Assembly (NCBI GenBank): GCA_963665275.2
Contig: CAXXIN010000017.1
Span: forward strand, 1-64,000
DNA: 64,000 nucleotides
Direction of reading: 5' to 3'
From: Negativicutes bacterium
GTDB taxonomy: Bacteria; Bacillota; Negativicutes; UBA1444
The notes under the pieces were generated by a model. The model saw only the letters and a program-made list of their open reading frames with translations, ran no database searches and was not told the DNA's origin. Made by a program: the position numbers and the translations under genes. Positions 1-64,000 of this stretch are shown here, piece by piece. The number at the start of each line of letters is the position of its first letter. Position 1 is the first letter of the stretch.

Positions 1-702
1 AAAAAACGACTCGCGCGCCTTCTCCTTGTAAATACGGCTGATGGGGATGGCAGCGCCGTCTTGCAGAAGAAACTTATCCGTGGAGTATTGAGCAATATGC
101 GAAAAATTAACGATAAAGCTTTTGTGCGATCGAATCCAGAGTTCACAAGGATAAAGTTCTTCAAATCTATCCAGTGTGATATATAAAGACACTCTTGAGG
201 CAGTCCGGGTTGTGACGATTTCCACGCGATTCTTCCGACTCTCCACATACAGGATGTCGTTGATCAGTAATCGCTGAGTAATGCCTCCGCTGGTAATCGT
301 GATGCTTTGTTTGTCTATTCCATTTATCCGGGACAAGGTCTTGTCCAAGGCCGCCGCCAATTTTTGCGTGTCGACCGGTTTGATCAGATAGGCTGCGGCA
401 TCGACCTCGTATCCTTCATAAACATAATCGGTGGAGCTGGTGAGGAATATGATAGTGACCCGTGTGTCCTGCCGGCGGAGCAACTTCGCACAAGCCATGC
501 CATCCAAGCCGCTCATGAGGATGTCCAGAAAAACAATATCAAAGCGTCCCCTGTTTTCCTCTGTAGCGGCGATCAAAGTTTCCGCATTCGCATAAATTAG
601 GACCTTCCCCGCGACATGTCGCTCCTGCAAGAAGTTTTTTATCGCATCGTACAGCTGGGTTCTGTCCGAAGCCTCGTCGTCACAAACTGCGATGAGCAGC
701 AT
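1..702 (-). CDS. LytTR-family response regulator (3' end runs off the window)
   Basis: Not in the ORF track. Manual translation from ATG at 702 (RBS GGAGG) gives MLLIAVCDDE...DIVFLDILMSGLDG...YLIKPV (receiver domain) and ...DILYVES...WIRSHKSFIVN (LytTR), open to base 1. Confidence 0.9.
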   Translation of the reverse strand, partial: MLLIAVCDDEASDRTQLYDAIKNFLQERHVAGKVLIYANAETLIAATEENRGRFDIVFLDILMSGLDGMACAKLLRRQDTRVTIIFLTSSTDYVYEGYEVDAAAYLIKPVDTQKLAAALDKTLSRINGIDKQSITITSGGITQRLLINDILYVESRKNRVEIVTTRTASRVSLYITLDRFEELYPCELWIRSHKSFIVNFSHIAQYSTDKFLLQDGAAIPISRIYKEKARESFF

Positions 703-850
703 TCCGTCCCCTCCATGTACCCCGGTGATCCTGTAATCCGGCAACCGTTTTTCGGTTTTCGTTTTTGTTATATTCTCTGCAGATGCAGGTTTTATCCTTT
801 TTTAATGACAAAAAATTTATATGCGATATTGATGAATCAAAGGAGTTTAC

Positions 851-2131
851 ATGCAGGAATCCATGCTGATTTTAATGACCATAAGCAGAGGACTTTTCCT
901 CTTATCCAATATGTTGCTTGACTACTCTTTTCTGACATCCAAAAAGCCCCTTTGGTTTCAGGTACTGGCTTTCACACTCACCTGGGCCGCGACATTTATT
1001 ATGCGGCCTTTCCTGAGTCAGTATATCGCCGACCCTTTTCTGATTGGGTATTTGGTGGGTCTGCTGTTTCTCGTTCCCTTTGCGCTAGTTTTCGAGGAAT
1101 CTGTTCATGCGAAACTATTCGTTTTCTTTATGGTGTTTTCTCTCTCTCAGTTAAATTTTCTGCTCTGCCTGTTTTTGGAACTGTTGGTGTTCAAGCAAAT
1201 GGTTGGCGCGTTGATTTTGGCCGGTCTGTTGCTGGAGCTAGCCTCCATTCCACTGGTCAGAAAATATGTGACTCCTCACGTGAAGAACATTCTCGAAGTC
1301 ATTGATCAGCAAAATCCCGGTTTTACTTTTTTTCCTATTTTATCTTTCCTGTTCCTGGCTTATTATGGTGTGCAAAGGATCTATCTGGTATCCACGTTCA
1401 TCCCGTTGGTGTTTTGCACCTTATTAATAGCTTTCACCTATTACCTCATCGCCGTATCTATCGACCAGACCAAACGTCAGCAGACGCTGGAGCGGCAATT
1501 GGCCTTGCAACGGGATCATTATCGTAACCTCAACGACAGTATCACGAATGCCAAAGTGACCCGTCACGACTTGCGCCATCACCTGGCGACCATTCTGGAG
1601 TTCCTGGGGAAGAAAGAGCTGCCGCCTGCTCAAGATTATCTGAAACGACTTTGCAGCGCCTACGACGATAGTGCCATTCCCACCGTGTGCCGGAACCAGG
1701 CGGCCGATGCGCTGATCTGTCATTATATAAAATTGGCCAAACAGCAGGACATTGCCCTGAACACCCAACTGAGCATTCCTGACAGTCCTGCTATCGACGA
1801 CCTGGACTTGTGCGTTATTATCGGCAACTGCCTGGAAAATGCGCTGGAGGCCTGTAGCAAAGTCAACAGGACGGAACCACGGTTCATCGCGATCAAGGCG
1901 GCGATAACCAAAGGTTATCTACTTGTAACGATTGAAAATTCCTTCAACGGATTCTTCCCACCGCAGGACGAAGGGAAATTCTTATCTGAAAAAGGCGTAG
2001 ATCACGGTCTCGGGCTCGCCAGCGTGAAGACGCTGTCCGCCAAACATGAAGGGCATTGCACTGTTTCCTTTGATCAAAGCATTTTCAGGGTAGTGGTTTC
2101 CCTGAAGGTACCGGAAATCATTGCCGCGTAA
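851..2131 (+). CDS. GHKL (AgrC/VirS-like) membrane sensor histidine kinase
   Basis: About 6 N-terminal TM segments, H-box RHDLRHH, N-box GNCLENALEA, G-box HGLGL. Confidence 0.9.
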   Translation: MQESMLILMTISRGLFLLSNMLLDYSFLTSKKPLWFQVLAFTLTWAATFIMRPFLSQYIADPFLIGYLVGLLFLVPFALVFEESVHAKLFVFFMVFSLSQLNFLLCLFLELLVFKQMVGALILAGLLLELASIPLVRKYVTPHVKNILEVIDQQNPGFTFFPILSFLFLAYYGVQRIYLVSTFIPLVFCTLLIAFTYYLIAVSIDQTKRQQTLERQLALQRDHYRNLNDSITNAKVTRHDLRHHLATILEFLGKKELPPAQDYLKRLCSAYDDSAIPTVCRNQAADALICHYIKLAKQQDIALNTQLSIPDSPAIDDLDLCVIIGNCLENALEACSKVNRTEPRFIAIKAAITKGYLLVTIENSFNGFFPPQDEGKFLSEKGVDHGLGLASVKTLSAKHEGHCTVSFDQSIFRVVVSLKVPEIIAA

Positions 2132-2216
2132 AATGTTGATCTGCACCTGCGATTGCGGCAGGAGTTTCGCCAAATCCCTAGAACTACCATGAATATATGT
2201 AATAGCACACACGAAT

Positions 2217-3470
2217 ATGATCCAGAAAGGGGATACTATATTGTCAGCAGCTGAATTAGAAAAAAACAACGGACGGCTTGCCAAAATGAAGCAAATCGCC
2301 CGTGAACAACATGCGGAATTGGTTAACATCCGCAGAACCTTGCACGAAAATCCGGAACTCGGGTTTGAAGAATTCGCAACGTCTCGTTTCATCGCTGATC
2401 ACATGGAAAAACTGGGTCTGGAGGTGCAGAGAGAAGTCGCTGGGACCGGCGTGGTCGCACTCCTTCGAGGCGCATTTCCAGGAAAGACGGTCGCAATCCG
2501 GGCCGATATGGATGCGTTGCCTATTCAAGAAATCAACGAGGTTCCCTACAAGTCCAAAAAACCTGGAAAAATGCACGCCTGTGGTCATGATGTTCATGTA
2601 ACATCAGCCATCGGCGCCGCAAAAATCTTGGCGCAATTCCGTGAGGAAATGGCAGGCAATATCAAGTTTATTTTTCAGCCGGCGGAAGAAACGACCGGCG
2701 GCGCGGAACCTATGATTGCGGCCGGAGTCCTCGAAAACCCCAAGGTGGATGCGATCATCGGCGGGCATGTCTGGGGTAGTCTGGAAAGCGGCATCGTAGA
2801 AGTTCTGCCGGGTCCGATCATGGCTTCATCCGATATGATTCATTTGACGATACGCGGCAAAGGCGGTCATGCCGCACAACCGCAAACAACGATTGATCCG
2901 GTGATCATTGCCAGTGAAATCGTCGTAGCCCTGCAGAAGATCGTCAGCCGCCAGATGGATCCATTCGAACCCATAGTTATCTCGATCTGCATGTTCCGGG
3001 CCGGCGATGCCTTCAATGTCATTCCGCATTCAGCATATCTGGAAGGTGCTGTCCGCACATTAAAGAACGGATTACGCAAAGAACTTGCCCAAAAAATCGA
3101 AGACGTTATCCGGGGAATTACAGAACCCTATGGGGCCACCTATGAACTTGATTATTCCTTCGGTTATCCGGTGACAGTCAATGATCCGGCAGTAACAGAG
3201 ACCGTGCGAAATTCGGCGATCAAGGTGCTTGGCGCTGACAAAGTCCGTATCGCTGAACGCGCTTCCATGGGCGCCGAAGATTTTTCGTATTTTCTTCTTG
3301 AAGTGCCTGGCGCCTATGTGCGCATCGGCACTCGCAACCCCGAAAAAGGTATTTCCCATGATATCCATCATCCCCAATTTGACATCGATGAAGCTGTGTT
3401 GGAACTGACTCCTGTTGTCTATGCCCAGGCAGCTTTTGATTTATTAGTGGACCCCTCACAAAAGCTCTAG
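2217..3470 (+). CDS. M20D family amidohydrolase
   Basis: HENPELGFEE, RADMDALP, MHACGHD, FQPAEE, GKGGHAA and EDF motifs. True start may be TTG at 2241. Confidence 0.92.
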   Translation: MIQKGDTILSAAELEKNNGRLAKMKQIAREQHAELVNIRRTLHENPELGFEEFATSRFIADHMEKLGLEVQREVAGTGVVALLRGAFPGKTVAIRADMDALPIQEINEVPYKSKKPGKMHACGHDVHVTSAIGAAKILAQFREEMAGNIKFIFQPAEETTGGAEPMIAAGVLENPKVDAIIGGHVWGSLESGIVEVLPGPIMASSDMIHLTIRGKGGHAAQPQTTIDPVIIASEIVVALQKIVSRQMDPFEPIVISICMFRAGDAFNVIPHSAYLEGAVRTLKNGLRKELAQKIEDVIRGITEPYGATYELDYSFGYPVTVNDPAVTETVRNSAIKVLGADKVRIAERASMGAEDFSYFLLEVPGAYVRIGTRNPEKGISHDIHHPQFDIDEAVLELTPVVYAQAAFDLLVDPSQKL

Positions 3471-3523
3471 AAGCATTGGCGCCCTGTTCAACCATTGTTG
3501 AAAAAGCGGTCTGCCGTCAGCGG

Positions 3524-4390
3524 TCAAATCGCGATCTGAGCCGTCATCATCCAGCGCAGCCGATCATCCCAGCGTTCAGGGGTGATGGTCACTGTGTAGG
3601 TGATGTCGCCTCTTTTTTTTTCGCCATAGGGCCTGATCATCGTCACTTTACCGGGAATCTCCAGCCCGGGAATTCCATCAAACGTCAACACAGCCTGATC
3701 CCCCACACGCACCCGGACAATTGACAATTCTGTCAGATCGTCGCTTCGGACGATCCAGGCAGATTCATCCGCGATTCGAACCAGTACCGTGCCGAGCAGG
3801 GCATGTTCCCCCACCTTCACATCCAGGAAAGCGACCGTTCCATCCATCGGGGCCCGCAGTTCAGTCTTGTCCAGCAACCCTTCAGATTCCGTTTTTTTGC
3901 TTTCCTGGGTCATCAGTTCCGCCTCGGCCTGCGCCAACGCCGCCCGATTTCGGTCAACCGTCGTTCTGGCCTGATCGAGTTGCTGCTTTGGAGTTGCGCC
4001 AGCAGCCTCCAATTTTTTTAACCGTTCAAATTCACGTTGTGCATCCGCTAAATTCACGCGAGCCTGTTCCACCGCAGCAGCGGCACGGGCCACGTCGGAT
4101 CTGGCGCTGTTGACCCTGGCTTGATAATCCTGACGAACTAATCGGATCAAGGGCTGGCCAGTTTTCACCTTCTCACCCTCGCTCACCAGAATTTCCCCCA
4201 CCATACCATCGATAGGCATGACCATCTGGGCATAACGTGCCGGATAGATGATCCCTTCAGACAAAACCCTTTTATCCGCCTTGGCCGGCGGTATATTTTT
4301 ATTATCTTCCTGACTCCCGCTCCATATCCACCAGGCGCCTGCAGCCAGCAAGATTGCCAGCAGAATCAATAATAGCTTGCGTCGGGTCAT
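3524..4390 (-). CDS. HlyD/MacA-type membrane fusion protein
   Basis: N-terminal TM anchor, lipoyl half-motifs (GEKVKTGQPL, LRAPMDGTV) and a coiled-coil hairpin. Confidence 0.88.
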   Translation of the reverse strand: MTRRKLLLILLAILLAAGAWWIWSGSQEDNKNIPPAKADKRVLSEGIIYPARYAQMVMPIDGMVGEILVSEGEKVKTGQPLIRLVRQDYQARVNSARSDVARAAAAVEQARVNLADAQREFERLKKLEAAGATPKQQLDQARTTVDRNRAALAQAEAELMTQESKKTESEGLLDKTELRAPMDGTVAFLDVKVGEHALLGTVLVRIADESAWIVRSDDLTELSIVRVRVGDQAVLTFDGIPGLEIPGKVTMIRPYGEKKRGDITYTVTITPERWDDRLRWMMTAQIAI

Positions 4391-4411
4391 GATTTTCTCC
4401 CTTGCACGATT

Positions 4412-6844
4412 TTATTCATAGCTCAATACATCGCGCACGCTTAAACGCGCCGCATTCCATGCCGGCAAAAGGCTTGCGGCCACAGAAAGCAATACAGACA
4501 GGACCAGCCAGATGCCCGCGCCCAGAAAACTAAACGAAAAAGAAAGGGGGGCTTCCAAAAACAACACTCCCACACGATTGCTGAGCATCGCCGCCACCGG
4601 CAACGCCAAGATCAGTCCGATCAACCAGCTTAACACGCCAATGCACAAAGCTTCCACAACAAAAACCAGTCCCACGTGCAGGCTCGAAGCTCCGATCGCC
4701 CTCATTACGCCAATCTCGCGAGTCCTTTCCAGTACATTGATTCCCATCGTGCCAGTCAGCCCCAGAGCACCGACGACAGCCAGCAAAACCGCCATAATCA
4801 TCAAAAAATTAGTAATGATGTCAAATTGAGCGCGAATCATATCTTTGGTTTCCCAGATGACATCCACATGGTGAATGCGCAGACTGTTTTTTTTCAAATG
4901 TTCTTCAAGCGCCCGTCCCAATTCGCTCTGATCCTTCGCATTGGTTGATTCCGCGACAATCTGGGCGGATCGCGCCCTTCCCGTTTCCTGGATCGCTCCG
5001 GAAAACCAATCATAGGGCGCGAAGGCGAACGGCCCCGTCAATGTGCTCTGTGCAATTCCCACCACAGTGAACTGAATTCGGCGATTCCCAATCTTGATTA
5101 CCGCAGGCCCGCCAACTTTCAGCTCCGGCCTGTCCTTCACCACATCGGTATTGACCACCAGAGCATTTTCATCTCCGTCCATCAACCAGCGGCCTGCGAT
5201 AATGCGAGGTTTGATCATCTTTGTATTTAGCGGCGGCGCCATGACAAACACATTCTTGCTAGCTTCGTCTTCGGATTCTTTCCTGGCGTCCTTCAGCACC
5301 CTGCCGGAAGAAAACCCCCACGTCTCGACAGCTTTTACTCCGGGAACCCGCATCACTTCCTGTTCAATCCTGCTCGAACGAAAGCTTTTCGTGAATGCGA
5401 CGCCAATGTCGTAATGGAAATAGTCCATCGCCTCGTCCAGCGTCGCATACAGGGATGAACGTACTGAAAATACCGCCATGAATACGGTGCCGGCGACGGT
5501 CAGTGTCATGAGCGTGAGTGCCAGTCGACCCTTGCGCCTGAATGTATTTCGCAGCGACAGCACCACTGGGCGGGGCATGTTCCGTAACCTCGCCAGGGAA
5601 GCATCAACCCACCGGTCAATCTTTCCTCGGGCGGAAACTGAACTGATGCCGAAATCATGGACTGCTTCCCGCACCGTTACCCCCGTGCCTCGCCAAATCG
5701 GCCAAACCGCTGCCGCCAAGGGAACCAAAATGGCTACCGCCGCCTCAAGAACCAATACCCGCGGGGGTACTTCCAGCCCGCCCGAGTCGAAATTGAATAC
5801 GCCGGAGATAAATGCGGTAATGCCACCTGCAGCCAAGGCTCCCAACGGAACTGCCACAATCAGGGCCAGCACTCCGTAAACAACCACCAATGAAAGATAC
5901 ATCTCCAAAATCTGATCTCTGCGCGCCCCGAGCGTTTTCATGATCCCGATCTGCCTGACCTGCTGTGTCAGGATGGATGAGATAGTATTCACCAGTAATA
6001 GGCTTCCCAACAGCAGCGACAATGCCCCTAGCACCGACAATAGTAGCAGCATGGCATTGATACCGTTCTGCATTGGATGTTCGCCTGGTTTATAAACCTG
6101 CAGCCAAAACACTGTCGTGTCCCCCTGCTCCAGCTTGTTCCATGCTTTACGCCCGAGCGCTTCGATGGGTTCTGTCGCTTTCCCCTGCAACGCCCAGGGT
6201 TGAACAATGAAATTTACCTGATCAAGCTGGCGGGTTTCATCCAGTTTCCCCAACGTATCCATGCTGATATATCCATAATAACTACCTGTGAACATGCTGG
6301 GCAGCTGGGTCGGGTCGTACACGACCCCTGTCACTTTCATCGACCTTTTTCGTCCAGCCGGTGTTTCAATCGTAATCCAGCTGCCCTGTGAAACCCCCAG
6401 AGCTTTCAACGAAGAACGTTCCAGCAGAACATCTCCATCGCCGGGAGGCCAGTCGCCAGATTGGGAACGCACGATGTTGACCCTTTGTTTGATATAATCG
6501 GGGATCGCGACGAGCATCATCTGTTTCCACTGCCCATCAGCGCTCTGGACCCGCAGACTCACGTTCCTGCGCCCCTCTGCTTCCTTGACTCCCCTCAGGC
6601 TTCGGACGCTGTCCACTAGTTCTTCCTCGAAAGGATCCGCATAGAGACTGGCGCTGGCCGGTTCAGCGGCGCCCCAGCTCCGCGCCAAATCCCGCTCAAA
6701 CATCAGAAATGAGCTGTAGACCATTCCGACCGCAAACACGCCGACCGAAATCGACAGCATCACCAGCAACGTCCGCAGCTTGTTACCCCAAAGATCCATC
6801 CAGACTTTGCGCCAGCGCGGCGAAACCCAAACTTGCCGGTTCAT
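4412..6844 (-). CDS. MacB/FtsX-type ABC exporter permease (duplicated FtsX domains)
   Basis: Two repeats of periplasmic domain plus [11 protein letters not shown] / [11 protein letters not shown] FtsX motifs. Confidence 0.9.
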
Positions 6845-7593
6845 GGTTCAGGTCCCATGACCAAGGCGGAAGACTCGATGTGTCCTGCCGCCACAGTCAC
6901 GATCCGACTGCCCCGCCGCGCCAGATCGAGGTCGTGCGTAACCATCAGGATCGTCTTTCCTCTTCCGGCAAGGTCGCCAAACAAATCTATTACAGAAGAG
7001 GCCGTCTGGTCGTCGAGGTTTCCTGTCGGCTCGTCCGCCACCAACAATGCCGGGTCATTGGCCAAAGAGCGGGCGATGGCCACCCTTTGCTGTTCCCCTC
7101 CACTAAGGCCAGAAGGCAGTTTGTCCGCCTGCTCGCCCACCCCGACCAGCTCCAGCAATTCCATGGCCCGGTCCGGCCGTTCCTTCGCGTCGTGGACATT
7201 GCAAAAATCCATGGGAATCATAACATTTTCCAACGCCGTCAATGTCGGCAAGAGCTGAAAAAACTGAAAAACGACTCCGACTGTCCGCCCACGCCAAACA
7301 GCAATCTGATTCTCGGTCAACGTGTGAACCGGCGTCCCGGCGACCCACACTTCGCCGCTTGTCGGCCGGTCAATCCCCGCAATCATGTTGATCAGCGTGG
7401 ATTTGCCACTGCCGGATTTGCCGACTACTGCAACAAACTCGCCAGTTTTCACCCGCAAGTCAATACCCTTCAGCGCTTCGAACTCTCCGGCGCCCGTCAC
7501 ATACACCTTTCTGACGGCCGAAAGTTCAATGGCGTCCACCTTTATCCCCGGCACTGGCAAGTTCACTTCGGATAGCCAGGAAAAAATATTCAT
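6841..7593 (-). CDS. ABC transporter ATP-binding protein (LolD/MacB type)
   Basis: [35 protein letters not shown]; overlaps the permease start (ATGA). Confidence 0.93.
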
Positions 7594-7608
7594 GATTCCG
7601 TAAATAGG

Positions 7609-7633
7609 AAAAAAGCACGACTAAGTCGTGCTT
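7609..7633 (-). terminator. Intrinsic terminator-like hairpin after the 81-aa ORF
   Basis: AAGCACGAC-TTA-GTCGTGCTT stem followed by a U-tract on the minus strand. Confidence 0.6.
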
Positions 7634-7689
7634 GAATCGATTCTCCTATCGTCGCGATTATTTGCATAGGCATGTTTCATGTCCCCCGT

Positions 7690-7935
7690 TCAGTGAAACG
7701 CAGTATGATGGGGAGTTTTCACTCTTTGTTTTCCGCTGATATGCAGATTTACGGCTTCAAGTTTATCCCCATACTCCGCCCGCAAAAGTTTCTCTACCTC
7801 TTCCGGCGGTAATTTATACGTCTTTACCTCATCGTCGACTCTAGCTGGCGTCGAGCTCTTCCCTACCGCTACCGTCGTTAACCCAGCGTGTGCCGTTTGC
7901 ATGATTGACAGCGGAATTCTATACATTTTACTCAT
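7690..7935 (-). CDS. Small hypothetical protein (~81 aa)
   Basis: ATG at 7935 after purine-rich GGGAGAAAA; MSKMYRIPL...; same strand as flanking genes. The ORF track extends it to 8025. Confidence 0.5.
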   Translation of the reverse strand: MSKMYRIPLSIMQTAHAGLTTVAVGKSSTPARVDDEVKTYKLPPEEVEKLLRAEYGDKLEAVNLHISGKQRVKTPHHTAFH

Positions 7936-7972
7936 TTTTCTCCCGCCTTTCCCTGTTATGTGAGCAAATATA

Positions 7973-8758
7973 TTACTTATTTTTCCTTTTATGCTTCGCC
8001 GACTGCAAATTCCCTTTTGCTTCATGAACCAGATCGGCTAGCGTATGATTCTCCCATTTTACGACACCGGCGCTGATTGTGACGTTTATGCTTGATTCTG
8101 TGCATGGCGACGTTGCGATAAGCGATCGAATCCTTTCCGCAAGAACGCAGGCTCCTTCGCAATCAGTGTTGGGCAAGATCAACATGAACTCTCCGCTACC
8201 GTAACGACCCGCCGCATCTGACGGACGCAAGATTTGACGCAAGAGCGTCGCACTATACTCCAAAACTCCATCTCCGACCCGATAGCCATATTGGTCGTTG
8301 ATTTTTTTGAAATTGTCAATGTCAAACAACACAATGGACAAGGGGTCATCATATCGACGTGCACGCTCGATTTCATTCTCAAGGGTCTTCATGAGAAAAG
8401 AGTAATTGAACAACCCTGTTACCGTGTCCGTTTCCAAGCTGAGTTTGATAATTTGATTCGCTTCTTCCAATTGTTTCTTAATATCCCTAAGTTGCCGGGC
8501 GGCATCATTTTGCGATCCTGCTAGAGATTTCATCAGCCCGGTCATATAGCCTTTATGTCGGAGAGGAGGAGGGGAAGGGTTTTGCGTTAGCAAGTTCGAG
8601 GTGAAATTGCGCAATTCCAGAAGCATCTCATGCAGCTCTGTTACGGCGGAATCCGAAGAATCCGGCGGCAATGGCAGCGGGTACGCCTCTACCAGAGTGC
8701 TTTTGAGCGCCTTCAGTTCGCCCTGGGTAATACCCATTTCAACAGATGGACTCCGCAT
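7973..8758 (-). CDS. GGDEF-domain protein with degenerate active site (GSGEF)
   Basis: DTVTGLFN, DIDNFKKINDQYG, RPSD I-site, RYGSGEF. Confidence 0.85.
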   Translation of the reverse strand: MRSPSVEMGITQGELKALKSTLVEAYPLPLPPDSSDSAVTELHEMLLELRNFTSNLLTQNPSPPPLRHKGYMTGLMKSLAGSQNDAARQLRDIKKQLEEANQIIKLSLETDTVTGLFNYSFLMKTLENEIERARRYDDPLSIVLFDIDNFKKINDQYGYRVGDGVLEYSATLLRQILRPSDAAGRYGSGEFMLILPNTDCEGACVLAERIRSLIATSPCTESSINVTISAGVVKWENHTLADLVHEAKGNLQSAKHKRKNK

Positions 8759-9098
8759 TAACGAAACCTCCTCGAAGTTCTATGAGAAATTGCCATTTCA
8801 TTTGTCCTCAATGATAAACCAAAGGATCCCTTATAGCATTAACCCTGTTGTCTAATGTTGCAGGCTATTTTGCATTCGGTTTTTATAATGACTTTATAAG
8901 GGTATCTATAAATAATGACCTTATTGCTAAAATTTTGGCAGCCGCAGAGTTGGCGGCAGGCGTATTAATTCATAACAATTTTTCCATTCGAATTTTATTA
9001 TGTTGTTATAATTACAAAACCCCGATGGTGCAATAAAATAAAAGATGAAAAGAAATGGAACACAACATCTGCATCTGCCATAGAAGGAGATGTTCTGA

Positions 9099-9590
9099 AT
9101 GAAGCTGCTCCTCGTACTGCTATTGCTCCTATTGATCTGCCTCTCACCGGCGGTGGCTGCGGCGACATCACCGATTTGGTCTTTGTCCATTGGGCTTGAC
9201 GGATCGAATTCCAACTACTTTACCAGTGACTTTGGCGCCGCCAATAGATGGTTCCAAAGTTTTGAACCAAAGTTCCTGACAGCCAGCGCCACCATCAGTA
9301 ATGGCACACGATTCAGCGTTGGCTACGGATTGGGCCGCAATGAGGTTCCGGGTTATGATGGCAGCGCAATGATGGCTGGCGTGGATAAAAAGATAAATGA
9401 GAACTGGTGGGTTACCGTTGGATATGAGAGCGGCCGGAATCCCTTCAGTGGCTTTAATGTTGGCGCTGTCTACAATATTTCGCCGAATGCGGCGGTTTCA
9501 TTCGGATCCTCTTTCACTACCAATGATTATGAATTGAAAAACAACACCATAAATACCACCATACGGACTCAGTTATTCATACATTTTTAA
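9099..9590 (+). CDS. Secreted/outer-membrane beta-rich hypothetical protein
   Basis: Signal peptide, alternating beta-strand pattern, C-terminal Phe (TQLFIHF), RBS AGGAG. Confidence 0.6.
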   Translation: MKLLLVLLLLLLICLSPAVAAATSPIWSLSIGLDGSNSNYFTSDFGAANRWFQSFEPKFLTASATISNGTRFSVGYGLGRNEVPGYDGSAMMAGVDKKINENWWVTVGYESGRNPFSGFNVGAVYNISPNAAVSFGSSFTTNDYELKNNTINTTIRTQLFIHF

Positions 9591-9640
9591 TGGTCATCCT
9601 TTCGCTGTTGAATTTAATATAGTAAGATATCCACGATAAT

Positions 9641-9689
9641 TAATAAAGAAACGACGTCTGAAAATAGTTCAGACGCCGTTTCTTTATTA
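9641..9689. terminator. Bidirectional terminator between convergent genes
   Basis: TAATAAAGAAACGACGTCTGAA / TTCAGACGCCGTTTCTTTATTA near-perfect inverted repeat. Confidence 0.75.
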
Positions 9690-9705
9690 TCTGAAGGTTC
9701 TTGTC

Positions 9706-10233
9706 TCAATTCAAGTCGTCCGCCTGTCGGATCAATTGCAAGGCAACCGGGTCATCAGACTCAGCTGCCTGATGATGTGAACCCACGATTTTGAGTAACT
9801 CATCCTCTGTGCCGATCTCCCTCAGCAGCGCGACGCCGCGCTTTGGGTGATAAAAACACACATGCAGGGCATGCCGCAGATTGTCCAGTCGGGTTCCCTG
9901 GCCCTCCCGCGCCCAGCCTCTGGCTTGTCCGGGCATGAAGTAATTCAGCAACACCGCAATCGTTTTGTCCCAGGTACTGACATCGCCCCACCGACGCCCC
10001 ACGTCATGCAACAAAGCACACCGAACGAGGAAACGGCAGTCCACGTCAGTACGTCCGGCTGCCAGGCGCAGAATGTCAGCAGCTACCCGCCGACAGTGAA
10101 ACTGATCCTGTACACTCATACCAGCAAACAATTTCTGTTCACGGACCGTCAGATATTCGCCAAAAAAAGTTCGATCCGCCGGGGTAATGCAGGCTCGCCA
10201 CGCCTGTGCAAATTGTTTGACCCGTTTTCGCAT
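9706..10233 (-). CDS. HD-domain protein
   Basis: DQFHCRRVA, ALLHDVG, HPKRG, HH and ADD motifs. Confidence 0.8.
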   Translation of the reverse strand: MRKRVKQFAQAWRACITPADRTFFGEYLTVREQKLFAGMSVQDQFHCRRVAADILRLAAGRTDVDCRFLVRCALLHDVGRRWGDVSTWDKTIAVLLNYFMPGQARGWAREGQGTRLDNLRHALHVCFYHPKRGVALLREIGTEDELLKIVGSHHQAAESDDPVALQLIRQADDLN

Positions 10234-10385
10234 CGGCAGTCTTCACTCTTCCTTCAAGCATTTTTTGATTTGTTAGGGAAATATCTGCAAATCCTCTTGA
10301 TTTTCCAGCTGAGATCTGATAAATTAATAACGTAATAAATAATAATTCTCCATTAAAGAATTATTAAAAAGTAGGAGGAGATCAA

Positions 10386-10934
10386 ATGAAGAAATTTATC
10401 TGCACGATCTGTGGTTATGTTCACGAAGGGGATGCCGCTCCGGAGTTCTGTCCGCAATGCAAGGCTCCCGCCAGCAAGTTCATCGAACAATCTACTACCG
10501 CCCTGGTTTGGGCTGACGAGCATCGTATTGGTGTCGCTGCCGGTGTGGATCCAGAAATCGTCGAAGGACTAAAAATGAACTTCATGGGTGAATGCACCGA
10601 AGTCGGAATGTATCTGGCTATGAGCCGTCAAGCCGACAGGGAAGGGTTCCCTGAAGTTGCTGAAGCTTACAAGCGCATTGCGTTTGAAGAAGCCGAACAT
10701 GCTGCGAAATTTGCCGAACTGTTGGGTGAAGTTGTATTCCCCTCCACCAAGAAAAATCTGGAACTGCGGGTTGAAGCTGAATACGGCGCATGCCAGGGGA
10801 AACTAGGAATTGCAAAAAAAGCCAAACAGCTGAATCTGGATGCCATCCATGACACGGTTCATGAAATGTGCAAAGATGAAGCCCGCCATGGCGCTGCCTT
10901 CAAAGGCCTTCTGGAGCGTTACTTCAGCAAATAA
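10386..10934 (+). CDS. rbr3: Reverse rubrerythrin (NADH peroxidase)
   Basis: N-terminal rubredoxin CTIC...CPQC followed by ferritin-like EEAEH / DEARH; strong RBS AGGAGG. Confidence 0.92.
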
Positions 10935-10950
10935 TAATATAGCTTATGCG

Positions 10951-10989
10951 AAGAGGTTTCTGACAAAATTGTTGGAAGCCTCTTTTTTT
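10951..10989 (+). terminator. Intrinsic terminator of the rubrerythrin gene
   Basis: AAGAGGTTTC...GGAAGCCTCTT plus T-tract. Confidence 0.7.
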
Positions 10990-11144
10990 ATGATGCCTCA
11001 TTACTAATGAGGCATCAATTTCACGAGTATTTCCTGCTCCCATATTACAGTGCCCCTATAACAGCAATATTGTACCATAAAGTAAAAACGCAGACCGTTT
11101 TCTTACTCTTTCGGAAAACAGCCCGCGTTATTACTGGGATTCAT

Positions 11145-12092
11145 TTACATGATAGCGTTGAACAGATACCCTGTGAAAATAATCGCCGCCGCGAGAATGC
11201 CGGCGAAGACCCCTATCAGCTGAATTTTCAGCACCCGCCGCAAAATGATCATCTCTGGGAAGCTGATTGCCGACACCGCCATCATAAAAGCCAGCGCCGT
11301 ACCAAGAGGCAGTCCCTTATCGAGCAATGCATAGACGATGGGAACCATCCCAGATGCGCTATTGTAAAGGGGAACACCAATTAAAACCACCAGGGGAACT
11401 GCAAAAGGATTACCTTTTCCTGCGTAAGCCATGATGAAATTATCCGGCACATACCCGTGAATAATCCCACCGATGGCAATAGCCACTACGATATACGGAG
11501 TGATTTGTTTCAGCAATACAAACGTAAAATTGCGTGCATCTACGAGCCTCGCGTCAAAGGTCGGCTCCGTCCATACGGCTTCCGTCATTTTGATTTCAAA
11601 CACATATTCCTCGACCCAACGTTCCAGCTTGAGCCTGCCGATGATCCAACCACCGACAATCGCAATAGTCACGCCGCTGGCCATGTAAATCAAAGCAACT
11701 TTCCAGCCGAACATGCCCCAAAGCAAGATTAAAGCGATTTCATTGACCATCGGTGAGGAAATCAAAAATGAAAAAGTGACTCCTAGTGGCACTCCAGCCT
11801 CAATGAACCCGATGAACAGCGGCACTGCTGAGCAAGAGCAGAACGGCGTCATGATGCCAATCAAAGCGGCCAAAATATGTCCGACGAACGTACGCTTTTG
11901 TCCCAAATATTTCTTCGTCTTCTCGGGAGGAAAATACGAGCGGATAATGGTGATAATGAAAATGGCCACTGCCAAAAGAACCAATATTTTCGGAACATCA
12001 TATACAAAAAAATACAAGGCATCGGTGAAATGTTCCCCTGGAGCCAGGTTCAGCCATTGATAAACAACCAGATCGGCAAAATACTCAAACAT
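11145..12092 (-). CDS. DUF318/ArsP-like permease
   Basis: TPFCSCSAVP, GVPLGVTFSFLISSP, GVPLY motifs; downstream of ArsR genes. Start taken at MFEYF. Confidence 0.85.
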   Translation of the reverse strand: MFEYFADLVVYQWLNLAPGEHFTDALYFFVYDVPKILVLLAVAIFIITIIRSYFPPEKTKKYLGQKRTFVGHILAALIGIMTPFCSCSAVPLFIGFIEAGVPLGVTFSFLISSPMVNEIALILLWGMFGWKVALIYMASGVTIAIVGGWIIGRLKLERWVEEYVFEIKMTEAVWTEPTFDARLVDARNFTFVLLKQITPYIVVAIAIGGIIHGYVPDNFIMAYAGKGNPFAVPLVVLIGVPLYNSASGMVPIVYALLDKGLPLGTALAFMMAVSAISFPEMIILRRVLKIQLIGVFAGILAAAIIFTGYLFNAIM

Positions 12093-12124
12093 AAATAACC
12101 CTTCTTCCAATTCATCAACTTCTA

Positions 12125-12523
12125 TCACAGACGGTTAGGTGATTTCGTTCCATTTCTTTCTTTATGGACAGCAGACTTTTGTATAATAGCGAGTACCGAG
12201 CTGATCAAGTTAATCGCCGTCGGATTTAGGCTGTAGTAGATCCACTTTCCTTCCCGCGTGTCACGAACCACACCTGCCTGTCGCAAAATCTTCAGGTGGT
12301 GAGATATTGCCGGTTGCGACATGTCGAAGGCATCCAGGATATCGCATACACAAAGCTCCTTGCCTAGCAACATCTGCACAATTGCCAGACGGGTCTCGTC
12401 CCCTAATGCTTTAAAGAGCTCCGCCACTACTGCCGGAGTTTCCCCCGCCAGGCGGGACTTGAATATTTTCTCTGCTACACTGGCTTTAAGTCCTGTTGAC
12501 ATATTTTGAACCCTCTTTTTCAA
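12125..12523 (-). CDS. ArsR/SmtB family repressor
   Basis: FKALGDETRL, ELCVCD, SQPAISHHLKIL, REGKWIYY. Confidence 0.9.
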   Translation of the reverse strand: MKKRVQNMSTGLKASVAEKIFKSRLAGETPAVVAELFKALGDETRLAIVQMLLGKELCVCDILDAFDMSQPAISHHLKILRQAGVVRDTREGKWIYYSLNPTAINLISSVLAIIQKSAVHKERNGTKSPNRL

Positions 12524-12527
12524 TTCT

Positions 12528-12551
12528 ACGTATTTAAACTTGTTTATATGT
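12528..12551. promoter_or_regulatory. Putative ArsR operator next to a sigma70-like promoter
   Basis: Imperfect inverted repeat ATATAAAC-AA-GTTTAAAT on the minus strand, adjoining TTGAAA-N16-TAACAT. Confidence 0.45.
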
Positions 12552-12632
12552 TATCGCAAATAAATCTCTTTTTCAAGAGCAAATCCATATGGAACATGAA
12601 AAAAATAGCCGTGAAGTAAATTGCTCTGCATT

Positions 12633-13007
12633 CTACTCTTCGTTTATCTCGACGGAGTGTTCGCAACTACCGCCCTTTTCTCTATACTTTTTAAGTCGCT
12701 TCAAGTCTATTTGGAATTTGAGATTTTTGTCGAGCTCTTGCTCCAGAAGTTCTTTCACAAAAGTATGCGTCTGCAGCATATTTTCGTCAATCCGGTAGTA
12801 TACCCACTGGGCGTGTTTTTCTGAAATAATCAGTTTGCAGCTTCGCAGCTTCGTTAAATGCCTTGAAGCATTTGACTGGCTAAGTTTTAATATTTCTTCC
12901 AAGTCGCACACGCACAAGGTCTCTTTGCGCAACACATTCAAAATCCGCATTCGTGTTTCATCAGCCAATGCCTTGAGCACTTCAATAATCTCCATAAGCG
13001 CCTCCAC
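12633..13007 (-). CDS. Second ArsR/SmtB family repressor
   Basis: LKALADETRMRI, TLCVCD, SQSNASRHL, AQWVYY; C-terminal Cys. Confidence 0.88.
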   Translation of the reverse strand: MEALMEIIEVLKALADETRMRILNVLRKETLCVCDLEEILKLSQSNASRHLTKLRSCKLIISEKHAQWVYYRIDENMLQTHTFVKELLEQELDKNLKFQIDLKRLKKYREKGGSCEHSVEINEE

Positions 13008-13234
13008 TTTCCATGAGTAAAACCACCATTATCATTTTATATTCATTTTTACTCATATACAATCTGCTGTCAACGAGAACGTGTTTTTTCTCGAGGCATG
13101 CCTGATGCGATTTTCAACGGCAAGGCCGACGTTGAGAGATAGTTGGCTATAGGAAAGAAAAAACAGGACCTGCTTCTTTCGCATGATCCTGTCAAAAGCC
13201 TATTTATTCAAGCTCTCAAGTTCTTTTGAGCGAG

Positions 13235-13699
13235 TTAGCCTTGCCCGCCTGTCCATCGCACAGAAATATTCCCGGAATCGTTAAAATTGTGTCTTCTGAA
13301 ATAAACCGTACGTTGGTTAGTGCCAGAGGGAGTATAACTGCCGCGATAATAATCAAACTTCTCACGAATCACAGTAGCAGCTTTCCCTTCATTCTGGCTA
13401 CGCGCGCCCCATATGAGGCCTCCAGTGGATTGTGCATATAGATAGGCATGATCCACTTGGTCCGTATCAGGGAAATTAAAATTTTTCGTCGTATTCGCAG
13501 GAATACTGTACCAACCCTTGCATAGCCAGTCCTCCATCGAATCGTCATAATACATAATCGCAAAAGTCAGTGCCTGCTCAGTGTCATTCTTTGCCGTTAA
13601 ACTAAAGGCCAGCGCCGATTGCGGTAAGGTCAACATAATCAATACCAGTAAAATTGCCACAAATGATGCTTTCAGCGACCGTAGATACCCAGTTCCCAT
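13235..13699 (-). CDS. Secreted DUF1036-like protein
   Basis: Signal peptide, then AIMYYD...WLCKGWYSI...YLYAQ...WG pattern. Confidence 0.6.
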   Translation of the reverse strand: MGTGYLRSLKASFVAILLVLIMLTLPQSALAFSLTAKNDTEQALTFAIMYYDDSMEDWLCKGWYSIPANTTKNFNFPDTDQVDHAYLYAQSTGGLIWGARSQNEGKAATVIREKFDYYRGSYTPSGTNQRTVYFRRHNFNDSGNISVRWTGGQG

Positions 13700-13831
13700 T
13701 ATTCTTTTTCTCCCATCGTTTTCACAAAACGTATTTATGTAAAAGCTACCCCATCAGCTTACACATTCTACCATCATTTCCTTAGTTTTTCCAGTCGTCA
13801 TAATTTCCAAGCATAATTGTTTTACCCGTTT

Positions 13832-16006
13832 TCATTGGCATCCATTCTCTGACTCCAGTTTTGCCTTAAAGTTAATTTTTCGCAGCGTTCCGATATCATC
13901 GAATTTGATCACATAGGCTGCTTTATCGCAGTCGATATCGACCACTTCCCCACTTCCCAATATGCTGTGAACGACTCGATCTCCCAGGTTGAAGGCTGGC
14001 CCAGCAGACGTCGCTTCCAACATTTTTTCAGTGCTGGTGATGCTCCATGTTGTCCCTGATACCAAACTGTCGTCCAATTCCTCCGTGTAAGCTAGCAGCT
14101 TCTTGTCCACATTAAAGATGAAGCGCGACGGATAGCGATACGAACCGTCCAGATTCCGTCCTTCCGCATCAGTAAGAAACAGCGCATTTTTCGCACGGGT
14201 CAAGGCGACGAAGGCAAGCCGGCGTTCCTCCTCCATCCCCTCAAGAGTGGCTGTCTTCTTCGACGGGAACACACCTTCCTCAAGTCCGCAGAGAAATACA
14301 GCAGGAAACTCCAGCCCCTTCGCGGTGTGCACAGTCATCAGCTTTACCGCATTTTTGCCGGAAACTGCGTCTGTATTCGTCAGGAGCGCCACACGAACCA
14401 GATAGTTTTCGATCGTACATTCCTCGCCGCAGGACGCCTCGTATTCATAGACCGATTGCTTCAATTCCGCCAAATTGTCCAATCGTTCCTGACTGCCCTC
14501 CGTCCGGAGCATCGCTTCATAGCCGCTCTGATCGAGGAGTGCGCTCAGGACCTCGGATACAGGAAGATCCTCATAACCGGTGGAAAAGCGCTCCAGCAGG
14601 GTCAGAAATTTCTTTGCCTTTGTGTTTTTGAAAATTTCATTATCGATCGTCCTCGCAAGCGCGTTATACAGCGAACATTGATTCTGAGCAGCATAATCCT
14701 GCAGAAACTTCACCCGCCGTTCACCGATATTGCGTTTCGGTACATTGACCACCCGCAAAAAAGATAAGTCATCCCGATAAACGATCAACCGCAGATAGGA
14801 AAGCGCGTCCTTGATCTCCATCCGGCCAAAAAACTGTACTCCGCTGTAAATTGTGTAGGGGATCTCTTCTTTTCGGAACCCTTCTTCAAGCGAGCGCGAG
14901 AGGTAGTGGGCGCGATACAGAATGGCAATGTCGCCGAGTCTCTCACCCTTACCGGTCAGCTCCTTGATTTGATGCGCGATCCACAGAGCCTCCGCTTCCG
15001 CAGTTTTGGCGTGATGATAAACGACTGCGCTGCCGTCCGGCAAGATTGGGAGCAAAGCCTTTTTTAGACGATTTCTATTGTTTCCGATCAGGGAATTGGC
15101 CACAGCCACAATCTGCGGCGTTGATCGGTAATTATCCATCATCAGAATTGTCCGAACATCCGGAAACTCTTTGTCAAAGTCCAATATATACCGCACGCTG
15201 GCGCCACGCCATGTGTAGATCGTCTGATCCGGGTCGCCCACAATAAACAGGTTTTGGTGGTATGCACACAATACCTTCATCAACCCATACTGCAACGAAT
15301 CAATGTCCTGATATTCATCGATCATGATATATTCCAGCCGCTGCTGCCATTTGAGCCTGATCTCATCATTGATACTGAAAAGATAAAGCACATATTTGAT
15401 CAGGTCATTGTAGTCGAGACCGAAGCATTTCTTTTCCTGGTAAAGATATCCCCAAAAAATGATGTCATCCGGTTCCACTGCATCCAGATACTTCTGATGC
15501 AGTTCGTCCAAAGGAAACGCGATCATATGCTCATAGTATTCCGGGTCTTTAAAGATCTTGCGTATTTCGATCATGTCCCGCGCTTTTCCGAAGGTCATGT
15601 GGCGCAGCGTGAGACCTCGTTCTTCATAAATGATCTTCAGCATCGCGTCTATATCGGAATTATCCAGCACCAGAAAACTTTTGGGATAGTGCAGCGCATT
15701 GATATCTTCCTGCAAAACAGACACGCAAAAACTGTGAAACGTACTGATATAGCCAGTGTCGCTGTCACCGGTGAGACGCCGGATGCGCTGTTTCATCTCA
15801 TTCGCGGATTTGTTGGTGAAAGTGACACAGAGAATGTTGGATGGCATGATGCCAATCTCGTTTACCAGATAGGCGAATCGGTGCGATAGCGCCCGCGTCT
15901 TGCCGGACCCCGCACCTGCTATCACGCGTATGTAGCCTTCAGTAGTAGTTACAGCCTGTCGCTGCTGTTCATTAAGCCCCTCCAACAGATCGCTATCCAT
16001 CACCAA
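13832..16006 (-). CDS. UvrD/PcrA/Rep superfamily 1 DNA helicase
   Basis: AGAGSGKT, DEYQD, VGDPDQTIY, NYRST, TVHTAKGLEF, EERRLAFVALTRA; C-terminal Tudor-like tail. Confidence 0.93.
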   Translation of the reverse strand: MVMDSDLLEGLNEQQRQAVTTTEGYIRVIAGAGSGKTRALSHRFAYLVNEIGIMPSNILCVTFTNKSANEMKQRIRRLTGDSDTGYISTFHSFCVSVLQEDINALHYPKSFLVLDNSDIDAMLKIIYEERGLTLRHMTFGKARDMIEIRKIFKDPEYYEHMIAFPLDELHQKYLDAVEPDDIIFWGYLYQEKKCFGLDYNDLIKYVLYLFSINDEIRLKWQQRLEYIMIDEYQDIDSLQYGLMKVLCAYHQNLFIVGDPDQTIYTWRGASVRYILDFDKEFPDVRTILMMDNYRSTPQIVAVANSLIGNNRNRLKKALLPILPDGSAVVYHHAKTAEAEALWIAHQIKELTGKGERLGDIAILYRAHYLSRSLEEGFRKEEIPYTIYSGVQFFGRMEIKDALSYLRLIVYRDDLSFLRVVNVPKRNIGERRVKFLQDYAAQNQCSLYNALARTIDNEIFKNTKAKKFLTLLERFSTGYEDLPVSEVLSALLDQSGYEAMLRTEGSQERLDNLAELKQSVYEYEASCGEECTIENYLVRVALLTNTDAVSGKNAVKLMTVHTAKGLEFPAVFLCGLEEGVFPSKKTATLEGMEEERRLAFVALTRAKNALFLTDAEGRNLDGSYRYPSRFIFNVDKKLLAYTEELDDSLVSGTTWSITSTEKMLEATSAGPAFNLGDRVVHSILGSGEVVDIDCDKAAYVIKFDDIGTLRKINFKAKLESENGCQ

Positions 16007-16100
16007 TCACCCACTTCATCTCATTTTACAGAACGTTTGTTTCGTATTGTAAGTATAACTGATTCACTATTTCGTGTAAAGATAAGTGCCCCTCCGACAG

Positions 16101-16148
16101 CAGGAAGGCATCCGGCAAGGCGCTTTTCACCTGTCGGATGCCTTCCTG
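16101..16148. terminator. Stem-loop downstream of the VOC gene
   Basis: CAGGAAGGCATCCG...CGGATGCCTTCCTG inverted repeat. Confidence 0.55.
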
Positions 16149-16183
16149 TGTAGCAAATATTTGTGGACCGATCAACCCTTAAA

Positions 16184-16555
16184 TCATGTCATGGAGTGAA
16201 GAGCTACCTTGTTACCTTCGCTGTCCTCAAAGTGGGCAACAAAACCGTATTCGGCAATGGACATCTTGGGCAGGATCGTTTTACCGCCGCTCGCAATCAC
16301 TTTTCCCAGGGTTCCATCGATATCACCAACGCTAAAATAGACCAAGGTTCCGTCATGGGAGGGCTTGTAACCTTCCGCCTGCACAAGGGTCCCGGCCGAT
16401 CCGCAGGTATCATCCACCATGGGAAACTGATACATCTGCATCGGCCTCATTGACAGCATGCTCAACTCGACATCGAACACAGACTCATAAAATTTTCTGG
16501 CCCGTTCCATGTCATTCACCGGGATTTCAAACCAATTTACGGGATTCGTTTTCAT
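16184..16555 (-). CDS. VOC/glyoxalase family protein
   Basis: VNWFEIPVNDMERARKFY...FEDSEGNKVALH. Confidence 0.88.
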   Translation of the reverse strand: MKTNPVNWFEIPVNDMERARKFYESVFDVELSMLSMRPMQMYQFPMVDDTCGSAGTLVQAEGYKPSHDGTLVYFSVGDIDGTLGKVIASGGKTILPKMSIAEYGFVAHFEDSEGNKVALHSMT

Positions 16556-16764
16556 CGGTTTTCCCTCCTCTGAATTACGGTGCGGCGGAATCTTAGTTAC
16601 TTGTAACCTTTCCAGTTTCAGCGCTGCCAGCTCGTTCCCGTTTCGTCAACATCCGTCCATCGCTTTGATTCGGATGCGGAATGCTGCAGCACCACATCAG
16701 AGAGTATCCTACACCTTTTGGCTATGAGATAATGAATATACGATTACAATGGAAGGTACTTCTT

Positions 16765-17151
16765 ATGAACCTATCCTCATTTTTCAGTTGGTGTCGAAAC
16801 CAGTCTGCTGAACTTAAGGCTAACATCACTACGATGATCGTCGCCATGCGTCACCCGGCCACGCCTTGGTATGCACGGGTCTTTACAGCAATGGTTGTTG
16901 CCTATGTCATCAGCCCAATCGACTTGATACCGGACTTCATTCCCATTTTCGGCTACCTCGATGACTTGATTCTGATTCTGCTGGGAATCATCATGGCGGG
17001 CAAAATGATTCCCGCGAGCGTTTGGATTGAGTGCAGAATGCGTTCCTCCAACGAACCCATTCCACGCAGTCTGTATTTTTTGGGGATCAGCATCGTCATT
17101 TGTGGATGGATCGGAACAGTCTATTTCCTATATTGCTGGCTATTCCTTTAA
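16765..17151 (+). CDS. YkvA/DUF1232 membrane protein
   Basis: TPWYAR...YVISPIDLIPDFIPIFGYLDD. Start taken at ATG 16765. Confidence 0.85.
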   Translation: MNLSSFFSWCRNQSAELKANITTMIVAMRHPATPWYARVFTAMVVAYVISPIDLIPDFIPIFGYLDDLILILLGIIMAGKMIPASVWIECRMRSSNEPIPRSLYFLGISIVICGWIGTVYFLYCWLFL

Positions 17152-18011
17152 CCCACCGTGTTCGTTAAAACGCCCAATTCACCGATAGACAATTCCATTT
17201 GATCCCCTGTTTGCAGAAAACGGGGCGGCTTAAATCCAGCGCCCACGCCGGCAGGAGTTCCAGTGGCGATGATATCGCCGGGTTCAAGGGTAAGTCCAGC
17301 CGAAATTGTCGCGATCAATTCGGGGATTTTGAAAACGAGATCGCCGGTATTGGCGTTTTGGCGAAACTCACCATTAACTTTTAATGTAATCGGCAAGTTT
17401 TGCACATTGGCAACAGCGCTTTTGTGAACCAGATAAGGTCCCATGGGTGCAAAGGTATCGAGGCCTTTACCTCTAAGCCACTGCATATGTCTTTTTTGCA
17501 AGTCGCGGGCAGTAACATCGTTGATTATCGTATAACCGAAAATATGATCCCAGGCATCTTCCTGGGAAATATACGTTCCCTTTTTCCCGATGATAACTGC
17601 CAGCTCCACTTCATAGTCGAGCTCACTGGTGACCTGAGGGTGGCTGTTGATTTTGTCATTCGGACCAATGACGGTCGTCGGAGGTTTGCTGAAAATGACC
17701 GGATGTTTAGGGACGGCTACATTCACATCCTGCGTTTTGTCAAATTCCAACGCATGCTCAACATAGTTTTTTCCGATACAAAAAATGTTTTTTCGGGGTC
17801 GGGGAATGGGGGCCATCAATCGAACAGAGGTCAACGGAATAAGAGGATAGTCATTCTCCTTGGCAAGGATTTTTTCGACTGTATCAATGGCGCTTTGACC
17901 CTGTTCCAACAGTTCCAGCATCGTGCCAGGCAGTGGGATGATTGACCCTTTGTCCGCACTCAGAACTCCGATGGCAATAACGCCACCCTTTTCGTAGGTT
18001 GCAAAATACAT
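17148..18011 (-). CDS. Fumarylacetoacetate hydrolase family protein
   Basis: CIGKNY, LDYEVEL, NDVTARD, GDIIATGTPAGVG. Confidence 0.92.
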   Translation of the reverse strand: MYFATYEKGGVIAIGVLSADKGSIIPLPGTMLELLEQGQSAIDTVEKILAKENDYPLIPLTSVRLMAPIPRPRKNIFCIGKNYVEHALEFDKTQDVNVAVPKHPVIFSKPPTTVIGPNDKINSHPQVTSELDYEVELAVIIGKKGTYISQEDAWDHIFGYTIINDVTARDLQKRHMQWLRGKGLDTFAPMGPYLVHKSAVANVQNLPITLKVNGEFRQNANTGDLVFKIPELIATISAGLTLEPGDIIATGTPAGVGAGFKPPRFLQTGDQMELSIGELGVLTNTVG

Positions 18012-18065
18012 TTTTCATTCCTCCTGATTTCTTTATCGGCAAATATGCTTAACCTTCACTTTGGC

Positions 18066-19016
18066 CTAGGTAGTGATTTTCCTTGCTTGCATAAACTCAA
18101 TGAAGTCCTTGCCGATCTTCGAAAGCGGCTGCGCTTTTTTATAATACATCATGATATTGCGTGTTGAATTCTCGTCATCGATTTTATAGAAATACAATTT
18201 GTCGGTGGCCTCCAGGTAATTGGTAATGCCCGCGCGCACAAAAGCGAGACCTTTCCCACTACAGGCAATATAATAGGTAGTAAGCAATTGATCAAGATAC
18301 ATGGCCACTCGCGGAGTAAAGCCCGCCTTCCTGAACATTTTCAAGCTTCGCTCGTACATATCATTTCCTTGTTTCAACAACAGAAACGTTTCGTTTTCAA
18401 ATTCGCTCAGGCTAATCGGCGGATACTTTTGATCCAAATACTGTCCACTGCCAACCTCATCAAAGCTCAGACGATAGTTTTCCAAACGCTGGTTCACTTC
18501 ATAGGCTGCCGGAACTGCCAAGACAATTTGTTCTTCCGCCCACACCACAGAATTGAAGGTATTAGGGTCCAATTTTTCGACATCTAAAGCAATGTCAATA
18601 CTGCCCGCCCGCAGACATTTGACCAGATCCTCCGCGTTCGCCTCCAGAAGACTTACCATGTACCCCGGATATTCCAGTTGAAACTCTTGAATAATCGTTG
18701 GCAAAACGTACGCACAAAAAAATGATGCGCTTCCTATATTGATCGTCTCACGGTTATTGCCCAGTAAACTTGCAAAATGTGTCGCCATTTCTTTTTCGAT
18801 TCGCATAATCTTCTCTATGGATTCAATATAGTATTCACCGGACGATGTAAGTTGTATCGGGTTTCCGCTTCGATCGAAAATAGGAAGTCCGATTTCTTCT
18901 TCCACCTTTTTTATCGCAGCACTAAGCGCCGGCTGAGAAATATATAGTTTCTCCGCCGCCTTCGAAAAACTTTTGTTTAAATAAACTGCATAAACATAAT
19001 TCATGTATTTAAACAT
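18066..19016 (-). CDS. LysR family transcriptional regulator
   Basis: SFSKAAEKLYISQPALS HTH. Start probably ATG 19016 rather than 19130. Confidence 0.9.
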   Translation of the reverse strand: MFKYMNYVYAVYLNKSFSKAAEKLYISQPALSAAIKKVEEEIGLPIFDRSGNPIQLTSSGEYYIESIEKIMRIEKEMATHFASLLGNNRETINIGSASFFCAYVLPTIIQEFQLEYPGYMVSLLEANAEDLVKCLRAGSIDIALDVEKLDPNTFNSVVWAEEQIVLAVPAAYEVNQRLENYRLSFDEVGSGQYLDQKYPPISLSEFENETFLLLKQGNDMYERSLKMFRKAGFTPRVAMYLDQLLTTYYIACSGKGLAFVRAGITNYLEATDKLYFYKIDDENSTRNIMMYYKKAQPLSKIGKDFIEFMQARKITT

Positions 19017-19152
19017 AGAACTCCTTATTCCCAAACGCATCTTTCGCTGCCAACTCAATATTTTATTAAATTTTACACCTACGCTTATTTCCCCTTTTTT
19101 CCCGCCATAGCAAAAACAATATACTCTCATATAAATTCAAGTATTTGCCACC

Positions 19153-20439
19153 ATGGGAAAAAAGCAACTACTATTAAAGTATGCAATCCTAATCGACACA
19201 GAACGAGAAAGCGAGGGTAAGACATTGGATTTACTGCATGAAAAATTTTTAAAACTTGGGGTTGAAAATGCTCCCGGACAAGAAAACCTTCAGGACACAA
19301 CCGAAATTAATCATCTTGGAGAGAAGCTCTCTGGAACACCGGTTGACTTTTCACACGGCGATGTCGATGCCTTTGGGCCCATTCCCGGCACATTGGATGT
19401 ATTTATCGCCGGAGTTCAACTCGGCGCCAAGCAGGCCTATACCGAATATCGCGGCAGTAAAATCATTCGGGAGGATGCAGCCCTTAAGCTTGCGAATTTC
19501 ACCGGTGCACCGATCGATGCAGACCGGAATATCATCATCACACCCGGAACACAGGGGGCGCTGTTTCTGGCCATGGGATCCGCCGTTGCCAGGGGCGACA
19601 AAGTTGCCATCGTAGCGCCCGATTATTTTGCCAATCGAAAACTTGTCGAATTCTTTGACGGTGAAGTCGTTCCGATCCAGATGGACTATTTCAATGCAAC
19701 CGCTTGCGCCGGTCTGGACCTAAATCAGCTTGAAGCCACCTTCAAATCGGGCGTCAAACTCTTTTTGTTCTCCAACCCCAACAACCCGACTGGCGTAATC
19801 TATTCGCCGGCAGAGATTCGCGCAATTGCTGAACTGGCACAAAAATATGGAGCAACCGTCATCGCGGATGAACTATATTCGCGTCAGATTTTTGAAGAAA
19901 GAACCTACACTCACCTATGCGCTCAGAATTTGATTGATCCTGAAAAGTTAATCACCATCACGGGCCCATCGAAAACAGAGTCGCTCAGTGGTTATCGCCT
20001 GGGCGTAGCGTTTGGTTCCGCTGCCATCATTGACCGGATGGAAAAACTGCAGGCCATTGTATCCTTGCGGGCCGGCGGCTATAGCCAGGCGGTGATGAAA
20101 TCCTGGTTTGCCGAACCGGAAGGCTGGATGAAACAGCGGATTGCCAAGCACCAGGCCATCCGTGATGATTTATTGGCACAGCTTCGCTCAGTGGAGGGTG
20201 TTAAGGCGCGAACAACAGAGGCAGGCAGTTATCTCTTCCCCAGGATTCCCGCGTTGGATGTCACCATCAAGGAGTTTGTACGGATTCTTCGCCTGCAGGC
20301 CGACGTCACTGTAACGCCGGGTACCGAATTCGGCGCACAGTTCACCAGCAGTTTCCGCATCAACTTTTCACAAAACCACCAGGCGGCTGTTGCGGCAATG
20401 GACCGAATCATTAAGGTCATGAATCGGCATCGTAAATAA
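19153..20439 (+). CDS. PLP-dependent class I/II aminotransferase
   Basis: SNPNNPTG, DELYS, GPSKTESLSGYRLG. True start is likely TTG near 19226. Confidence 0.9.
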   Translation: MGKKQLLLKYAILIDTERESEGKTLDLLHEKFLKLGVENAPGQENLQDTTEINHLGEKLSGTPVDFSHGDVDAFGPIPGTLDVFIAGVQLGAKQAYTEYRGSKIIREDAALKLANFTGAPIDADRNIIITPGTQGALFLAMGSAVARGDKVAIVAPDYFANRKLVEFFDGEVVPIQMDYFNATACAGLDLNQLEATFKSGVKLFLFSNPNNPTGVIYSPAEIRAIAELAQKYGATVIADELYSRQIFEERTYTHLCAQNLIDPEKLITITGPSKTESLSGYRLGVAFGSAAIIDRMEKLQAIVSLRAGGYSQAVMKSWFAEPEGWMKQRIAKHQAIRDDLLAQLRSVEGVKARTTEAGSYLFPRIPALDVTIKEFVRILRLQADVTVTPGTEFGAQFTSSFRINFSQNHQAAVAAMDRIIKVMNRHRK

Positions 20440-20502
20440 ACGGTGGAGGCGCTTCCAGAGCTTTACGACTTGCAATAGTAGGGTTGCCCGAGAACAAGAA
20501 AA

Positions 20503-20554
20503 CAGCCCCGTTTCTTTATCCTAAACGAATAAGAAACGGGGCTGCAGTTTTTTT
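20503..20554. terminator. Bidirectional terminator between the aminotransferase and crt
   Basis: CAGCCCCGTTTCTT...AAGAAACGGGGCTG with flanking A/T tracts. Confidence 0.7.
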
Positions 20555-20570
20555 ACTCGATCAAAAAAAT

Positions 20571-21362
20571 TTACGCCCCCGCAAACTGCGCTTTACGCTT
20601 CTCGGCGAAGGCAGCCATCCCTTCTTTCTGATCGTTCGTCGCGAAACACAGGCCAAAGACTTCTGCTTCATAGGCGGTCCCGGTCTCAAGATCAGTATCC
20701 ATTCCTTCGTTGACTGCCGCTTTGCACAACTGCACAGCCACCGGTGCGCGCAACTGTATTTTTAACGCCATAGCTCTGGCTGCGGCCATCAGTGACTCAG
20801 CAGACGCTATTTCATTCACCAATCCAATACGGAACGCTTCCTGCGCGTCGATGGTATCGGCAGTGTAGAGCAGTTGTTTGGCACGGCCTTTACCGACTAA
20901 GCGAGGCAATCTCTGTGTACCACCGAATCCCGGCGTGATCCCGAGAGTAACTTCCGGTTGACCAAACTTCGCTTTCTCGGAAGCAATACGAATATCGCAG
21001 GCCATGGCCAGCTCACAACCGCCGCCCAGAGCAAAACCATTGACTGCAGCAATAACCGGCTGCGGCAAATTCTCTATCTTGTTGAATACCGCTTGCCCCA
21101 ACTTACCAAAATTTCGGCCTTCGATAGCTGACATCGACTGCATCTGGGTAATGTCGGCGCCGGCCACAAAAGCCTTTTCACCACTGCCTGTAAGAATAAC
21201 CACCTGAACTGAGGGATCTTTGGCCAACGCATCCACCAATTGATTCAATTCTTCCAAGGTCTCCCGATTCAGGGCATTTAGAGCTTTAGGCCGGTTCATG
21301 GTAATCAAACCAATTCCGTCCTGATTCTCATAAAGCAGATTTGCAAAATTCATTTTTCTCAC
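20571..21362 (-). CDS. crt: Short-chain enoyl-CoA hydratase (crotonase)
   Basis: NRPKALNAL, AFVAGADI, GFALGGGCELAMACD, GQPEVTLGITPGFGGTQRL. Confidence 0.92.
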   Translation of the reverse strand: MRKMNFANLLYENQDGIGLITMNRPKALNALNRETLEELNQLVDALAKDPSVQVVILTGSGEKAFVAGADITQMQSMSAIEGRNFGKLGQAVFNKIENLPQPVIAAVNGFALGGGCELAMACDIRIASEKAKFGQPEVTLGITPGFGGTQRLPRLVGKGRAKQLLYTADTIDAQEAFRIGLVNEIASAESLMAAARAMALKIQLRAPVAVQLCKAAVNEGMDTDLETGTAYEAEVFGLCFATNDQKEGMAAFAEKRKAQFAGA

Positions 21363-21377
21363 ACCCGCCTATTGCTT

Positions 21378-22235
21378 TTATATGCGGTAATCATAGAAGC
21401 CTTTACCGCTTTTTCGTCCCAGATGACCTGCCTGTACCATCTTTTTCAACAAGGGACAGGGTCGATATTTGGTATCGCCAAATCCATCGTGCAGAACTTC
21501 CATAATATAAAGAACCGTATCGTTTCCAATTAGATCTGACAACGCCAGAGGCCCCATCGGATGATTAAACCCTAGTTTAGCTACCGTATCAATGTCCTCA
21601 GCACTCGCCACCCCTTCCATCAGAGCATAGACGGCCTCGTTAATCATGGGGATCATTACGCGGTTCCCAATAAACCCGGGGAAATCTTCAACTTTCACTG
21701 GCGATTTGCCCAGGTTTTCTGCCAGGGTCTTGACGGCAATAAAGGTTTCTTCACTTGTAGCAAGGCCCTTGATCACTTCCACCAGCTTCATTACCGGCGC
21801 GGGGTTGAAGAAATGCATTCCCAGAACTTTATCGGCACGCTTGGTCAAGGCGCCGATAGAGGTAACCGGCAGAGAGGAAGTATTACTAGCCAGAATTGTA
21901 TGAACAGGGCAAAGTTGATCCAGTTGCTGGAAGATACTTTTTTTAATTTCCATGTTTTCGATGGCGGCCTCTACCACTAAATCGACGTCACAGGCAGCAG
22001 CGTCCAGTTCTACAACTCCACTAATCCGACTCATGATTGCCTTCATTTCATCCGGTGTCATTTTTGCTTTTTCAACACTTTTCGTCAAATTCTTCTCGAT
22101 ACCAGCAATCCCTTTGCGAACAAATTCATCCTTAATATCGCGAATTTTGACTTCCAGCCCGCCTTGCGCCATTACTTGGGCGATGCCACTACCCATTTGC
22201 CCGGCTCCGATGACGAGTACGCGTTTGAATTCCAT
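21378..22235 (-). CDS. hbd: 3-hydroxybutyryl-CoA dehydrogenase
   Basis: [37 protein letters not shown]. Confidence 0.92.
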
Positions 22236-22268
22236 TGTTATCCCTCATTTCGCAATGTTATTTTCCTT

Positions 22269-22315
22269 AAAAAACATGTTGCAAAACAGTATTCTTTTTC
22301 TGTTTTGCAACATGT
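22269..22315 (-). terminator. Intra-operon hairpin/terminator between CoA-transferase B and hbd
   Basis: Perfect 16-bp stem ACATGTTGCAAAACAG / CTGTTTTGCAACATGT, 10-nt loop, T5 after it on the minus strand. Confidence 0.6.
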
Positions 22316-22329
22316 CACAGTACGGTATT

Positions 22330-23007
22330 TTAGGCGTTAATTCCGCTCATCCGGTAGTCTTTGAGATCTGGTGAGACACTAAAAGCAGCTTCTGTGCAAT
22401 TTTTAATGTCTTCCACCGACAAGGCCGGATCCTTTTCGACCAAGATTAGTTCCCCATTTTCCACGTGAAAAACAGCTTTTTCTGTAATAATCACATTGAC
22501 CACGCCGCGGCCGGTTACAGCCAACTTGCATTTTTTCAGCACTTTGGATTCACCGGTTTTGTCATTGTGCTGCAACGTACATACAATCTTTTGAGCACCT
22601 CTTACCAAATCCATTGCGCCGCCCATCCCGGGCGAAAAATCATTTTTGGCGGCATTTTTGGCCCAGTTGGCGATATTGCCCTCCTGGTCAACTTCCAATC
22701 CACCCAGAATCGCAGTGTTCACGTGCCCGCCGCGAATGATCGCAAACGACTCGCACAAATCAAAAATTGATCCTCCCGGCAGTAAAGTAATGGGTTGCCC
22801 ACCAGCATTTGCTACATCAGGGTCCCCTTCATTGACATACGGAGTAGGCCCCATCATCAGGCAACCGTTCTCAGACTGCAGAACAACCGATACCCCTTTG
22901 GGCAAATAGTTCGGCACCGCAGTAGGCATGCCAAAACCCAAATTTACAAATTCGCCATCTTTCAGTTCCAAAGCTGCCCGACGGGCAATAATTTCTCTTA
23001 CCTCCAT
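22330..23007 (-). CDS. 3-oxoacid/short-chain acyl CoA-transferase subunit B
   Basis: VNLGFGMP, catalytic QSENG, RGGH, GMGGAMDL. Confidence 0.9.
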   Translation of the reverse strand: MEVREIIARRAALELKDGEFVNLGFGMPTAVPNYLPKGVSVVLQSENGCLMMGPTPYVNEGDPDVANAGGQPITLLPGGSIFDLCESFAIIRGGHVNTAILGGLEVDQEGNIANWAKNAAKNDFSPGMGGAMDLVRGAQKIVCTLQHNDKTGESKVLKKCKLAVTGRGVVNVIITEKAVFHVENGELILVEKDPALSVEDIKNCTEAAFSVSPDLKDYRMSGINA

Positions 23008-23021
23008 GAGATATACCCCCC

Positions 23022-23744
23022 TTATTTCTTTTTAAGTGCGTTGATGGATTCCCAGCGTTTGTTAAACAACTCAACATGTTCATCAAAGGGATAGCCTTGT
23101 ACAACGGCCTGGACATAAATGCCTGGTGTGCCTACGAGACTGGGATCAATGTCACCGACTTCGGTAATTTCATTGACTTCAGCTACCGTGTATTTGGCTG
23201 CGGCGGCAACAATTTTATTGCTATTGATCGCCACGCCGCGGTATTGAACATTGCCAATTTTGTCGCCCCGATAGCCTTTAATAAAGGCGAACTCGGCAGA
23301 AAGCGGCAATTCCAACAAATATTCCTTGCCGTTGATGGTTAACTTCTGTTTTCCTTCTTCCACCAGCGTACCCACTCCAGTTGGCGTCAATACGCCTCCC
23401 AAGCCGGCTCCTGCCGCCCGAACTTTCTCAGCCCATGTCCCCATGGGAAAGAGTTCAACTTCCAAACGCCCTGCCTTGTATTCTTCCAATAACTCCGGAC
23501 AAGTGCCGATATGTGAAGTAATGATTTTCTTCACTTGCCGGTTTTTGAACAGAACGGCCATATCGAATCCACCGCCAGGCATCCCACTCACTTCACTCAT
23601 GAGCGTTAGATCCTTTACCCCGGATGCTGCGATAGCATCAATGCATTTCAAGGGAGCGCCTACCCCTAAAAACCCTCCCAGGAAAACGCTCGCACCATCG
23701 TGCAATTTGGCAACCACCTCATCAATTGTTTTAACTTTGCTCAT
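23022..23744 (-). CDS. CoA-transferase subunit A
   Basis: GGFLGVG, PMGTWAEKVRAAGAG, TPTGVGT, VGTPGIYV. Start taken at MSKVK. Confidence 0.9.
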   Translation of the reverse strand: MSKVKTIDEVVAKLHDGASVFLGGFLGVGAPLKCIDAIAASGVKDLTLMSEVSGMPGGGFDMAVLFKNRQVKKIITSHIGTCPELLEEYKAGRLEVELFPMGTWAEKVRAAGAGLGGVLTPTGVGTLVEEGKQKLTINGKEYLLELPLSAEFAFIKGYRGDKIGNVQYRGVAINSNKIVAAAAKYTVAEVNEITEVGDIDPSLVGTPGIYVQAVVQGYPFDEHVELFNKRWESINALKKK

Positions 23745-23796
23745 TGTCTTACCTCCCTCTCGTATGATCATTTTGAATGCTGGTACAAGCTAATGG

Positions 23797-25032
23797 TTAA
23801 GCAGTCTGAGACAGTGCCACTGCTTTCTTCTTTTGGCGTTGTGCAACCAAGGTGAGTACGATGCCAATTGTGCTCAACCCGGCGGCGATTAAAAACGCCT
23901 GAGTATAATCCCCTTTATTGATTTCTTTAAAATGGCCGGCCATGAGCGGCCCGACGACACCGGCAGCGCCCCAGGCTGTGAAGATAATGCCATAATTCAT
24001 GCCCACATTCTTGGCGCCAAAGGCATCCGCCGTAATGGCCGGGAATATCCCCATCACGCCGCCGAAACACAGTCCAACGGTCATGAGTACAACCATAAAT
24101 GGAAGAAAGGTTGTAACCTGGGTCATAAAAAACATCATGCTACCGGACAAAACAAACATGATCATTACCGAGTTGTAGCGTCCGATCTTATCCGATGCCC
24201 AACCCCAGAATATCCGGCCAGCGGTGTTAAACAGAGCCAGAAAGCCAACGGCTGCAGCAGCTGTTGCCGGACTGAGTTTAATGACTTCCTGGGCAATCGG
24301 CGAAGCATGGCCGATGATCATCAGTCCGGATACGCAACCAATAATGTAAATCCCCCATAGGACATAAAACTTCGGGTCAGCCAACATTTCCCGCCAATTC
24401 TTATCGGAACCGGCAATCGATGTGGAGGTGGGAGCCGGCGGCGTCCAGCCTGCCGGGCGATATCCGGGTGGAGCGGTTTGCACCATGGTTGTACACGCTG
24501 AAATCAATACCAAGTAAGCAACTCCGAGAATTTTAAAAGTTGTCAGGACGCCGTAGGAAGCAATCAACGCTGACGACAACGGTGCCAGAACGACGGCTCC
24601 AGACCCGAACCCTGCTACTACAAGCCCGGAAGCAAGTCCGCGTTTATCCGGGAAAAATTTAACGGTGTTGGCTACAGTGCAGGCGTAAATCGTACCGATA
24701 CCAATTCCACCAAGAACGCCATAGGTCAAGTACAAAGAAGGTAGACTGCTCGTAAAACCTGCGCCAATAATCCCTGCACTGAAGATAATTCCACCGGCAA
24801 AGATTACAACCCTAGGCCCTTTCTTATCTTGGATTTTTCCGGCGACGATCATCGCCAGTGGCACGAGAACGCAGGATAGGGTAAAGGCCAATGCCGTTTC
24901 CTTGGTAGACCACTGGAACATGGTGATGAGCGGCTTTGCGTATACACTCCATGCGTAAGCCGAGCCGATACAAAGGTTGATCAGGATTCCAGACAGAAGA
25001 ATCAGCCAACGGTTCGGATTTTTCTCAGACAT
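23797..25032 (-). CDS. OFA (oxalate/formate antiporter) family MFS transporter
   Basis: GSAYAWSV, FFPDKRGLASG, GRIFWGWASDKIGR, FGAKNVGMNYG; about 12 TM. Confidence 0.88.
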   Translation of the reverse strand: MSEKNPNRWLILLSGILINLCIGSAYAWSVYAKPLITMFQWSTKETALAFTLSCVLVPLAMIVAGKIQDKKGPRVVIFAGGIIFSAGIIGAGFTSSLPSLYLTYGVLGGIGIGTIYACTVANTVKFFPDKRGLASGLVVAGFGSGAVVLAPLSSALIASYGVLTTFKILGVAYLVLISACTTMVQTAPPGYRPAGWTPPAPTSTSIAGSDKNWREMLADPKFYVLWGIYIIGCVSGLMIIGHASPIAQEVIKLSPATAAAAVGFLALFNTAGRIFWGWASDKIGRYNSVMIMFVLSGSMMFFMTQVTTFLPFMVVLMTVGLCFGGVMGIFPAITADAFGAKNVGMNYGIIFTAWGAAGVVGPLMAGHFKEINKGDYTQAFLIAAGLSTIGIVLTLVAQRQKKKAVALSQTA

Positions 25033-25077
25033 GATATCATCCTTTCGTGTGTTTTTACCTAGGTGATTAATATACAA

Positions 25078-25093
25078 TGCAAGACTCGTGCCA
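25078..25093 (-). promoter_or_regulatory. Sigma54 -24/-12 promoter of the MFS-CoA transferase-hbd-crt operon
   Basis: TGGCACGAGTCTTGCA on the minus strand, a full match to TGGCAC-N5-TTGCA. Confidence 0.85.
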
Positions 25094-25307
25094 TCACCAA
25101 AATCCGCTAAAATCAGTGTAATTTATCTGTTTTTTGTACAAAAACCTGGACTTTTCAATAAAATAAGTCCATCTTTTCGGAAACGTCCTAGTATAAATTA
25201 TTGTTGAATTGCAGGAATACAGCCAAAGATCCTTAATATAAACAAATGGACTGGATTATCGGTGCAGTTTTACGCTTTCCGTGCCCTAAATCATTAATTA
25301 GATCAGT

Positions 25308-25323
25308 TGGCATCATAATTGCA
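25308..25323 (+). promoter_or_regulatory. Sigma54 -24/-12 promoter upstream of the activator gene
   Basis: TGGCATCATAATTGCA about 55 nt upstream of the start codon. Confidence 0.75.
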
Positions 25324-25376
25324 TATATATAATGTATAGGTCGATTTTCTCAAACGTTCACTTCGGGTAAAAGGAG

Positions 25377-26738
25377 GTGATGGAAATCAATATGCGCAAA
25401 TTCATGGATAGCAGTTACACGGCTTGTTATCCATGGGAAACCATTTCGGACGCCACGCAGAAGATGATCAACGAACAGGCTTCCTGCGCGATTGTAGTCG
25501 ATGAAGATAATACCTACCATGGCATTTTAACCGCTGCAGAACTACTGAAAAAACATGATGGAAAAAGGCCGGTTGAACAAATCATGCGTACGATCCAACC
25601 GGTCAGCGAAGAAGATAATTTTCACGATATTCAACTAAATGACATCGATGTATTTCCCGTTGTAAACCGAAGGAACATTGTGCTCGGCGTCATTAATCTA
25701 CGAAGTACCGTTTTACACCTGTCGGACTTGATGCCCAGTGAGGATCCTGATCGCCTGCCTAAAGCTCGCCGACCTTCCCAGAGCAACGCGAAATATTCTA
25801 TCAACGACATCACAGGTCAAAGCAAACCCATTTTGCTGATGAAAGAGCAAATTCTTGCTGCCGCGAAAACAAAATCGACGATCATGCTGCTCGGAGAAAC
25901 CGGAACAGGCAAAGAACTGGTAGCGCACTCCATCCACCGGTTAAGCACTCGCCGCCACAATGCTTTCATCCGAATCAACTGTGCAGCCATCCCCGACAAT
26001 TTATTGGAGTCGGAACTTTTCGGCTATGATTCGGGGGCTTTCACCGGCGCTTCCAAAGGCGGCCAAGTTGGGAAATTCGAAATGGCTGACTGTGGAACCA
26101 TTTTTTTGGATGAAATCGGCGATATGCCATTGTCCCTGCAAGCGAAAATTCTGCGGGTGCTTCAGGAAAAGGAAATTGAAAAAGTAGGCGGCCGCGCCCC
26201 AATCCCTATTGACGTAAGAGTGATTGCAGCAACCCACCGCAATTTGCTTCAACTCGTAAACGAGCGAAAATTCCGGGAGGATCTTTACTACCGTTTGCAC
26301 GTTATTCCAATTCAGTTGCCGCCGCTGCGGGATCGCCGCGAAGACATTCCTCTATTGGTGGACTATTTTTTAACGAAACAAGCCATGGAAATGGATATCG
26401 AAAAACCGAACATTGAGCGGGAATGCCTAATGTCCCTGATTGGCTATGATTGGCCGGGGAATGTCAGAGAATTGTTCAACATCCTGGAAATGGCCATCAG
26501 CATGGCGTGTGGGACAATCACTCAATCAATGTTGCCCTCTCTCTTAAAGCCGGAACGCTCAGCAGAACTGGATGAGACTGCACCTTTATTACGCAATTTG
26601 TCGGATAATGTTGAGAAAGCGGCAATCTTGCAGGCATTAGATGACTATGCCGGAAACAAAAGCAAAGTGTGCGAGGCGTTGAGGATTTCACGCAGCAGTT
26701 TGTACAGCAAACTAAAAAAATATCAAATAGAGATATAA
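25377..26738 (+). CDS. Sigma54-dependent activator (CBS pair - AAA+ - Fis HTH)
   Basis: GETGTGKE, ESELFG, GAFTGA, FLDEIGD, WPGNVREL; N-terminal CBS-like repeats. Confidence 0.9.
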   Translation: MMEINMRKFMDSSYTACYPWETISDATQKMINEQASCAIVVDEDNTYHGILTAAELLKKHDGKRPVEQIMRTIQPVSEEDNFHDIQLNDIDVFPVVNRRNIVLGVINLRSTVLHLSDLMPSEDPDRLPKARRPSQSNAKYSINDITGQSKPILLMKEQILAAAKTKSTIMLLGETGTGKELVAHSIHRLSTRRHNAFIRINCAAIPDNLLESELFGYDSGAFTGASKGGQVGKFEMADCGTIFLDEIGDMPLSLQAKILRVLQEKEIEKVGGRAPIPIDVRVIAATHRNLLQLVNERKFREDLYYRLHVIPIQLPPLRDRREDIPLLVDYFLTKQAMEMDIEKPNIERECLMSLIGYDWPGNVRELFNILEMAISMACGTITQSMLPSLLKPERSAELDETAPLLRNLSDNVEKAAILQALDDYAGNKSKVCEALRISRSSLYSKLKKYQIEI

Positions 26739-26780
26739 ATTCTCGGAATAGAACGATTCCTATCGAGGAGGCAACTAAAG

Positions 26781-28415
26781 ATGAAAGCCAAAATTAAACT
26801 ATTTCTTTGGTTTATCACGATTTCAATCATCCCCTTACTCATTATGGGCGGCTTTAGCTATTATCTGATATCAGCCAAAATATCCCGCCAGTACGAGGAA
26901 AACATCAACAATATCAACATGGGTATTTATAACATGGTCGATACGCAGCAAAAAGTGCTCATGCAGTGGATGGATAGTTCAGCAACTGCTTTTTCCGAAA
27001 AGTTGCAATGGCTGGGCCCCATCCGATTTGATCATGCCACTATGGTTGATATCGGCGGATACAAGCTTCCAACCTGGTACATCGGCAACCAAAAGATTAC
27101 CGGCGACAATACACTGGTAGACATTCTGATCTCCAAACAAAAACTACCGGCCACTCTATTTCAGCTGCATGACAATAAATTTATCCGTGTCAGCAGCAAC
27201 GTCCGTCAACCTGACGGCAACCGAATCGTTGGAACGATCGTTGATTCAGGACCGATCTATGAAAAAATCATCAATGGACAGGTTTGGCGGGGTCGTGGCA
27301 GTGTGGAAGGCATCATGCACGGGATGATTTACCAACCGATCTTTGATAGCAACAACAATTTGGTCGGCGCCTTTGTTCTCGGTCGCAGAGAACAGGAGTT
27401 TGAGCTTTTGTCAGCGATAAAAAACATCGTAGTTGGAGAAACAGGCTTCGTTGCTGTAATGGATCCTGAGGGAGCCTTTATCATTCACCCGACCCTTCAG
27501 GGAAAAAGTGCAGCAAGTTTCAGCTGGGCGCAAGAAATCTTGCGAAAGAAAAACGGGTCCGTTGCCTATACCGATAGTAACGGTCGCGAAAAGATCGCCT
27601 ATTACAAATATTATGAGCCGTGGAATTGGTATATTATCACTGGAAGCTTTGTGTCAGAGATCTTCAATACCACCCGTGAATTGTTCAAAGGACTACTGCT
27701 GCTTTGCCTTGTGGTCATCATGCTGTCCGCCGGCATCGCGTATGCCATGTCGATCACTTTCTTTCGTCCGATCGACGCGTTAATCGAAGTCATGAAGCAA
27801 GTTCGCAAAGGCAATCTAACCGTCAAACTTCATCACACGCAAAATGATGAATACATGGTAGTGGCAAATGCGTTAAATGATATGCTCGATACCATTTCTC
27901 TATTGATCGGCAGGCTAGTGAACAATTCCAGCAAATTAAAAGAAGCTTCTCTGAATCTGATTGACGATATCACTGACTCCAAACAGGCCTTGACCGTCAT
28001 GGAAACCGGGGTGGACAGCATCAGAGAAAGTGTTCAACTGTCTCATCAATTAGCCGAGGGAGACAACGACCCTAACCAAGAACTATTGGCCGACATTGAG
28101 GAGATCAAAGCTTTTATTGTGCAAATCAAACCTGAAAATCAGCTTTTGGAAACATCAAACACCTTACAAATCATTACGGAGATGGTGGACGGCGTGCGGA
28201 ACAAATTTCTGGCCCAAGCGGCCATCGATCGCAACATCAACATTCCCTTTACCCTGCAAAACAAAATCAACAATTTGGACATTGAATTGGCAAAGCTGCA
28301 ACTACTAACCAAACACATCTCTTCATCCGCCAACAGCCTTGATGATATCGCCCTTTCTCTCGATAAAAACGTGAATATTTTCCAACTGGACATGCCTGGT
28401 AAAACAGTCGAATAA
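26781..28415 (+). CDS. Cache-domain/HAMP chemoreceptor-like membrane protein with degenerate signalling domain
   Basis: TM1, Cache-type sensor (ATLF...RVSSNV...G.RIVGT; YEPWNWYI), TM2, HAMP, then a coiled coil lacking the MCP hairpin consensus. Confidence 0.75.
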   Translation: MKAKIKLFLWFITISIIPLLIMGGFSYYLISAKISRQYEENINNINMGIYNMVDTQQKVLMQWMDSSATAFSEKLQWLGPIRFDHATMVDIGGYKLPTWYIGNQKITGDNTLVDILISKQKLPATLFQLHDNKFIRVSSNVRQPDGNRIVGTIVDSGPIYEKIINGQVWRGRGSVEGIMHGMIYQPIFDSNNNLVGAFVLGRREQEFELLSAIKNIVVGETGFVAVMDPEGAFIIHPTLQGKSAASFSWAQEILRKKNGSVAYTDSNGREKIAYYKYYEPWNWYIITGSFVSEIFNTTRELFKGLLLLCLVVIMLSAGIAYAMSITFFRPIDALIEVMKQVRKGNLTVKLHHTQNDEYMVVANALNDMLDTISLLIGRLVNNSSKLKEASLNLIDDITDSKQALTVMETGVDSIRESVQLSHQLAEGDNDPNQELLADIEEIKAFIVQIKPENQLLETSNTLQIITEMVDGVRNKFLAQAAIDRNINIPFTLQNKINNLDIELAKLQLLTKHISSSANSLDDIALSLDKNVNIFQLDMPGKTVE

Positions 28416-28434
28416 TCCATACCGTCACCCAGGC

Positions 28435-28476
28435 AAAAAGTTAGACGCTGCAACTAGTTGCAGCGTCTAACTTTTT
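28435..28476. terminator. Bidirectional terminator (perfect 42-bp palindrome)
   Basis: AAAAAGTTAGACGCTGCAACTAGTTGCAGCGTCTAACTTTTT between convergent genes. Confidence 0.8.
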
Positions 28477-28496
28477 ACTGTGGCAGAACCTGTGTG

Positions 28497-28607
28497 CTAT
28501 TTCTTCGATTTTATTTTTTTATATACCACAATAGCAATGGCCAGAATTATCAGCCCAAGCGCACACATGATCTGAACGGGGTTAAAATAGGAAAGAATGG
28601 TGCTCAC
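28497..28607 (-). CDS. Unannotated 36-aa single-TM peptide
   Basis: GTG overlaps the GTPase stop (GTGA); MSTILSYFNPVQIMCALGLIILAIAIVVYKKIKSKK; ends just before the terminator. Confidence 0.55.
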   Translation of the reverse strand: MSTILSYFNPVQIMCALGLIILAIAIVVYKKIKSKK

Positions 28608-30346
28608 CTCTCTTTCTTGATATTATCAGCTGCCCATTCTTTTGCAGAATTAAAAATACTGGATAATGCAGATCGGGGCTTGCCATCAATATAGTAAGCC
28701 ATGGCACTGACTCCGATGGCGTAAGTCCCTCCGGCGGCAACGCTTCCTGAGACAACCGAGCCAAAAACCGGAGCCAGCACACGCGCAAGCTCCCTCAAGC
28801 CCAAAGCTACGGGAATATGAAGACCCAATCCGGAAATAAATTCTTTTACACCTTCTTCATCAAGATCCCGTCCGCCAAGATATGCCACCGTTGTTACCAT
28901 GACCACTTGCAAACCGGTCAGCACCGTAATATCCGCGAACGGCAATGGGTTGACCCCGACCGTTCCAGCCATCGCAGAGCAGGCATGAACAAATCGCTCC
29001 GCCACCAACCGCACCGCATACTGCATTCTTCCTTCGAACGCCAATTGCAGGGCTGCGTCCAATGCTACGTTTTCGACAATCAATTGTTGCAGCTTCTCGA
29101 TGTTATATCGCCCATCATACACCATCTCCAGACGATCTTCCGACCAGTCAACATAAGATGAAACAGGCAAAATATCGAGCGGCCCCAATCCAACGGACTG
29201 GACAATGCCAGCAACTCGCTCACGGGCAGCCTTTATGTTGGTTTGCTTGCGCTCACTAGCGATTGGCTCTTGATAAGGACTCATTTTATCCGCTTTGGTC
29301 AACATCACGACGATAGGGATAGCGCCGTCAAAATACTTATTGCGTATATTGTATATGTTGCGAATGTCTTCATCAACATAAGCCCTGTCGTCAATTGGAC
29401 TGGCCAAAAACATGATGTCCGGACGGAAACCATGCATCGCATGCTCCAGTTCTTCCGCCGCATTCGCGCTCGCATCGGCTATCCCCCGGGTATCCACCAC
29501 TTCGAACAGAATGCGATCTCCGTCATAAATACTATGCTTCTCCGCTTGCTGTTGCCCTGGAATCGCATCCGATACCTCTGCCAAATATTTTCCAGCCAAT
29601 GCATTGATTAAGCTGCTTTTCCCGGCGCCAGTGCGCCCGACAAAAACAATCCGCAGGGGGCGGGGGTTCTGGATTGCATCCATCACCTGCTTGACTTGAG
29701 GGTCGTTGAAAATATATTCCAACGCCGGACCGACAATCTCATTGCCCAACGGAAGCCTACTAATCCGCCGCGTAACCTCTTCCTTGATCTTTGCAATCCT
29801 TTCAAGCCGCTCTCTTCCCTTATCCTGTTTCGAGGCGGTATCGTTTTGCTTTTCGCGCATTGCTTCCCCTGATGCGATCAGCTTAAGCTCTGCGGTCTCA
29901 TCGCCGAGAGGCACATCTTTGTCCGGATGAGAGGTAAAGCTCTTCCATTGCGCTTTTGCTTTTTTTCTTGCCTGCTGGAACACCTCGCGAATGCCTTCTA
30001 TATCACTGGACATCCCGGCAACAATCCATGCCTGCGCCGCCTTGCCGACAGCATAGGTTACTGATACGCCAACCGCTATTTGCATGGGCGGAAAAGGCAC
30101 TAATGTCGCGAGCGTCTGTCCTGCAAAGGTTGCTCCCAATGATGCAAGAAAACCTATAGCTGCGGATCGGGTTATATTAATCTCATATACTTTGCCAATC
30201 CGCATAATCATATAAATTTCATTCGCAACCAGAGCCATCGTGCCAATGCCCGGCGCCACCACAATGACTCCCGCACGCGCCGCCGCCCATCGACATAAAT
30301 TTTCCGCTTTATTGTCCATTAGATCCTTTCCTTCAAAGTTGTCCAT
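28604..30346 (-). CDS. P-loop GTPase (MMR_HSR1/Era-like) flanked by two DUF697/YcjF-like domains
   Basis: G1 GRTGAGKS, G3 DTRG, G4 TKAD; N-terminal WAAARAGVIVVAP...EIYMIMRIG and C-terminal NPLPFADITVLTGLQVVMV. Confidence 0.78.
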   Translation of the reverse strand: MDNFEGKDLMDNKAENLCRWAAARAGVIVVAPGIGTMALVANEIYMIMRIGKVYEINITRSAAIGFLASLGATFAGQTLATLVPFPPMQIAVGVSVTYAVGKAAQAWIVAGMSSDIEGIREVFQQARKKAKAQWKSFTSHPDKDVPLGDETAELKLIASGEAMREKQNDTASKQDKGRERLERIAKIKEEVTRRISRLPLGNEIVGPALEYIFNDPQVKQVMDAIQNPRPLRIVFVGRTGAGKSSLINALAGKYLAEVSDAIPGQQQAEKHSIYDGDRILFEVVDTRGIADASANAAEELEHAMHGFRPDIMFLASPIDDRAYVDEDIRNIYNIRNKYFDGAIPIVVMLTKADKMSPYQEPIASERKQTNIKAARERVAGIVQSVGLGPLDILPVSSYVDWSEDRLEMVYDGRYNIEKLQQLIVENVALDAALQLAFEGRMQYAVRLVAERFVHACSAMAGTVGVNPLPFADITVLTGLQVVMVTTVAYLGGRDLDEEGVKEFISGLGLHIPVALGLRELARVLAPVFGSVVSGSVAAGGTYAIGVSAMAYYIDGKPRSALSSIFNSAKEWAADNIKKER

Positions 30347-30382
30347 GAAAACACATCCATCCTTGTTGCTTTTCGTTTGACG

Positions 30383-33300
30383 CTAGTTTTTTTCTTCCTT
30401 ACCTCTTCCCGAAAACCATTCATAATACATGATCGGCACGGCAATCAAGGTCAACACGGTCGCAACTACGGCGCCAAACATCATCGAAATGGCGAGACCC
30501 TGGAAAATCGGATCAAACAACATGACCAATGACGCGACGACTACGGCTGCCGCCGTCAGAGCAATAGGCCTCAGTCGAACCGCGCCCGCCCGCACTACTG
30601 CCTGCCGTAATTCAACTCCCTGGCGTTCTTCAGCCCGGATGAAATCCACCAGCAATATGGAATTGCGGACGATGATCCCTGATAAAGCAATGAAACCGAT
30701 CATCGAGGTTGCGGTGAAGAACGATCCGAATATCCAATGTCCCGGTAGTATCCCCACAAGCGTCAAGGGTATCGGAATCATGATGATCACCGGTATGACA
30801 AAACTCCGGAACCAGGCGACCACCAGCACATAGATCAAGAGCAGTACCGCTGCAAAAGCTATTCCGAGATCATGGAACACCTCGGTCGTGATTTGCATCT
30901 CCCCGTCCCATTTCATCATATACCGGTCGCCGCGTTCCGGCATAACCGTCATGAGCTGTTCCAGCGCATAGCCTTCCGGCAGCTTAATGCTCCGCAGGCG
31001 CTCTTTCATCTGCAGAATCGCATAAAATGGGCTTTCTTCCCGACCGGCCACATCCCCCAAAACATAGGTTACTGGTTGCAGATTTTTACGGTAACGGGTT
31101 TTATCATCTACCCTCCGCTCTACGGTAACCAGTTCTCCCAGCGGGATTAATCGCCCATTTGCACTCGGCACATTAATTCGCAGTAAGGATTCTACATTGG
31201 AGCGCTCTGTTGTCAGCAACTGCAAATGAATGTCCACCGGCTCTTTTTCTGTATCCATGTGCACCAAGCCTGCATTGGCCCCACCCAGCGCCGCCGCTAC
31301 TGTGCGCGCCACCGCATCAGATGAGACTCCGTTCAGCATCGCACGGGCTCGATCGACACGAAAAGCCACCTTCTCCTGATCAGCCTCGACAAGCCAGTCC
31401 ACATCCACCACTCCCGGAGTGGAATTGAAGATTTTCATAATTTCAGCGGCAATTTCACGTCGTTTGAGTTCATTCGGTCCATAGACTTCAGCCACGAGCG
31501 TACTGAGTACCGGTGGTCCGGGCGGAATCTCCGTCACCTTCACCCGTCCGCCGTGCTTGTCGGCAATCGCCTTCATAGCCGGACGAATCCGTTTGGCAAT
31601 GTCATGGCTCTGTGCCTTGCGGTGTTCTTTCGTCGCCAGGTTGAGTTGTATGCCAGCCTGGTTTCCTTCACTGCGGGTAAAATAATGACGAACCAAACCA
31701 TTGAAATTATAGGGCGCCGCTGTGCCGACATACACTTCAAAATCAGTCACTTCCGGTACGGTTCTGAGATTCTCAGTCATTTCCCGGGCTACGGCTGCGG
31801 TTTGTTCAAGCGGTGTTCCTTTGGGCATATCGATGATAATTTCCATCTCACTCTTATTGTCAAAGGGCAACATCTTGACCATCACGAATTTCAGCGGCAC
31901 CAAAAGCAATGCAACGATCAGCAAGCCGCCCACCGCAGCAAGGGCAGTAACACGCCGTCGACGGTTCGTAAGCAACGGGCCGATCAGTCGGTCATATTTT
32001 TCTACCCACCGCTCCTCTTTTTCTTCGGCTTTCGGGTCATGACGCACACGTTGGAGTACTTTATAGCCCAGCCAAGGGCTCACTACGAATGCCACCAGCA
32101 GTGAAAACAGCATGGCAGCAGAGGCTCCGACTGGAATGGGACGCATGTAGGGACCCATCAGCCCGGACACAAACGCCATGGGTAATAATGCCGCGATAAC
32201 TGCAAATGTGGCCAAAATGGTCGGATTGCCTACTTCGTCGACTGCTTCGACAGCATTCTCAGGCGACACCCCATGAAGAGCGAATCGCCGGTGGATGTTT
32301 TCCACCACCACGATAGCGTCATCCACGAGAATCCCGATAGAAAAAATCAAAGCAAACAACGTTACCCGGTTCAGCGTGTATCCATATAAATAATTGACGA
32401 GCAACGTCAGTGATAGCGTTACAGGCACCGCCACAGCGACCACAATCGCTTCGCGCCACCCCAGAGCCCACGCGATCAGGAACACGACCGACACTGTGGC
32501 CAGAAACATGTGAAACAACAGTTCGTCCGATTTTTCTTTGGCTGTCTCCCCATAGTTGCGCGTGATCGTGTATTCGACTTCCGATGGCAAGATGCCGCCG
32601 CGCAGTGACTCGACCCTATGCATCAAATCCTCGGTAAACCGGGTCGCATTGGTCCCCTTCTTTTTGGCAAAACTGAGGGTTACCGCTTCATGTAGGCCGG
32701 TGCCGCCTGCACGCACACCCTTGGACTGTGCAGCCGGTCCTACGCCGAACATTACATGATTCGCCGGCTCTTCCGGGCCATCCCGGATTTCTGCCACATC
32801 CCGCAAGTATACGGGACGTCCATTATTCACGCTGACGATCACAGACCCGACTTCAGCCGCAGTCCGCAAGAAACCGCCCGCTTCCACCCGGTACTCCTTA
32901 TTTCCCTTGGCAAAAGACCCAGCCGGCACCAAAACATTGGATTGCTCCAATGCGTTGACGGCCTGAAAAGCCGAGGATCCATAGGCAGCCAACCGCAATG
33001 AATCCAGAATAACACGCACCTGTCTGTGCTGACCGCCGATAATATTGATTTCAGATGCATCATTCAGACGCTTCAATTCTTCCGAGATATCCTGTGCCAC
33101 CCGACGCAATTCATAGCCGCTCCATCGATCCTGCCGGCTCCATAGTGTCAACGCCAATACAGGGACATCATCAATCGAGCGTGATTTCACAATGGGTTGA
33201 GATACTCCGGGCGGAATCCGGTCATAATTCGATGCCAGTTTGGTCTGCAAACGAACCAGGCTGGCTTCAACATTCTGTCCGACCAGGAATCGGACAATCG

Positions 33301-33589
33301 TCATATTCATTCCCGGCTGAGCAATGGAATAGACATATTCGACGCCTTCCACTTCCCACAGCAACGCTTCCATCGGGCGGCTGACCCGGTCTTCCACTTC
33401 TGTTGCCGAGGCCCCGGGATAGGAAACCATCACGTCAATCATCGGCACAATAATCTGCGGTTCTTCTTCCCGCGGCGTCACCATCGTGGCGAACACGCCG
33501 AGCAGTAACGCAAAAGCAACAAACAGCGGTGTCAGTTTCGAATGCAGGAAAGAACGGGCAATTCGACCAGAAATACCAACGCCGGTCAT
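30383..33589 (-). CDS. RND efflux permease (AcrB/CzcA family)
   Basis: 1068 aa; [31 protein letters not shown]. Confidence 0.93.
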
Positions 33590-34659
33590 GGTTTTTTCAC
33601 CTCAGCCAGCTTGCCTCCGTCGATGGCTTTCTCGATGCCGTTCACCACGATCTGCTCTCCGTCGCCCAACCCGGACAGGATTTCAGTATCACCAGCGAAA
33701 ACGCGTCCGACCTTCACCGGACGAAACGCCACTACTCCGTCGGAAGCCACTGCGTATACCCCGTCGAGTTGTCCCTTGCGGATCAGTGCTTTGGTCGAAA
33801 CGAGCAACAACCGCTCCCTTATTCCGGGGAATGACACTCGGGCGTAAAGTCCGCTGCGCAAATTCGGTCCCATGGCAGAAACTTTGACATAAAAAGTTCG
33901 GGATGATGAATCAATTGAGGGGGAAATCTCCAACACTTTTCCGCTGCCGCTGACGTCTAGCGATGGCAAACTGACAGTGACCGCTTCTCCAATAGATAGT
34001 CGGGATGCCCAACGTTCTTCCAGGTTGGTTTCCACTACAAAGGTCGATGGATCATCCACTGCCAGCAATGTTTGTCCAGGGGACACCATCGTGCCAACAT
34101 CAACGCGACGATCGGATACTACGCCGTCCACGGGAGCTGTTACACGGGAAAATGCCAGAGTTGCGGCGGCTCTGTCATAGTCCGATTCGGCTATCTTCCT
34201 TTGTGCTGCCGCGATATCGAAATCCTGCCGTGAAATAGCACCGGAGTCAGCCAACCTCTTGTAACGTTCAAAAGTGGCCTGAGCCAAACTTCGCTGCGCG
34301 GCCGCTGCACTTGACTGCGCCGCCACATCGCGGGCTTCAATTTCCAATAACAATTGCCCGGCATGGACAGCTTCGCCCTGCCGAACATGAACCGCCAGAA
34401 CGGTTCCCATAAGTTTACTTGACAATACACTGACGGTACCTGCTTTTACAGTACCCACGCTCTCATGGGGCGCATCCACCTCGCGGAATTGAACCGTCCC
34501 CACCTCGACACCTGATACCAAAGGACGCTTCGGCTCCGTTGTCCCTGGTGTTTTGCCGCAGCCGGAAATCAAAACTACGATCCAGAGCGACGCCACCACC
34601 ACGCCGATCATTGTCCGTCGCATGTTGACCCAGCGAATATCTCGAGTGCTTTGTTTCAT
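33586..34659 (-). CDS. RND membrane fusion lipoprotein
   Basis: Lipobox [21 protein letters not shown]; ATGA overlap with the RND gene. Confidence 0.9.
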
Positions 34660-34824
34660 TCTTTCGCCCCGCCATCCCCCCCGGAGGGGGTATATTTGTT
34701 TTCATGATACACTATGCGCAGGCTTATTGCAATTATTTGGGTGAAATGCTACGAAGGAATAAAACAGTTGCCCCCCCTTGCGTTCATCGGAAGTGTATTT
34801 CCACAGAATACTGACTTGCGAAGA

Positions 34825-36195
34825 TCATTCATTCCTGCCGTTTTTATGAACAATCCCATATTCATATAGTTTTTTGTACAATTGCTTGCGATCCACGCCG
34901 GTCTGACGGGAAAGCTCCGCCACATTTCCCTCGTATGCCTCATACTGTGATTGAAAGTAATTTCTCTCAAAAATCCGCCGTGCTTCTGCAAAACCTATTC
35001 CGGCTGATGAGTGGCAAACACCCGTCCCATCCAACCTCAGCGCATCCACATCGATTTTGTCACCTCGGACTAAGGCAACTGCCGCCTCCATGGCATTTTT
35101 CAATTCCCTGACATTCCCTGGCCAATCGTAGCCGCGCAGTCTGCGTTCCGCCGCAGAAGAAATTTTTAGCACGGAACGCTTTTGCTCAACTGCGAAGTGT
35201 CGCAAAAAATGTCCGGCAAGGGGCAGAATGTCCTCCCGCCGCTCCCGCAATGGCGGCACCTGAAGTCGTATGGTATTAAGGCGATAATATAAATCATCAC
35301 GAAACTGTTTCGTCGCAATTTTCTTCGTTAAATCTTGATTTGTGGCTGAAATCAGGCGAAAATCTACCGGGACCGCCGTTGATCCACCAACTGGTTCAAT
35401 AACATGAGTTTCCAATACGCGCAGCATTTTTACCTGAGTTGGCAGCTCCAAATCACCAATCTCGTCCATAAACAGGGTTCCGCCGGCAACCATCTGTATT
35501 TTCCCCACCTTACCGGTAGTCCGTGCCCCCGTAAAAGCACCTCCCCTGTATCCGAACAACTCGCTCTCTATCAACGTCGTTGCATACGCCTGACAGTTAA
35601 TCGCCACAAATGGCCGGGTAGTCCGATGACTTCTGTCATGGATGAAGCGGGCGACGACTTCTTTGCCGACACCGCTTTCTCCTGTTATCAACACATTCAC
35701 GTCGCTTTTTGCCAAAACAGCCGCTTCTTCAAATATATGACGCATGCGCAGGCTTTCTCCGACAAAAAGCCCCCCCTTGATCTCCTGAATCTCTTCACGC
35801 AACAGAATATTATCATTCTTCAAACGGCGCATCTCTATGGCTTTTTCGATCGTCAGGCAGATTTCATCTTGATTCACCGGTTTCAAGAAATAGCCAAATG
35901 CGCCAGCTTTCATAGCTTCCACCGCTTCGGCCACGCTACCATACCCTGTAAGCATGATGACCGGGGTATCCTGCCCATATTTTTCCCGAAAACTCCGAAA
36001 AAATTCAAGCCCGCTGATTCCCGGCATCAACATGTCGGTGATCACCACATCAAAGGTTTTTTCAGTCACTACACGCAAAGCCTGCTCGCCCGAGTTCACG
36101 AGCTGCACGGTGAATCCCTTACGTTTCAAAATCAGCGCGAAACTGTGTCCGAACTCTTCATCGTCTTCCACTAACAGTATTCTGCCTGTCCCCAT
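34825..36195 (-). CDS. NtrC-type sigma54 response regulator
   Basis: Receiver domain (VEDD, TDMLMP, FLKP), GESGVGKE, GAFTGA, WPGNVREL, C-terminal HTH. Confidence 0.92.
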   Translation of the reverse strand: MGTGRILLVEDDEEFGHSFALILKRKGFTVQLVNSGEQALRVVTEKTFDVVITDMLMPGISGLEFFRSFREKYGQDTPVIMLTGYGSVAEAVEAMKAGAFGYFLKPVNQDEICLTIEKAIEMRRLKNDNILLREEIQEIKGGLFVGESLRMRHIFEEAAVLAKSDVNVLITGESGVGKEVVARFIHDRSHRTTRPFVAINCQAYATTLIESELFGYRGGAFTGARTTGKVGKIQMVAGGTLFMDEIGDLELPTQVKMLRVLETHVIEPVGGSTAVPVDFRLISATNQDLTKKIATKQFRDDLYYRLNTIRLQVPPLRERREDILPLAGHFLRHFAVEQKRSVLKISSAAERRLRGYDWPGNVRELKNAMEAAVALVRGDKIDVDALRLDGTGVCHSSAGIGFAEARRIFERNYFQSQYEAYEGNVAELSRQTGVDRKQLYKKLYEYGIVHKNGRNE

Positions 36196-36207
36196 CCCAT
36201 TGCCCCC

Positions 36208-38208
36208 TTAATGCGCCAAAAAACTTATCGTGAAACGCGTTGGCCCTCCGGGTGCGGAATCTACCGTCACGGAACCACCCAATCGTTTCACTTCATTGTA
36301 CACGAGATACAGTCCAAGTCCGGTTCCCCGATCCGGCCCCTTGGTAGTAAAAAACGGATTAAATATTTTCTCCATATGCTCGGGCTGAATTCCGCTGCCG
36401 GTATCTTCCACGATTATGGAAAACCCATTTGAAGTCGTACCGTAGCCAACATTTATGGCACCCTTCTTGTCAATCGCATCGATTCCGTTCAACACCAGAT
36501 TGAACAAAATATGTTGCATCGCCCCGATGTCGGATTGTACTTGAAAGTCTGCTTCACCGCTTACCGTAATCGAAACTTTCTTTTTTTGCGCAGTCTTGCC
36601 CACGAGCAACAGAATTTGGTCCACTACTTCTCTCATACGAAAAACCGAAATATCCGGCGTACGATCCCGCGAAAAATCCAATAGGTTTCGTATTACGGCT
36701 TCACTTCGCTCAACGAGTTTTCGGATGCCACGCAGCGCATCCTCAACATCCGCTTCCGCATCGGACCTGATACCTGCAGCAAAACGTTCTTCCAAAATAT
36801 AAACATAATTTGAAATTGCGCCCAGAGGATTCCTAATTTCATGAGCAACGCCAGCAGCCAATGTTCCCACTGCCTGCATTTTTTGCGATTGGATCAGCTC
36901 TGCGCCCTTTTTGCGAACAATGGTGATATCACGCAAAGCGCAAACCACTTGGCTTGCCTTGCCGATTTCATCAAAAACGGGATAGGCGGTAACCGTGTAT
37001 AACCGGTCGTCCACATCAATCTCTACTGACTGCGGCGAGCCCGCATTGATGGTCTGTCTCAGATAGCATTGCTCACAATCATGCCGCCGTCCAACTACAT
37101 CACAGTAGGACTTTCCCAACAATCCGACATTGCTTGAAACGCCGGCAAATTCCAGTCCGGATTGGTTCACTTCCAATATGGTAAAGTTGCCGTCCATAAC
37201 AAACAAAGCATCCGTGATTGCGTCAAAAACCGCTGCCAGTTCATTGGATTTGCGGATCAACGCTCGCTCCGACAAACGCAGTTGACTTGACTTGAGGCCC
37301 AATTCACGTTCCAGATCGTTCGTATTGCTACGCATATCACTATAGGTTTGGGCATTAAGAACCGCAATGGCCATTTGATTTGAAATCATCTGCAGCAGCA
37401 TCAGATGTCGATCGCCAAATTGCAGCGGTTCGCGATGAAACAAAGCCAGCACCCCAACCAAACGCTCACCGACATACAGGGGATAGAGAATGAAAGATTC
37501 AAAGCCAAGCGCCTCATAGATCTCCTGAATCCAGTCTGGGTGGATGCTATATAGAGGAACCAATACCGGAGCCCGATGTTTCAGGCAATTTTTGATGATC
37601 CCGTGCTGAAAATCCACCATACAGAACAAAGCACGCTGCGCATCCGTCATATTCCAAGTAGCAAATACACCAATTTCTTTATCGGTAACATTGTAGAGCA
37701 AGCTGCGATCTGCACCGACCAATTCCGCCGCTTTCATCGTGACATCGATGCAAATTGAATGAAAATCAAGGTTGGAGTTGATACTGGCCGAAATTTCGTA
37801 TACCTTGCGCAGCTGTTCCGGTCGAAGCGCCAACATGCCTGAATCGCTGCCGGCAAAAGGAATAGATGGGCAGTCTTCCGTATGGGGCAACAGTTCCCCT
37901 TCCAATACAATCTGGTTGAAAACGCATAGTTCGTCAGTAACCCAACTGGCCCGGCCGCAAAACACACTTTGTATACTGCCGGGAGTCCTCACAGGCAAGC
38001 GTCCAATCCATCTGTAATTGAAAGATTCCCTCTCAATGCGGCTGTAAAGCGGCGACGCCCCAAACACGCTTCGTACGGCATCGGCATCTCCCTGCGCCGG
38101 AAGCCCCAACAAGTCCTGCGCTGCTTGATCAGACCAGACAAGATGATTTCGACTATCGATAATCAGGCTCAGTGCCATAACTGTATGCCTCTTTTCGTTA
38201 CGCTTCAT
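36208..38208 (-). CDS. Cytoplasmic GAF-PAS sensor histidine kinase (NtrB-like)
   Basis: No TM; GAF, PAS, AHEIRNPL, NLVLNG, DTGSG, FFTTK, GTGLGL. Confidence 0.9.
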   Translation of the reverse strand: MKRNEKRHTVMALSLIIDSRNHLVWSDQAAQDLLGLPAQGDADAVRSVFGASPLYSRIERESFNYRWIGRLPVRTPGSIQSVFCGRASWVTDELCVFNQIVLEGELLPHTEDCPSIPFAGSDSGMLALRPEQLRKVYEISASINSNLDFHSICIDVTMKAAELVGADRSLLYNVTDKEIGVFATWNMTDAQRALFCMVDFQHGIIKNCLKHRAPVLVPLYSIHPDWIQEIYEALGFESFILYPLYVGERLVGVLALFHREPLQFGDRHLMLLQMISNQMAIAVLNAQTYSDMRSNTNDLERELGLKSSQLRLSERALIRKSNELAAVFDAITDALFVMDGNFTILEVNQSGLEFAGVSSNVGLLGKSYCDVVGRRHDCEQCYLRQTINAGSPQSVEIDVDDRLYTVTAYPVFDEIGKASQVVCALRDITIVRKKGAELIQSQKMQAVGTLAAGVAHEIRNPLGAISNYVYILEERFAAGIRSDAEADVEDALRGIRKLVERSEAVIRNLLDFSRDRTPDISVFRMREVVDQILLLVGKTAQKKKVSITVSGEADFQVQSDIGAMQHILFNLVLNGIDAIDKKGAINVGYGTTSNGFSIIVEDTGSGIQPEHMEKIFNPFFTTKGPDRGTGLGLYLVYNEVKRLGGSVTVDSAPGGPTRFTISFLAH

Positions 38209-38226
38209 ACTATGATATTTCGCTAC

Positions 38227-38259
38227 AAAAGGAGAGCATCCTGCTGAACGCTCTCCTTT
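38227..38259 (-). terminator. Terminator-like hairpin after the 413-aa membrane protein
   Basis: AAAGGAGAGC...GCTCTCCTTT stem, with T4 on the minus strand. Confidence 0.6.
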
Positions 38260-38294
38260 GCCATATCATTGATTAAAATTCCTCGTAAAGGATT

Positions 38295-39536
38295 TTATTG
38301 TTTTTTTGTGATGCGTTTGCCGGGCCAACCATCCATAAACCAGTTGTGATAGAGCATCACGATAATAAACAAAATTACCGGCGCCATCGGGAACTGCTGT
38401 GGATGTGAATAGCCTGCCTGTGTTCCGAGCAATCCGGGGCTCACAGCATAGTAACCATAGTGGACTACAAAAGTTGACACGATTACGATCACGGTCCTGA
38501 CCAGCAAATTTACTTCGGTACTAAATTTGCGCGGCCAATTGTCGAAATAGAAATAAAGAACCAATGCCACCGCCAGCATCATCACCGCCAATTCACCGGT
38601 GTGGAGGTAACGCCAATCCGGGGCCATGATTCGCTTTGCGCCTTCTATGGAAGCGCCCCAGACCAAGTCTTGCATGAAAACGAAAGTGACGAACAACAAT
38701 AGCGCGACGAACAGTATCCAAAAGAAGCCGGCAATGCCGCGCAACGGCTGTGTCTTTATCAGACAGAACGGATATTTTTCCCAAATGGTTTCGACCATCC
38801 AGACGGCGGCGGTTCCGCACATGATCCAGCCTACATTGAAATTACCGCTCAACGTATGCGCAAACTCATACCACCAGGGAAATGCCGCTGTATAAACCTG
38901 CCACGGATAGAACAGCACGTCATAATGCGGGTGCATAAAGACCAGAAATGCATAGGTCGTTAATAAGAAGGTAAAGGCAAACACTGTGAAGCCCTTTGCC
39001 GGTTGTTGCAACCCATGCCAGGGATAGTTTTCAAAAGCCGCAGGCCATATCGGGCTGAGCCAGGAAGCAATCGCGGCGAACATCAGGACTGCCAGAGAAG
39101 AATATTCACGGGCAAAGAAGTCTGTCATGCCAAGCTTTTGAAGCTCCGGCCAACTTAAATACGGCATTGATAATTTTCCCATGAAAGCATAGAAAAAGCC
39201 CCAAATTACGAGTCCTGTAATTGCAAAATTAATTCCTGTTAAAATGATCCCTTTTTTCGCGGGATGTGTGTTTTCCATCCATTTCGGACTAAACGGCCAA
39301 AAATCAAAGATATAGGCTTGCCAGATGGCGACAATCAATAACCATCGAATATACATATAGCCGTATTGCGGTGTGTACCAACGCAATATTCCCCTTGGAT
39401 CCATGAATATCCACCACAGCCCCAAAAAAACGCCAAAGGAGAGTAGTACGCCAAGAATTCCTCTAAAAGGTTGTGTTAATAAATTTGCGATGTTGCGTTT
39501 TTCAAGCCATAATGTATCCAAATTTTCGTTTTTCAC
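38295..39536 (-). CDS. Uncharacterised Trp/Phe-rich polytopic membrane protein (~10 TM, internal repeats)
   Basis: GTG start with RBS AGGAGG; repeated QPxxG and F(D/E)x(W/Y)P motifs. Confidence 0.8.
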   Translation of the reverse strand: MKNENLDTLWLEKRNIANLLTQPFRGILGVLLSFGVFLGLWWIFMDPRGILRWYTPQYGYMYIRWLLIVAIWQAYIFDFWPFSPKWMENTHPAKKGIILTGINFAITGLVIWGFFYAFMGKLSMPYLSWPELQKLGMTDFFAREYSSLAVLMFAAIASWLSPIWPAAFENYPWHGLQQPAKGFTVFAFTFLLTTYAFLVFMHPHYDVLFYPWQVYTAAFPWWYEFAHTLSGNFNVGWIMCGTAAVWMVETIWEKYPFCLIKTQPLRGIAGFFWILFVALLLFVTFVFMQDLVWGASIEGAKRIMAPDWRYLHTGELAVMMLAVALVLYFYFDNWPRKFSTEVNLLVRTVIVIVSTFVVHYGYYAVSPGLLGTQAGYSHPQQFPMAPVILFIIVMLYHNWFMDGWPGKRITKKQ

Positions 39537-39557
39537 AGTCCAACCCTCCTATCAGTA

Positions 39558-40649
39558 TCAGGCAAATATCAGTTCGTCTCCATTGCCAAGGTATATGTCA
39601 CGTTTGCTGCCGTTTTTCGCGGTCCCTTTGATAAGCGGCAAGCCTGCAGCGACCATTTTTTCCGCCGTAACGTAGCCAGTACAATGGTTCGGCCCCAATT
39701 TTTCGATGCCATACCTATGCAACGCCAGCACAAGGTCATCGTATTGCGGATCCCAGTCTTCAAACGGAGAAATATGCAATCCGCCTTGAACTCCATATAT
39801 TTTCTCGCCACCGGCTATGTGATGTTTCACATATTCCATATATGTGATGATTCCCATGTGGCAACAGCCGGTAACAAGGACAATTCCTTTGTCCTTCACA
39901 TTAAACACGAAGGCCTGCTCACCGAATACACGCGTGATAATAGGAACATCAAACGTGAGCAACGCCACGCCGGGATAGATCAGATTCGGTTTGCTCGAAT
40001 CCAAAACGGTAAGCTTGCCGGTATGGGGATAATCGTTTTTCACCTTTGCTTTGGGAAATGCTTTTCCATGCAGCAAATCAAACCCGTCCTGATAAAACCC
40101 TTTAGGAACATAAATCGGCAATTTCGTATTAAATTTGGTCATGGCCTCAATGCCCCAATAATGGTCGAAGTGCTCATGACTGCTGACGAAGCAGTCAATT
40201 TCGTTATTGGCTAGCATTTTATCAATGCCTTCTTCTCGATAGCGTTTTTCCATCCAGACGGGGTTCCATCCGGTGTCCAGGAGAATCTTTTTCTTGCTGC
40301 CATCCATAAGTTCGACATCGATCAGAGTAGAAAATCCCCCTGCATTATTGCCCTGGAAGCCTTCTTTTACACCTTCTGACGTCCAGGGGATCTCATATTG
40401 GTTGACCAGCAATCCACCAGCTTTTTTCAGATCGTCAAGCAGGACCTTGTTGCTGAACCAGCTGGTCTCGGAAATCACCTTGACTTTCAATGACTTAACC
40501 ATCCCGATATCAACTTTGGACGGCTCGTTGACAACCAGCATTTTGTCTTTGAAAACAGTGGATGACAAGCCGGCACTGGCAAAATAGCCTGCAACAGTTC
40601 CTACCGCCATGCCTTTGATGAATGAACGTCTCGTTACATCATTTCCCAT
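39558..40649 (-). CDS. Tat-exported MBL-fold metallo-hydrolase (COG1237-like)
   Basis: Start MGNDVTRRSFIKG plus hydrophobic h-region; LLDTG, SHEHFDH, TGCCH, GGLH, NHCTG; RBS AGGAGG. Confidence 0.85.
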   Translation of the reverse strand: MGNDVTRRSFIKGMAVGTVAGYFASAGLSSTVFKDKMLVVNEPSKVDIGMVKSLKVKVISETSWFSNKVLLDDLKKAGGLLVNQYEIPWTSEGVKEGFQGNNAGGFSTLIDVELMDGSKKKILLDTGWNPVWMEKRYREEGIDKMLANNEIDCFVSSHEHFDHYWGIEAMTKFNTKLPIYVPKGFYQDGFDLLHGKAFPKAKVKNDYPHTGKLTVLDSSKPNLIYPGVALLTFDVPIITRVFGEQAFVFNVKDKGIVLVTGCCHMGIITYMEYVKHHIAGGEKIYGVQGGLHISPFEDWDPQYDDLVLALHRYGIEKLGPNHCTGYVTAEKMVAAGLPLIKGTAKNGSKRDIYLGNGDELIFA

Positions 40650-40666
40650 GGATATCGCCTCCTTCC

Positions 40667-40783
40667 TCATGCAGCCAGTATCAGCATTTTCCAGGTAAAA
40701 AGCCACAATGCCAATCCGATGATCACCCCGACCAATGTTCCGACCAGATATTTGCTTTTACTCTCCCCACGTTCTTCCTCCAC
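40667..40783 (-). CDS. Unannotated 38-aa single-TM protein
   Basis: RBS AGGAGGAG then GTG; MEEERGESKSKYLVGTLVGVIIGLALWLFTWKMLILAA; stop lies next to the RBS of the following gene. Confidence 0.65.
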   Translation of the reverse strand: MEEERGESKSKYLVGTLVGVIIGLALWLFTWKMLILAA

Positions 40784-40882
40784 AATGCTCCTCCTTTTTC
40801 GGAGATTTGCTTGCAACTGCTCAAATCTCCACTTTATCTATCTCAGGCAAGAATCCTTGCTCCCTGGCAAGCGTTCTTCCCA

Positions 40883-41707
40883 TTACGACTGCATCCGCCT
40901 GCAGACTGACAAGTGACGGGTCGTTGAAGATACAACTGCGTTCAAGGTTCGTCCGTCACTGGTGAATTCTAGCCCATCCCGCTCCCCGGTAGACTCATCG
41001 ACGCGCGCAAATCCATGTAGTTCCTGCCACCCATCAGCAAATCGACGCGCGACAAAATCAGTCAACATCCACCCGGGAAACTCCCTGTCGATGTCGCCCC
41101 GTCGCAGAACTTTCATCGTATTCCCCTCTTGATTGGGAATGTAGTAATTCTCCGTCATTTGAACCCGCCACCAGTCTTGACTCTCCCAAGACACTTCACA
41201 ATGTTGTCCCTCCCGATGGGATAGCGTCATCTGGCCCGCCAGGAAAAAATCCGCCGGAATCTCTGAAGACCATTCAATATTGGGTGCGCCGGTACTGCCC
41301 TGCAAGTCTTCAAACCGAACACCATGATGGTGAGCTTCGCCATGGCAGGCGCAACCGGTTTCACCCTCGTTCCAGGCCGCAGGCACCGTTTGGAACACCG
41401 CGCTCATCCGGCAAACCTGCTCCAGTACGGATAACCCTGCAAACACCTTTTCCTGCGGCTGGGGGTAGTATTTTATCTGAAATAACGCCTGCCAGTCCCA
41501 TTCAGATGTGTTCCTGCACTCGACCATGCCCAACTTAAAAACCCCTGGCCAATCAGCAAACCACAGATACCAATAGGGGTGCGTATCATGCATCTGGCTG
41601 ATGTATCGCAGCCCCAGGCGCTGCCGCAACGCCTCGTCGGCAAAACAAAGCGTCCAATAATGGTTGAGCGAACCTTCGCCGAGAATTAACCGGTCTGTAT
41701 CCATCAT
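40883..41707 (-). CDS. Hypothetical protein (274 aa, Trp-rich, CxCH...HHH cluster)
   Basis: RBS AGGAGG, ATGA overlap with the upstream ORF; no family recognised. Confidence 0.7.
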   Translation of the reverse strand: MMDTDRLILGEGSLNHYWTLCFADEALRQRLGLRYISQMHDTHPYWYLWFADWPGVFKLGMVECRNTSEWDWQALFQIKYYPQPQEKVFAGLSVLEQVCRMSAVFQTVPAAWNEGETGCACHGEAHHHGVRFEDLQGSTGAPNIEWSSEIPADFFLAGQMTLSHREGQHCEVSWESQDWWRVQMTENYYIPNQEGNTMKVLRRGDIDREFPGWMLTDFVARRFADGWQELHGFARVDESTGERDGLEFTSDGRTLNAVVSSTTRHLSVCRRMQS

Positions 41708-42045
41708 CGTGATTCCGCCTCCTTTTGATCTTTCCCCAGAAAGATATCCCGTATGACATCCATCTTGCTTCGCCCTTCATAATCAATACCCAATCGAATG
41801 GCTTCATCGACCGTCATATCCCAAGGCATTTCTGACAACAGAGCATAACTATAAATCGGCGAAGAAAAATAACCCTCCATCACCGTTCTGTCAGCGACAA
41901 GTTCTGCATTATCTATTACAGAACTGACGGACAAGGGTGTTGTTGCCGCTTCATCCAGCATTCCCATCAGGGGCGCCACCTTATTCAGCAACTTTCCCAT
42001 TCCCTTGCATGACAAAAAATCGCGTCGGCTCATCTGTTGAGGCAT
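41704..42045 (-). CDS. Hypothetical protein (113 aa) with SRRDFL twin-arginine-like motif
   Basis: First gene after the sigma54 promoter; translationally coupled to the next ORF. Confidence 0.7.
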   Translation of the reverse strand: MPQQMSRRDFLSCKGMGKLLNKVAPLMGMLDEAATTPLSVSSVIDNAELVADRTVMEGYFSSPIYSYALLSEMPWDMTVDEAIRLGIDYEGRSKMDVIRDIFLGKDQKEAESR

Positions 42046-42097
42046 CCCATTTCACCATCCAAACTTATTGAAATCTTCAGTATACTTTCCTTATATA

Positions 42098-42113
42098 TGC
42101 AACATTCATGCCA
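42098..42113 (-). promoter_or_regulatory. Sigma54 -24/-12 promoter
   Basis: TGGCATGAATGTTGCA on the minus strand, about 52 nt upstream of ATG 42045. Confidence 0.8.
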
Positions 42114-42240
42114 CTTGATGGAAACCTCGACCAATCCCATATTTCCGCCATTTCATTTGGCAAGGGCTTATTCAATCTGTTGATGTTTCGTATGCTTTTT
42201 ACTACATCCCCGGTCTTTCGCGTGGTAGTTTTCCTACAAT

Positions 42241-42275
42241 AAAAAAACCTCTGGCGGCATGGCAACCACCAGAGG
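42241..42275 (-). terminator. Terminator of the permease-MBL operon
   Basis: CCTCTGG...CCAGAGG stem followed by T7 on the minus strand. Confidence 0.7.
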
Positions 42276-42313
42276 AACTTGCTTCATTTAGTTTTTGTTT
42301 TAAGTTCTTAGTT

Positions 42314-43147
42314 TCAGCACTCGATTACGGTCCCGACAAATGCGGAAATATACTTAGTCCCAAACCGTGCGTAGAGAGCCGCCATCATGGGAAAACCTGT
42401 ACAATGATTCGCCGCCACAAAATCAGGATTCCAGTCCGCCAGCGCTTTAATTGTCTGCTCTTGCTGTTCGGCGGAAACCGGACCGAGATGAGTTCCACCG
42501 ATCCATCCTGCCAAGCGTGTGGCGCCTGTAACTGCGAATCCGTGCCGCGCTGTATTCACCAATCCCGAATGAGCGCAACCACCGATAACGATCAAATCCT
42601 TACCCTTTAAATAGTAAAGACTCATGTCATCTTCGATTTCATCCTGGCAATCACAACCGTCATGCTCCAGAACGAGTCGTGCGTCACCTTTTTCATATTG
42701 CGTTACATGCGGTACTTGGCCGCTAAGCCATAGGTTATCGGCAAGCTGAACTGGTTTGTCACTCAAATGCCACTCGGCACCAAGTCCTGACAGTTGCTCC
42801 TGCGTGTATGGGACTCCAATGTATTGCCGCAATCCTCCCGCCGTCGAAAAACGCGAGGAAAAAATGTTCGGGTGAGCATAAACCGGCATATTTTTTCGCG
42901 CGTGCGACAAAACATGATACAAACCACCGACGTGATCATAATGCCCATGGCTGACAACGGTCATATCGATAGAGTCCGCCTGCGCACCAAGCAAACTCAA
43001 GTTGTTTAAAATTGCCGCTGACTGACCGGAATCCAACAAGATACGTTTGCCTGCATGCTCGATTAATAACGAAAAACCATGTTCCCCCAGAAACGGTCGT
43101 TTGGCGCTGATTGGAACAGTGTTATCCATTGCTACGGTAATTTTCAT
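42314..43147 (-). CDS. Cytoplasmic MBL-fold metallo-hydrolase (COG1237-like)
   Basis: GEHGFS, LLDSG, SHGHYDH, GGCAHSG, GGTH, NHCTG. Confidence 0.88.
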   Translation of the reverse strand: MKITVAMDNTVPISAKRPFLGEHGFSLLIEHAGKRILLDSGQSAAILNNLSLLGAQADSIDMTVVSHGHYDHVGGLYHVLSHARKNMPVYAHPNIFSSRFSTAGGLRQYIGVPYTQEQLSGLGAEWHLSDKPVQLADNLWLSGQVPHVTQYEKGDARLVLEHDGCDCQDEIEDDMSLYYLKGKDLIVIGGCAHSGLVNTARHGFAVTGATRLAGWIGGTHLGPVSAEQQEQTIKALADWNPDFVAANHCTGFPMMAALYARFGTKYISAFVGTVIEC

Positions 43148-43203
43148 GGTCTATAACCTCCTCATTCCCCAATCGCCAGTGTAGTTTATCGTTCTGCGCT
43201 GCT

Positions 43204-44541
43204 CTATCCTACGATCATGCTGAGCGCCAAAACCGCAAACAGCCCAACAACCGAGGCAATGGTCGTTGATAAGGTATACGTTTTGAACAATTCGCCCATG
43301 GACATGCCAAAGTACTCCTTCACGAACCAGAACCCCGGGTCATTGACATGTGACAGTCCGATCGCGCCTGCACCGATAGCAACAGCAATCATCGCCGGAT
43401 CAACGCCCGGATACATCGGCAACACCGGTGTCACCAATCCTACCGCAGTAATCATGGCTATGGTGGCGCCACCTACCGCGAATCGCATCACCAAGGCAAC
43501 GGTCCAGGCCAAGATCAACGGATTGATTCGCCACGCCATCAGGATTTCTTTAATGGCCCCGCCGATCCCACTGTCCATCAGAATCTTGTTGAATGCGCCG
43601 CTGGCGCCGATGATGAGCAAAATAGCGGCCATCGGACCGATTGCGATTTCACTGTATTTCTGCAATTTCGCCATATCCATGCCTCGATTAAGCCCCAGTG
43701 TCCAATATGATAGAAACACCGAAAGGAACAACGCAGTAACCGGGTCGCCGATGAAATTGATGTACACCATTGCCGGATGCGCTTTTCCCAGGACAAACTC
43801 CAGCGCGGTTTTCGAAATCATCAATAGCAGCGGGAATAAAATCGTAAACAAGGTAATGCCAAAGGGTGGCAACTTGTCTTCCGGCGTCGGCTCCGCATTG
43901 CACAAATGCGCAGGCGGGTTCAGAACAAACCGATTGCCGAGAGCTTTGGCAAAAATCGGACCGGCGACCGCCGCTGCAGGCAAGCCGACAAGGAGGCCAT
44001 AGAAGATCACTTTCCCCAGATCTGCTTTGAGGCCGACCGCGACAGCTGTGGCTGCCGGATGCGGCGGCACGATGCAGTGAACCGTCAGCAGACCGATGAT
44101 CATTGGAATACCGATGGTGACCAGCGACATGCCTGCCTCAATGGCAACGCAATATAGCAGTGGCATTAGCAAAACAATTCCCACCTGAAAAAAGACCGGG
44201 ATTCCGCAAATGAATCCGACAATCATCAATGCCCAGTGGGCATTCTTCTTGCCCAGTTTGTCGATCAGGGTACGAGCCAACCGTTCTGCGCCGCCGGATA
44301 CTTCCATCATTTTTCCGACGATAGCGCCGAGGGCGAGGATCGGAGCCAACATGCCCAAGAAACCGCCCATGCCGCCTTCAATGGACCCCAGTATCTTCGC
44401 GAATGGCATGCCTGTGGTGAAACCGATGAAAAAACAGGCTGTTAAAAGAGCCACGAATGCGTGAAGCTTGATGCGAACCGTTAAAAAGATAATCAGAGCG
44501 ATTGCCAGAAATAGAATTACCAACATTCCAGTGGTACCCAT
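43204..44541 (-). CDS. GntP-family permease, DsdX-like
   Basis: 445 aa; GKMMEVSGGAER, HCIVPPHPAA, SHVNDPGFW. Confidence 0.88.
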   Translation of the reverse strand: MGTTGMLVILFLAIALIIFLTVRIKLHAFVALLTACFFIGFTTGMPFAKILGSIEGGMGGFLGMLAPILALGAIVGKMMEVSGGAERLARTLIDKLGKKNAHWALMIVGFICGIPVFFQVGIVLLMPLLYCVAIEAGMSLVTIGIPMIIGLLTVHCIVPPHPAATAVAVGLKADLGKVIFYGLLVGLPAAAVAGPIFAKALGNRFVLNPPAHLCNAEPTPEDKLPPFGITLFTILFPLLLMISKTALEFVLGKAHPAMVYINFIGDPVTALFLSVFLSYWTLGLNRGMDMAKLQKYSEIAIGPMAAILLIIGASGAFNKILMDSGIGGAIKEILMAWRINPLILAWTVALVMRFAVGGATIAMITAVGLVTPVLPMYPGVDPAMIAVAIGAGAIGLSHVNDPGFWFVKEYFGMSMGELFKTYTLSTTIASVVGLFAVLALSMIVG

Positions 44542-44760
44542 CTTGTCGCCTCCATTTCTTTGTACAACATGCTGTCAACTTACCTTCTGAGAAACAGTGC
44601 CTCCTTATTGCCAAACTTTCTTCTGTGTACCATAATATAAGCAATAACGAATTATCGCAATTGACGCATTATACCAGATTATTCTTCGTTGGCTCTGTTT
44701 TTATGTGCAATATGCTGAACAATTGCAAAATCCATCTGGAATTTGTTTGGAGGATACCGT

Positions 44761-45957
44761 ATGATCATCAGTGAAGAGCTGGCGCAACGCATTGTGGATT
44801 CAGCCATGCTGCTCGTTCATCGCAACGTCAACATCATGAACCGCGATGGAGTAATCATCGCTACCGGACATCCCCATCGCCGCCGCACCTTCCACAAAGG
44901 CGCCAAAGATGTCATCGAAACAGGTATGGTCATCGAAATATACCCCAACCAACTCGATTTATATCCCGGAGCTCTGCAGGGAATCAATCTCCCCATCGTT
45001 TTCGACGAACAGGTAGTTGGCGTCATCGGCGTCTTCGGTGTTCCTGACGAAGTTCGTGATACGGGGCGATTGGTCAAAGCCATAACGGAACTGATTCTTG
45101 AACGCGAATTGCTGCAGGAAGAAACCCGCTCACGCTATAAACTACGCGAACAGTTCCTGGAAACCGCACTCTCCAAAGAGGCGCCAGTAGCATTGCCTAA
45201 ACTTAAACGACTGGCAAAGGCGATGAACTTCAACCTTTCCCTGACTCGTGCAGTATCCATAACCAATGTTGCCCCTTTCATGCAAAATGCCGTTTCAAGC
45301 TATGGCTCCTCAGAGCTTGTACTGGAACGATCCACGGAGGCTATTTTAAAGCACATTGAACAAACCGGTCTTGTAAGCGAGCAAGATATCGCCGTTATTT
45401 GGGATGAAAAGCTGATTGTGCTGAAAACATTTTCGGCAACCGGCCAACCAGAGCAAGTCAGAGATTGGGGAAGCTCTCTCCTGAACAGCCTGCACTCTCT
45501 CAACCCTGAAATCATCTGCTGCGGCATTGGCGGCAGCCTAGACTCCGTCTGTTCCTATGAGGCTTCCTATCAGCAGGCGCGTTATTGCCTTCACGCTTGT
45601 TGTTCGTCGCATCCGCTGCGGATAATTTCCGACCGAAAACTATTGCTTGGCTATACCCTGATTGAGTCGATGGGGGTACCAGTTATCGCAGCACTCGCTT
45701 CTTTAACCTGCAAGTTCCGCGATTTTCTCGATAAAAAAATTGATGGACGAAAAACGTTGGAAGCCTTATTGGTTGCCAATTTAAACCTTAGCAGCGCTTC
45801 AAACACGCTTCATATCCATCGAAATACCCTGATGTTTCGCCTGGAGCAATTTCAGTCGATTACCGGTCTTGATCCGGCTCACAATTTTGAGGATGCCGTG
45901 TTGTGCCGAATTATGCTGGAACAAACTGAACAAAGAGAAAAAGGATCCCTGTCATAA
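44761..45957 (+). CDS. CdaR/SdaR family regulator (sugar-diacid recognition plus PucR HTH)
   Basis: LAQRIV...NVNIMNRDGVIIA, GINLPI, LHIHRNTLMFRL; divergent from the permease. Confidence 0.88.
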   Translation: MIISEELAQRIVDSAMLLVHRNVNIMNRDGVIIATGHPHRRRTFHKGAKDVIETGMVIEIYPNQLDLYPGALQGINLPIVFDEQVVGVIGVFGVPDEVRDTGRLVKAITELILERELLQEETRSRYKLREQFLETALSKEAPVALPKLKRLAKAMNFNLSLTRAVSITNVAPFMQNAVSSYGSSELVLERSTEAILKHIEQTGLVSEQDIAVIWDEKLIVLKTFSATGQPEQVRDWGSSLLNSLHSLNPEIICCGIGGSLDSVCSYEASYQQARYCLHACCSSHPLRIISDRKLLLGYTLIESMGVPVIAALASLTCKFRDFLDKKIDGRKTLEALLVANLNLSSASNTLHIHRNTLMFRLEQFQSITGLDPAHNFEDAVLCRIMLEQTEQREKGSLS

Positions 45958-46180
45958 TTTGCTACGACGGAACCCCTCTTTGATCGGCCTTTTTTTAGAT
46001 AAATTATGAAAACTTATGCCCGGGACAGCTTGACGGGATTATATTCACATTCAAAAAAGCCAGACGAAAATTGAAGTTCATACTCTAATGGCGGCAACAA
46101 CGACATAGCCATTTTTAGCGGTTACCTGCGGCATTCGTGCCTAAAGCCAGGTGCGAAAGTTAAGTTATGAAGTTCCAGCG

Positions 46181-47860
46181 TTAGACTAACTCAGATCTCC
46201 GTTGGCAATCGCGCAGTCGTGGCGCCGAATCGACTAATAGGCGTGTATAGGGATGAGTAGGATTTGAAAATACCACACTCGACAACCCCATTTCCACAAT
46301 ACGCCCGTCTTTGAGCACAATAGCCCGGTCACTTATTTTACGCGCCAGGGCAATATCATGTGTGATAAATAGCAGCGCCAGTCCCCGCATATCCTGCAGC
46401 CGCATCAGCAACCTGACAACTCTCGCCTGTACTCCGGCGTCCAGCGCCGCCGTGATCTCATCGGCAATCAGCAGTTTCGGTTCCAGGATTAGGGCCCGTG
46501 CGATTGCGACTCGCTGCGCTTCGCCGCCACTAAGCTGATGGGGGTAACGACGCAGAAAAGCATCGGTGGCAGGCAGATCCACCTCGTTCAGGGCTCGCCG
46601 AACCTTCTCCTCCCGCTCTGCGTATGATCCCCGTTCATGAATGTCTAGCGGTTCCCTTACAATTTCACCGACACTCAATCTATGACTGAAAGCATCCTGT
46701 GGATTTTGAAACACGAGTTGAATCCGTTCATAAAACTGATGCCGTTCCCAGCCGTCTTTCCCATCAATCCGAAATGCTCCACCGTCCGCCGGCCACAATC
46801 CCATCAGCGTTTTAGCCAACGTCGTCTTGCCGGAGCCGCTCTCCCCGACAAGCGCCAAGGTTTCTCCTTCATACAGAGTCAGCGAAATATCTTCCAGAAT
46901 CGTCCGGCCCTCCAACTTTTTTTGCAAACCCGCGACTTCAAGCATCGGCACAATCCCGCTGCGGTGGCAAGCTATGGCGCGCCCATCCGATATGGTTTCC
47001 AGTGCCGGAACCTCCGTATCACACCTCGCAATCCGCTGGCTGCAGCGTGGATGAAATGCACAGCCGCCAACATTGCTCGCGGCATGCCCGGGAATGCACT
47101 GAAGATCTTTGAAGGTCGTCATATCGGGATATGCCCGCAGCAAAGCACGAGTATAGGGATGTTTCGGCGCATCGAACACTTCAGTGCTCGATCCCATCTC
47201 CACGATACGCCCGGAATACATGACCGCCACCGTATCCGCAACTGTCGCCGCCGTCGCCAGATCGTGAGTAATTAAGAGATTGGTCCGTCCTTTCAACGCC
47301 GTTCCCAATACTTGAAGAACCTGCGCTTTACTGAGCGGGTCCAACGAAGACGTCGGCTCATCCAAAATCAGCAATGAGGGTTCGTTCACCAGCGCCATCG
47401 CAAGTAATACCCGCTGCTGCTCACCGCCACTCAGCCGATGCGGGTGCAGTTCATGCCGCTCCACAGGCAGCCCCACTGCTATGAGCATCTCCACAGCCTT
47501 CTTCCCGGCCGTCTCCTTCGCCACCGGAAAGTGAACCGTCACGCTTTCTGCCACTTGATCGACTGCCGTGTACAGGGGATGCAGCACTTCTCCGCCATTC
47601 TGATGAACCATGGCTACACCCCGGCCTCGGATATCCCGCAGTTCTTTTTCGGTTAGGCTGAGTAAATCCTTGCCCTGCCAGTGCGCCGTCCCTGTCACCG
47701 TATCTCCGGCAAGTCGTAGCAAACTACGTCCCAGCGTCGTTTTTCCGGCGCCGGATTCGCCAATAACCGCAAGGGTCTCCCCTTGTTTGACCGTCAGGGA
47801 AATCCCGTGCAAAATCTCTTCCGTTCCATAGGCGACCTTTAAATTTTCAATCTGAAGCAT
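46181..47860 (-). CDS. Fused DppD/DppF-type ABC ATPase (nickel/peptide)
   Basis: Two NBDs (GESGAGKT, GESGSGKT), LSGG twice, GCAFHPRC, HPYT. Confidence 0.92.
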   Translation of the reverse strand: MLQIENLKVAYGTEEILHGISLTVKQGETLAVIGESGAGKTTLGRSLLRLAGDTVTGTAHWQGKDLLSLTEKELRDIRGRGVAMVHQNGGEVLHPLYTAVDQVAESVTVHFPVAKETAGKKAVEMLIAVGLPVERHELHPHRLSGGEQQRVLLAMALVNEPSLLILDEPTSSLDPLSKAQVLQVLGTALKGRTNLLITHDLATAATVADTVAVMYSGRIVEMGSSTEVFDAPKHPYTRALLRAYPDMTTFKDLQCIPGHAASNVGGCAFHPRCSQRIARCDTEVPALETISDGRAIACHRSGIVPMLEVAGLQKKLEGRTILEDISLTLYEGETLALVGESGSGKTTLAKTLMGLWPADGGAFRIDGKDGWERHQFYERIQLVFQNPQDAFSHRLSVGEIVREPLDIHERGSYAEREEKVRRALNEVDLPATDAFLRRYPHQLSGGEAQRVAIARALILEPKLLIADEITAALDAGVQARVVRLLMRLQDMRGLALLFITHDIALARKISDRAIVLKDGRIVEMGLSSVVFSNPTHPYTRLLVDSAPRLRDCQRRSELV

Positions 47861-48669
47861 GCGTTCCCTCCAGTCCTGTCCCTATCAGTGCAAACGCGAG
47901 CACCAGCGATGTCACGGCAATCCCAGGCGGAAGCAGCCACCAGCCCCATACGTCTAGATAGGTGAACGTCAACGCTTGCTGAATCATCCGACCCCAACTC
48001 TGCGCTGTCGGGTCGCTAATGCCGAGGAAAGCGAGCCCCGCCTCCAAAAAAAACGGCCCTCCGGGCGTCATGAATCATCGCCGCCGACAACACCGGGGCC
48101 AAATCCGGCAAAACATGCCGCCTGAGCAAGTACCAACGCCCCGCGCCAAAAGTGCGCGCAGCCGTCACCGGCCCGGATTCCCTGAGCAATAGCGTCTGGG
48201 ACCGCAGCAATCGTCCCGTTCCCGGCCAGAAGAAAAACGCAAGGATTCCAATCAAGGTGACCGACCCCGGTTGCAGATAGGCGGCAGCAAGCATCGCGGC
48301 CAGAATCGGCGGAATGACCAGTCCGACATCCATCATTCGGACAGTCACCCGCTCCACCCATCCGCCGAGAAATGTTCCACCCGCGCCGAGCAGCGCGCCG
48401 AGAAAAGCCGAAGTCAAGGCGGCCCCCATCGCCACCCCGAGAGAGGTCTTCGCTCCTGCCATGAGTTGGGATAGCAGATCCTGTCCCACATCATTCGTCC
48501 CAAGCCAATGAGTCGCCGATGGTGGCGAAAAAGCCGTCCCCACGTACGCATCCGGGGCATACGGCGTAACAAAAAAACCGGCCAGCGCAACCGCTGCCCA
48601 AAAACAAAAGAGATATAAGCCCAATCGTCCGGGTCCCGCTCTCAGCCTTTTTCCGTATTGGATATGCAT
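47847..48669 (-). CDS. DppC/NikC-type ABC permease, split by a +1 frameshift in an A8 run (48046-48053)
   Basis: HWLGTNDVGQD...ARRAVF and LEAGLAFLG...WGRMI join in frame if one base of the homopolymer is removed. Confidence 0.85.
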
Positions 48670-49634
48670 ACAGTCTTTACCCTCGGATCCAGAATAGGAT
48701 ACAGCAGTTCCGCCAAAAAATTTACAACCAGCACTGTCACTGAACTCAACAGCAAAATCCCCTGCAGCAGGGGATAATCCCTGGCGGCGAGCGCCCGTTG
48801 CAACAAGGTTCCCATGCCGGGGTAGCCAAAAACGACCTCGATCATCAAAATGCCTGCGAACAAATGGGACAGGTGCAATCCCGTCGACGTAGCTGCCGGC
48901 AGCAGCACGCTCCGCCCCAGATGACGATAACGAATGGCGCTCTCATCACACCCCTTGCTCCGGGCTGTGCGAAGGAACGGCGCCCGCAGCAAGCTGGCGG
49001 CAGAGTTGCGGCAAAGCAGGTACATAGTCGTCATCCGTGCCAAAACCAATGAGGCCAGCGGCAACATTAAATGCCGCAGCACATCCAGCCCCCAGGCCAT
49101 GCCCGATAACCCCCCGTACACTGTGACCGCTCCTCCGAGCGGAAACAGCGGCCAGATCACTGCAAAGCCCAATAACAACAGCGCACCGACAAAAAAATCC
49201 GGCACGCCGCCGATCAGCATCAATCCGACGAACAGTCCCTTATCCCAACGGCTTCCTTTGCGCGATCCACTTTCCAGTCCGAGAACAAAACCACCCACGC
49301 TGGAGAGTAGCAACGAGGCTCCTGCCAATAGGATCGTCCATGGTAAAAACCCCACCATGACTTTGACAACTGGCGCGTTGAAAAAATACGACCACCCAAG
49401 GTCCGCCTGCAGCAAAGATCCGATATAGGCGCTAAACTGCTCTGCCCAGGACTGGTCCAGCGCAAAACGCCGATAGATCTCCGCTTTCATTTCCGGCGTC
49501 ATCTGCAGTAACGCTTCTTCGCCATAAATGGCCAGAAAGGGGTCACCCGGCAGCAAGCGCGGCAAAACAAACCCCAATGAGCAGAGGATGAATAACGCGA
49601 TCAAATAATCCGCCAGCAGCTTGGAAACCCTCAT
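48642..49634 (-). CDS. DppB/NikB-type ABC permease
   Basis: LPRLLPGDP, TARSKG, EVVFGYPGMG, RDYPLLQG, LDPR. Start taken at MRVSK. Confidence 0.9.
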   Translation of the reverse strand: MRVSKLLADYLIALFILCSLGFVLPRLLPGDPFLAIYGEEALLQMTPEMKAEIYRRFALDQSWAEQFSAYIGSLLQADLGWSYFFNAPVVKVMVGFLPWTILLAGASLLLSSVGGFVLGLESGSRKGSRWDKGLFVGLMLIGGVPDFFVGALLLLGFAVIWPLFPLGGAVTVYGGLSGMAWGLDVLRHLMLPLASLVLARMTTMYLLCRNSAASLLRAPFLRTARSKGCDESAIRYRHLGRSVLLPAATSTGLHLSHLFAGILMIEVVFGYPGMGTLLQRALAARDYPLLQGILLLSSVTVLVVNFLAELLYPILDPRVKTVCISNTEKG

Positions 49635-49653
49635 CCCATCCTCCTGACCGAAA

Positions 49654-50268
49654 CTACCAGCCCCGGTGGTACGGATCGGCGCAGGAAAGACAGACCTTCC
49701 GGCCCTCGACGAGGCGTATCCGCGGTTCCATCGTAACTTCGCCGCAGGCTTCACAGGCAATGGAGTCAAAAATCCTGGCCCGTTCCGGCATGGCATAAGT
49801 CGGTTTTTTGCAGTCAAACATTTCCTCATCCGCAACTGTCAGCATCTGATTCATCCGCTGGTTCTTCTGCGCTTCGAACTGTGCGTTTTCTTCCGGTGTG
49901 GCATTTCCCTGCATGACTTTTTTTCTCAGCGCGATACCCTCTGGCGTATTCGCCCCAACTTGCCCTTTATATACCAGCCGTACTGATTTTTGCGTATCCC
50001 GGCGGAAAATAGTGAACGCATGCTTACCCTGGTCGCGAAAAATCAGATTGCCTTTGCCAATCGTGCAGCCGAGCATCCACTGAATCGCATCCACGCCGCA
50101 AGCGTCGTTCTCCACAACCGCCACCAGTTCCTCGTCTTTGTCCCTGCGGATGTCCAGTTCCTTCGCAGCCAATTTCGCCGCCCGATAGCCGATGATCAAA
50201 CCGGGGCAGATATGTCCGTGAAACCGGACCACCTCTTTTAATTCTTCAGGAACTTCAAATTTTTCCAT
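49654..50268 (-). CDS. FmdE-family protein with C-terminal CxxC...CxxC zinc finger
   Basis: FHGHICPG, ENDACGVDAIQ, CTIGKGN, CEACGE...CLSC. Confidence 0.88.
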   Translation of the reverse strand: MEKFEVPEELKEVVRFHGHICPGLIIGYRAAKLAAKELDIRRDKDEELVAVVENDACGVDAIQWMLGCTIGKGNLIFRDQGKHAFTIFRRDTQKSVRLVYKGQVGANTPEGIALRKKVMQGNATPEENAQFEAQKNQRMNQMLTVADEEMFDCKKPTYAMPERARIFDSIACEACGEVTMEPRIRLVEGRKVCLSCADPYHRGW

Positions 50269-50286
50269 AGTACTAGCCTCCTTCGA

Positions 50287-51915
50287 TTATTTTCCTTGAA
50301 TAAAAATCAGCTTGTTCTGCGGTATCGGCGCTCCGTTGCCGACGCCCTGAAAGGTGTACCACAAACGAACCTTGTCATTGAATGCCCAATAAGAACGAGG
50401 ATAGTACAGCGGCAGAAATGGCAAATCACGCGCCGCCAATTCCTGCACTTGATATACCCAGTTGCGACGAAGCGTTGGGTCCATTTCTGTGCGGCTCTTA
50501 CTCACTGCTTCTTTCCAGTCTTCGCCCCCTTGCCAGCGGGCGCCAAAGAATATCTCCCGCGTCAGCAGACGACTGAAGGCTTCGGGGTCGCAACCAAGTC
50601 CGCCGCTGCCGGTCAGCGCCAATTGAAATTGCCAGGACTCCTGGCGGCTGTCCACCGTTTTGGGGTCCATCACCCGCAGATCGACGGCAATTCCCTCTTT
50701 AGCCAATTGGTTCTTGATAAATTCGCCCTGTCGCTCTGACGGCGCACCGGTCATCGCCAGCCCGCCCGATCCTACGAGCAGCTCAAATTTCAGAGGCTGC
50801 CCCTCTTTAATCCATTGGCTGTTTTCTTTGCGATACCCCGCTTTGGCGAGCAGGGTTGCCGCCTGAACCGGATCATAAGAATATTTCCCCACAACTTGCG
50901 GATTGGCCCATGGGCTGACGGGTGGAGCCAGACCCGGACTCCCTGCCGCTCCATGACCACGCAGGGTAGTTTTTACCATCTCCGGTCGGTCAATCAGGAA
51001 AGCCAGCGCCTGACGAACTTCGACTTGATTCAGCGGAGCCTGTCGATGATTCATGAGCAGGACGGCGATCCAATCGCCTTCCTGAGAGATCAGGTGAAAG
51101 CCATCTTTTTTCAGCGGCTCCGCCATATCCGGCGGCACTTGCGCGGCATCCACTTCGCCGCGTTTGAGTGCAGCGACCGACATATCCCAGCTCAATTTGA
51201 TGAATCGCAGCTCTTTCACTCTCGCCTCACCCAGATAGTGCCCCGGCGCGGCAGTGAAGCGGTAAGTCCCGTGTTCTTTACTATATTCCGTTAAACGGTA
51301 TGGGCCGGTACCCACCACGGCCGCAGGGCCGGTAAACCTTTTGGGATCTGTCACGTCTTTCCAAATATGTTCCGGCAAAATAGGCACAGAGGAAGCGATG
51401 TAATCCAAAAATGGCGCGTATGGTTCAGTCAAGAAAATTTTTACCGTCGTGTCATCAACAGCTTCCGCCCGAATCACTTGCGGCGTCGAAATGTAGGGAT
51501 AGGGGTTCTTTTTGTAGTACTCAAAGGTAAATACTACATCCTTGGCGCTAAAGGGTGCGCCATCATGCCACTTCGCACCATTTTGCAACGTCATCTTCCA
51601 CGCTTTTTCGTTCGACAGCCATTCCCATGTTTTAGCAAGGCCGGGTCCGTATCCCGTTTCGTTTTTCCAAACCAATGTGTCAAACACAAGGGTCATACGG
51701 ATATAGCCGGGACCCCGGAGATAATGTCCGTAAGGATTGGGCAGCCCCCAGTCACCTGTCGTATCGGCGATGGTCATGATCCAGGAATCACTCTTGGACT
51801 GTGGCACAGCAGACTTCTTATCTGTTGCTGCCCCACCGCACCCTACAGCGAGCAGCAGTATAAGAGCCGTCACCCAAAGGTATAGTACGCGAATTTTATT
51901 TCCCCTGTCGTGCAT
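50287..51915 (-). CDS. Family 5 ABC substrate-binding lipoprotein (NikA/OppA-like)
   Basis: Lipobox AVGC, KWHDGAPFSAKDVVFT, GTGPY, VRQALAFLIDR. Confidence 0.9.
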   Translation of the reverse strand: MHDRGNKIRVLYLWVTALILLLAVGCGGAATDKKSAVPQSKSDSWIMTIADTTGDWGLPNPYGHYLRGPGYIRMTLVFDTLVWKNETGYGPGLAKTWEWLSNEKAWKMTLQNGAKWHDGAPFSAKDVVFTFEYYKKNPYPYISTPQVIRAEAVDDTTVKIFLTEPYAPFLDYIASSVPILPEHIWKDVTDPKRFTGPAAVVGTGPYRLTEYSKEHGTYRFTAAPGHYLGEARVKELRFIKLSWDMSVAALKRGEVDAAQVPPDMAEPLKKDGFHLISQEGDWIAVLLMNHRQAPLNQVEVRQALAFLIDRPEMVKTTLRGHGAAGSPGLAPPVSPWANPQVVGKYSYDPVQAATLLAKAGYRKENSQWIKEGQPLKFELLVGSGGLAMTGAPSERQGEFIKNQLAKEGIAVDLRVMDPKTVDSRQESWQFQLALTGSGGLGCDPEAFSRLLTREIFFGARWQGGEDWKEAVSKSRTEMDPTLRRNWVYQVQELAARDLPFLPLYYPRSYWAFNDKVRLWYTFQGVGNGAPIPQNKLIFIQGK

Positions 51916-51942
51916 GCAAAAACCTTCCCCCCTTCAGCATAG

Positions 51943-52047
51943 AAAAAAGCCATAAAGAAATAGGCTCCTAGTGAACCCGATAATCCTTCATGGCTTATCA
52001 CGTATTCTCTATTCCCTGCTTCAGCAAGGTCTGCGGTGCATCCCGCT
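51943..52047 (-). promoter_or_regulatory. Structured 5' leader with intrinsic terminator (attenuator/riboswitch candidate)
   Basis: Hairpins GCGG/CCGC and CCTTGC/GCAGGG, then AAGCCATGAAGGA...TTTCTTTATGGCTT plus U-tract just before the RBS. Confidence 0.55.
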
Positions 52048-52054
52048 TTAATTA

Positions 52055-52083
52055 ATAATATAAGGTTGCAGCGGCGAAGTCAA
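52055..52083 (-). promoter_or_regulatory. Sigma70-type promoter of the ABC/FmdE operon
   Basis: TTGACT-N17-TATTAT. Confidence 0.65.
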
Positions 52084-52113
52084 TCGCGAAGGCAACACTT
52101 GGGCGATTCGGGA

Positions 52114-53073
52114 TTACAAATGAATCGAGTCTAACACGGCGCGAACTGTTTTGGCGCAATTCTTCATCTGGAGAATTTCAGTTTCCGGCAGTGGCAGGGG
52201 AAGCCTTTTTTCCACACCATTTTTACCAATAACACAAGGTATGCTCAGGGAGACCTTTTCATCAATCCCATATTCTCCATTCATCGTCACAGAAACCGGC
52301 CCTACAAAACGTTCGTCAAACAAAACGGCTTTAGCCAGTCGAACCGCCCCCATCGCGATCCCTGTATTCGTCCAGCCTTTTCCATTCAAAACATCATAAG
52401 CGACTTGAACGACTTGCTTGCCGATCGCAGCTCTGTCAATCGGGGAAGCGACTTCAAAGTAATCATCCAGTTGATCTGCAGGAACTCCACCGATATTTAC
52501 CATGCTCCAGGCGGGGAAGGCGGAGTTGCCGTGCTCACCCAGCATGAAGGCTTGCACACTGCCCGGCGCAACATTATAGCGGTCTGCAAGAATTCGCTTG
52601 AGTCGGGCGGTTTCCAGCGTCGTCCCCGTACCAAACAGTTTCCCTTGCGGATAGCCAAAATAATTGGCTGCATAATATGTCGTAATGTCCAGAGGATTGG
52701 TGATAAAAATGATTACAGCGTCTTGGGTGTATTGAACGATTTGACTCATAACCTCTTTAACCGTTTCAGCATTACGGCCCGCTAAGACAAGACGATCCAA
52801 ATTTTCACCGCGAAGAACGCTGGGGCCGGCGCACATAATGATTACCTTGGCGTCCGCGCAATCTTGGTAAGTTCCTTTATGAACATAAATATTCGCATTG
52901 TAGTCGAATGGCGTGGCATGATCAGCGTCCAAGGCTTCGCCCATGGCTTTTTCTTCGTCAATATCAATCAAAGCAATTTCTGAAGCGATTTGGTGAGCGA
53001 TGGCGGTAGACAGAACCTGTGAACCGACATGTCCCACTCCAATGATTACCAACTTATTTGATACTTGACTCAT
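52114..53073 (-). CDS. L-lactate/L-2-hydroxyacid dehydrogenase family protein
   Basis: GVGHVG, ITNPLD, GTTLETARL, GEHGNS. Start taken at MSQVS after GGAGG. Confidence 0.9.
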   Translation of the reverse strand: MSQVSNKLVIIGVGHVGSQVLSTAIAHQIASEIALIDIDEEKAMGEALDADHATPFDYNANIYVHKGTYQDCADAKVIIMCAGPSVLRGENLDRLVLAGRNAETVKEVMSQIVQYTQDAVIIFITNPLDITTYYAANYFGYPQGKLFGTGTTLETARLKRILADRYNVAPGSVQAFMLGEHGNSAFPAWSMVNIGGVPADQLDDYFEVASPIDRAAIGKQVVQVAYDVLNGKGWTNTGIAMGAVRLAKAVLFDERFVGPVSVTMNGEYGIDEKVSLSIPCVIGKNGVEKRLPLPLPETEILQMKNCAKTVRAVLDSIHL

Positions 53074-53640
53074 AAACATCCCTCCATGCATTCTAGGCAG
53101 ATCAGCCCTGTCATTGAGCTGTTTTCCAACAGTAACTATTACTATTAGTTCGCTTTTTAATATTATTCTTTCTCTTCCCTTAGGTCAACTGAAAACATAA
53201 ATTTTTCTACCCAACTCCTGTGTCAAGCCATCACTAGGCCCTCTGACGGCAATAGTCACGGAAATTATTGACAGCAGTAAAGAACTCCCGCAACATAATC
53301 ACTCCGAGATAAGGTTTCGTCGTTATGAAAACACCATCCTTCGTGCCTTTTCCAACTCCGCCACTCAGTCGAAAAAACAGCAAAAATGGACCAAAGGCTG
53401 AGTGAAGCACACCAACCATATTTCTGCCGCAAATGTTTAGAATCAACCCTCAATCCAAACAACTGCATCATAAAATCATACAACATCATTGAGAAACGGC
53501 TAAATTTTCGCCGCGCTGCGATCGGGAAATTCACCGCTTCGATCTGTTGAATATATTCAGGGATGTTGAACGTGTTCGCATAAACGCACCCGCTTAAATT
53601 ATGTAACCCAATATTATTCTAATCATACTGCACTTTCAAT

Positions 53641-53687
53641 CATAAAATGAAACTCCCGGCAAAATATGCCGGGAATTTCATTTTATG
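53641..53687. terminator. Terminator closing the nitrogenase-like operon
   Basis: CATAAAATGAAA...CCCGGCA / TGCCGGG...TTTCATTTTATG inverted repeat. Confidence 0.7.
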
Positions 53688-53688
53688 G

Positions 53689-53925
53689 CTACTCATGATA
53701 AATTTCGAACAGCGCATCCGGTGGTGAAGCTACGATTGCAGCAGCCATAAATTCTTTCACTTTCTGCAATCGAACCCTTTCATCTTTCGTGATTACTTCC
53801 GCATGAATTTTGCGGGATAGATCCATGAACTCCTCTGGGATGACACCTTCCTTTACTGCCAGCCCAATTTGGGACTCTCCATAGCACACTTCAAAATAAT
53901 ATTTTCCGATTGGTATTTTTTTCAT
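53689..53925 (-). pseudogene. Probable C-terminal remnant of an FmdE-like hypothetical protein
   Basis: GKYYFEVCY...KEGVIPEEFMDLSRK...LFEI. No clear RBS; an out-of-frame coupled start (MMDNDFDE-stop) lies just upstream. Family recalled from memory. Confidence 0.4.
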
Positions 53926-53940
53926 TATTCATCAAAATCA

Positions 53941-54081
53941 TTATCCATCATTTCGTTCTTCCAGTTCTCCTTCAATCGACAAATAGCGTTTTTTCAATTC
54001 ATTCGCCACACCTTCATCCGGGCACCACATTCCACGTTTCACTGCCTCCAGCAATTTTTCCGCGATACGCTGCCTTGTCAA
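53941..54081 (-). pseudogene. cobN: C-terminal remnant of CobN/Mg-chelatase large subunit
   Basis: 46-codon open frame LTRQRIAEKLLEAVKRGMWCPDEGVANELKKRYLSIEGELEERNDG matches the CobN/BchH terminal IAERLLEAxxRGxW...YLxxEGxLE signature. Confidence 0.7.
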
Positions 54082-55385
54082 CCATCATTACTCCGCCGCT
54101 GCTTCTCCGCCGCAAAATTATTCCACAGGCGTTCCAATAGATTGGCTGCGCCACGCAGACCCATGAAAGGCCTCCCCGTGAGAATCACTTCGTCGTAAAC
54201 CGGCAAGGCAATGTTGCAACACACAGTCCCTGCTATCGATTGTTGACGCAAAAATGCTTTTTCACTGCCGCTCCCCAACAACAGGCCACCTGATAAGTTT
54301 TTCAGGCGGTTCTCGATTTCTTTACTGCTTGCCGCTCCATCCAAGATCGAATCCACATAGGATGGCATAGGACCGGCCATTGGCCCGTCATGCGCCACTA
54401 CCGTCAGTGCTCCAATGTCCGCCCACTCCAACCGTAAAGCCCGCGCCAGTCCTATCGCCACGGATCCCGGCGCTGCGACAACCGCTTGCTCGAACCAAAG
54501 ATCACCCCAGAACCGTTCCATATCCGCAATTGCCGTCCGAAATTCCTGTTGCCTGGAATTCGCTTCTTTCCGAAGAAAATTGCCTGCGGCGACCGGGTTG
54601 GAAGGGACATGAATTTTCAGCGTATCAATCCACGATACGGTTTGTTCGATTCCATACGGCGGCAACAGGGACACATAAGGCATATCGTATTGCTTCTGCA
54701 GTTGGCGCGCCAGTTCGCCTCCCAGTTCTTCATGCACAACGAGATTGATCGCAGCTCGTCGCATGAAAGCCATCTCGCCAACCGACGATCCCAATCCCGG
54801 CGAAACATGCAGCCGGTATCCAGCCATCAATAGTACCCGCCGCAGTTCCTCCAGATCAGTCACCGCATTGTAATAGCCAACCGAAAGCCCCAATAAATTA
54901 ACGGCCCTGGGATCTATCGCCGAGCAAGAGGGTAACTCCAGCATTTCAAAATACTTTTGAGTCGCTGCGCGATAACCTTCCCAAAACCCGCCGACAAGAC
55001 CGCCGCCATCCATGCATACTACCGGGCAGCCCAAATTCGCCTGACGTGCAATTCCTGCCAAATCATCACCAATAAGCCCCACCGAGCAATTATTAATAAT
55101 GAGAATCACCGAAGGTGAACACTTCTCTTTCAGCGTGTCCAGCGTCTCCAGCAAACAAGCCTCTGTGCCATACACAACCGCCTCATTATCCGCCTGCGAA
55201 CAAAAGAAACGTTCAGGTAACGAGGGACACTGTTTTTCCAAATATCTGCGAGCGTAAAAAGAGCACCATAGAGGCCCGTTGACCACCACCGCCGCATCGG
55301 GAATTCCCGCAAAAAAAGCTGTAGCTCCTGTTAGAGCGCAAGCGCTTACTTGCGTGCAAGCGTTATCCCATTCCGACTTAGCCAT
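54078..55385 (-). CDS. Nitrogenase component-1-like subunit (group IV, K/beta position)
   Basis: ACALTG, NGPLWC, VVYG, NNCSVGLIGDD, PYG, PFMGLRGA; no FeMoco Cys. Confidence 0.85.
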   Translation of the reverse strand: MAKSEWDNACTQVSACALTGATAFFAGIPDAAVVVNGPLWCSFYARRYLEKQCPSLPERFFCSQADNEAVVYGTEACLLETLDTLKEKCSPSVILIINNCSVGLIGDDLAGIARQANLGCPVVCMDGGGLVGGFWEGYRAATQKYFEMLELPSCSAIDPRAVNLLGLSVGYYNAVTDLEELRRVLLMAGYRLHVSPGLGSSVGEMAFMRRAAINLVVHEELGGELARQLQKQYDMPYVSLLPPYGIEQTVSWIDTLKIHVPSNPVAAGNFLRKEANSRQQEFRTAIADMERFWGDLWFEQAVVAAPGSVAIGLARALRLEWADIGALTVVAHDGPMAGPMPSYVDSILDGAASSKEIENRLKNLSGGLLLGSGSEKAFLRQQSIAGTVCCNIALPVYDEVILTGRPFMGLRGAANLLERLWNNFAAEKQRRSNDG

Positions 55386-56676
55386 AAATGATTCCTCCCC
55401 TGTTGCCCCGCCGCTCTGCCAAGCGCACCATTAATTCCAGCAAATAAACGACTCCCCGCACCCCGACCAAGGGCTGCATTGGCAATAATAATTGGGGTTT
55501 CAACGGCTCCTCCAGCTCATGGGTTGATATGATGAAATCGGCTCCGCGCATGACATCCGACGTTTCCGTCGAACCAAGGATCGGGGCAATCGTCTGCCGA
55601 GGCAATTGCTCTCGCAAAGCCGTTTGCTGAGTAGTTGTCAGCGAATCCTCCAACAACACCACGCCACTCAGTCTAGCGCCGGACAGTTCGATCAGCTCGA
55701 ATACCCACGCCGGATCGAACAGCAGCAGGGAGCGACCAATGCAAAAAACAAGTTTTTTCCCCTGTAACCGAAGCGTTACTATTTGTAGTTGCTCATTAAG
55801 TTCCAATGTTTGTTCATTGATCGCTTCTAGCGCTACTGTTTTTTGATTCAACTGTTCACCCATGGCGAATAGCCAATCTCTCGTCCGACTCCAGCCAACG
55901 GGGTAATCTTCTTTCAGCCAAGCAGTTCCGAACATAGTCTGCAAATCGCCTGCAAGTTTTTCCATCCATGGTCTGGCCTGTGGTGAACCGCCTACCGGAA
56001 TATTGATCGCAGCGGCCGGAACGAGTTGCATTTCTTCGATGGATGCATTCGCCGGAAACAAACTGAATTCTTCAAACCCGAAATAGCTCGACAAACGCTT
56101 AATTTCGATAATATCCCGGGTATTGTATCCACCGCGGTCTCCTAAAATCGTAATTCGTTTTTCTTGACGTGGCCGTGGTGTCATAAAGCGCTCCGCCAAT
56201 ATGCGGGCAGAGTGATAAAATCCGGCGTAAAAATCGCCATCCAAAAAACTGTGACAAGGAATTGAAAGAATCGGAACTTGCCAATCTTTCTCGGCCTGCG
56301 AGGCCATCGCATCGACATCGTCGCCAATCACACCCGCCACGCAGGAATTGGCAATGACCACATAGCGAGGATGATATTTTTCCACAACCCAATCAATGCA
56401 TTTGCGCAGTTGTTCACTGCCGCCAAAGATCGAATGTTCTTCCCGCAGTGCGCTGCACACCAGCGGCGCCGTGTATTGTCCCGGTGTAAAATAGTCACGC
56501 CCTATGGACCGGTACTGTATCCCCAAATCCATCTCATGGGTGACGTGGGCGCAGGATCGAGGGCTATGATAGATAACCGCGGCGCCCTCATTGCGCGAAA
56601 CTGCGCGCCAAACGCCGGACATACTGCAACTGTGGCTTTTGTTGCGCAACCGGATTGCCCGTCTACTCGATACCAT
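55378..56676 (-). CDS. Nitrogenase component-1-like subunit (group IV, D/alpha position)
   Basis: SCSMSG, HSPRSC, SIFGG, NSCVAGVIGDD, YPVG. Start taken at MVSSRR, overlapping the H gene. Confidence 0.85.
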   Translation of the reverse strand: MVSSRRAIRLRNKSHSCSMSGVWRAVSRNEGAAVIYHSPRSCAHVTHEMDLGIQYRSIGRDYFTPGQYTAPLVCSALREEHSIFGGSEQLRKCIDWVVEKYHPRYVVIANSCVAGVIGDDVDAMASQAEKDWQVPILSIPCHSFLDGDFYAGFYHSARILAERFMTPRPRQEKRITILGDRGGYNTRDIIEIKRLSSYFGFEEFSLFPANASIEEMQLVPAAAINIPVGGSPQARPWMEKLAGDLQTMFGTAWLKEDYPVGWSRTRDWLFAMGEQLNQKTVALEAINEQTLELNEQLQIVTLRLQGKKLVFCIGRSLLLFDPAWVFELIELSGARLSGVVLLEDSLTTTQQTALREQLPRQTIAPILGSTETSDVMRGADFIISTHELEEPLKPQLLLPMQPLVGVRGVVYLLELMVRLAERRGNRGGIIYG

Positions 56677-57475
56677 AGTCCAGCACCAACTTTTCCAATT
56701 CATCAAAACTTAAGGGTGCCGGTATATTCAAAACCTCATTTTCCATAATGAAGCTTGCCAATTGGCGATATATCTGCGCCTGGTTGGCTTCAGCATTCCA
56801 CTGAATCACCGTTTGCTTATGAATCTCCGCCTGATGCACCACCTTGTCCCGAGGAATGAACGCAACCAACCGGGTATTCAGCCGAGATGCAAAATCGCTC
56901 AACAATTCCCGTTCATTATCGATAGCACGGCTGTTGCCGATGATTCCACCGATGCGCACTTTCCCCCGTCCCGCAAAACGGGCAATTCCTTTGGCAATAT
57001 TATTGGCTGCATACAGCGACATCAATTCACCGGAAGACACGATATATATCTCTGTCGCGTACCCTTCCCGAATCGGTACGGCAAACCCGCCGCATACCAC
57101 ATCGCCCAATACATCGTAAAGAACCAGCTTCTCATCGGTAATGACATTTAGTGCCCGCAGTTTTTCCAGCGCCACAATAATCCCGCGACCGGCGCAGCCC
57201 ACACCAGGTTCCGGCCCACCCGCCTCCACACATTGCACCCCATTGAATCCGTTATGCACGATTTGCTCGACAGTAATATCGTCGCCTTCAGCACGAACCG
57301 TATCCAGAACCGTATGCGGACACACCCTGCCAAGCAGCAGTCGGGTTGAATCGTTCTTGGGATCGCAACCGATTTGGCAGACCGGATATCCCTTCTCTGC
57401 CAGCGCTGCCGAAACATTAGCCGCTGTCGTCGATTTTCCAATCCCGCCCTTGCCATAAAACGCAATTTTCTTCAT
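56663..57475 (-). CDS. NifH-like Fe protein (group IV NflH/CfbC-like)
   Basis: YGKGGIGKST, GCDPKND, EAGGPEPGVGCAGRG, DVLGDVVCGGF, YAANNI. Confidence 0.93.
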   Translation of the reverse strand: MKKIAFYGKGGIGKSTTAANVSAALAEKGYPVCQIGCDPKNDSTRLLLGRVCPHTVLDTVRAEGDDITVEQIVHNGFNGVQCVEAGGPEPGVGCAGRGIIVALEKLRALNVITDEKLVLYDVLGDVVCGGFAVPIREGYATEIYIVSSGELMSLYAANNIAKGIARFAGRGKVRIGGIIGNSRAIDNERELLSDFASRLNTRLVAFIPRDKVVHQAEIHKQTVIQWNAEANQAQIYRQLASFIMENEVLNIPAPLSFDELEKLVLDYGIE

Positions 57476-57884
57476 GCCAAACTTATTCCTTTCTTCCCTA
57501 TCCCCTGAATTTATGGTTGAAATCAGCAGGTGCGCATTAGTCCGTATATAGGAATAACGACGAGTTAATTCCCGTCGCTGACAATCTTCCCTATTCTCTT
57601 CAATGTCGCCATCAGGTGCGCCATTTTATTTCGCCGCTGTCCAAATACGAAATTCCTTCCCCAGGGCTCATTATTTTTTCTTTAGGCTTGGGCTTGGAGG
57701 GATACGCCCTGCAGCGCTTATATCATCCCTCCGTTATTTCCCATTCACGGGAAAACTCCCAAGTTCCGCGGGGCAAATCATCGGTGAACGCGTCCACCAT
57801 CCGCAATTCATCCCGCCGAATTGCACGGGTGTATTCGACTGCGCTCCTGCTGCAGTATGATTTGACATTGAAAAGGCAATGGTT

Positions 57885-58223
57885 CTATGCCTGACTGATA
57901 ATTTGGACGCCAGCAACGCCAAACGCCTGCTTAAGCGGCGTAATGAAATTTCTCTCCAACAGAGACCGGTGGAACTCTTTATCGGTTACGATGCGCAAAA
58001 ACGCACCATCTCGGCGCATTCCGACCAATGTTTCAATGTACTTGCCGAAATCCTCTTCACCAATCAGCCCTTTCAGAGCTTCCAGTTCCGGTTGCAATTC
58101 CTGTCGGGCTGCCACCAGCCGGGAAGATAACGGAGTAAATGCTTCCATGTGCAGTCCCGGTGAATTCATGACCGACAAATTTTCTTCAAACTCTTCAGGT
58201 TGCATTTCGCGATGAAGTAACAT
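57885..58223 (-). CDS. Hypothetical protein, C-terminal half DnaA N-terminal-domain-like
   Basis: RBS GGAGG; FGKYIETL...LRIVTDKEFHRSLLERNFITPLKQAF. Confidence 0.6.
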   Translation of the reverse strand: MLLHREMQPEEFEENLSVMNSPGLHMEAFTPLSSRLVAARQELQPELEALKGLIGEEDFGKYIETLVGMRRDGAFLRIVTDKEFHRSLLERNFITPLKQAFGVAGVQIISQA

Positions 58224-58257
58224 AACTCGACCTCCTTCGCACATAATTGAAGTGTTT

Positions 58258-58539
58258 TTATTTCACTGTATCCAGCAGAAGCAAAATATTGTTGCCGACT
58301 TCCGCATGAAATCTGATCTTGTCCTGATAGTAACTCCAGGACACATGCATCGCGTCATTCTTCGCTCCATATGTTTCTTGAAATTTAGCCGCCATTGCTT
58401 CAGACAGTTTCACTTCCAGCATCAAATTGTAGATGTCATACTTGTCATCTACTTTGACGTATTGCGAATCAATGACTGTCAGCTGGTAACGCTTTTCAAT
58501 CAGTTCAATGAGCCCCGCCAACACATTTTTCTCAGTCAT
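58258..58539 (-). CDS. Hypothetical protein (93 aa)
   Basis: RBS GGAGG; co-oriented directly after meaB. Confidence 0.7.
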   Translation of the reverse strand: MTEKNVLAGLIELIEKRYQLTVIDSQYVKVDDKYDIYNLMLEVKLSEAMAAKFQETYGAKNDAMHVSWSYYQDKIRFHAEVGNNILLLLDTVK

Positions 58540-58557
58540 CGCCCACGAACCTCCACA

Positions 58558-59733
58558 CTATTTGATTTCAAATGGAGATATCCCTTCCATGCTCTGGGAC
58601 CGAACCTTGGCAAATTCGTCGATATACCGCTGCACCGCCATCGTGGCCGACAATCTTCCGCCAATCACATCGCTTTCCAATGTTTTACGGCAGGTAATGA
58701 TCTCCGGCGCGCGATAAAACAGATTATGCAAATGCTCCTCGACCATGGCGTACACCCAGGAAAGGGTCTGTTGTTTGCGGCGCTCCGCCAAAACGTCATT
58801 AGCCTGCCCCTGCGCCATGAATTTCATGATCACATCGTTCCACAATTCTTTGATCCCGTCGCCAGTCATCGCCGAGCAGGCAAACGCTTTCGTTTCCCAT
58901 TGATCGGTAGCCTGGCGGATAAAATATAAAATTCGTTCATATTCGGCGCGGGTGACTAGCGCTCTGCGCCGGTTGTCCCCATCGGCTTTGTTGACCACAA
59001 CGGCGTCGGCAAGTTCCATCACGCCTTTTTTCATGCCTTGCAGCTCATCGCCGGCCCCGGTAATGACAACAAGCAGGAAAAAATCGACCATGGATCGCAC
59101 GGTGGTTTCGCTTTGGCCGACCCCTACTGTTTCTACCAGGATTGTGTCATAACCGGCTGCTTCGCATAAAAGCAAAGTTTCCCGGCTTTTTCGCGTCAAT
59201 CCGCCCAAGGTTCCCCCTGACGGGGAGGGCCGGATGAACGCATTTTTTTCGCGCGACAGTTGTTCCATACGTGTTTTGTCGCCCAGGATACTACCTTTGG
59301 TGACAGTGCTGGACGGATCAACCGCCAGCACTGCTACCCGATGGCCACTTTGACACAGATAGGTTCCCATCGCTTCAATGAATGTACTTTTACCAGCACC
59401 AGGAAAACCGGTAATACCCACCCGAGTCGATTTTCCAGTGTAAGGCAAGAGCTTTTGAATGACTTGTTGCGCCACTTCAAAATGAGCCGCTGCATTACTT
59501 TCGACCAGCGTAATCGCCCGGGAAAGGATCATGCGGTCGCCGCCGAGCACGCCCGCAACATAATCCTCCACAGTCAATTTACGCCTTTTGATTACTGGAG
59601 CCGTATTTTTTATCGGCTCAGTCCGGCTATTCGGCATTCCATCATGGCCGCCATTGACGCCGCACATTACCCGGCACGCAAATTTATCGTCGTCATTTTT
59701 CGGCGCCCATTCCGGCTTGTAAATTTCAGTCAT
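58558..59733 (-). CDS. meaB: Methylmalonyl-CoA mutase-associated GTPase MeaB/ArgK
   Basis: GITGFPGAGKST, AVDPSS, GDKTRM, ETVGVGQSE, NKADG. Start taken at MTEIY. Confidence 0.92.
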   Translation of the reverse strand: MTEIYKPEWAPKNDDDKFACRVMCGVNGGHDGMPNSRTEPIKNTAPVIKRRKLTVEDYVAGVLGGDRMILSRAITLVESNAAAHFEVAQQVIQKLLPYTGKSTRVGITGFPGAGKSTFIEAMGTYLCQSGHRVAVLAVDPSSTVTKGSILGDKTRMEQLSREKNAFIRPSPSGGTLGGLTRKSRETLLLCEAAGYDTILVETVGVGQSETTVRSMVDFFLLVVITGAGDELQGMKKGVMELADAVVVNKADGDNRRRALVTRAEYERILYFIRQATDQWETKAFACSAMTGDGIKELWNDVIMKFMAQGQANDVLAERRKQQTLSWVYAMVEEHLHNLFYRAPEIITCRKTLESDVIGGRLSATMAVQRYIDEFAKVRSQSMEGISPFEIK

Positions 59734-59737
59734 ATCA

Positions 59738-61927
59738 TTACTCCGCGAGTCTCTTGGACAATTCTTCAAGCACTTTCTTGGCGCAAACCGGAATGATGGT
59801 GCCAGGTCCAAAAATTGCCGCTGCGCCGTGTTCTTTGAGGAACGCGTAATCCTGCGCCGGAATAACGCCGCCGATCACGACCATGATATCTTCGCGACCG
59901 CGCTTCTTCAGTTCTTCGATCAACTGCGGCATCAACGTTTTATGACCGGCAGCAAGTGAACTCATCCCGACAATGTGCACGTCGTTGTCCACAGCATCCT
60001 GTGCCGCTTCTTCCGGTGTCTGGAACAAAGGACCGATATCAACGTCGTATCCCATATCCGCGAAAGCGGTCGCGATGACCTTCGCTCCGCGATCATGTCC
60101 ATCCTGGCCCCATTTTTGCGATCATGATACGAGGCCGGCGACCTTCGTGTTTTTCGAACTCATTCGCCAAGTCCCGCACTTCTTTGATGACGTCTTCATC
60201 TGCGAATTCACTGCTGTAAACGCCGGAAATAGAGCGAATGATCGCTTTATGACGACCGCAGACTTTCTCCACCGCATCGGAGATCTCGCCCTTGCTGGCG
60301 CGAGCCCGCGCTGCGTTAACAGCCAGTTCCAGCAAGTTGCCTTCGCCGGTTTCCATGGAATGAGTGATGGCATTCAACCAGTGTTCTACATCCTCTTGGT
60401 TTCGATTTGCGCGCAATTTTCGAAGTCGTTCGATTTGCGACAGCCGCACGGCGGTATTGTCGACTTCGAGAATATCCAGCGGATCTTCTTTTTCCAGCCG
60501 GTAATCATTCACGCCGACGATTTTTTCGGCGCCGGAATCGATATGAGCCTGCCGACGGGCGGAAGCTTCTTCGATTCTCATCTTCGGCAATCCGGTATCG
60601 ATGGCTTTGGACATACCGCCCAGCGCTTCGACTTCCTGTATATGCGCCCCAGGCGCTTCGGATCAGCTGGTTGGTCAGGGCTTCCACATAGTAGGAACCG
60701 CCCCAGGGATCGATGACTTTGCATACCTTGGTTTCATCCTGAATGTAGAGCTGCGTATTACGCGCAATACGGGCGGAAAAGTCGGTCGGCAAAGCGATCG
60801 CTTCATCCAGCGCGTTGGTATGCAATGACTGTGTGTGACCCAGCGCCGCCGCCATGGCTTCGACGCAGGTACGGGTAATGTTGTTGAACGGATCTTGCTC
60901 GGTCAGGCTCCAGCCGGAAGTCTGCGAGTGGGTACGCAGCGACATGGATTTTGTTTTCTTCGGGCCGAACGAATTGACGATTTTTGCCCAAAATCACGCG
61001 AGCGGCACGCATTTTTGCCACTTCCATGAAATAGTTTTTTCCAATCGCCCAGAAGAATGACAGCCGGGGAGCAAATTGGTCAATCTGCAGACCGTGTTCT
61101 GTACCGGTTCGCAGATATTCGAGACCGTCGGCCAACGTGTAGCCCAGCTCGATATCCGCAGTGGCTCCGGCTTCCTGCATGTGATAGCCGGAAATACTGA
61201 TGCTGTTGAATTTTGGCATATAGGCCGATGTATACTCGAAAATATCGCCGATGATACGCATGGAAGCAACGGGAGGATAAATATACGTATTTCGCACCAT
61301 GAACTCTTTCAGGATATCGTTCTGAATCGTACCGGCCATGATTTTTTTATCCACGCCCTGCTCTTCGCCCGCCAAAATATAGAAGGCCAGGATAGGAAGC
61401 ACTGCGCCGTTCATGGTCATTGACACCGACATTTGATCCAGTGGGATACCGGAGAACAGGATTTCCATGTCCAGGATCGAATCCACAGCCACGCCTGCCT
61501 TGCCAACATCGCCGACAACACGAGGATGATCGGAGTCATAACCCCTGTGAGTGGCAAGGTCAAAAGCGATGGACAGACCTTTTTGCCCGGCAGCCAGATT
61601 CCGGCGATAGAAAGCGTTACTTTCTTCGGCTGTGGAAAAGCCTGCATATTGACGGACCGTCCAAGGCTTCGTGACATACATCGTAGGATACGGCCCGCGC
61701 AGATACGGCGGCACACCCGCCATATACATCAAATGCTTGCAATCTTTGTAGGCTCTTTCGTCATACAACGGATCGAGGTTGATTTGCTCCATCGTCCGAA
61801 AAATATTTGCCTCGAACGATTTACCGGTTTCCCTTTCCAGATTGGCCTTCCATGCGTCATAACCTGATTGTCCGGGATTCGCCGCCTTGTGAAAGGGAAT
61901 TGCGCCAAAATCAGGAAATTTAGCCAT
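59738..61927 (-). CDS. mutB: Methylmalonyl-CoA mutase large subunit, three apparent +1 frameshifts (~60990, ~60650, ~60108)
   Basis: [30 protein letters not shown]; the B12 motif [10 protein letters not shown] is restored on removing one G. Confidence 0.9.
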
Positions 61928-61928
61928 C

Positions 61929-64000
61929 TTAGAACATCCCCCTTTCCTGCTGCATCTTGACCAAGGTTTCATTAGCAATTGGATCTGACGCTGATATAGT
62001 CGTCCATACCTGCTGCATCGCAGATTTCTTTTAGTTCTTTGGAAGGTGCGCCAGCCAGGAACACTTTCATTTTCGGCTTCTTTTCCTTGATGAGCTGGGT
62101 TACTGCCGGAGCCAGCTCGGGATATGTCGCATCCGTCGAGCAGACAATCGTGACATCAGCTCCCGAATTCATTGCGGCATCGACAGCTTCTTCCACCGTT
62201 GGGAAACCGTCGTTCGGCATGACTTCAAAATTCGCAACCTGCATAAAGGAAGTTACGAACTCCGCTCTGGCCTTATGCTGCGGAATCGGTCCCATGTTCG
62301 CCAGGAAAATCTTCACGTTTTCTCCTGTGCGAGCCTTAAACGCTTCGGTGCGTTGGCGCATTTCCTCATAGCGTTCCGTCCAACGATGCGGCAGTATGGG
62401 TTCAATCGTCAGCGCTGTCGCGTCGGTTGTCAGGGCGGCGGCAATTTCGCCCATAGTTGCGCCTGCCGTCATGGCCCATTTTGCTACATCAACAAGCACG
62501 CCAGCTTCGCTGCCGTCGCACTCATCCAGCGCTTTCAGCAAACCCTGCACCTGTTTTCCGTCTCGTTTTTTCGCATTCTCCGCCAAGGCTGCCATCCGCT
62601 GCGCTTTGATGGCGACGAAATCAATCGCAGGCACTTCCACCGGAACTTCGGTTACATTGGGATACATGTTGTTGCCAACGGCTCGGTCTGCACGGGTAGC
62701 CAGCTTTTTAAACCGATCATCCAGTACGGTTTTTACAGCCGCCTGAACTTTTTCCGTTTTCAAGGCAAGCGATAATCCCGCCCGCTTTTTCGATTTCCTG
62801 CATTTTCGCCCAGACTTTTTCCGCGAATTCATCAGTAAGTGATTCAATGTACCAAGAGCCACCGGCAGGATCGACCGGCTGCAAGAAGTTGAATTCGCTT
62901 TGCATCATGATTTGAATATTACGCGAGATTCGACGTGAAAATTCGTCGCTGGGGCGAATCACCGAATCAAAGGGTTTGACTGTCATGCCGTCGATCCCGC
63001 CCACCACTGCCGAAAACGACTGGGAAGCCGCCCGCAGCAGGTTGACATAGGGATCATAGGTTGTCTGGGTAAAGGAAGAGGTGCTGACAAACAAGTTGAT
63101 TTTTTTCGCCGCCTGATCTCCGCCAAACGCTTCGACCACTTGCGCCCAGATCATCTTGGCGGCGCGCAGTTTGGCGATTTCCATGAAGAAATTCGCGCCG
63201 ACGCTAAAATGGAAGCGAACATGCTGGGCGAAGCTATTGATATCGATATTTCGAAGTTGCATTGCTTTGATGTAAGTAATTGCCTCGCTCATCGCATACG
63301 CGACTTTCCTGCACATCATTGGCGCCACCGTTATGATAGGTATCCGCGTCAATCATTACGGTTCGGAGCTGTGGCGCATTCGCCCTGGCCCAGGCAATGC
63401 CATGCGCCATTTCATCGTAATACTCGTCCAAAGACCGCGGCAATTTCCCGTCAGCAACCAGCTCGCCAATCGGGTCCATGGTCACTGCACCCTGCAAGTT
63501 TTTTGTCCCAACACCACGTTTCTCCGCCAGCGCTGCAATATTGCCCAGCATCGCGACATTGGAAGCTCCTGCGTGCAGAGCCATTTCATGCTTATCCAGT
63601 TCAATGCCGTCCAATACGGTTTCCAGATCGGACAACGTAGAGAGTGATGCGCCCTGTTTTGCAAACTCGTCATCCGGGGCGTCCTGCACGTCCAGCCCCT
63701 TCATCGTTGCTTTATCCAAACGGAAACTGACAGCGGTCGTACCTTTTAGCAATTCTCGTTTTTCGACCGCATTTGCATCCGCCGGGGTCATGGAATCGCT
63801 TTGTTGGGCGATAGTCCACGGCTTGGACATATACCCTCCCGCATGGAACGCCACGCAAGTTGCTTTCGAGGCCGGGATACGTTTTGCAGTGGGTCAATTT
63901 TTCCGTATCCCGACATGATGTAAATCGGCTTTAACGTAATCCCCTCGTATGTCTTGGTAAACATACTTTTTTCGAAATCGGCGCCCTTGAGGGCCAGAAA
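61929..64000 (-). CDS. mutA: Methylmalonyl-CoA mutase small subunit, multiple frameshifts, 5' end off the window
   Basis: [49 protein letters not shown] spread over several frames; C-terminus [13 protein letters not shown] abuts mutB. Confidence 0.88.

Follow-up and report, generated by a model that had tools for sequence, protein, structure and literature searches.

The nflHDK genes of the stretch of DNA analysed here (64,000 nucleotides of a Negativicutes genome, hereafter the window) encode a nitrogenase relative that, to judge from its ligands, lacks the ability to hold the catalytic metal cluster of nitrogenase. In related genomes the family is tied to B12 uptake, cobalt insertion and B12 riboswitches, and this points to an unstudied role in the metabolism of B12-type cofactors; we found no paper linking such a nitrogenase-like operon to B12. 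On balance we think it probable, though far from certain, that NflHDK is a nitrogenase-like reductase of three components whose substrate is a corrinoid or cobalt tetrapyrrole, and that its family is part of the Negativicutes cobalamin regulon.

The three genes are all open reading frames on the minus strand, and each overlaps the next. nflH (56663-57475) encodes an Fe protein of the NifH type (270 aa), a putative ATP-dependent electron donor, while nflD (55378-56676) and nflK (54078-55385) encode component-1 subunits of the alpha (432 aa) and beta (435 aa) types respectively. The nflD frame (55378-56706) opens at a TTG at 56706, with a second candidate start at ATG 56676; the latter is the likely start since related proteins align from around residue 12-15. 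nflH and nflD then overlap by 14 nt (44 nt with the TTG start), and nflD and nflK by 8 nt. NflH scores 360 bits against the Pfam family Fer4_NifH and, as read from the sequence, retains GKGGIGKS and both cluster cysteines; NflD and NflK score 161 and 175 bits against Oxidored_nitro. The open frames and these scores bear out the initial annotation of an intact Fe protein with two component-1 subunits encoded by overlapping genes. NflH is 60% identical to the NifH of its own genome, and its best match among solved structures is also a NifH (6nzj_A, 327 bits), with MarH (9fmg_D) at 275 bits. Its NCBIfam scores with nifH (382 bits) and CfbC (376 bits) fall short of the respective cut-offs of 394 and 402. 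Over 52000-57673 the window is matched letter for letter by contigs from two public runs (X1 and X3), so that neither nflHDK nor the cobN stump beside it is an assembly artefact.

Metal-cluster ligands were located in a MAFFT alignment of 36 NflD and 34 NflK family members with the NifD, K, E and N proteins of the genome. All three P-cluster positions are cysteine in 36/36 NflD sequences, and in 34/34, 34/34 and 33/34 NflK sequences. At the column of NifD Cys275, a ligand of FeMo-co, NflD has Gly (30), Ala (2) or Ser (4), and NflK has His (29), Asn (4) or Arg (1); the window proteins read AINIPVG, placing a glycine there, and AINLVVH, placing His218. NflD and NflK thus keep all six P-cluster cysteines and lack the Cys275 ligand, as had been proposed from the three N-terminal Fe-S cysteines of each subunit and these two motifs. 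HMMER alignments to solved structures agree on the register. E220 of NflK is invariant in 32 sequences. The NflD family has histidine in 33/36 sequences at the column of NifD His442, in a region where the alignment is gappy; given this residue and the MarD-like fold of NflD, the alpha-type subunit may therefore yet have a cluster-binding site. We note that the six cysteines suggest a P-cluster, which speaks against a role in cobalamin metabolism; to our knowledge a P-cluster is used by no tetrapyrrole-reducing homologue.

NflD and NflK belong to none of the named families with which they were compared. Neither subunit reached the cut-off of any NCBIfam model for Nif, Vnf, Anf, NifEN, CfbD or BchNB/YZ; the best score was with NifE for both (85 and 95 bits), far under its cut-off. 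In trees, both fall outside the Mar-like clade and the Nif clade, and NflD forms a clade of its own (SH-aLRT 100). Both are distant in sequence from every solved structure (E ~1e-17); the best such match of NflK is a NifEN fusion, and MarD and MarK are among the best (66 and 58 bits). The AF2 model of NflD (pLDDT 87.7) matches the fold of MarD best (9fmg_A, TM 0.68), and BchN is not among its top 50 fold matches. The NflK model (pLDDT 85.9) is closest to the BchB subunit of DPOR (3aek_B, TM 0.76-0.80), a tetrapyrrole-binding protein, and this favors a function in cobalamin metabolism. The view that the system fits no known paralogue cleanly therefore holds for the families tested, but the paralogues originally listed (BchLNB/XYZ, CfbCD and MarBHDK) were not the full set, since PMC13474568 describes further nitrogenase-like groups, among them Nfa (IV-A), isethionate reductase (IV-F) and Group VI.

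The family was found in 84/301 sampled Negativicutes genomes, covering 32/93 genera. In a sample of the phylum it was present in 4/401 genomes, just one of these being among the ~388 outside Negativicutes. CobN is present in 79/80 Nfl-positive genomes. In 57 of the 79 it shares a contig with nflD and starts no more than 15 kb from it; a further 6 have it at a greater distance and 16 have no CobN on the nflD contig. Related genomes are not independent, so that these counts overstate the support. A survey of 20 loci of 20 kb, in which each protein cluster was named from one representative, revealed a TonB receptor in 13, CobN in 12, a BtuF-type binding protein in 12, a FecCD permease in 10, CbiZ in 8, ChlI/ChlD in 6, radical-SAM/SPASM proteins in 6 and CbiK in 5. 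The association with chelatase and uptake genes anticipated from the window recurs among the homologues. The CobN representative scores 934 bits against the TIGR02257 cobaltochelatase model (cut-off 822), and the three CobN proteins inspected (from this genome, L050 and L045) have no membrane segment. A CobA-type adenosyltransferase gene adjoins nflK in 2/20 loci; such a low count is a point against a role in generating Co(I), which this adjacency would support.

Cobalamin riboswitches (RF00174) lie upstream of nflH on the same strand. Of the 18 loci that hold nflH, 7 have one no more than 400 nt away, 9 have one within 1.05 kb and 12 within 8 kb. In the other six no riboswitch occurs over the 8 kb, and L050, one of the six, carries a divergent MerR gene in its place. 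No proximal cobalamin riboswitch was found for the operon in the window, even at E<=1, and the nearest is 6.96 kb upstream, just beyond the end of the window (64435-64620 of the contig, C17). We note that nflHDK here has neither adjacent uptake genes nor an intact cobN beside it, nor a riboswitch of its own, all of which count against the cobalamin interpretation.

The intervening DNA carries meaB and genes of the methylmalonyl-CoA mutase type (58558-64000, minus strand; MeaB 351 bits), the same order of meaB, mutase and nflHDK being found in L046, L047 and L038. The mutase ORFs are split at positions that coincide with eight single-base differences from the X1 and X3 contigs. Between meaB and nflH are two small ORFs of 119 and 93 aa (57885-58539, minus strand), conserved in same-genus loci only; their counterparts in L046 and L047 occupy the same position and share 52-90% identity with them, and neither ORF matches a Pfam family. 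The meaB and mutase-type genes possibly form one transcription unit with nflHDK, with the riboswitch at its head.

On the other side of the operon, directly 3' of nflK, blastx located a stump of cobN comprising its last ~43 codons (53945-54072, minus strand). It is 52-64% identical to the last 40-43 residues of nine CobN proteins from related loci (E down to 1e-10), has no start codon within its stop-to-stop frame (53941-54084), and is identical in the X1 and X3 contigs. What was first described as a chelatase remnant is thus the C-terminus of CobN. An open frame of 79 codons (53689-53928, minus strand), with no match among the proteins of the 20 related loci, separates it from a second remnant, the C-terminal part of a HemN-like radical-SAM gene of the PRK08629 type (53265-53534, minus strand), which aligns with positions 333-381 of the 439 in the NCBIfam profile NF006385 (E 7.7e-5). 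Intact cobN is likewise trailed by an intact PRK08629 gene (471 bits; C17:75269-76552), so that the order is the same at the stumps and in the intact cluster. A G+C-rich palindromic hairpin with T-runs (53654-53674), found by consensus scan, is a possible two-way terminator of the operon. The intact cluster (cobN, HemN-like, cbiK, rSAM, chlI and chlD) lies with five riboswitches at 64.4-90.7 kb of C17, under riboswitch control, on the same strand as nflHDK and 10-25 kb from it; the stump is therefore not the sole chelatase of the genome, because intact CobN is ~20 kb away.

Further downstream of nflHDK, Pfam identifies a NikA-type ABC transporter (binding protein, two permeases and fused ATPase) with an FmdE-domain protein (46181-51915, minus strand). 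Both families agree with the initial annotation (SBP_bac_5 247 bits, FmdE 159 bits); the binding protein scores 127 bits against nickel_nikA, below the cut-off of 393, and in L037 the orthologous cassette follows a cobalamin riboswitch. The transporter probably takes up cobalt or nickel. The window contains no further PF00148 match and no NifB-like match, consistent with the reported lack of nifB/E/N, although a full nifHDKENB cluster is present elsewhere in the genome, on contig C18.

This gene context is best read as pointing to a tetrapyrrole-type substrate, as was suggested at the outset for an uncharacterised reductase of a metallated tetrapyrrole or similar cofactor. The cofactor context, however, is that of cobalt and cobalamin rather than nickel, because of the riboswitches, a CobN above the TIGR02257 cut-off, CbiZ, CbiK, the CobA-type adenosyltransferase and the Btu-type uptake genes. 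In the mechanism that we propose, an NflH dimer with a [4Fe-4S] cluster would hydrolyse ATP to deliver low-potential electrons to an NflD2K2 core. These would enter at an inter-subunit cluster held by the 3+3 cysteines, either P-cluster-like or [4Fe-4S], and pass to an organic cofactor located where nitrogenase has FeMo-co and DPOR has protochlorophyllide, with no second metal cluster. The cofactor would most likely be a corrinoid or cobalt tetrapyrrole that the co-encoded CobN-ChlI-ChlD, a class I cobaltochelatase, either uses or produces, and the reaction might convert Co(II) to Co(I) before adenosylation or else reduce double bonds of the ring. In this genome the operon has lost the adjacent uptake and cobN genes, leaving the stump, and the riboswitch 6.96 kb upstream may drive read-through. 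The aerobic B12 pathway proceeds from CobNST via the Co(II) reductase CobR to an adenosyltransferase, and the accessible part of the same review describes no dedicated reductase in the anaerobic pathway (PMC7242693). Clusters of CobN, CbiZ and Btu genes function without Nfl in Dehalobacter, according to the portion of PMC4285132 consulted, so that Nfl is not essential to this module.

Sets of TonB, BtuF, FecCD and CobN-like proteins can also serve haem (parts of PMC12583661 and PMC6460266), and NflHDK might thus act in haem or metalloporphyrin salvage, where the uptake system imports haem, the CobN-like protein strips out the metal in the manner of HmuS, and NflHDK provides a reduction required for dechelation or reduces the leftover porphyrin. 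HmuS is a CobN homologue from a TonB-receptor operon that depends on a reductant to take iron out of haem (PMC12583661, in part), and a 'BtuS' class of CobN-like proteins has been proposed for metalloporphyrin salvage (cited in PMC6460266, in part); HemN-like and AhbD/NirJ-like radical-SAM genes occur in the clusters, and the CbiK-like protein of this genome carries a signal peptide. Yet control is by cobalamin riboswitches, CbiZ and CobA are corrinoid-specific, CobN exceeds the cobaltochelatase cut-off and lacks the membrane anchor of HmuS and BtuS, and the ChlI/ChlD motors are present while HmuS needs no ATP; we regard salvage as unlikely. It is quite improbable that nflHDK in this genome is a relic whose role has gone with its partners and switch. 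The two stumps 3' of nflK, the lack of a proximal riboswitch, the presence of the family in only 3/11 other genomes of the genus, and the failure to find CbiD, CbiC, CbiJ, CbiB, CbiZ or CobS in the 92.6%-complete assembly would all accord with decay, but the three ORFs are intact with every family-invariant ligand, same-genus copies are 70-87% identical in protein sequence with gene order kept, and an intact CobN/ChlID cluster lies nearby; moreover the argument concerns this copy alone and has no bearing on family function.

NflDK could instead be a NifEN-like scaffold or maturase that assembles or carries a metal cofactor, coupling metal import to assembly, as Dos Santos et al. proposed for Nfl genes beside ABC transporters (PMC3464626, in part). 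This would fit with the NifE scores and the NifEN match of NflK, but all scores are far under the cut-offs, the cluster-binding cysteine of NifE/NifD is missing from both subunits, and the genes linked to the operon are those of tetrapyrroles and corrinoids, with no recipient enzyme among them, so that we give a scaffold little credence. B12 riboswitches often govern B12-independent substitutes, and an organosulfur reductase of the Mar/Isr type, made when B12 is scarce and feeding a B12-independent route to methionine, would be in keeping with this and with the fold match of NflD to MarD. Published Group IV clades are indeed tied to sulfur metabolism, but non-IV-C systems gave no MAR activity (PMC13753814, in part). 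NflD lacks the defining Cys270 of MarD and lies outside the Mar-like clade, there is no adjacent marB or nflB and no sulfur-assimilation gene among the recurring neighbour clusters, and in relatives the operon is joined to BtuF, FecCD and CobN, making this very unlikely. Least likely of all is a nickel tetrapyrrole (F430-like) reductase, a reading suggested by the Ni-type transporter of the initial annotation. The CfbC score of NflH and the NikA-type transporter with FmdE lend it something, but there are two different subunits in place of one, NflD/K score only 35 bits against CfbD (cut-off 268), the L037 transporter of the same type follows a cobalamin riboswitch, no other cfb-type gene was seen in the annotated loci, and the hosts are not methanogens.

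As a probable reductase of a corrinoid or cobalt tetrapyrrole, NflHDK may be compared with several known systems. DPOR (BchL/ChlL with BchN-BchB) likewise has an Fe protein and two different component-1 subunits without FeMo-co ligands, acts after a class I chelatase (ChlH/I/D), and has in BchB the nearest fold to NflK. However, Nfl scores 25-83 bits against BchN/BchB cut-offs of 420-490, the DPOR cluster is bound by three cysteines and an aspartate of BchB where NflK has all three cysteines, and the Nfl hosts are non-phototrophs with regulation by B12. MarBHDK (Group IV-C) shares the H-D-K architecture, the full P-cluster cysteines and the best fold match to NflD, but MarD gives 456 bits with a true Mar-like representative and 66 with the window NflD, which is in a separate clade without Cys270, marB or a sulfur-gene context. 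CfbCD is a nitrogenase-like reductase of a metallated tetrapyrrole in the sirohydrochlorin branch, and NflH resembles the CfbC model nearly as much as the NifH model; CfbD, however, consists of one subunit only and has a [4Fe-4S] cluster, and cobalt is the metal in the Nfl context. Group VI NflHD(K) of Elusimicrobia, for which tetrapyrrole reduction has been proposed, also lacks Cys275 and a NifB link and has radical-SAM neighbours; as described in parts of 10.1101/765248 and PMC13474568 its NflH is ~40% identical to NifH and its D/K retain at most four of the six cysteines, which sets it apart from the window proteins with 60% identity and all six. Uncharacterised Nfl clades with 3+3 cysteines have been known since 2012 (Dos Santos et al., PMC3464626); both FeMo-co ligands are absent from these and some lie beside ABC transporters, but the portion of the text available makes no link to B12, CobN or riboswitches. 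Lastly, CobR, a flavin-dependent cob(II)yrinic acid a,c-diamide reductase (PMC7242693, in part), has an unrelated fold and no ATP coupling, so the analogy is functional only; the predicted activity of NflHDK could occupy the same slot, between CobN-type chelation and adenosylation.

The three genes of the operon, nflH, nflD and nflK, lie on the minus strand and overlap one another, and all three frames are uninterrupted. nflH (56663-57475) and nflK (54078-55385) are open frames of 270 and 435 aa. The nflD ORF spans 55378-56706 from a TTG codon; translation most likely begins at the ATG at 56676, since the alignment of relatives begins at residue 12-15. In-frame stops flagged within the nflD matches were set aside because the query carried the doubtful TTG extension, so that these stops are probably 5′ of the true start. 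NflH gives a full-length match to Fer4_NifH with 360 bits (PF00142, cut-off 25), while D and K match Oxidored_nitro with 161 and 175 bits respectively. The NflH translation includes the Walker A sequence GKGGIGKS, with both cluster cysteines present in CAGRG and VVCGGF. The open frames and Pfam matches bear out the three intact overlapping genes described in the initial annotation. Contigs from two public sequencing runs are identical to the window, letter for letter, over 52000-57673, so the genes and the sequence following nflK are real rather than artefacts of assembly.

The metal-cluster ligands were compared by aligning sequences of the family (Nfl, the homologues of these genes in Negativicutes; 36 of D and 34 of K) with NifD, NifK, NifE and NifN of the same genome as the window. 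The P-cluster columns contain cysteine in 36/36 D sequences at each of three positions, and in 34/34, 34/34 and 33/34 K sequences, so that D and K together have the full set of six (3 alpha + 3 beta). Where nitrogenase has the FeMo-co ligand Cys275, D has Gly (30 sequences), Ser (4) or Ala (2), the window's D having Gly. In K this column contains His (29), Asn (4) or Arg (1), inside the motif NxVVHEELG; K Glu220 is invariant in a separate alignment of 32 sequences. The register is the same in HMMER alignments to NifD, MarD and NifEN of known structure. Opposite NifD His442, 33 of 36 D sequences have His (TTHEL motif), but this part of the alignment is too gappy to be relied on. All the ligand motifs that had been read from the sequence of D and K were right.

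H, D and K reach no curated NCBIfam cut-off. H scores 382.1 bits with nifH (TIGR01287, cut-off 394.35). D scores 74 bits with nifD (cut-off 654) and K 28 bits with nifK (cut-off 427), far below what is required of NifD, VnfD, AnfD or NifK, and the Cys275 column lacks cysteine; a nitrogenase is thus rejected. A NifEN maturase is likewise rejected, with nifE scores of 85 (D) and 95 bits (K) against a cut-off of 505, 25 bits with nifN (cut-off 327), and loss of the cluster-binding Cys of NifE at the same column. For DPOR and COR (Group V) the BchN/B/Y/Z cut-offs are not reached, the best score being that of K with BchB (82.6 bits, cut-off 490). CfbCD (Group IV-B) is excluded by both models, CfbC (NF033200) giving 376.2 bits with H (cut-off 402) and CfbD (TIGR03282) 34.6 and 35.2 bits with D and K (cut-off 268.4), and by the presence of two distinct subunits rather than a single catalytic one; on this feature the nickel context proposed initially fails. 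MarD Cys270 is a ligand of the [Fe8S9C] cluster (PMC12552129). Methylthio-alkane reductase (Group IV-C) is rejected because the homologous column lacks Cys, the proteins fall outside the Mar clade and there is no linked marB/nifB-type gene. No NifB-like match was found in the window, and the only one in the genome is in the nif cluster on a second contig, C18. This canonical cluster (C18:77437-87557) comprises nifH, nifD (537 aa), nifK, nifE, nifN and a NifB-type radical-SAM gene; the organism has a true nitrogenase besides Nfl.

The remaining groups were compared by their published descriptions. Group VI NflH is about 40% identical to NifH, and at most four of the six P-cluster cysteines are kept (PMC13474568); by that description Group VI is rejected, as our NflH is 60% identical to the genome's own NifH and all six cysteines are kept. 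Groups IV-A, IV-D, IV-E and IV-F are described as retaining the L-cluster Cys and as mostly linked to nflB and sulfur genes (PMC13474568, PMC13753814). These hallmarks (sulfur genes, nflB, L-cluster Cys) were not seen at Nfl, although members may already be classed under IV-D or IV-E. Matches to solved structures are weak and nearly equal, with E-values for D of about 2e-17 to both 9p1x_A and MarD (9fmg_A), and for K of 5e-18 to NifEN, 5e-15 to MarK and 4e-13 to BchB.

A search of 1.84 billion cluster representatives returned 946 relatives at E≤1e-3, and two trees were calculated from relatives found in this way together with members of the family and the Nif proteins encoded in the same genome. 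With FastTree (139 rows) the D family falls in a clade of 60 rows with support 99. With IQ-TREE (48 rows) D forms a clade with a small sister group, and the K family a clade of its own, both with SH-aLRT 100. D and K lie outside the Mar-like clade (support 98-99) and outside NifD/E and NifK/N. The Mar-like clade was anchored by representative P0205, which scores 456 bits with MarD of 9FMG, the structure of MarDK2H2 (PMC12552129). It is the sole clade anchored among the outgroups, ten representatives of which reached no family cut-off in an NCBIfam scan; CfbD, BchN/B and Group VI sequences were not part of the trees, so exclusion from Cfb and Bch comes from the model cut-offs and PDB E-values alone. 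The original opinion that the system fits no known paralogue cleanly therefore stands, no NCBIfam cut-off being reached and the proteins lying outside the Mar-like and Nif clades; placement within either with ligands conserved, named there as evidence against it, did not occur.

Among the 150 representatives listed, 22 (P0179-P0263) have a NifH-like N-terminal domain fused to a D-like domain, giving proteins of about 680-770 aa; the NifH-like domain is 43-53% identical to NflH. In the 48-row IQ-TREE no sequences are closer to the D family than these fusions, whereas in the 139-row FastTree they fall in the other half of the tree.

AlphaFold models of D and K are confident, with pLDDT values of 87.7 and 85.9. 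The D model is closest to MarD, NifD and NifE with TM scores of only 0.62-0.68, while the K model is closest to BchB of DPOR (0.76-0.80), with MarK and NifN close behind.

The family occurs in 84 of 301 sampled Negativicutes genomes and 32 of 93 genera; in a sample of the phylum it was found in 4 of 401 genomes, just one of them outside Negativicutes. It is frequent among Negativicutes with genomes of 2-2.6 Mb, and some members are labelled gut or faecal in the protein database. ORFs within 20 kb around the nfl genes were clustered for 20 loci from 19 genomes, each recurring cluster being named from one representative. A TonB-dependent receptor is present in 13/20 loci, CobN and a BtuF-type periplasmic binding protein each in 12, a FecCD permease in 10, CbiZ in 8, a ChlI/ChlD-type AAA+/VWA pair and a radical-SAM/SPASM enzyme each in 6, CbiK and a xylose-isomerase-type TIM barrel each in 5, and a CobA-type adenosyltransferase directly 3′ of nflK in 2. 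The radical-SAM/SPASM enzyme is nearest to AhbC, AhbD and NirJ, which tailor tetrapyrroles, and to peptide maturases, none over cut-off. Three loci (L036, L050 and L051) have the order nflH-D-K-btuF-fecCD-cobN-rSAM on a single strand. The recurrence of chelatase and uptake genes near homologues, for which a neighbourhood survey had been suggested, is thus observed.

The CobN representative scores 934 bits, above the cobaltochelatase equivalog cut-off of 822. Three CobN proteins inspected have no membrane segment and so are cytoplasmic. CobN is present in 79 of the 80 Nfl-positive genomes compared (of 84), and in at least 57 of the 79 the cobN start is no more than 15 kb from nflD on one contig, a lower bound because ten CobN matches went unlisted. 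Among the matches listed CobN is absent from the nflD contig in 16/79 genomes, many of these assemblies being fragmented, and is farther than 15 kb in six. The Nfl-CobN link is strong. Two second copies (L042 in genome G222 and L052 in G124) are D-K pairs with no adjacent nflH and no CobN nearby.

Cobalamin riboswitches (Rfam RF00174) lie upstream of nflH on the same strand. Of the 18 loci holding nflH, 7 have one at a distance of up to 400 nt, 9 at up to 1.05 kb, a TPR or CbiK gene intervening, and 12 at up to 8 kb. As related genomes are not independent, these counts and those of neighbours are inflated by kinship, but the riboswitch pattern spans many genera. In three loci a regulator of the MerR type, whose effector domain resembles Cass2/GyrI (L050:11907-12767, L045:16218-17075 and L036:777-1241), is divergent from, or near, the nfl/cobN operon. 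As no riboswitch was found near the L050 operon, the regulator there may be an alternative mode of control.

In the window itself there is no cobalamin riboswitch at the Rfam gathering score, and none within 53000-58700 at E≤1. The nearest (C17:64435-64620, on the contig from which the window is taken) is 6.96 kb upstream of nflH, with genes of the same strand alone between them, i.e. mutase genes, meaB and two small ORFs. The same layout is found in one locus of the same genus (L046, riboswitch 6.8 kb upstream), and it is possible that nflHDK is read through from this riboswitch. A scan for promoter and terminator consensus sequences gave nothing beyond shuffled sequences, and no promoter-like site was found on the minus strand in the stretch from the small ORFs to nflH. 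The mutase genes, of methylmalonyl-CoA-mutase type, are in pieces of 173-391 aa compared with 713-759 aa in relatives. Contigs of the two public runs (X1 and X3) are one base shorter than the window at 57674, 60108, 60647, 60990, 61972, 62749, 63305, 63845 and 63909, and otherwise match it exactly. Since these contigs lack the extra bases and the genes of relatives are whole, the mutase frameshifts are probably sequencing errors in the window's assembly, and not pseudogenes. Mutase-type genes with meaB lie directly 3′ of cobalamin riboswitches both here (L053, C17:64001-84000) and at L038:682-6532. A riboswitch ahead of a B12-dependent mutase is odd, as B12 would switch the gene off; it is seen in this genus and one other genome.

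On the other side of the operon nflK is followed in order by the last 43 codons of cobN, a 79-codon frame, a hairpin, and the remaining C-terminal part of a HemN-like PRK08629 gene. The chelatase remnant noticed at the outset is therefore a genuine cobN stump. Beyond the window, C17:64.4-90.7 kb carries on the same strand five cobalamin riboswitches and an intact set of cobN, the PRK08629 gene (471 bits), cbiK, the radical-SAM/SPASM gene, chlI, chlD and a TonB receptor. The CbiK-type homologue there (L053:9869-10822, C17:73869-74822) has an N-terminal hydrophobic signal-like segment that is lacking in the CbiK beside nflH in locus L037, and may be a periplasmic binding form. Because the intact cobN and PRK08629 genes have the same order, the stumps appear to be what is left of a second copy, or else of an ancestral nflHDK-...-cobN arrangement. 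The nflHDK copy of this genome may itself be decaying, which would leave the reading of the family unaffected.

CbiD is present in 267 of 301 genomes of the class and in 80 of 84 Nfl-positive genomes, so the phyletic pattern does not inform on de novo synthesis versus salvage. The Nfl-positive genomes without CbiD are G000 (92.6% complete), G101 (73%), G108 (99%) and G167. Besides CbiD, CbiC and CbiB are missing from G108, which has CobS; in its relative G017 CbiD, CbiC and CbiB are within 13 kb on one contig, so that a single assembly gap could explain why all three are missing. The 20 contigs of the genome under study (92.6% complete) gave no match to CbiD, CbiC, CbiJ, CbiB, CbiZ or CobS, although of the 11 other genomes in the genus 10 have CbiD. 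B12-type mutase genes and the CobN/ChlID cluster are nevertheless present, together with at least five cobalamin riboswitches. Either the organism is a cobamide auxotroph, or there are gaps in the assembly.

The window also includes a NikA-type ABC cassette (46181-51915), inside which is an FmdE-domain protein with a zinc ribbon. The initial annotation had noted a nickel-type transporter with FmdE; both components are present, and the orthologous cassette at L037:1253-6660 is directly 3′ of a cobalamin riboswitch. This suggests uptake of cobalt more than of nickel.

In the proposed mechanism the Fe-protein dimer (NflH) would hydrolyse ATP and feed electrons into a D2K2 core, where they would pass through a cluster at the D/K interface to an organic substrate in the cavity that is the FeMo-co site of nitrogenase and the protochlorophyllide site of DPOR. 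An organic acceptor in that cavity is most likely because both subunits lack the L-/M-cluster Cys and there is no operon-linked nifB-type gene; the conserved His-Glu-Glu of K is, in sequence, at exactly the cavity/Cys275 position. The likeliest substrate is a corrinoid or cobalt tetrapyrrole, since the family is linked to B12 riboswitches and to the genes of CobN-ChlI-ChlD, CbiZ and corrinoid import. The chemistry could be metal-centred, Co(II) to Co(I), or a ring reduction like those of DPOR, COR and CfbCD; adjacency to CobA, which would favour Co(I), is rare (2 of 20 loci). In the aerobic pathway Co(II) is reduced after CobNST and before adenosylation, and for the anaerobic pathway the available text of one review gives no dedicated enzyme (PMC7242693).

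The strongest rival is salvage of haem or another metalloporphyrin. HmuS, a CobN homologue, depends on a reductant when it strips haem of its iron (PMC12583661), and salvage of this kind is the role suggested for a 'BtuS' class (cited in PMC6460266). The evidence to the contrary is that the family loci have B12 riboswitches, CobN is cytoplasmic and over the cobaltochelatase cut-off, and the AAA+ motors, CbiZ and CobA are present. A scaffold like NifEN was rejected on the unreached nifE and nifN cut-offs and the missing cluster-binding Cys, and a Mar-like role in sulfur metabolism on the lack of a Cys270 equivalent, the position outside the Mar clade and the absence of linked marB. Returning to the corrinoid substrate, our fullest proposal is a speculative one that we think rather unlikely to be correct as a whole. 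NflHDK would be the first nitrogenase-family enzyme with a B12-type cofactor as substrate, and with cytoplasmic CobN-ChlI-ChlD would form an ATP-driven module for reduction and metal exchange, induced by B12 starvation and common in gut and oral Negativicutes. The module would supply the dedicated Co(II)-to-Co(I) reduction long missing from the anaerobic pathway, or reduce imported unusable corrinoids for removal or insertion of cobalt.

Pairs of nitrogenase-like subunits that have 3+3 cysteines but lack the FeMo-co ligands were described in 2012, along with ABC-transporter neighbours and NifH-NifE-like fusions (Dos Santos et al., PMC3464626). A 2026 review recognises Groups IV-A to IV-F, V and VI, finding context of little help beyond the sulfur genes of IV and the tetrapyrrole genes of VI, and regards the remaining nitrogenase-like clades as the main open problem of the field (PMC13474568). 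A Dehalobacter operon of CobN, Mg-chelatase, CbiZ and Btu genes is induced 46-fold by corrinoid starvation, the accessible text mentioning no Nfl (PMC4285132). A full-text search, with most subscription journals outside its coverage, found no literature tying nitrogenase-like enzymes to B12, CobN, CbiZ, corrinoids or riboswitches. The superfamily is known and this class of sequence has been seen before; what is new is a testable functional assignment. The context of the Nfl clade is unusually clear and consistent, with B12 riboswitches, cobaltochelatase, and genes for corrinoid uptake and remodelling, so that 'function unknown' narrows to a few cobalt-corrinoid assays. Corrinoid supply shapes gut-type communities, and a new enzyme handling B12 would therefore count for microbiome ecology.

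Nitrogenase-like enzymes of known function act in nitrogen fixation, chlorophyll and F430 synthesis, and organosulfur cleavage. If the cobalt centre is the substrate, Nfl would add to the recent examples of nitrogenase-type machinery driving a metal bound in a tetrapyrrole to the +1 state. The architecture of NflHDK is that of DPOR, COR and Mar. Its full set of six cysteines is unlike that of the known tetrapyrrole reducers.
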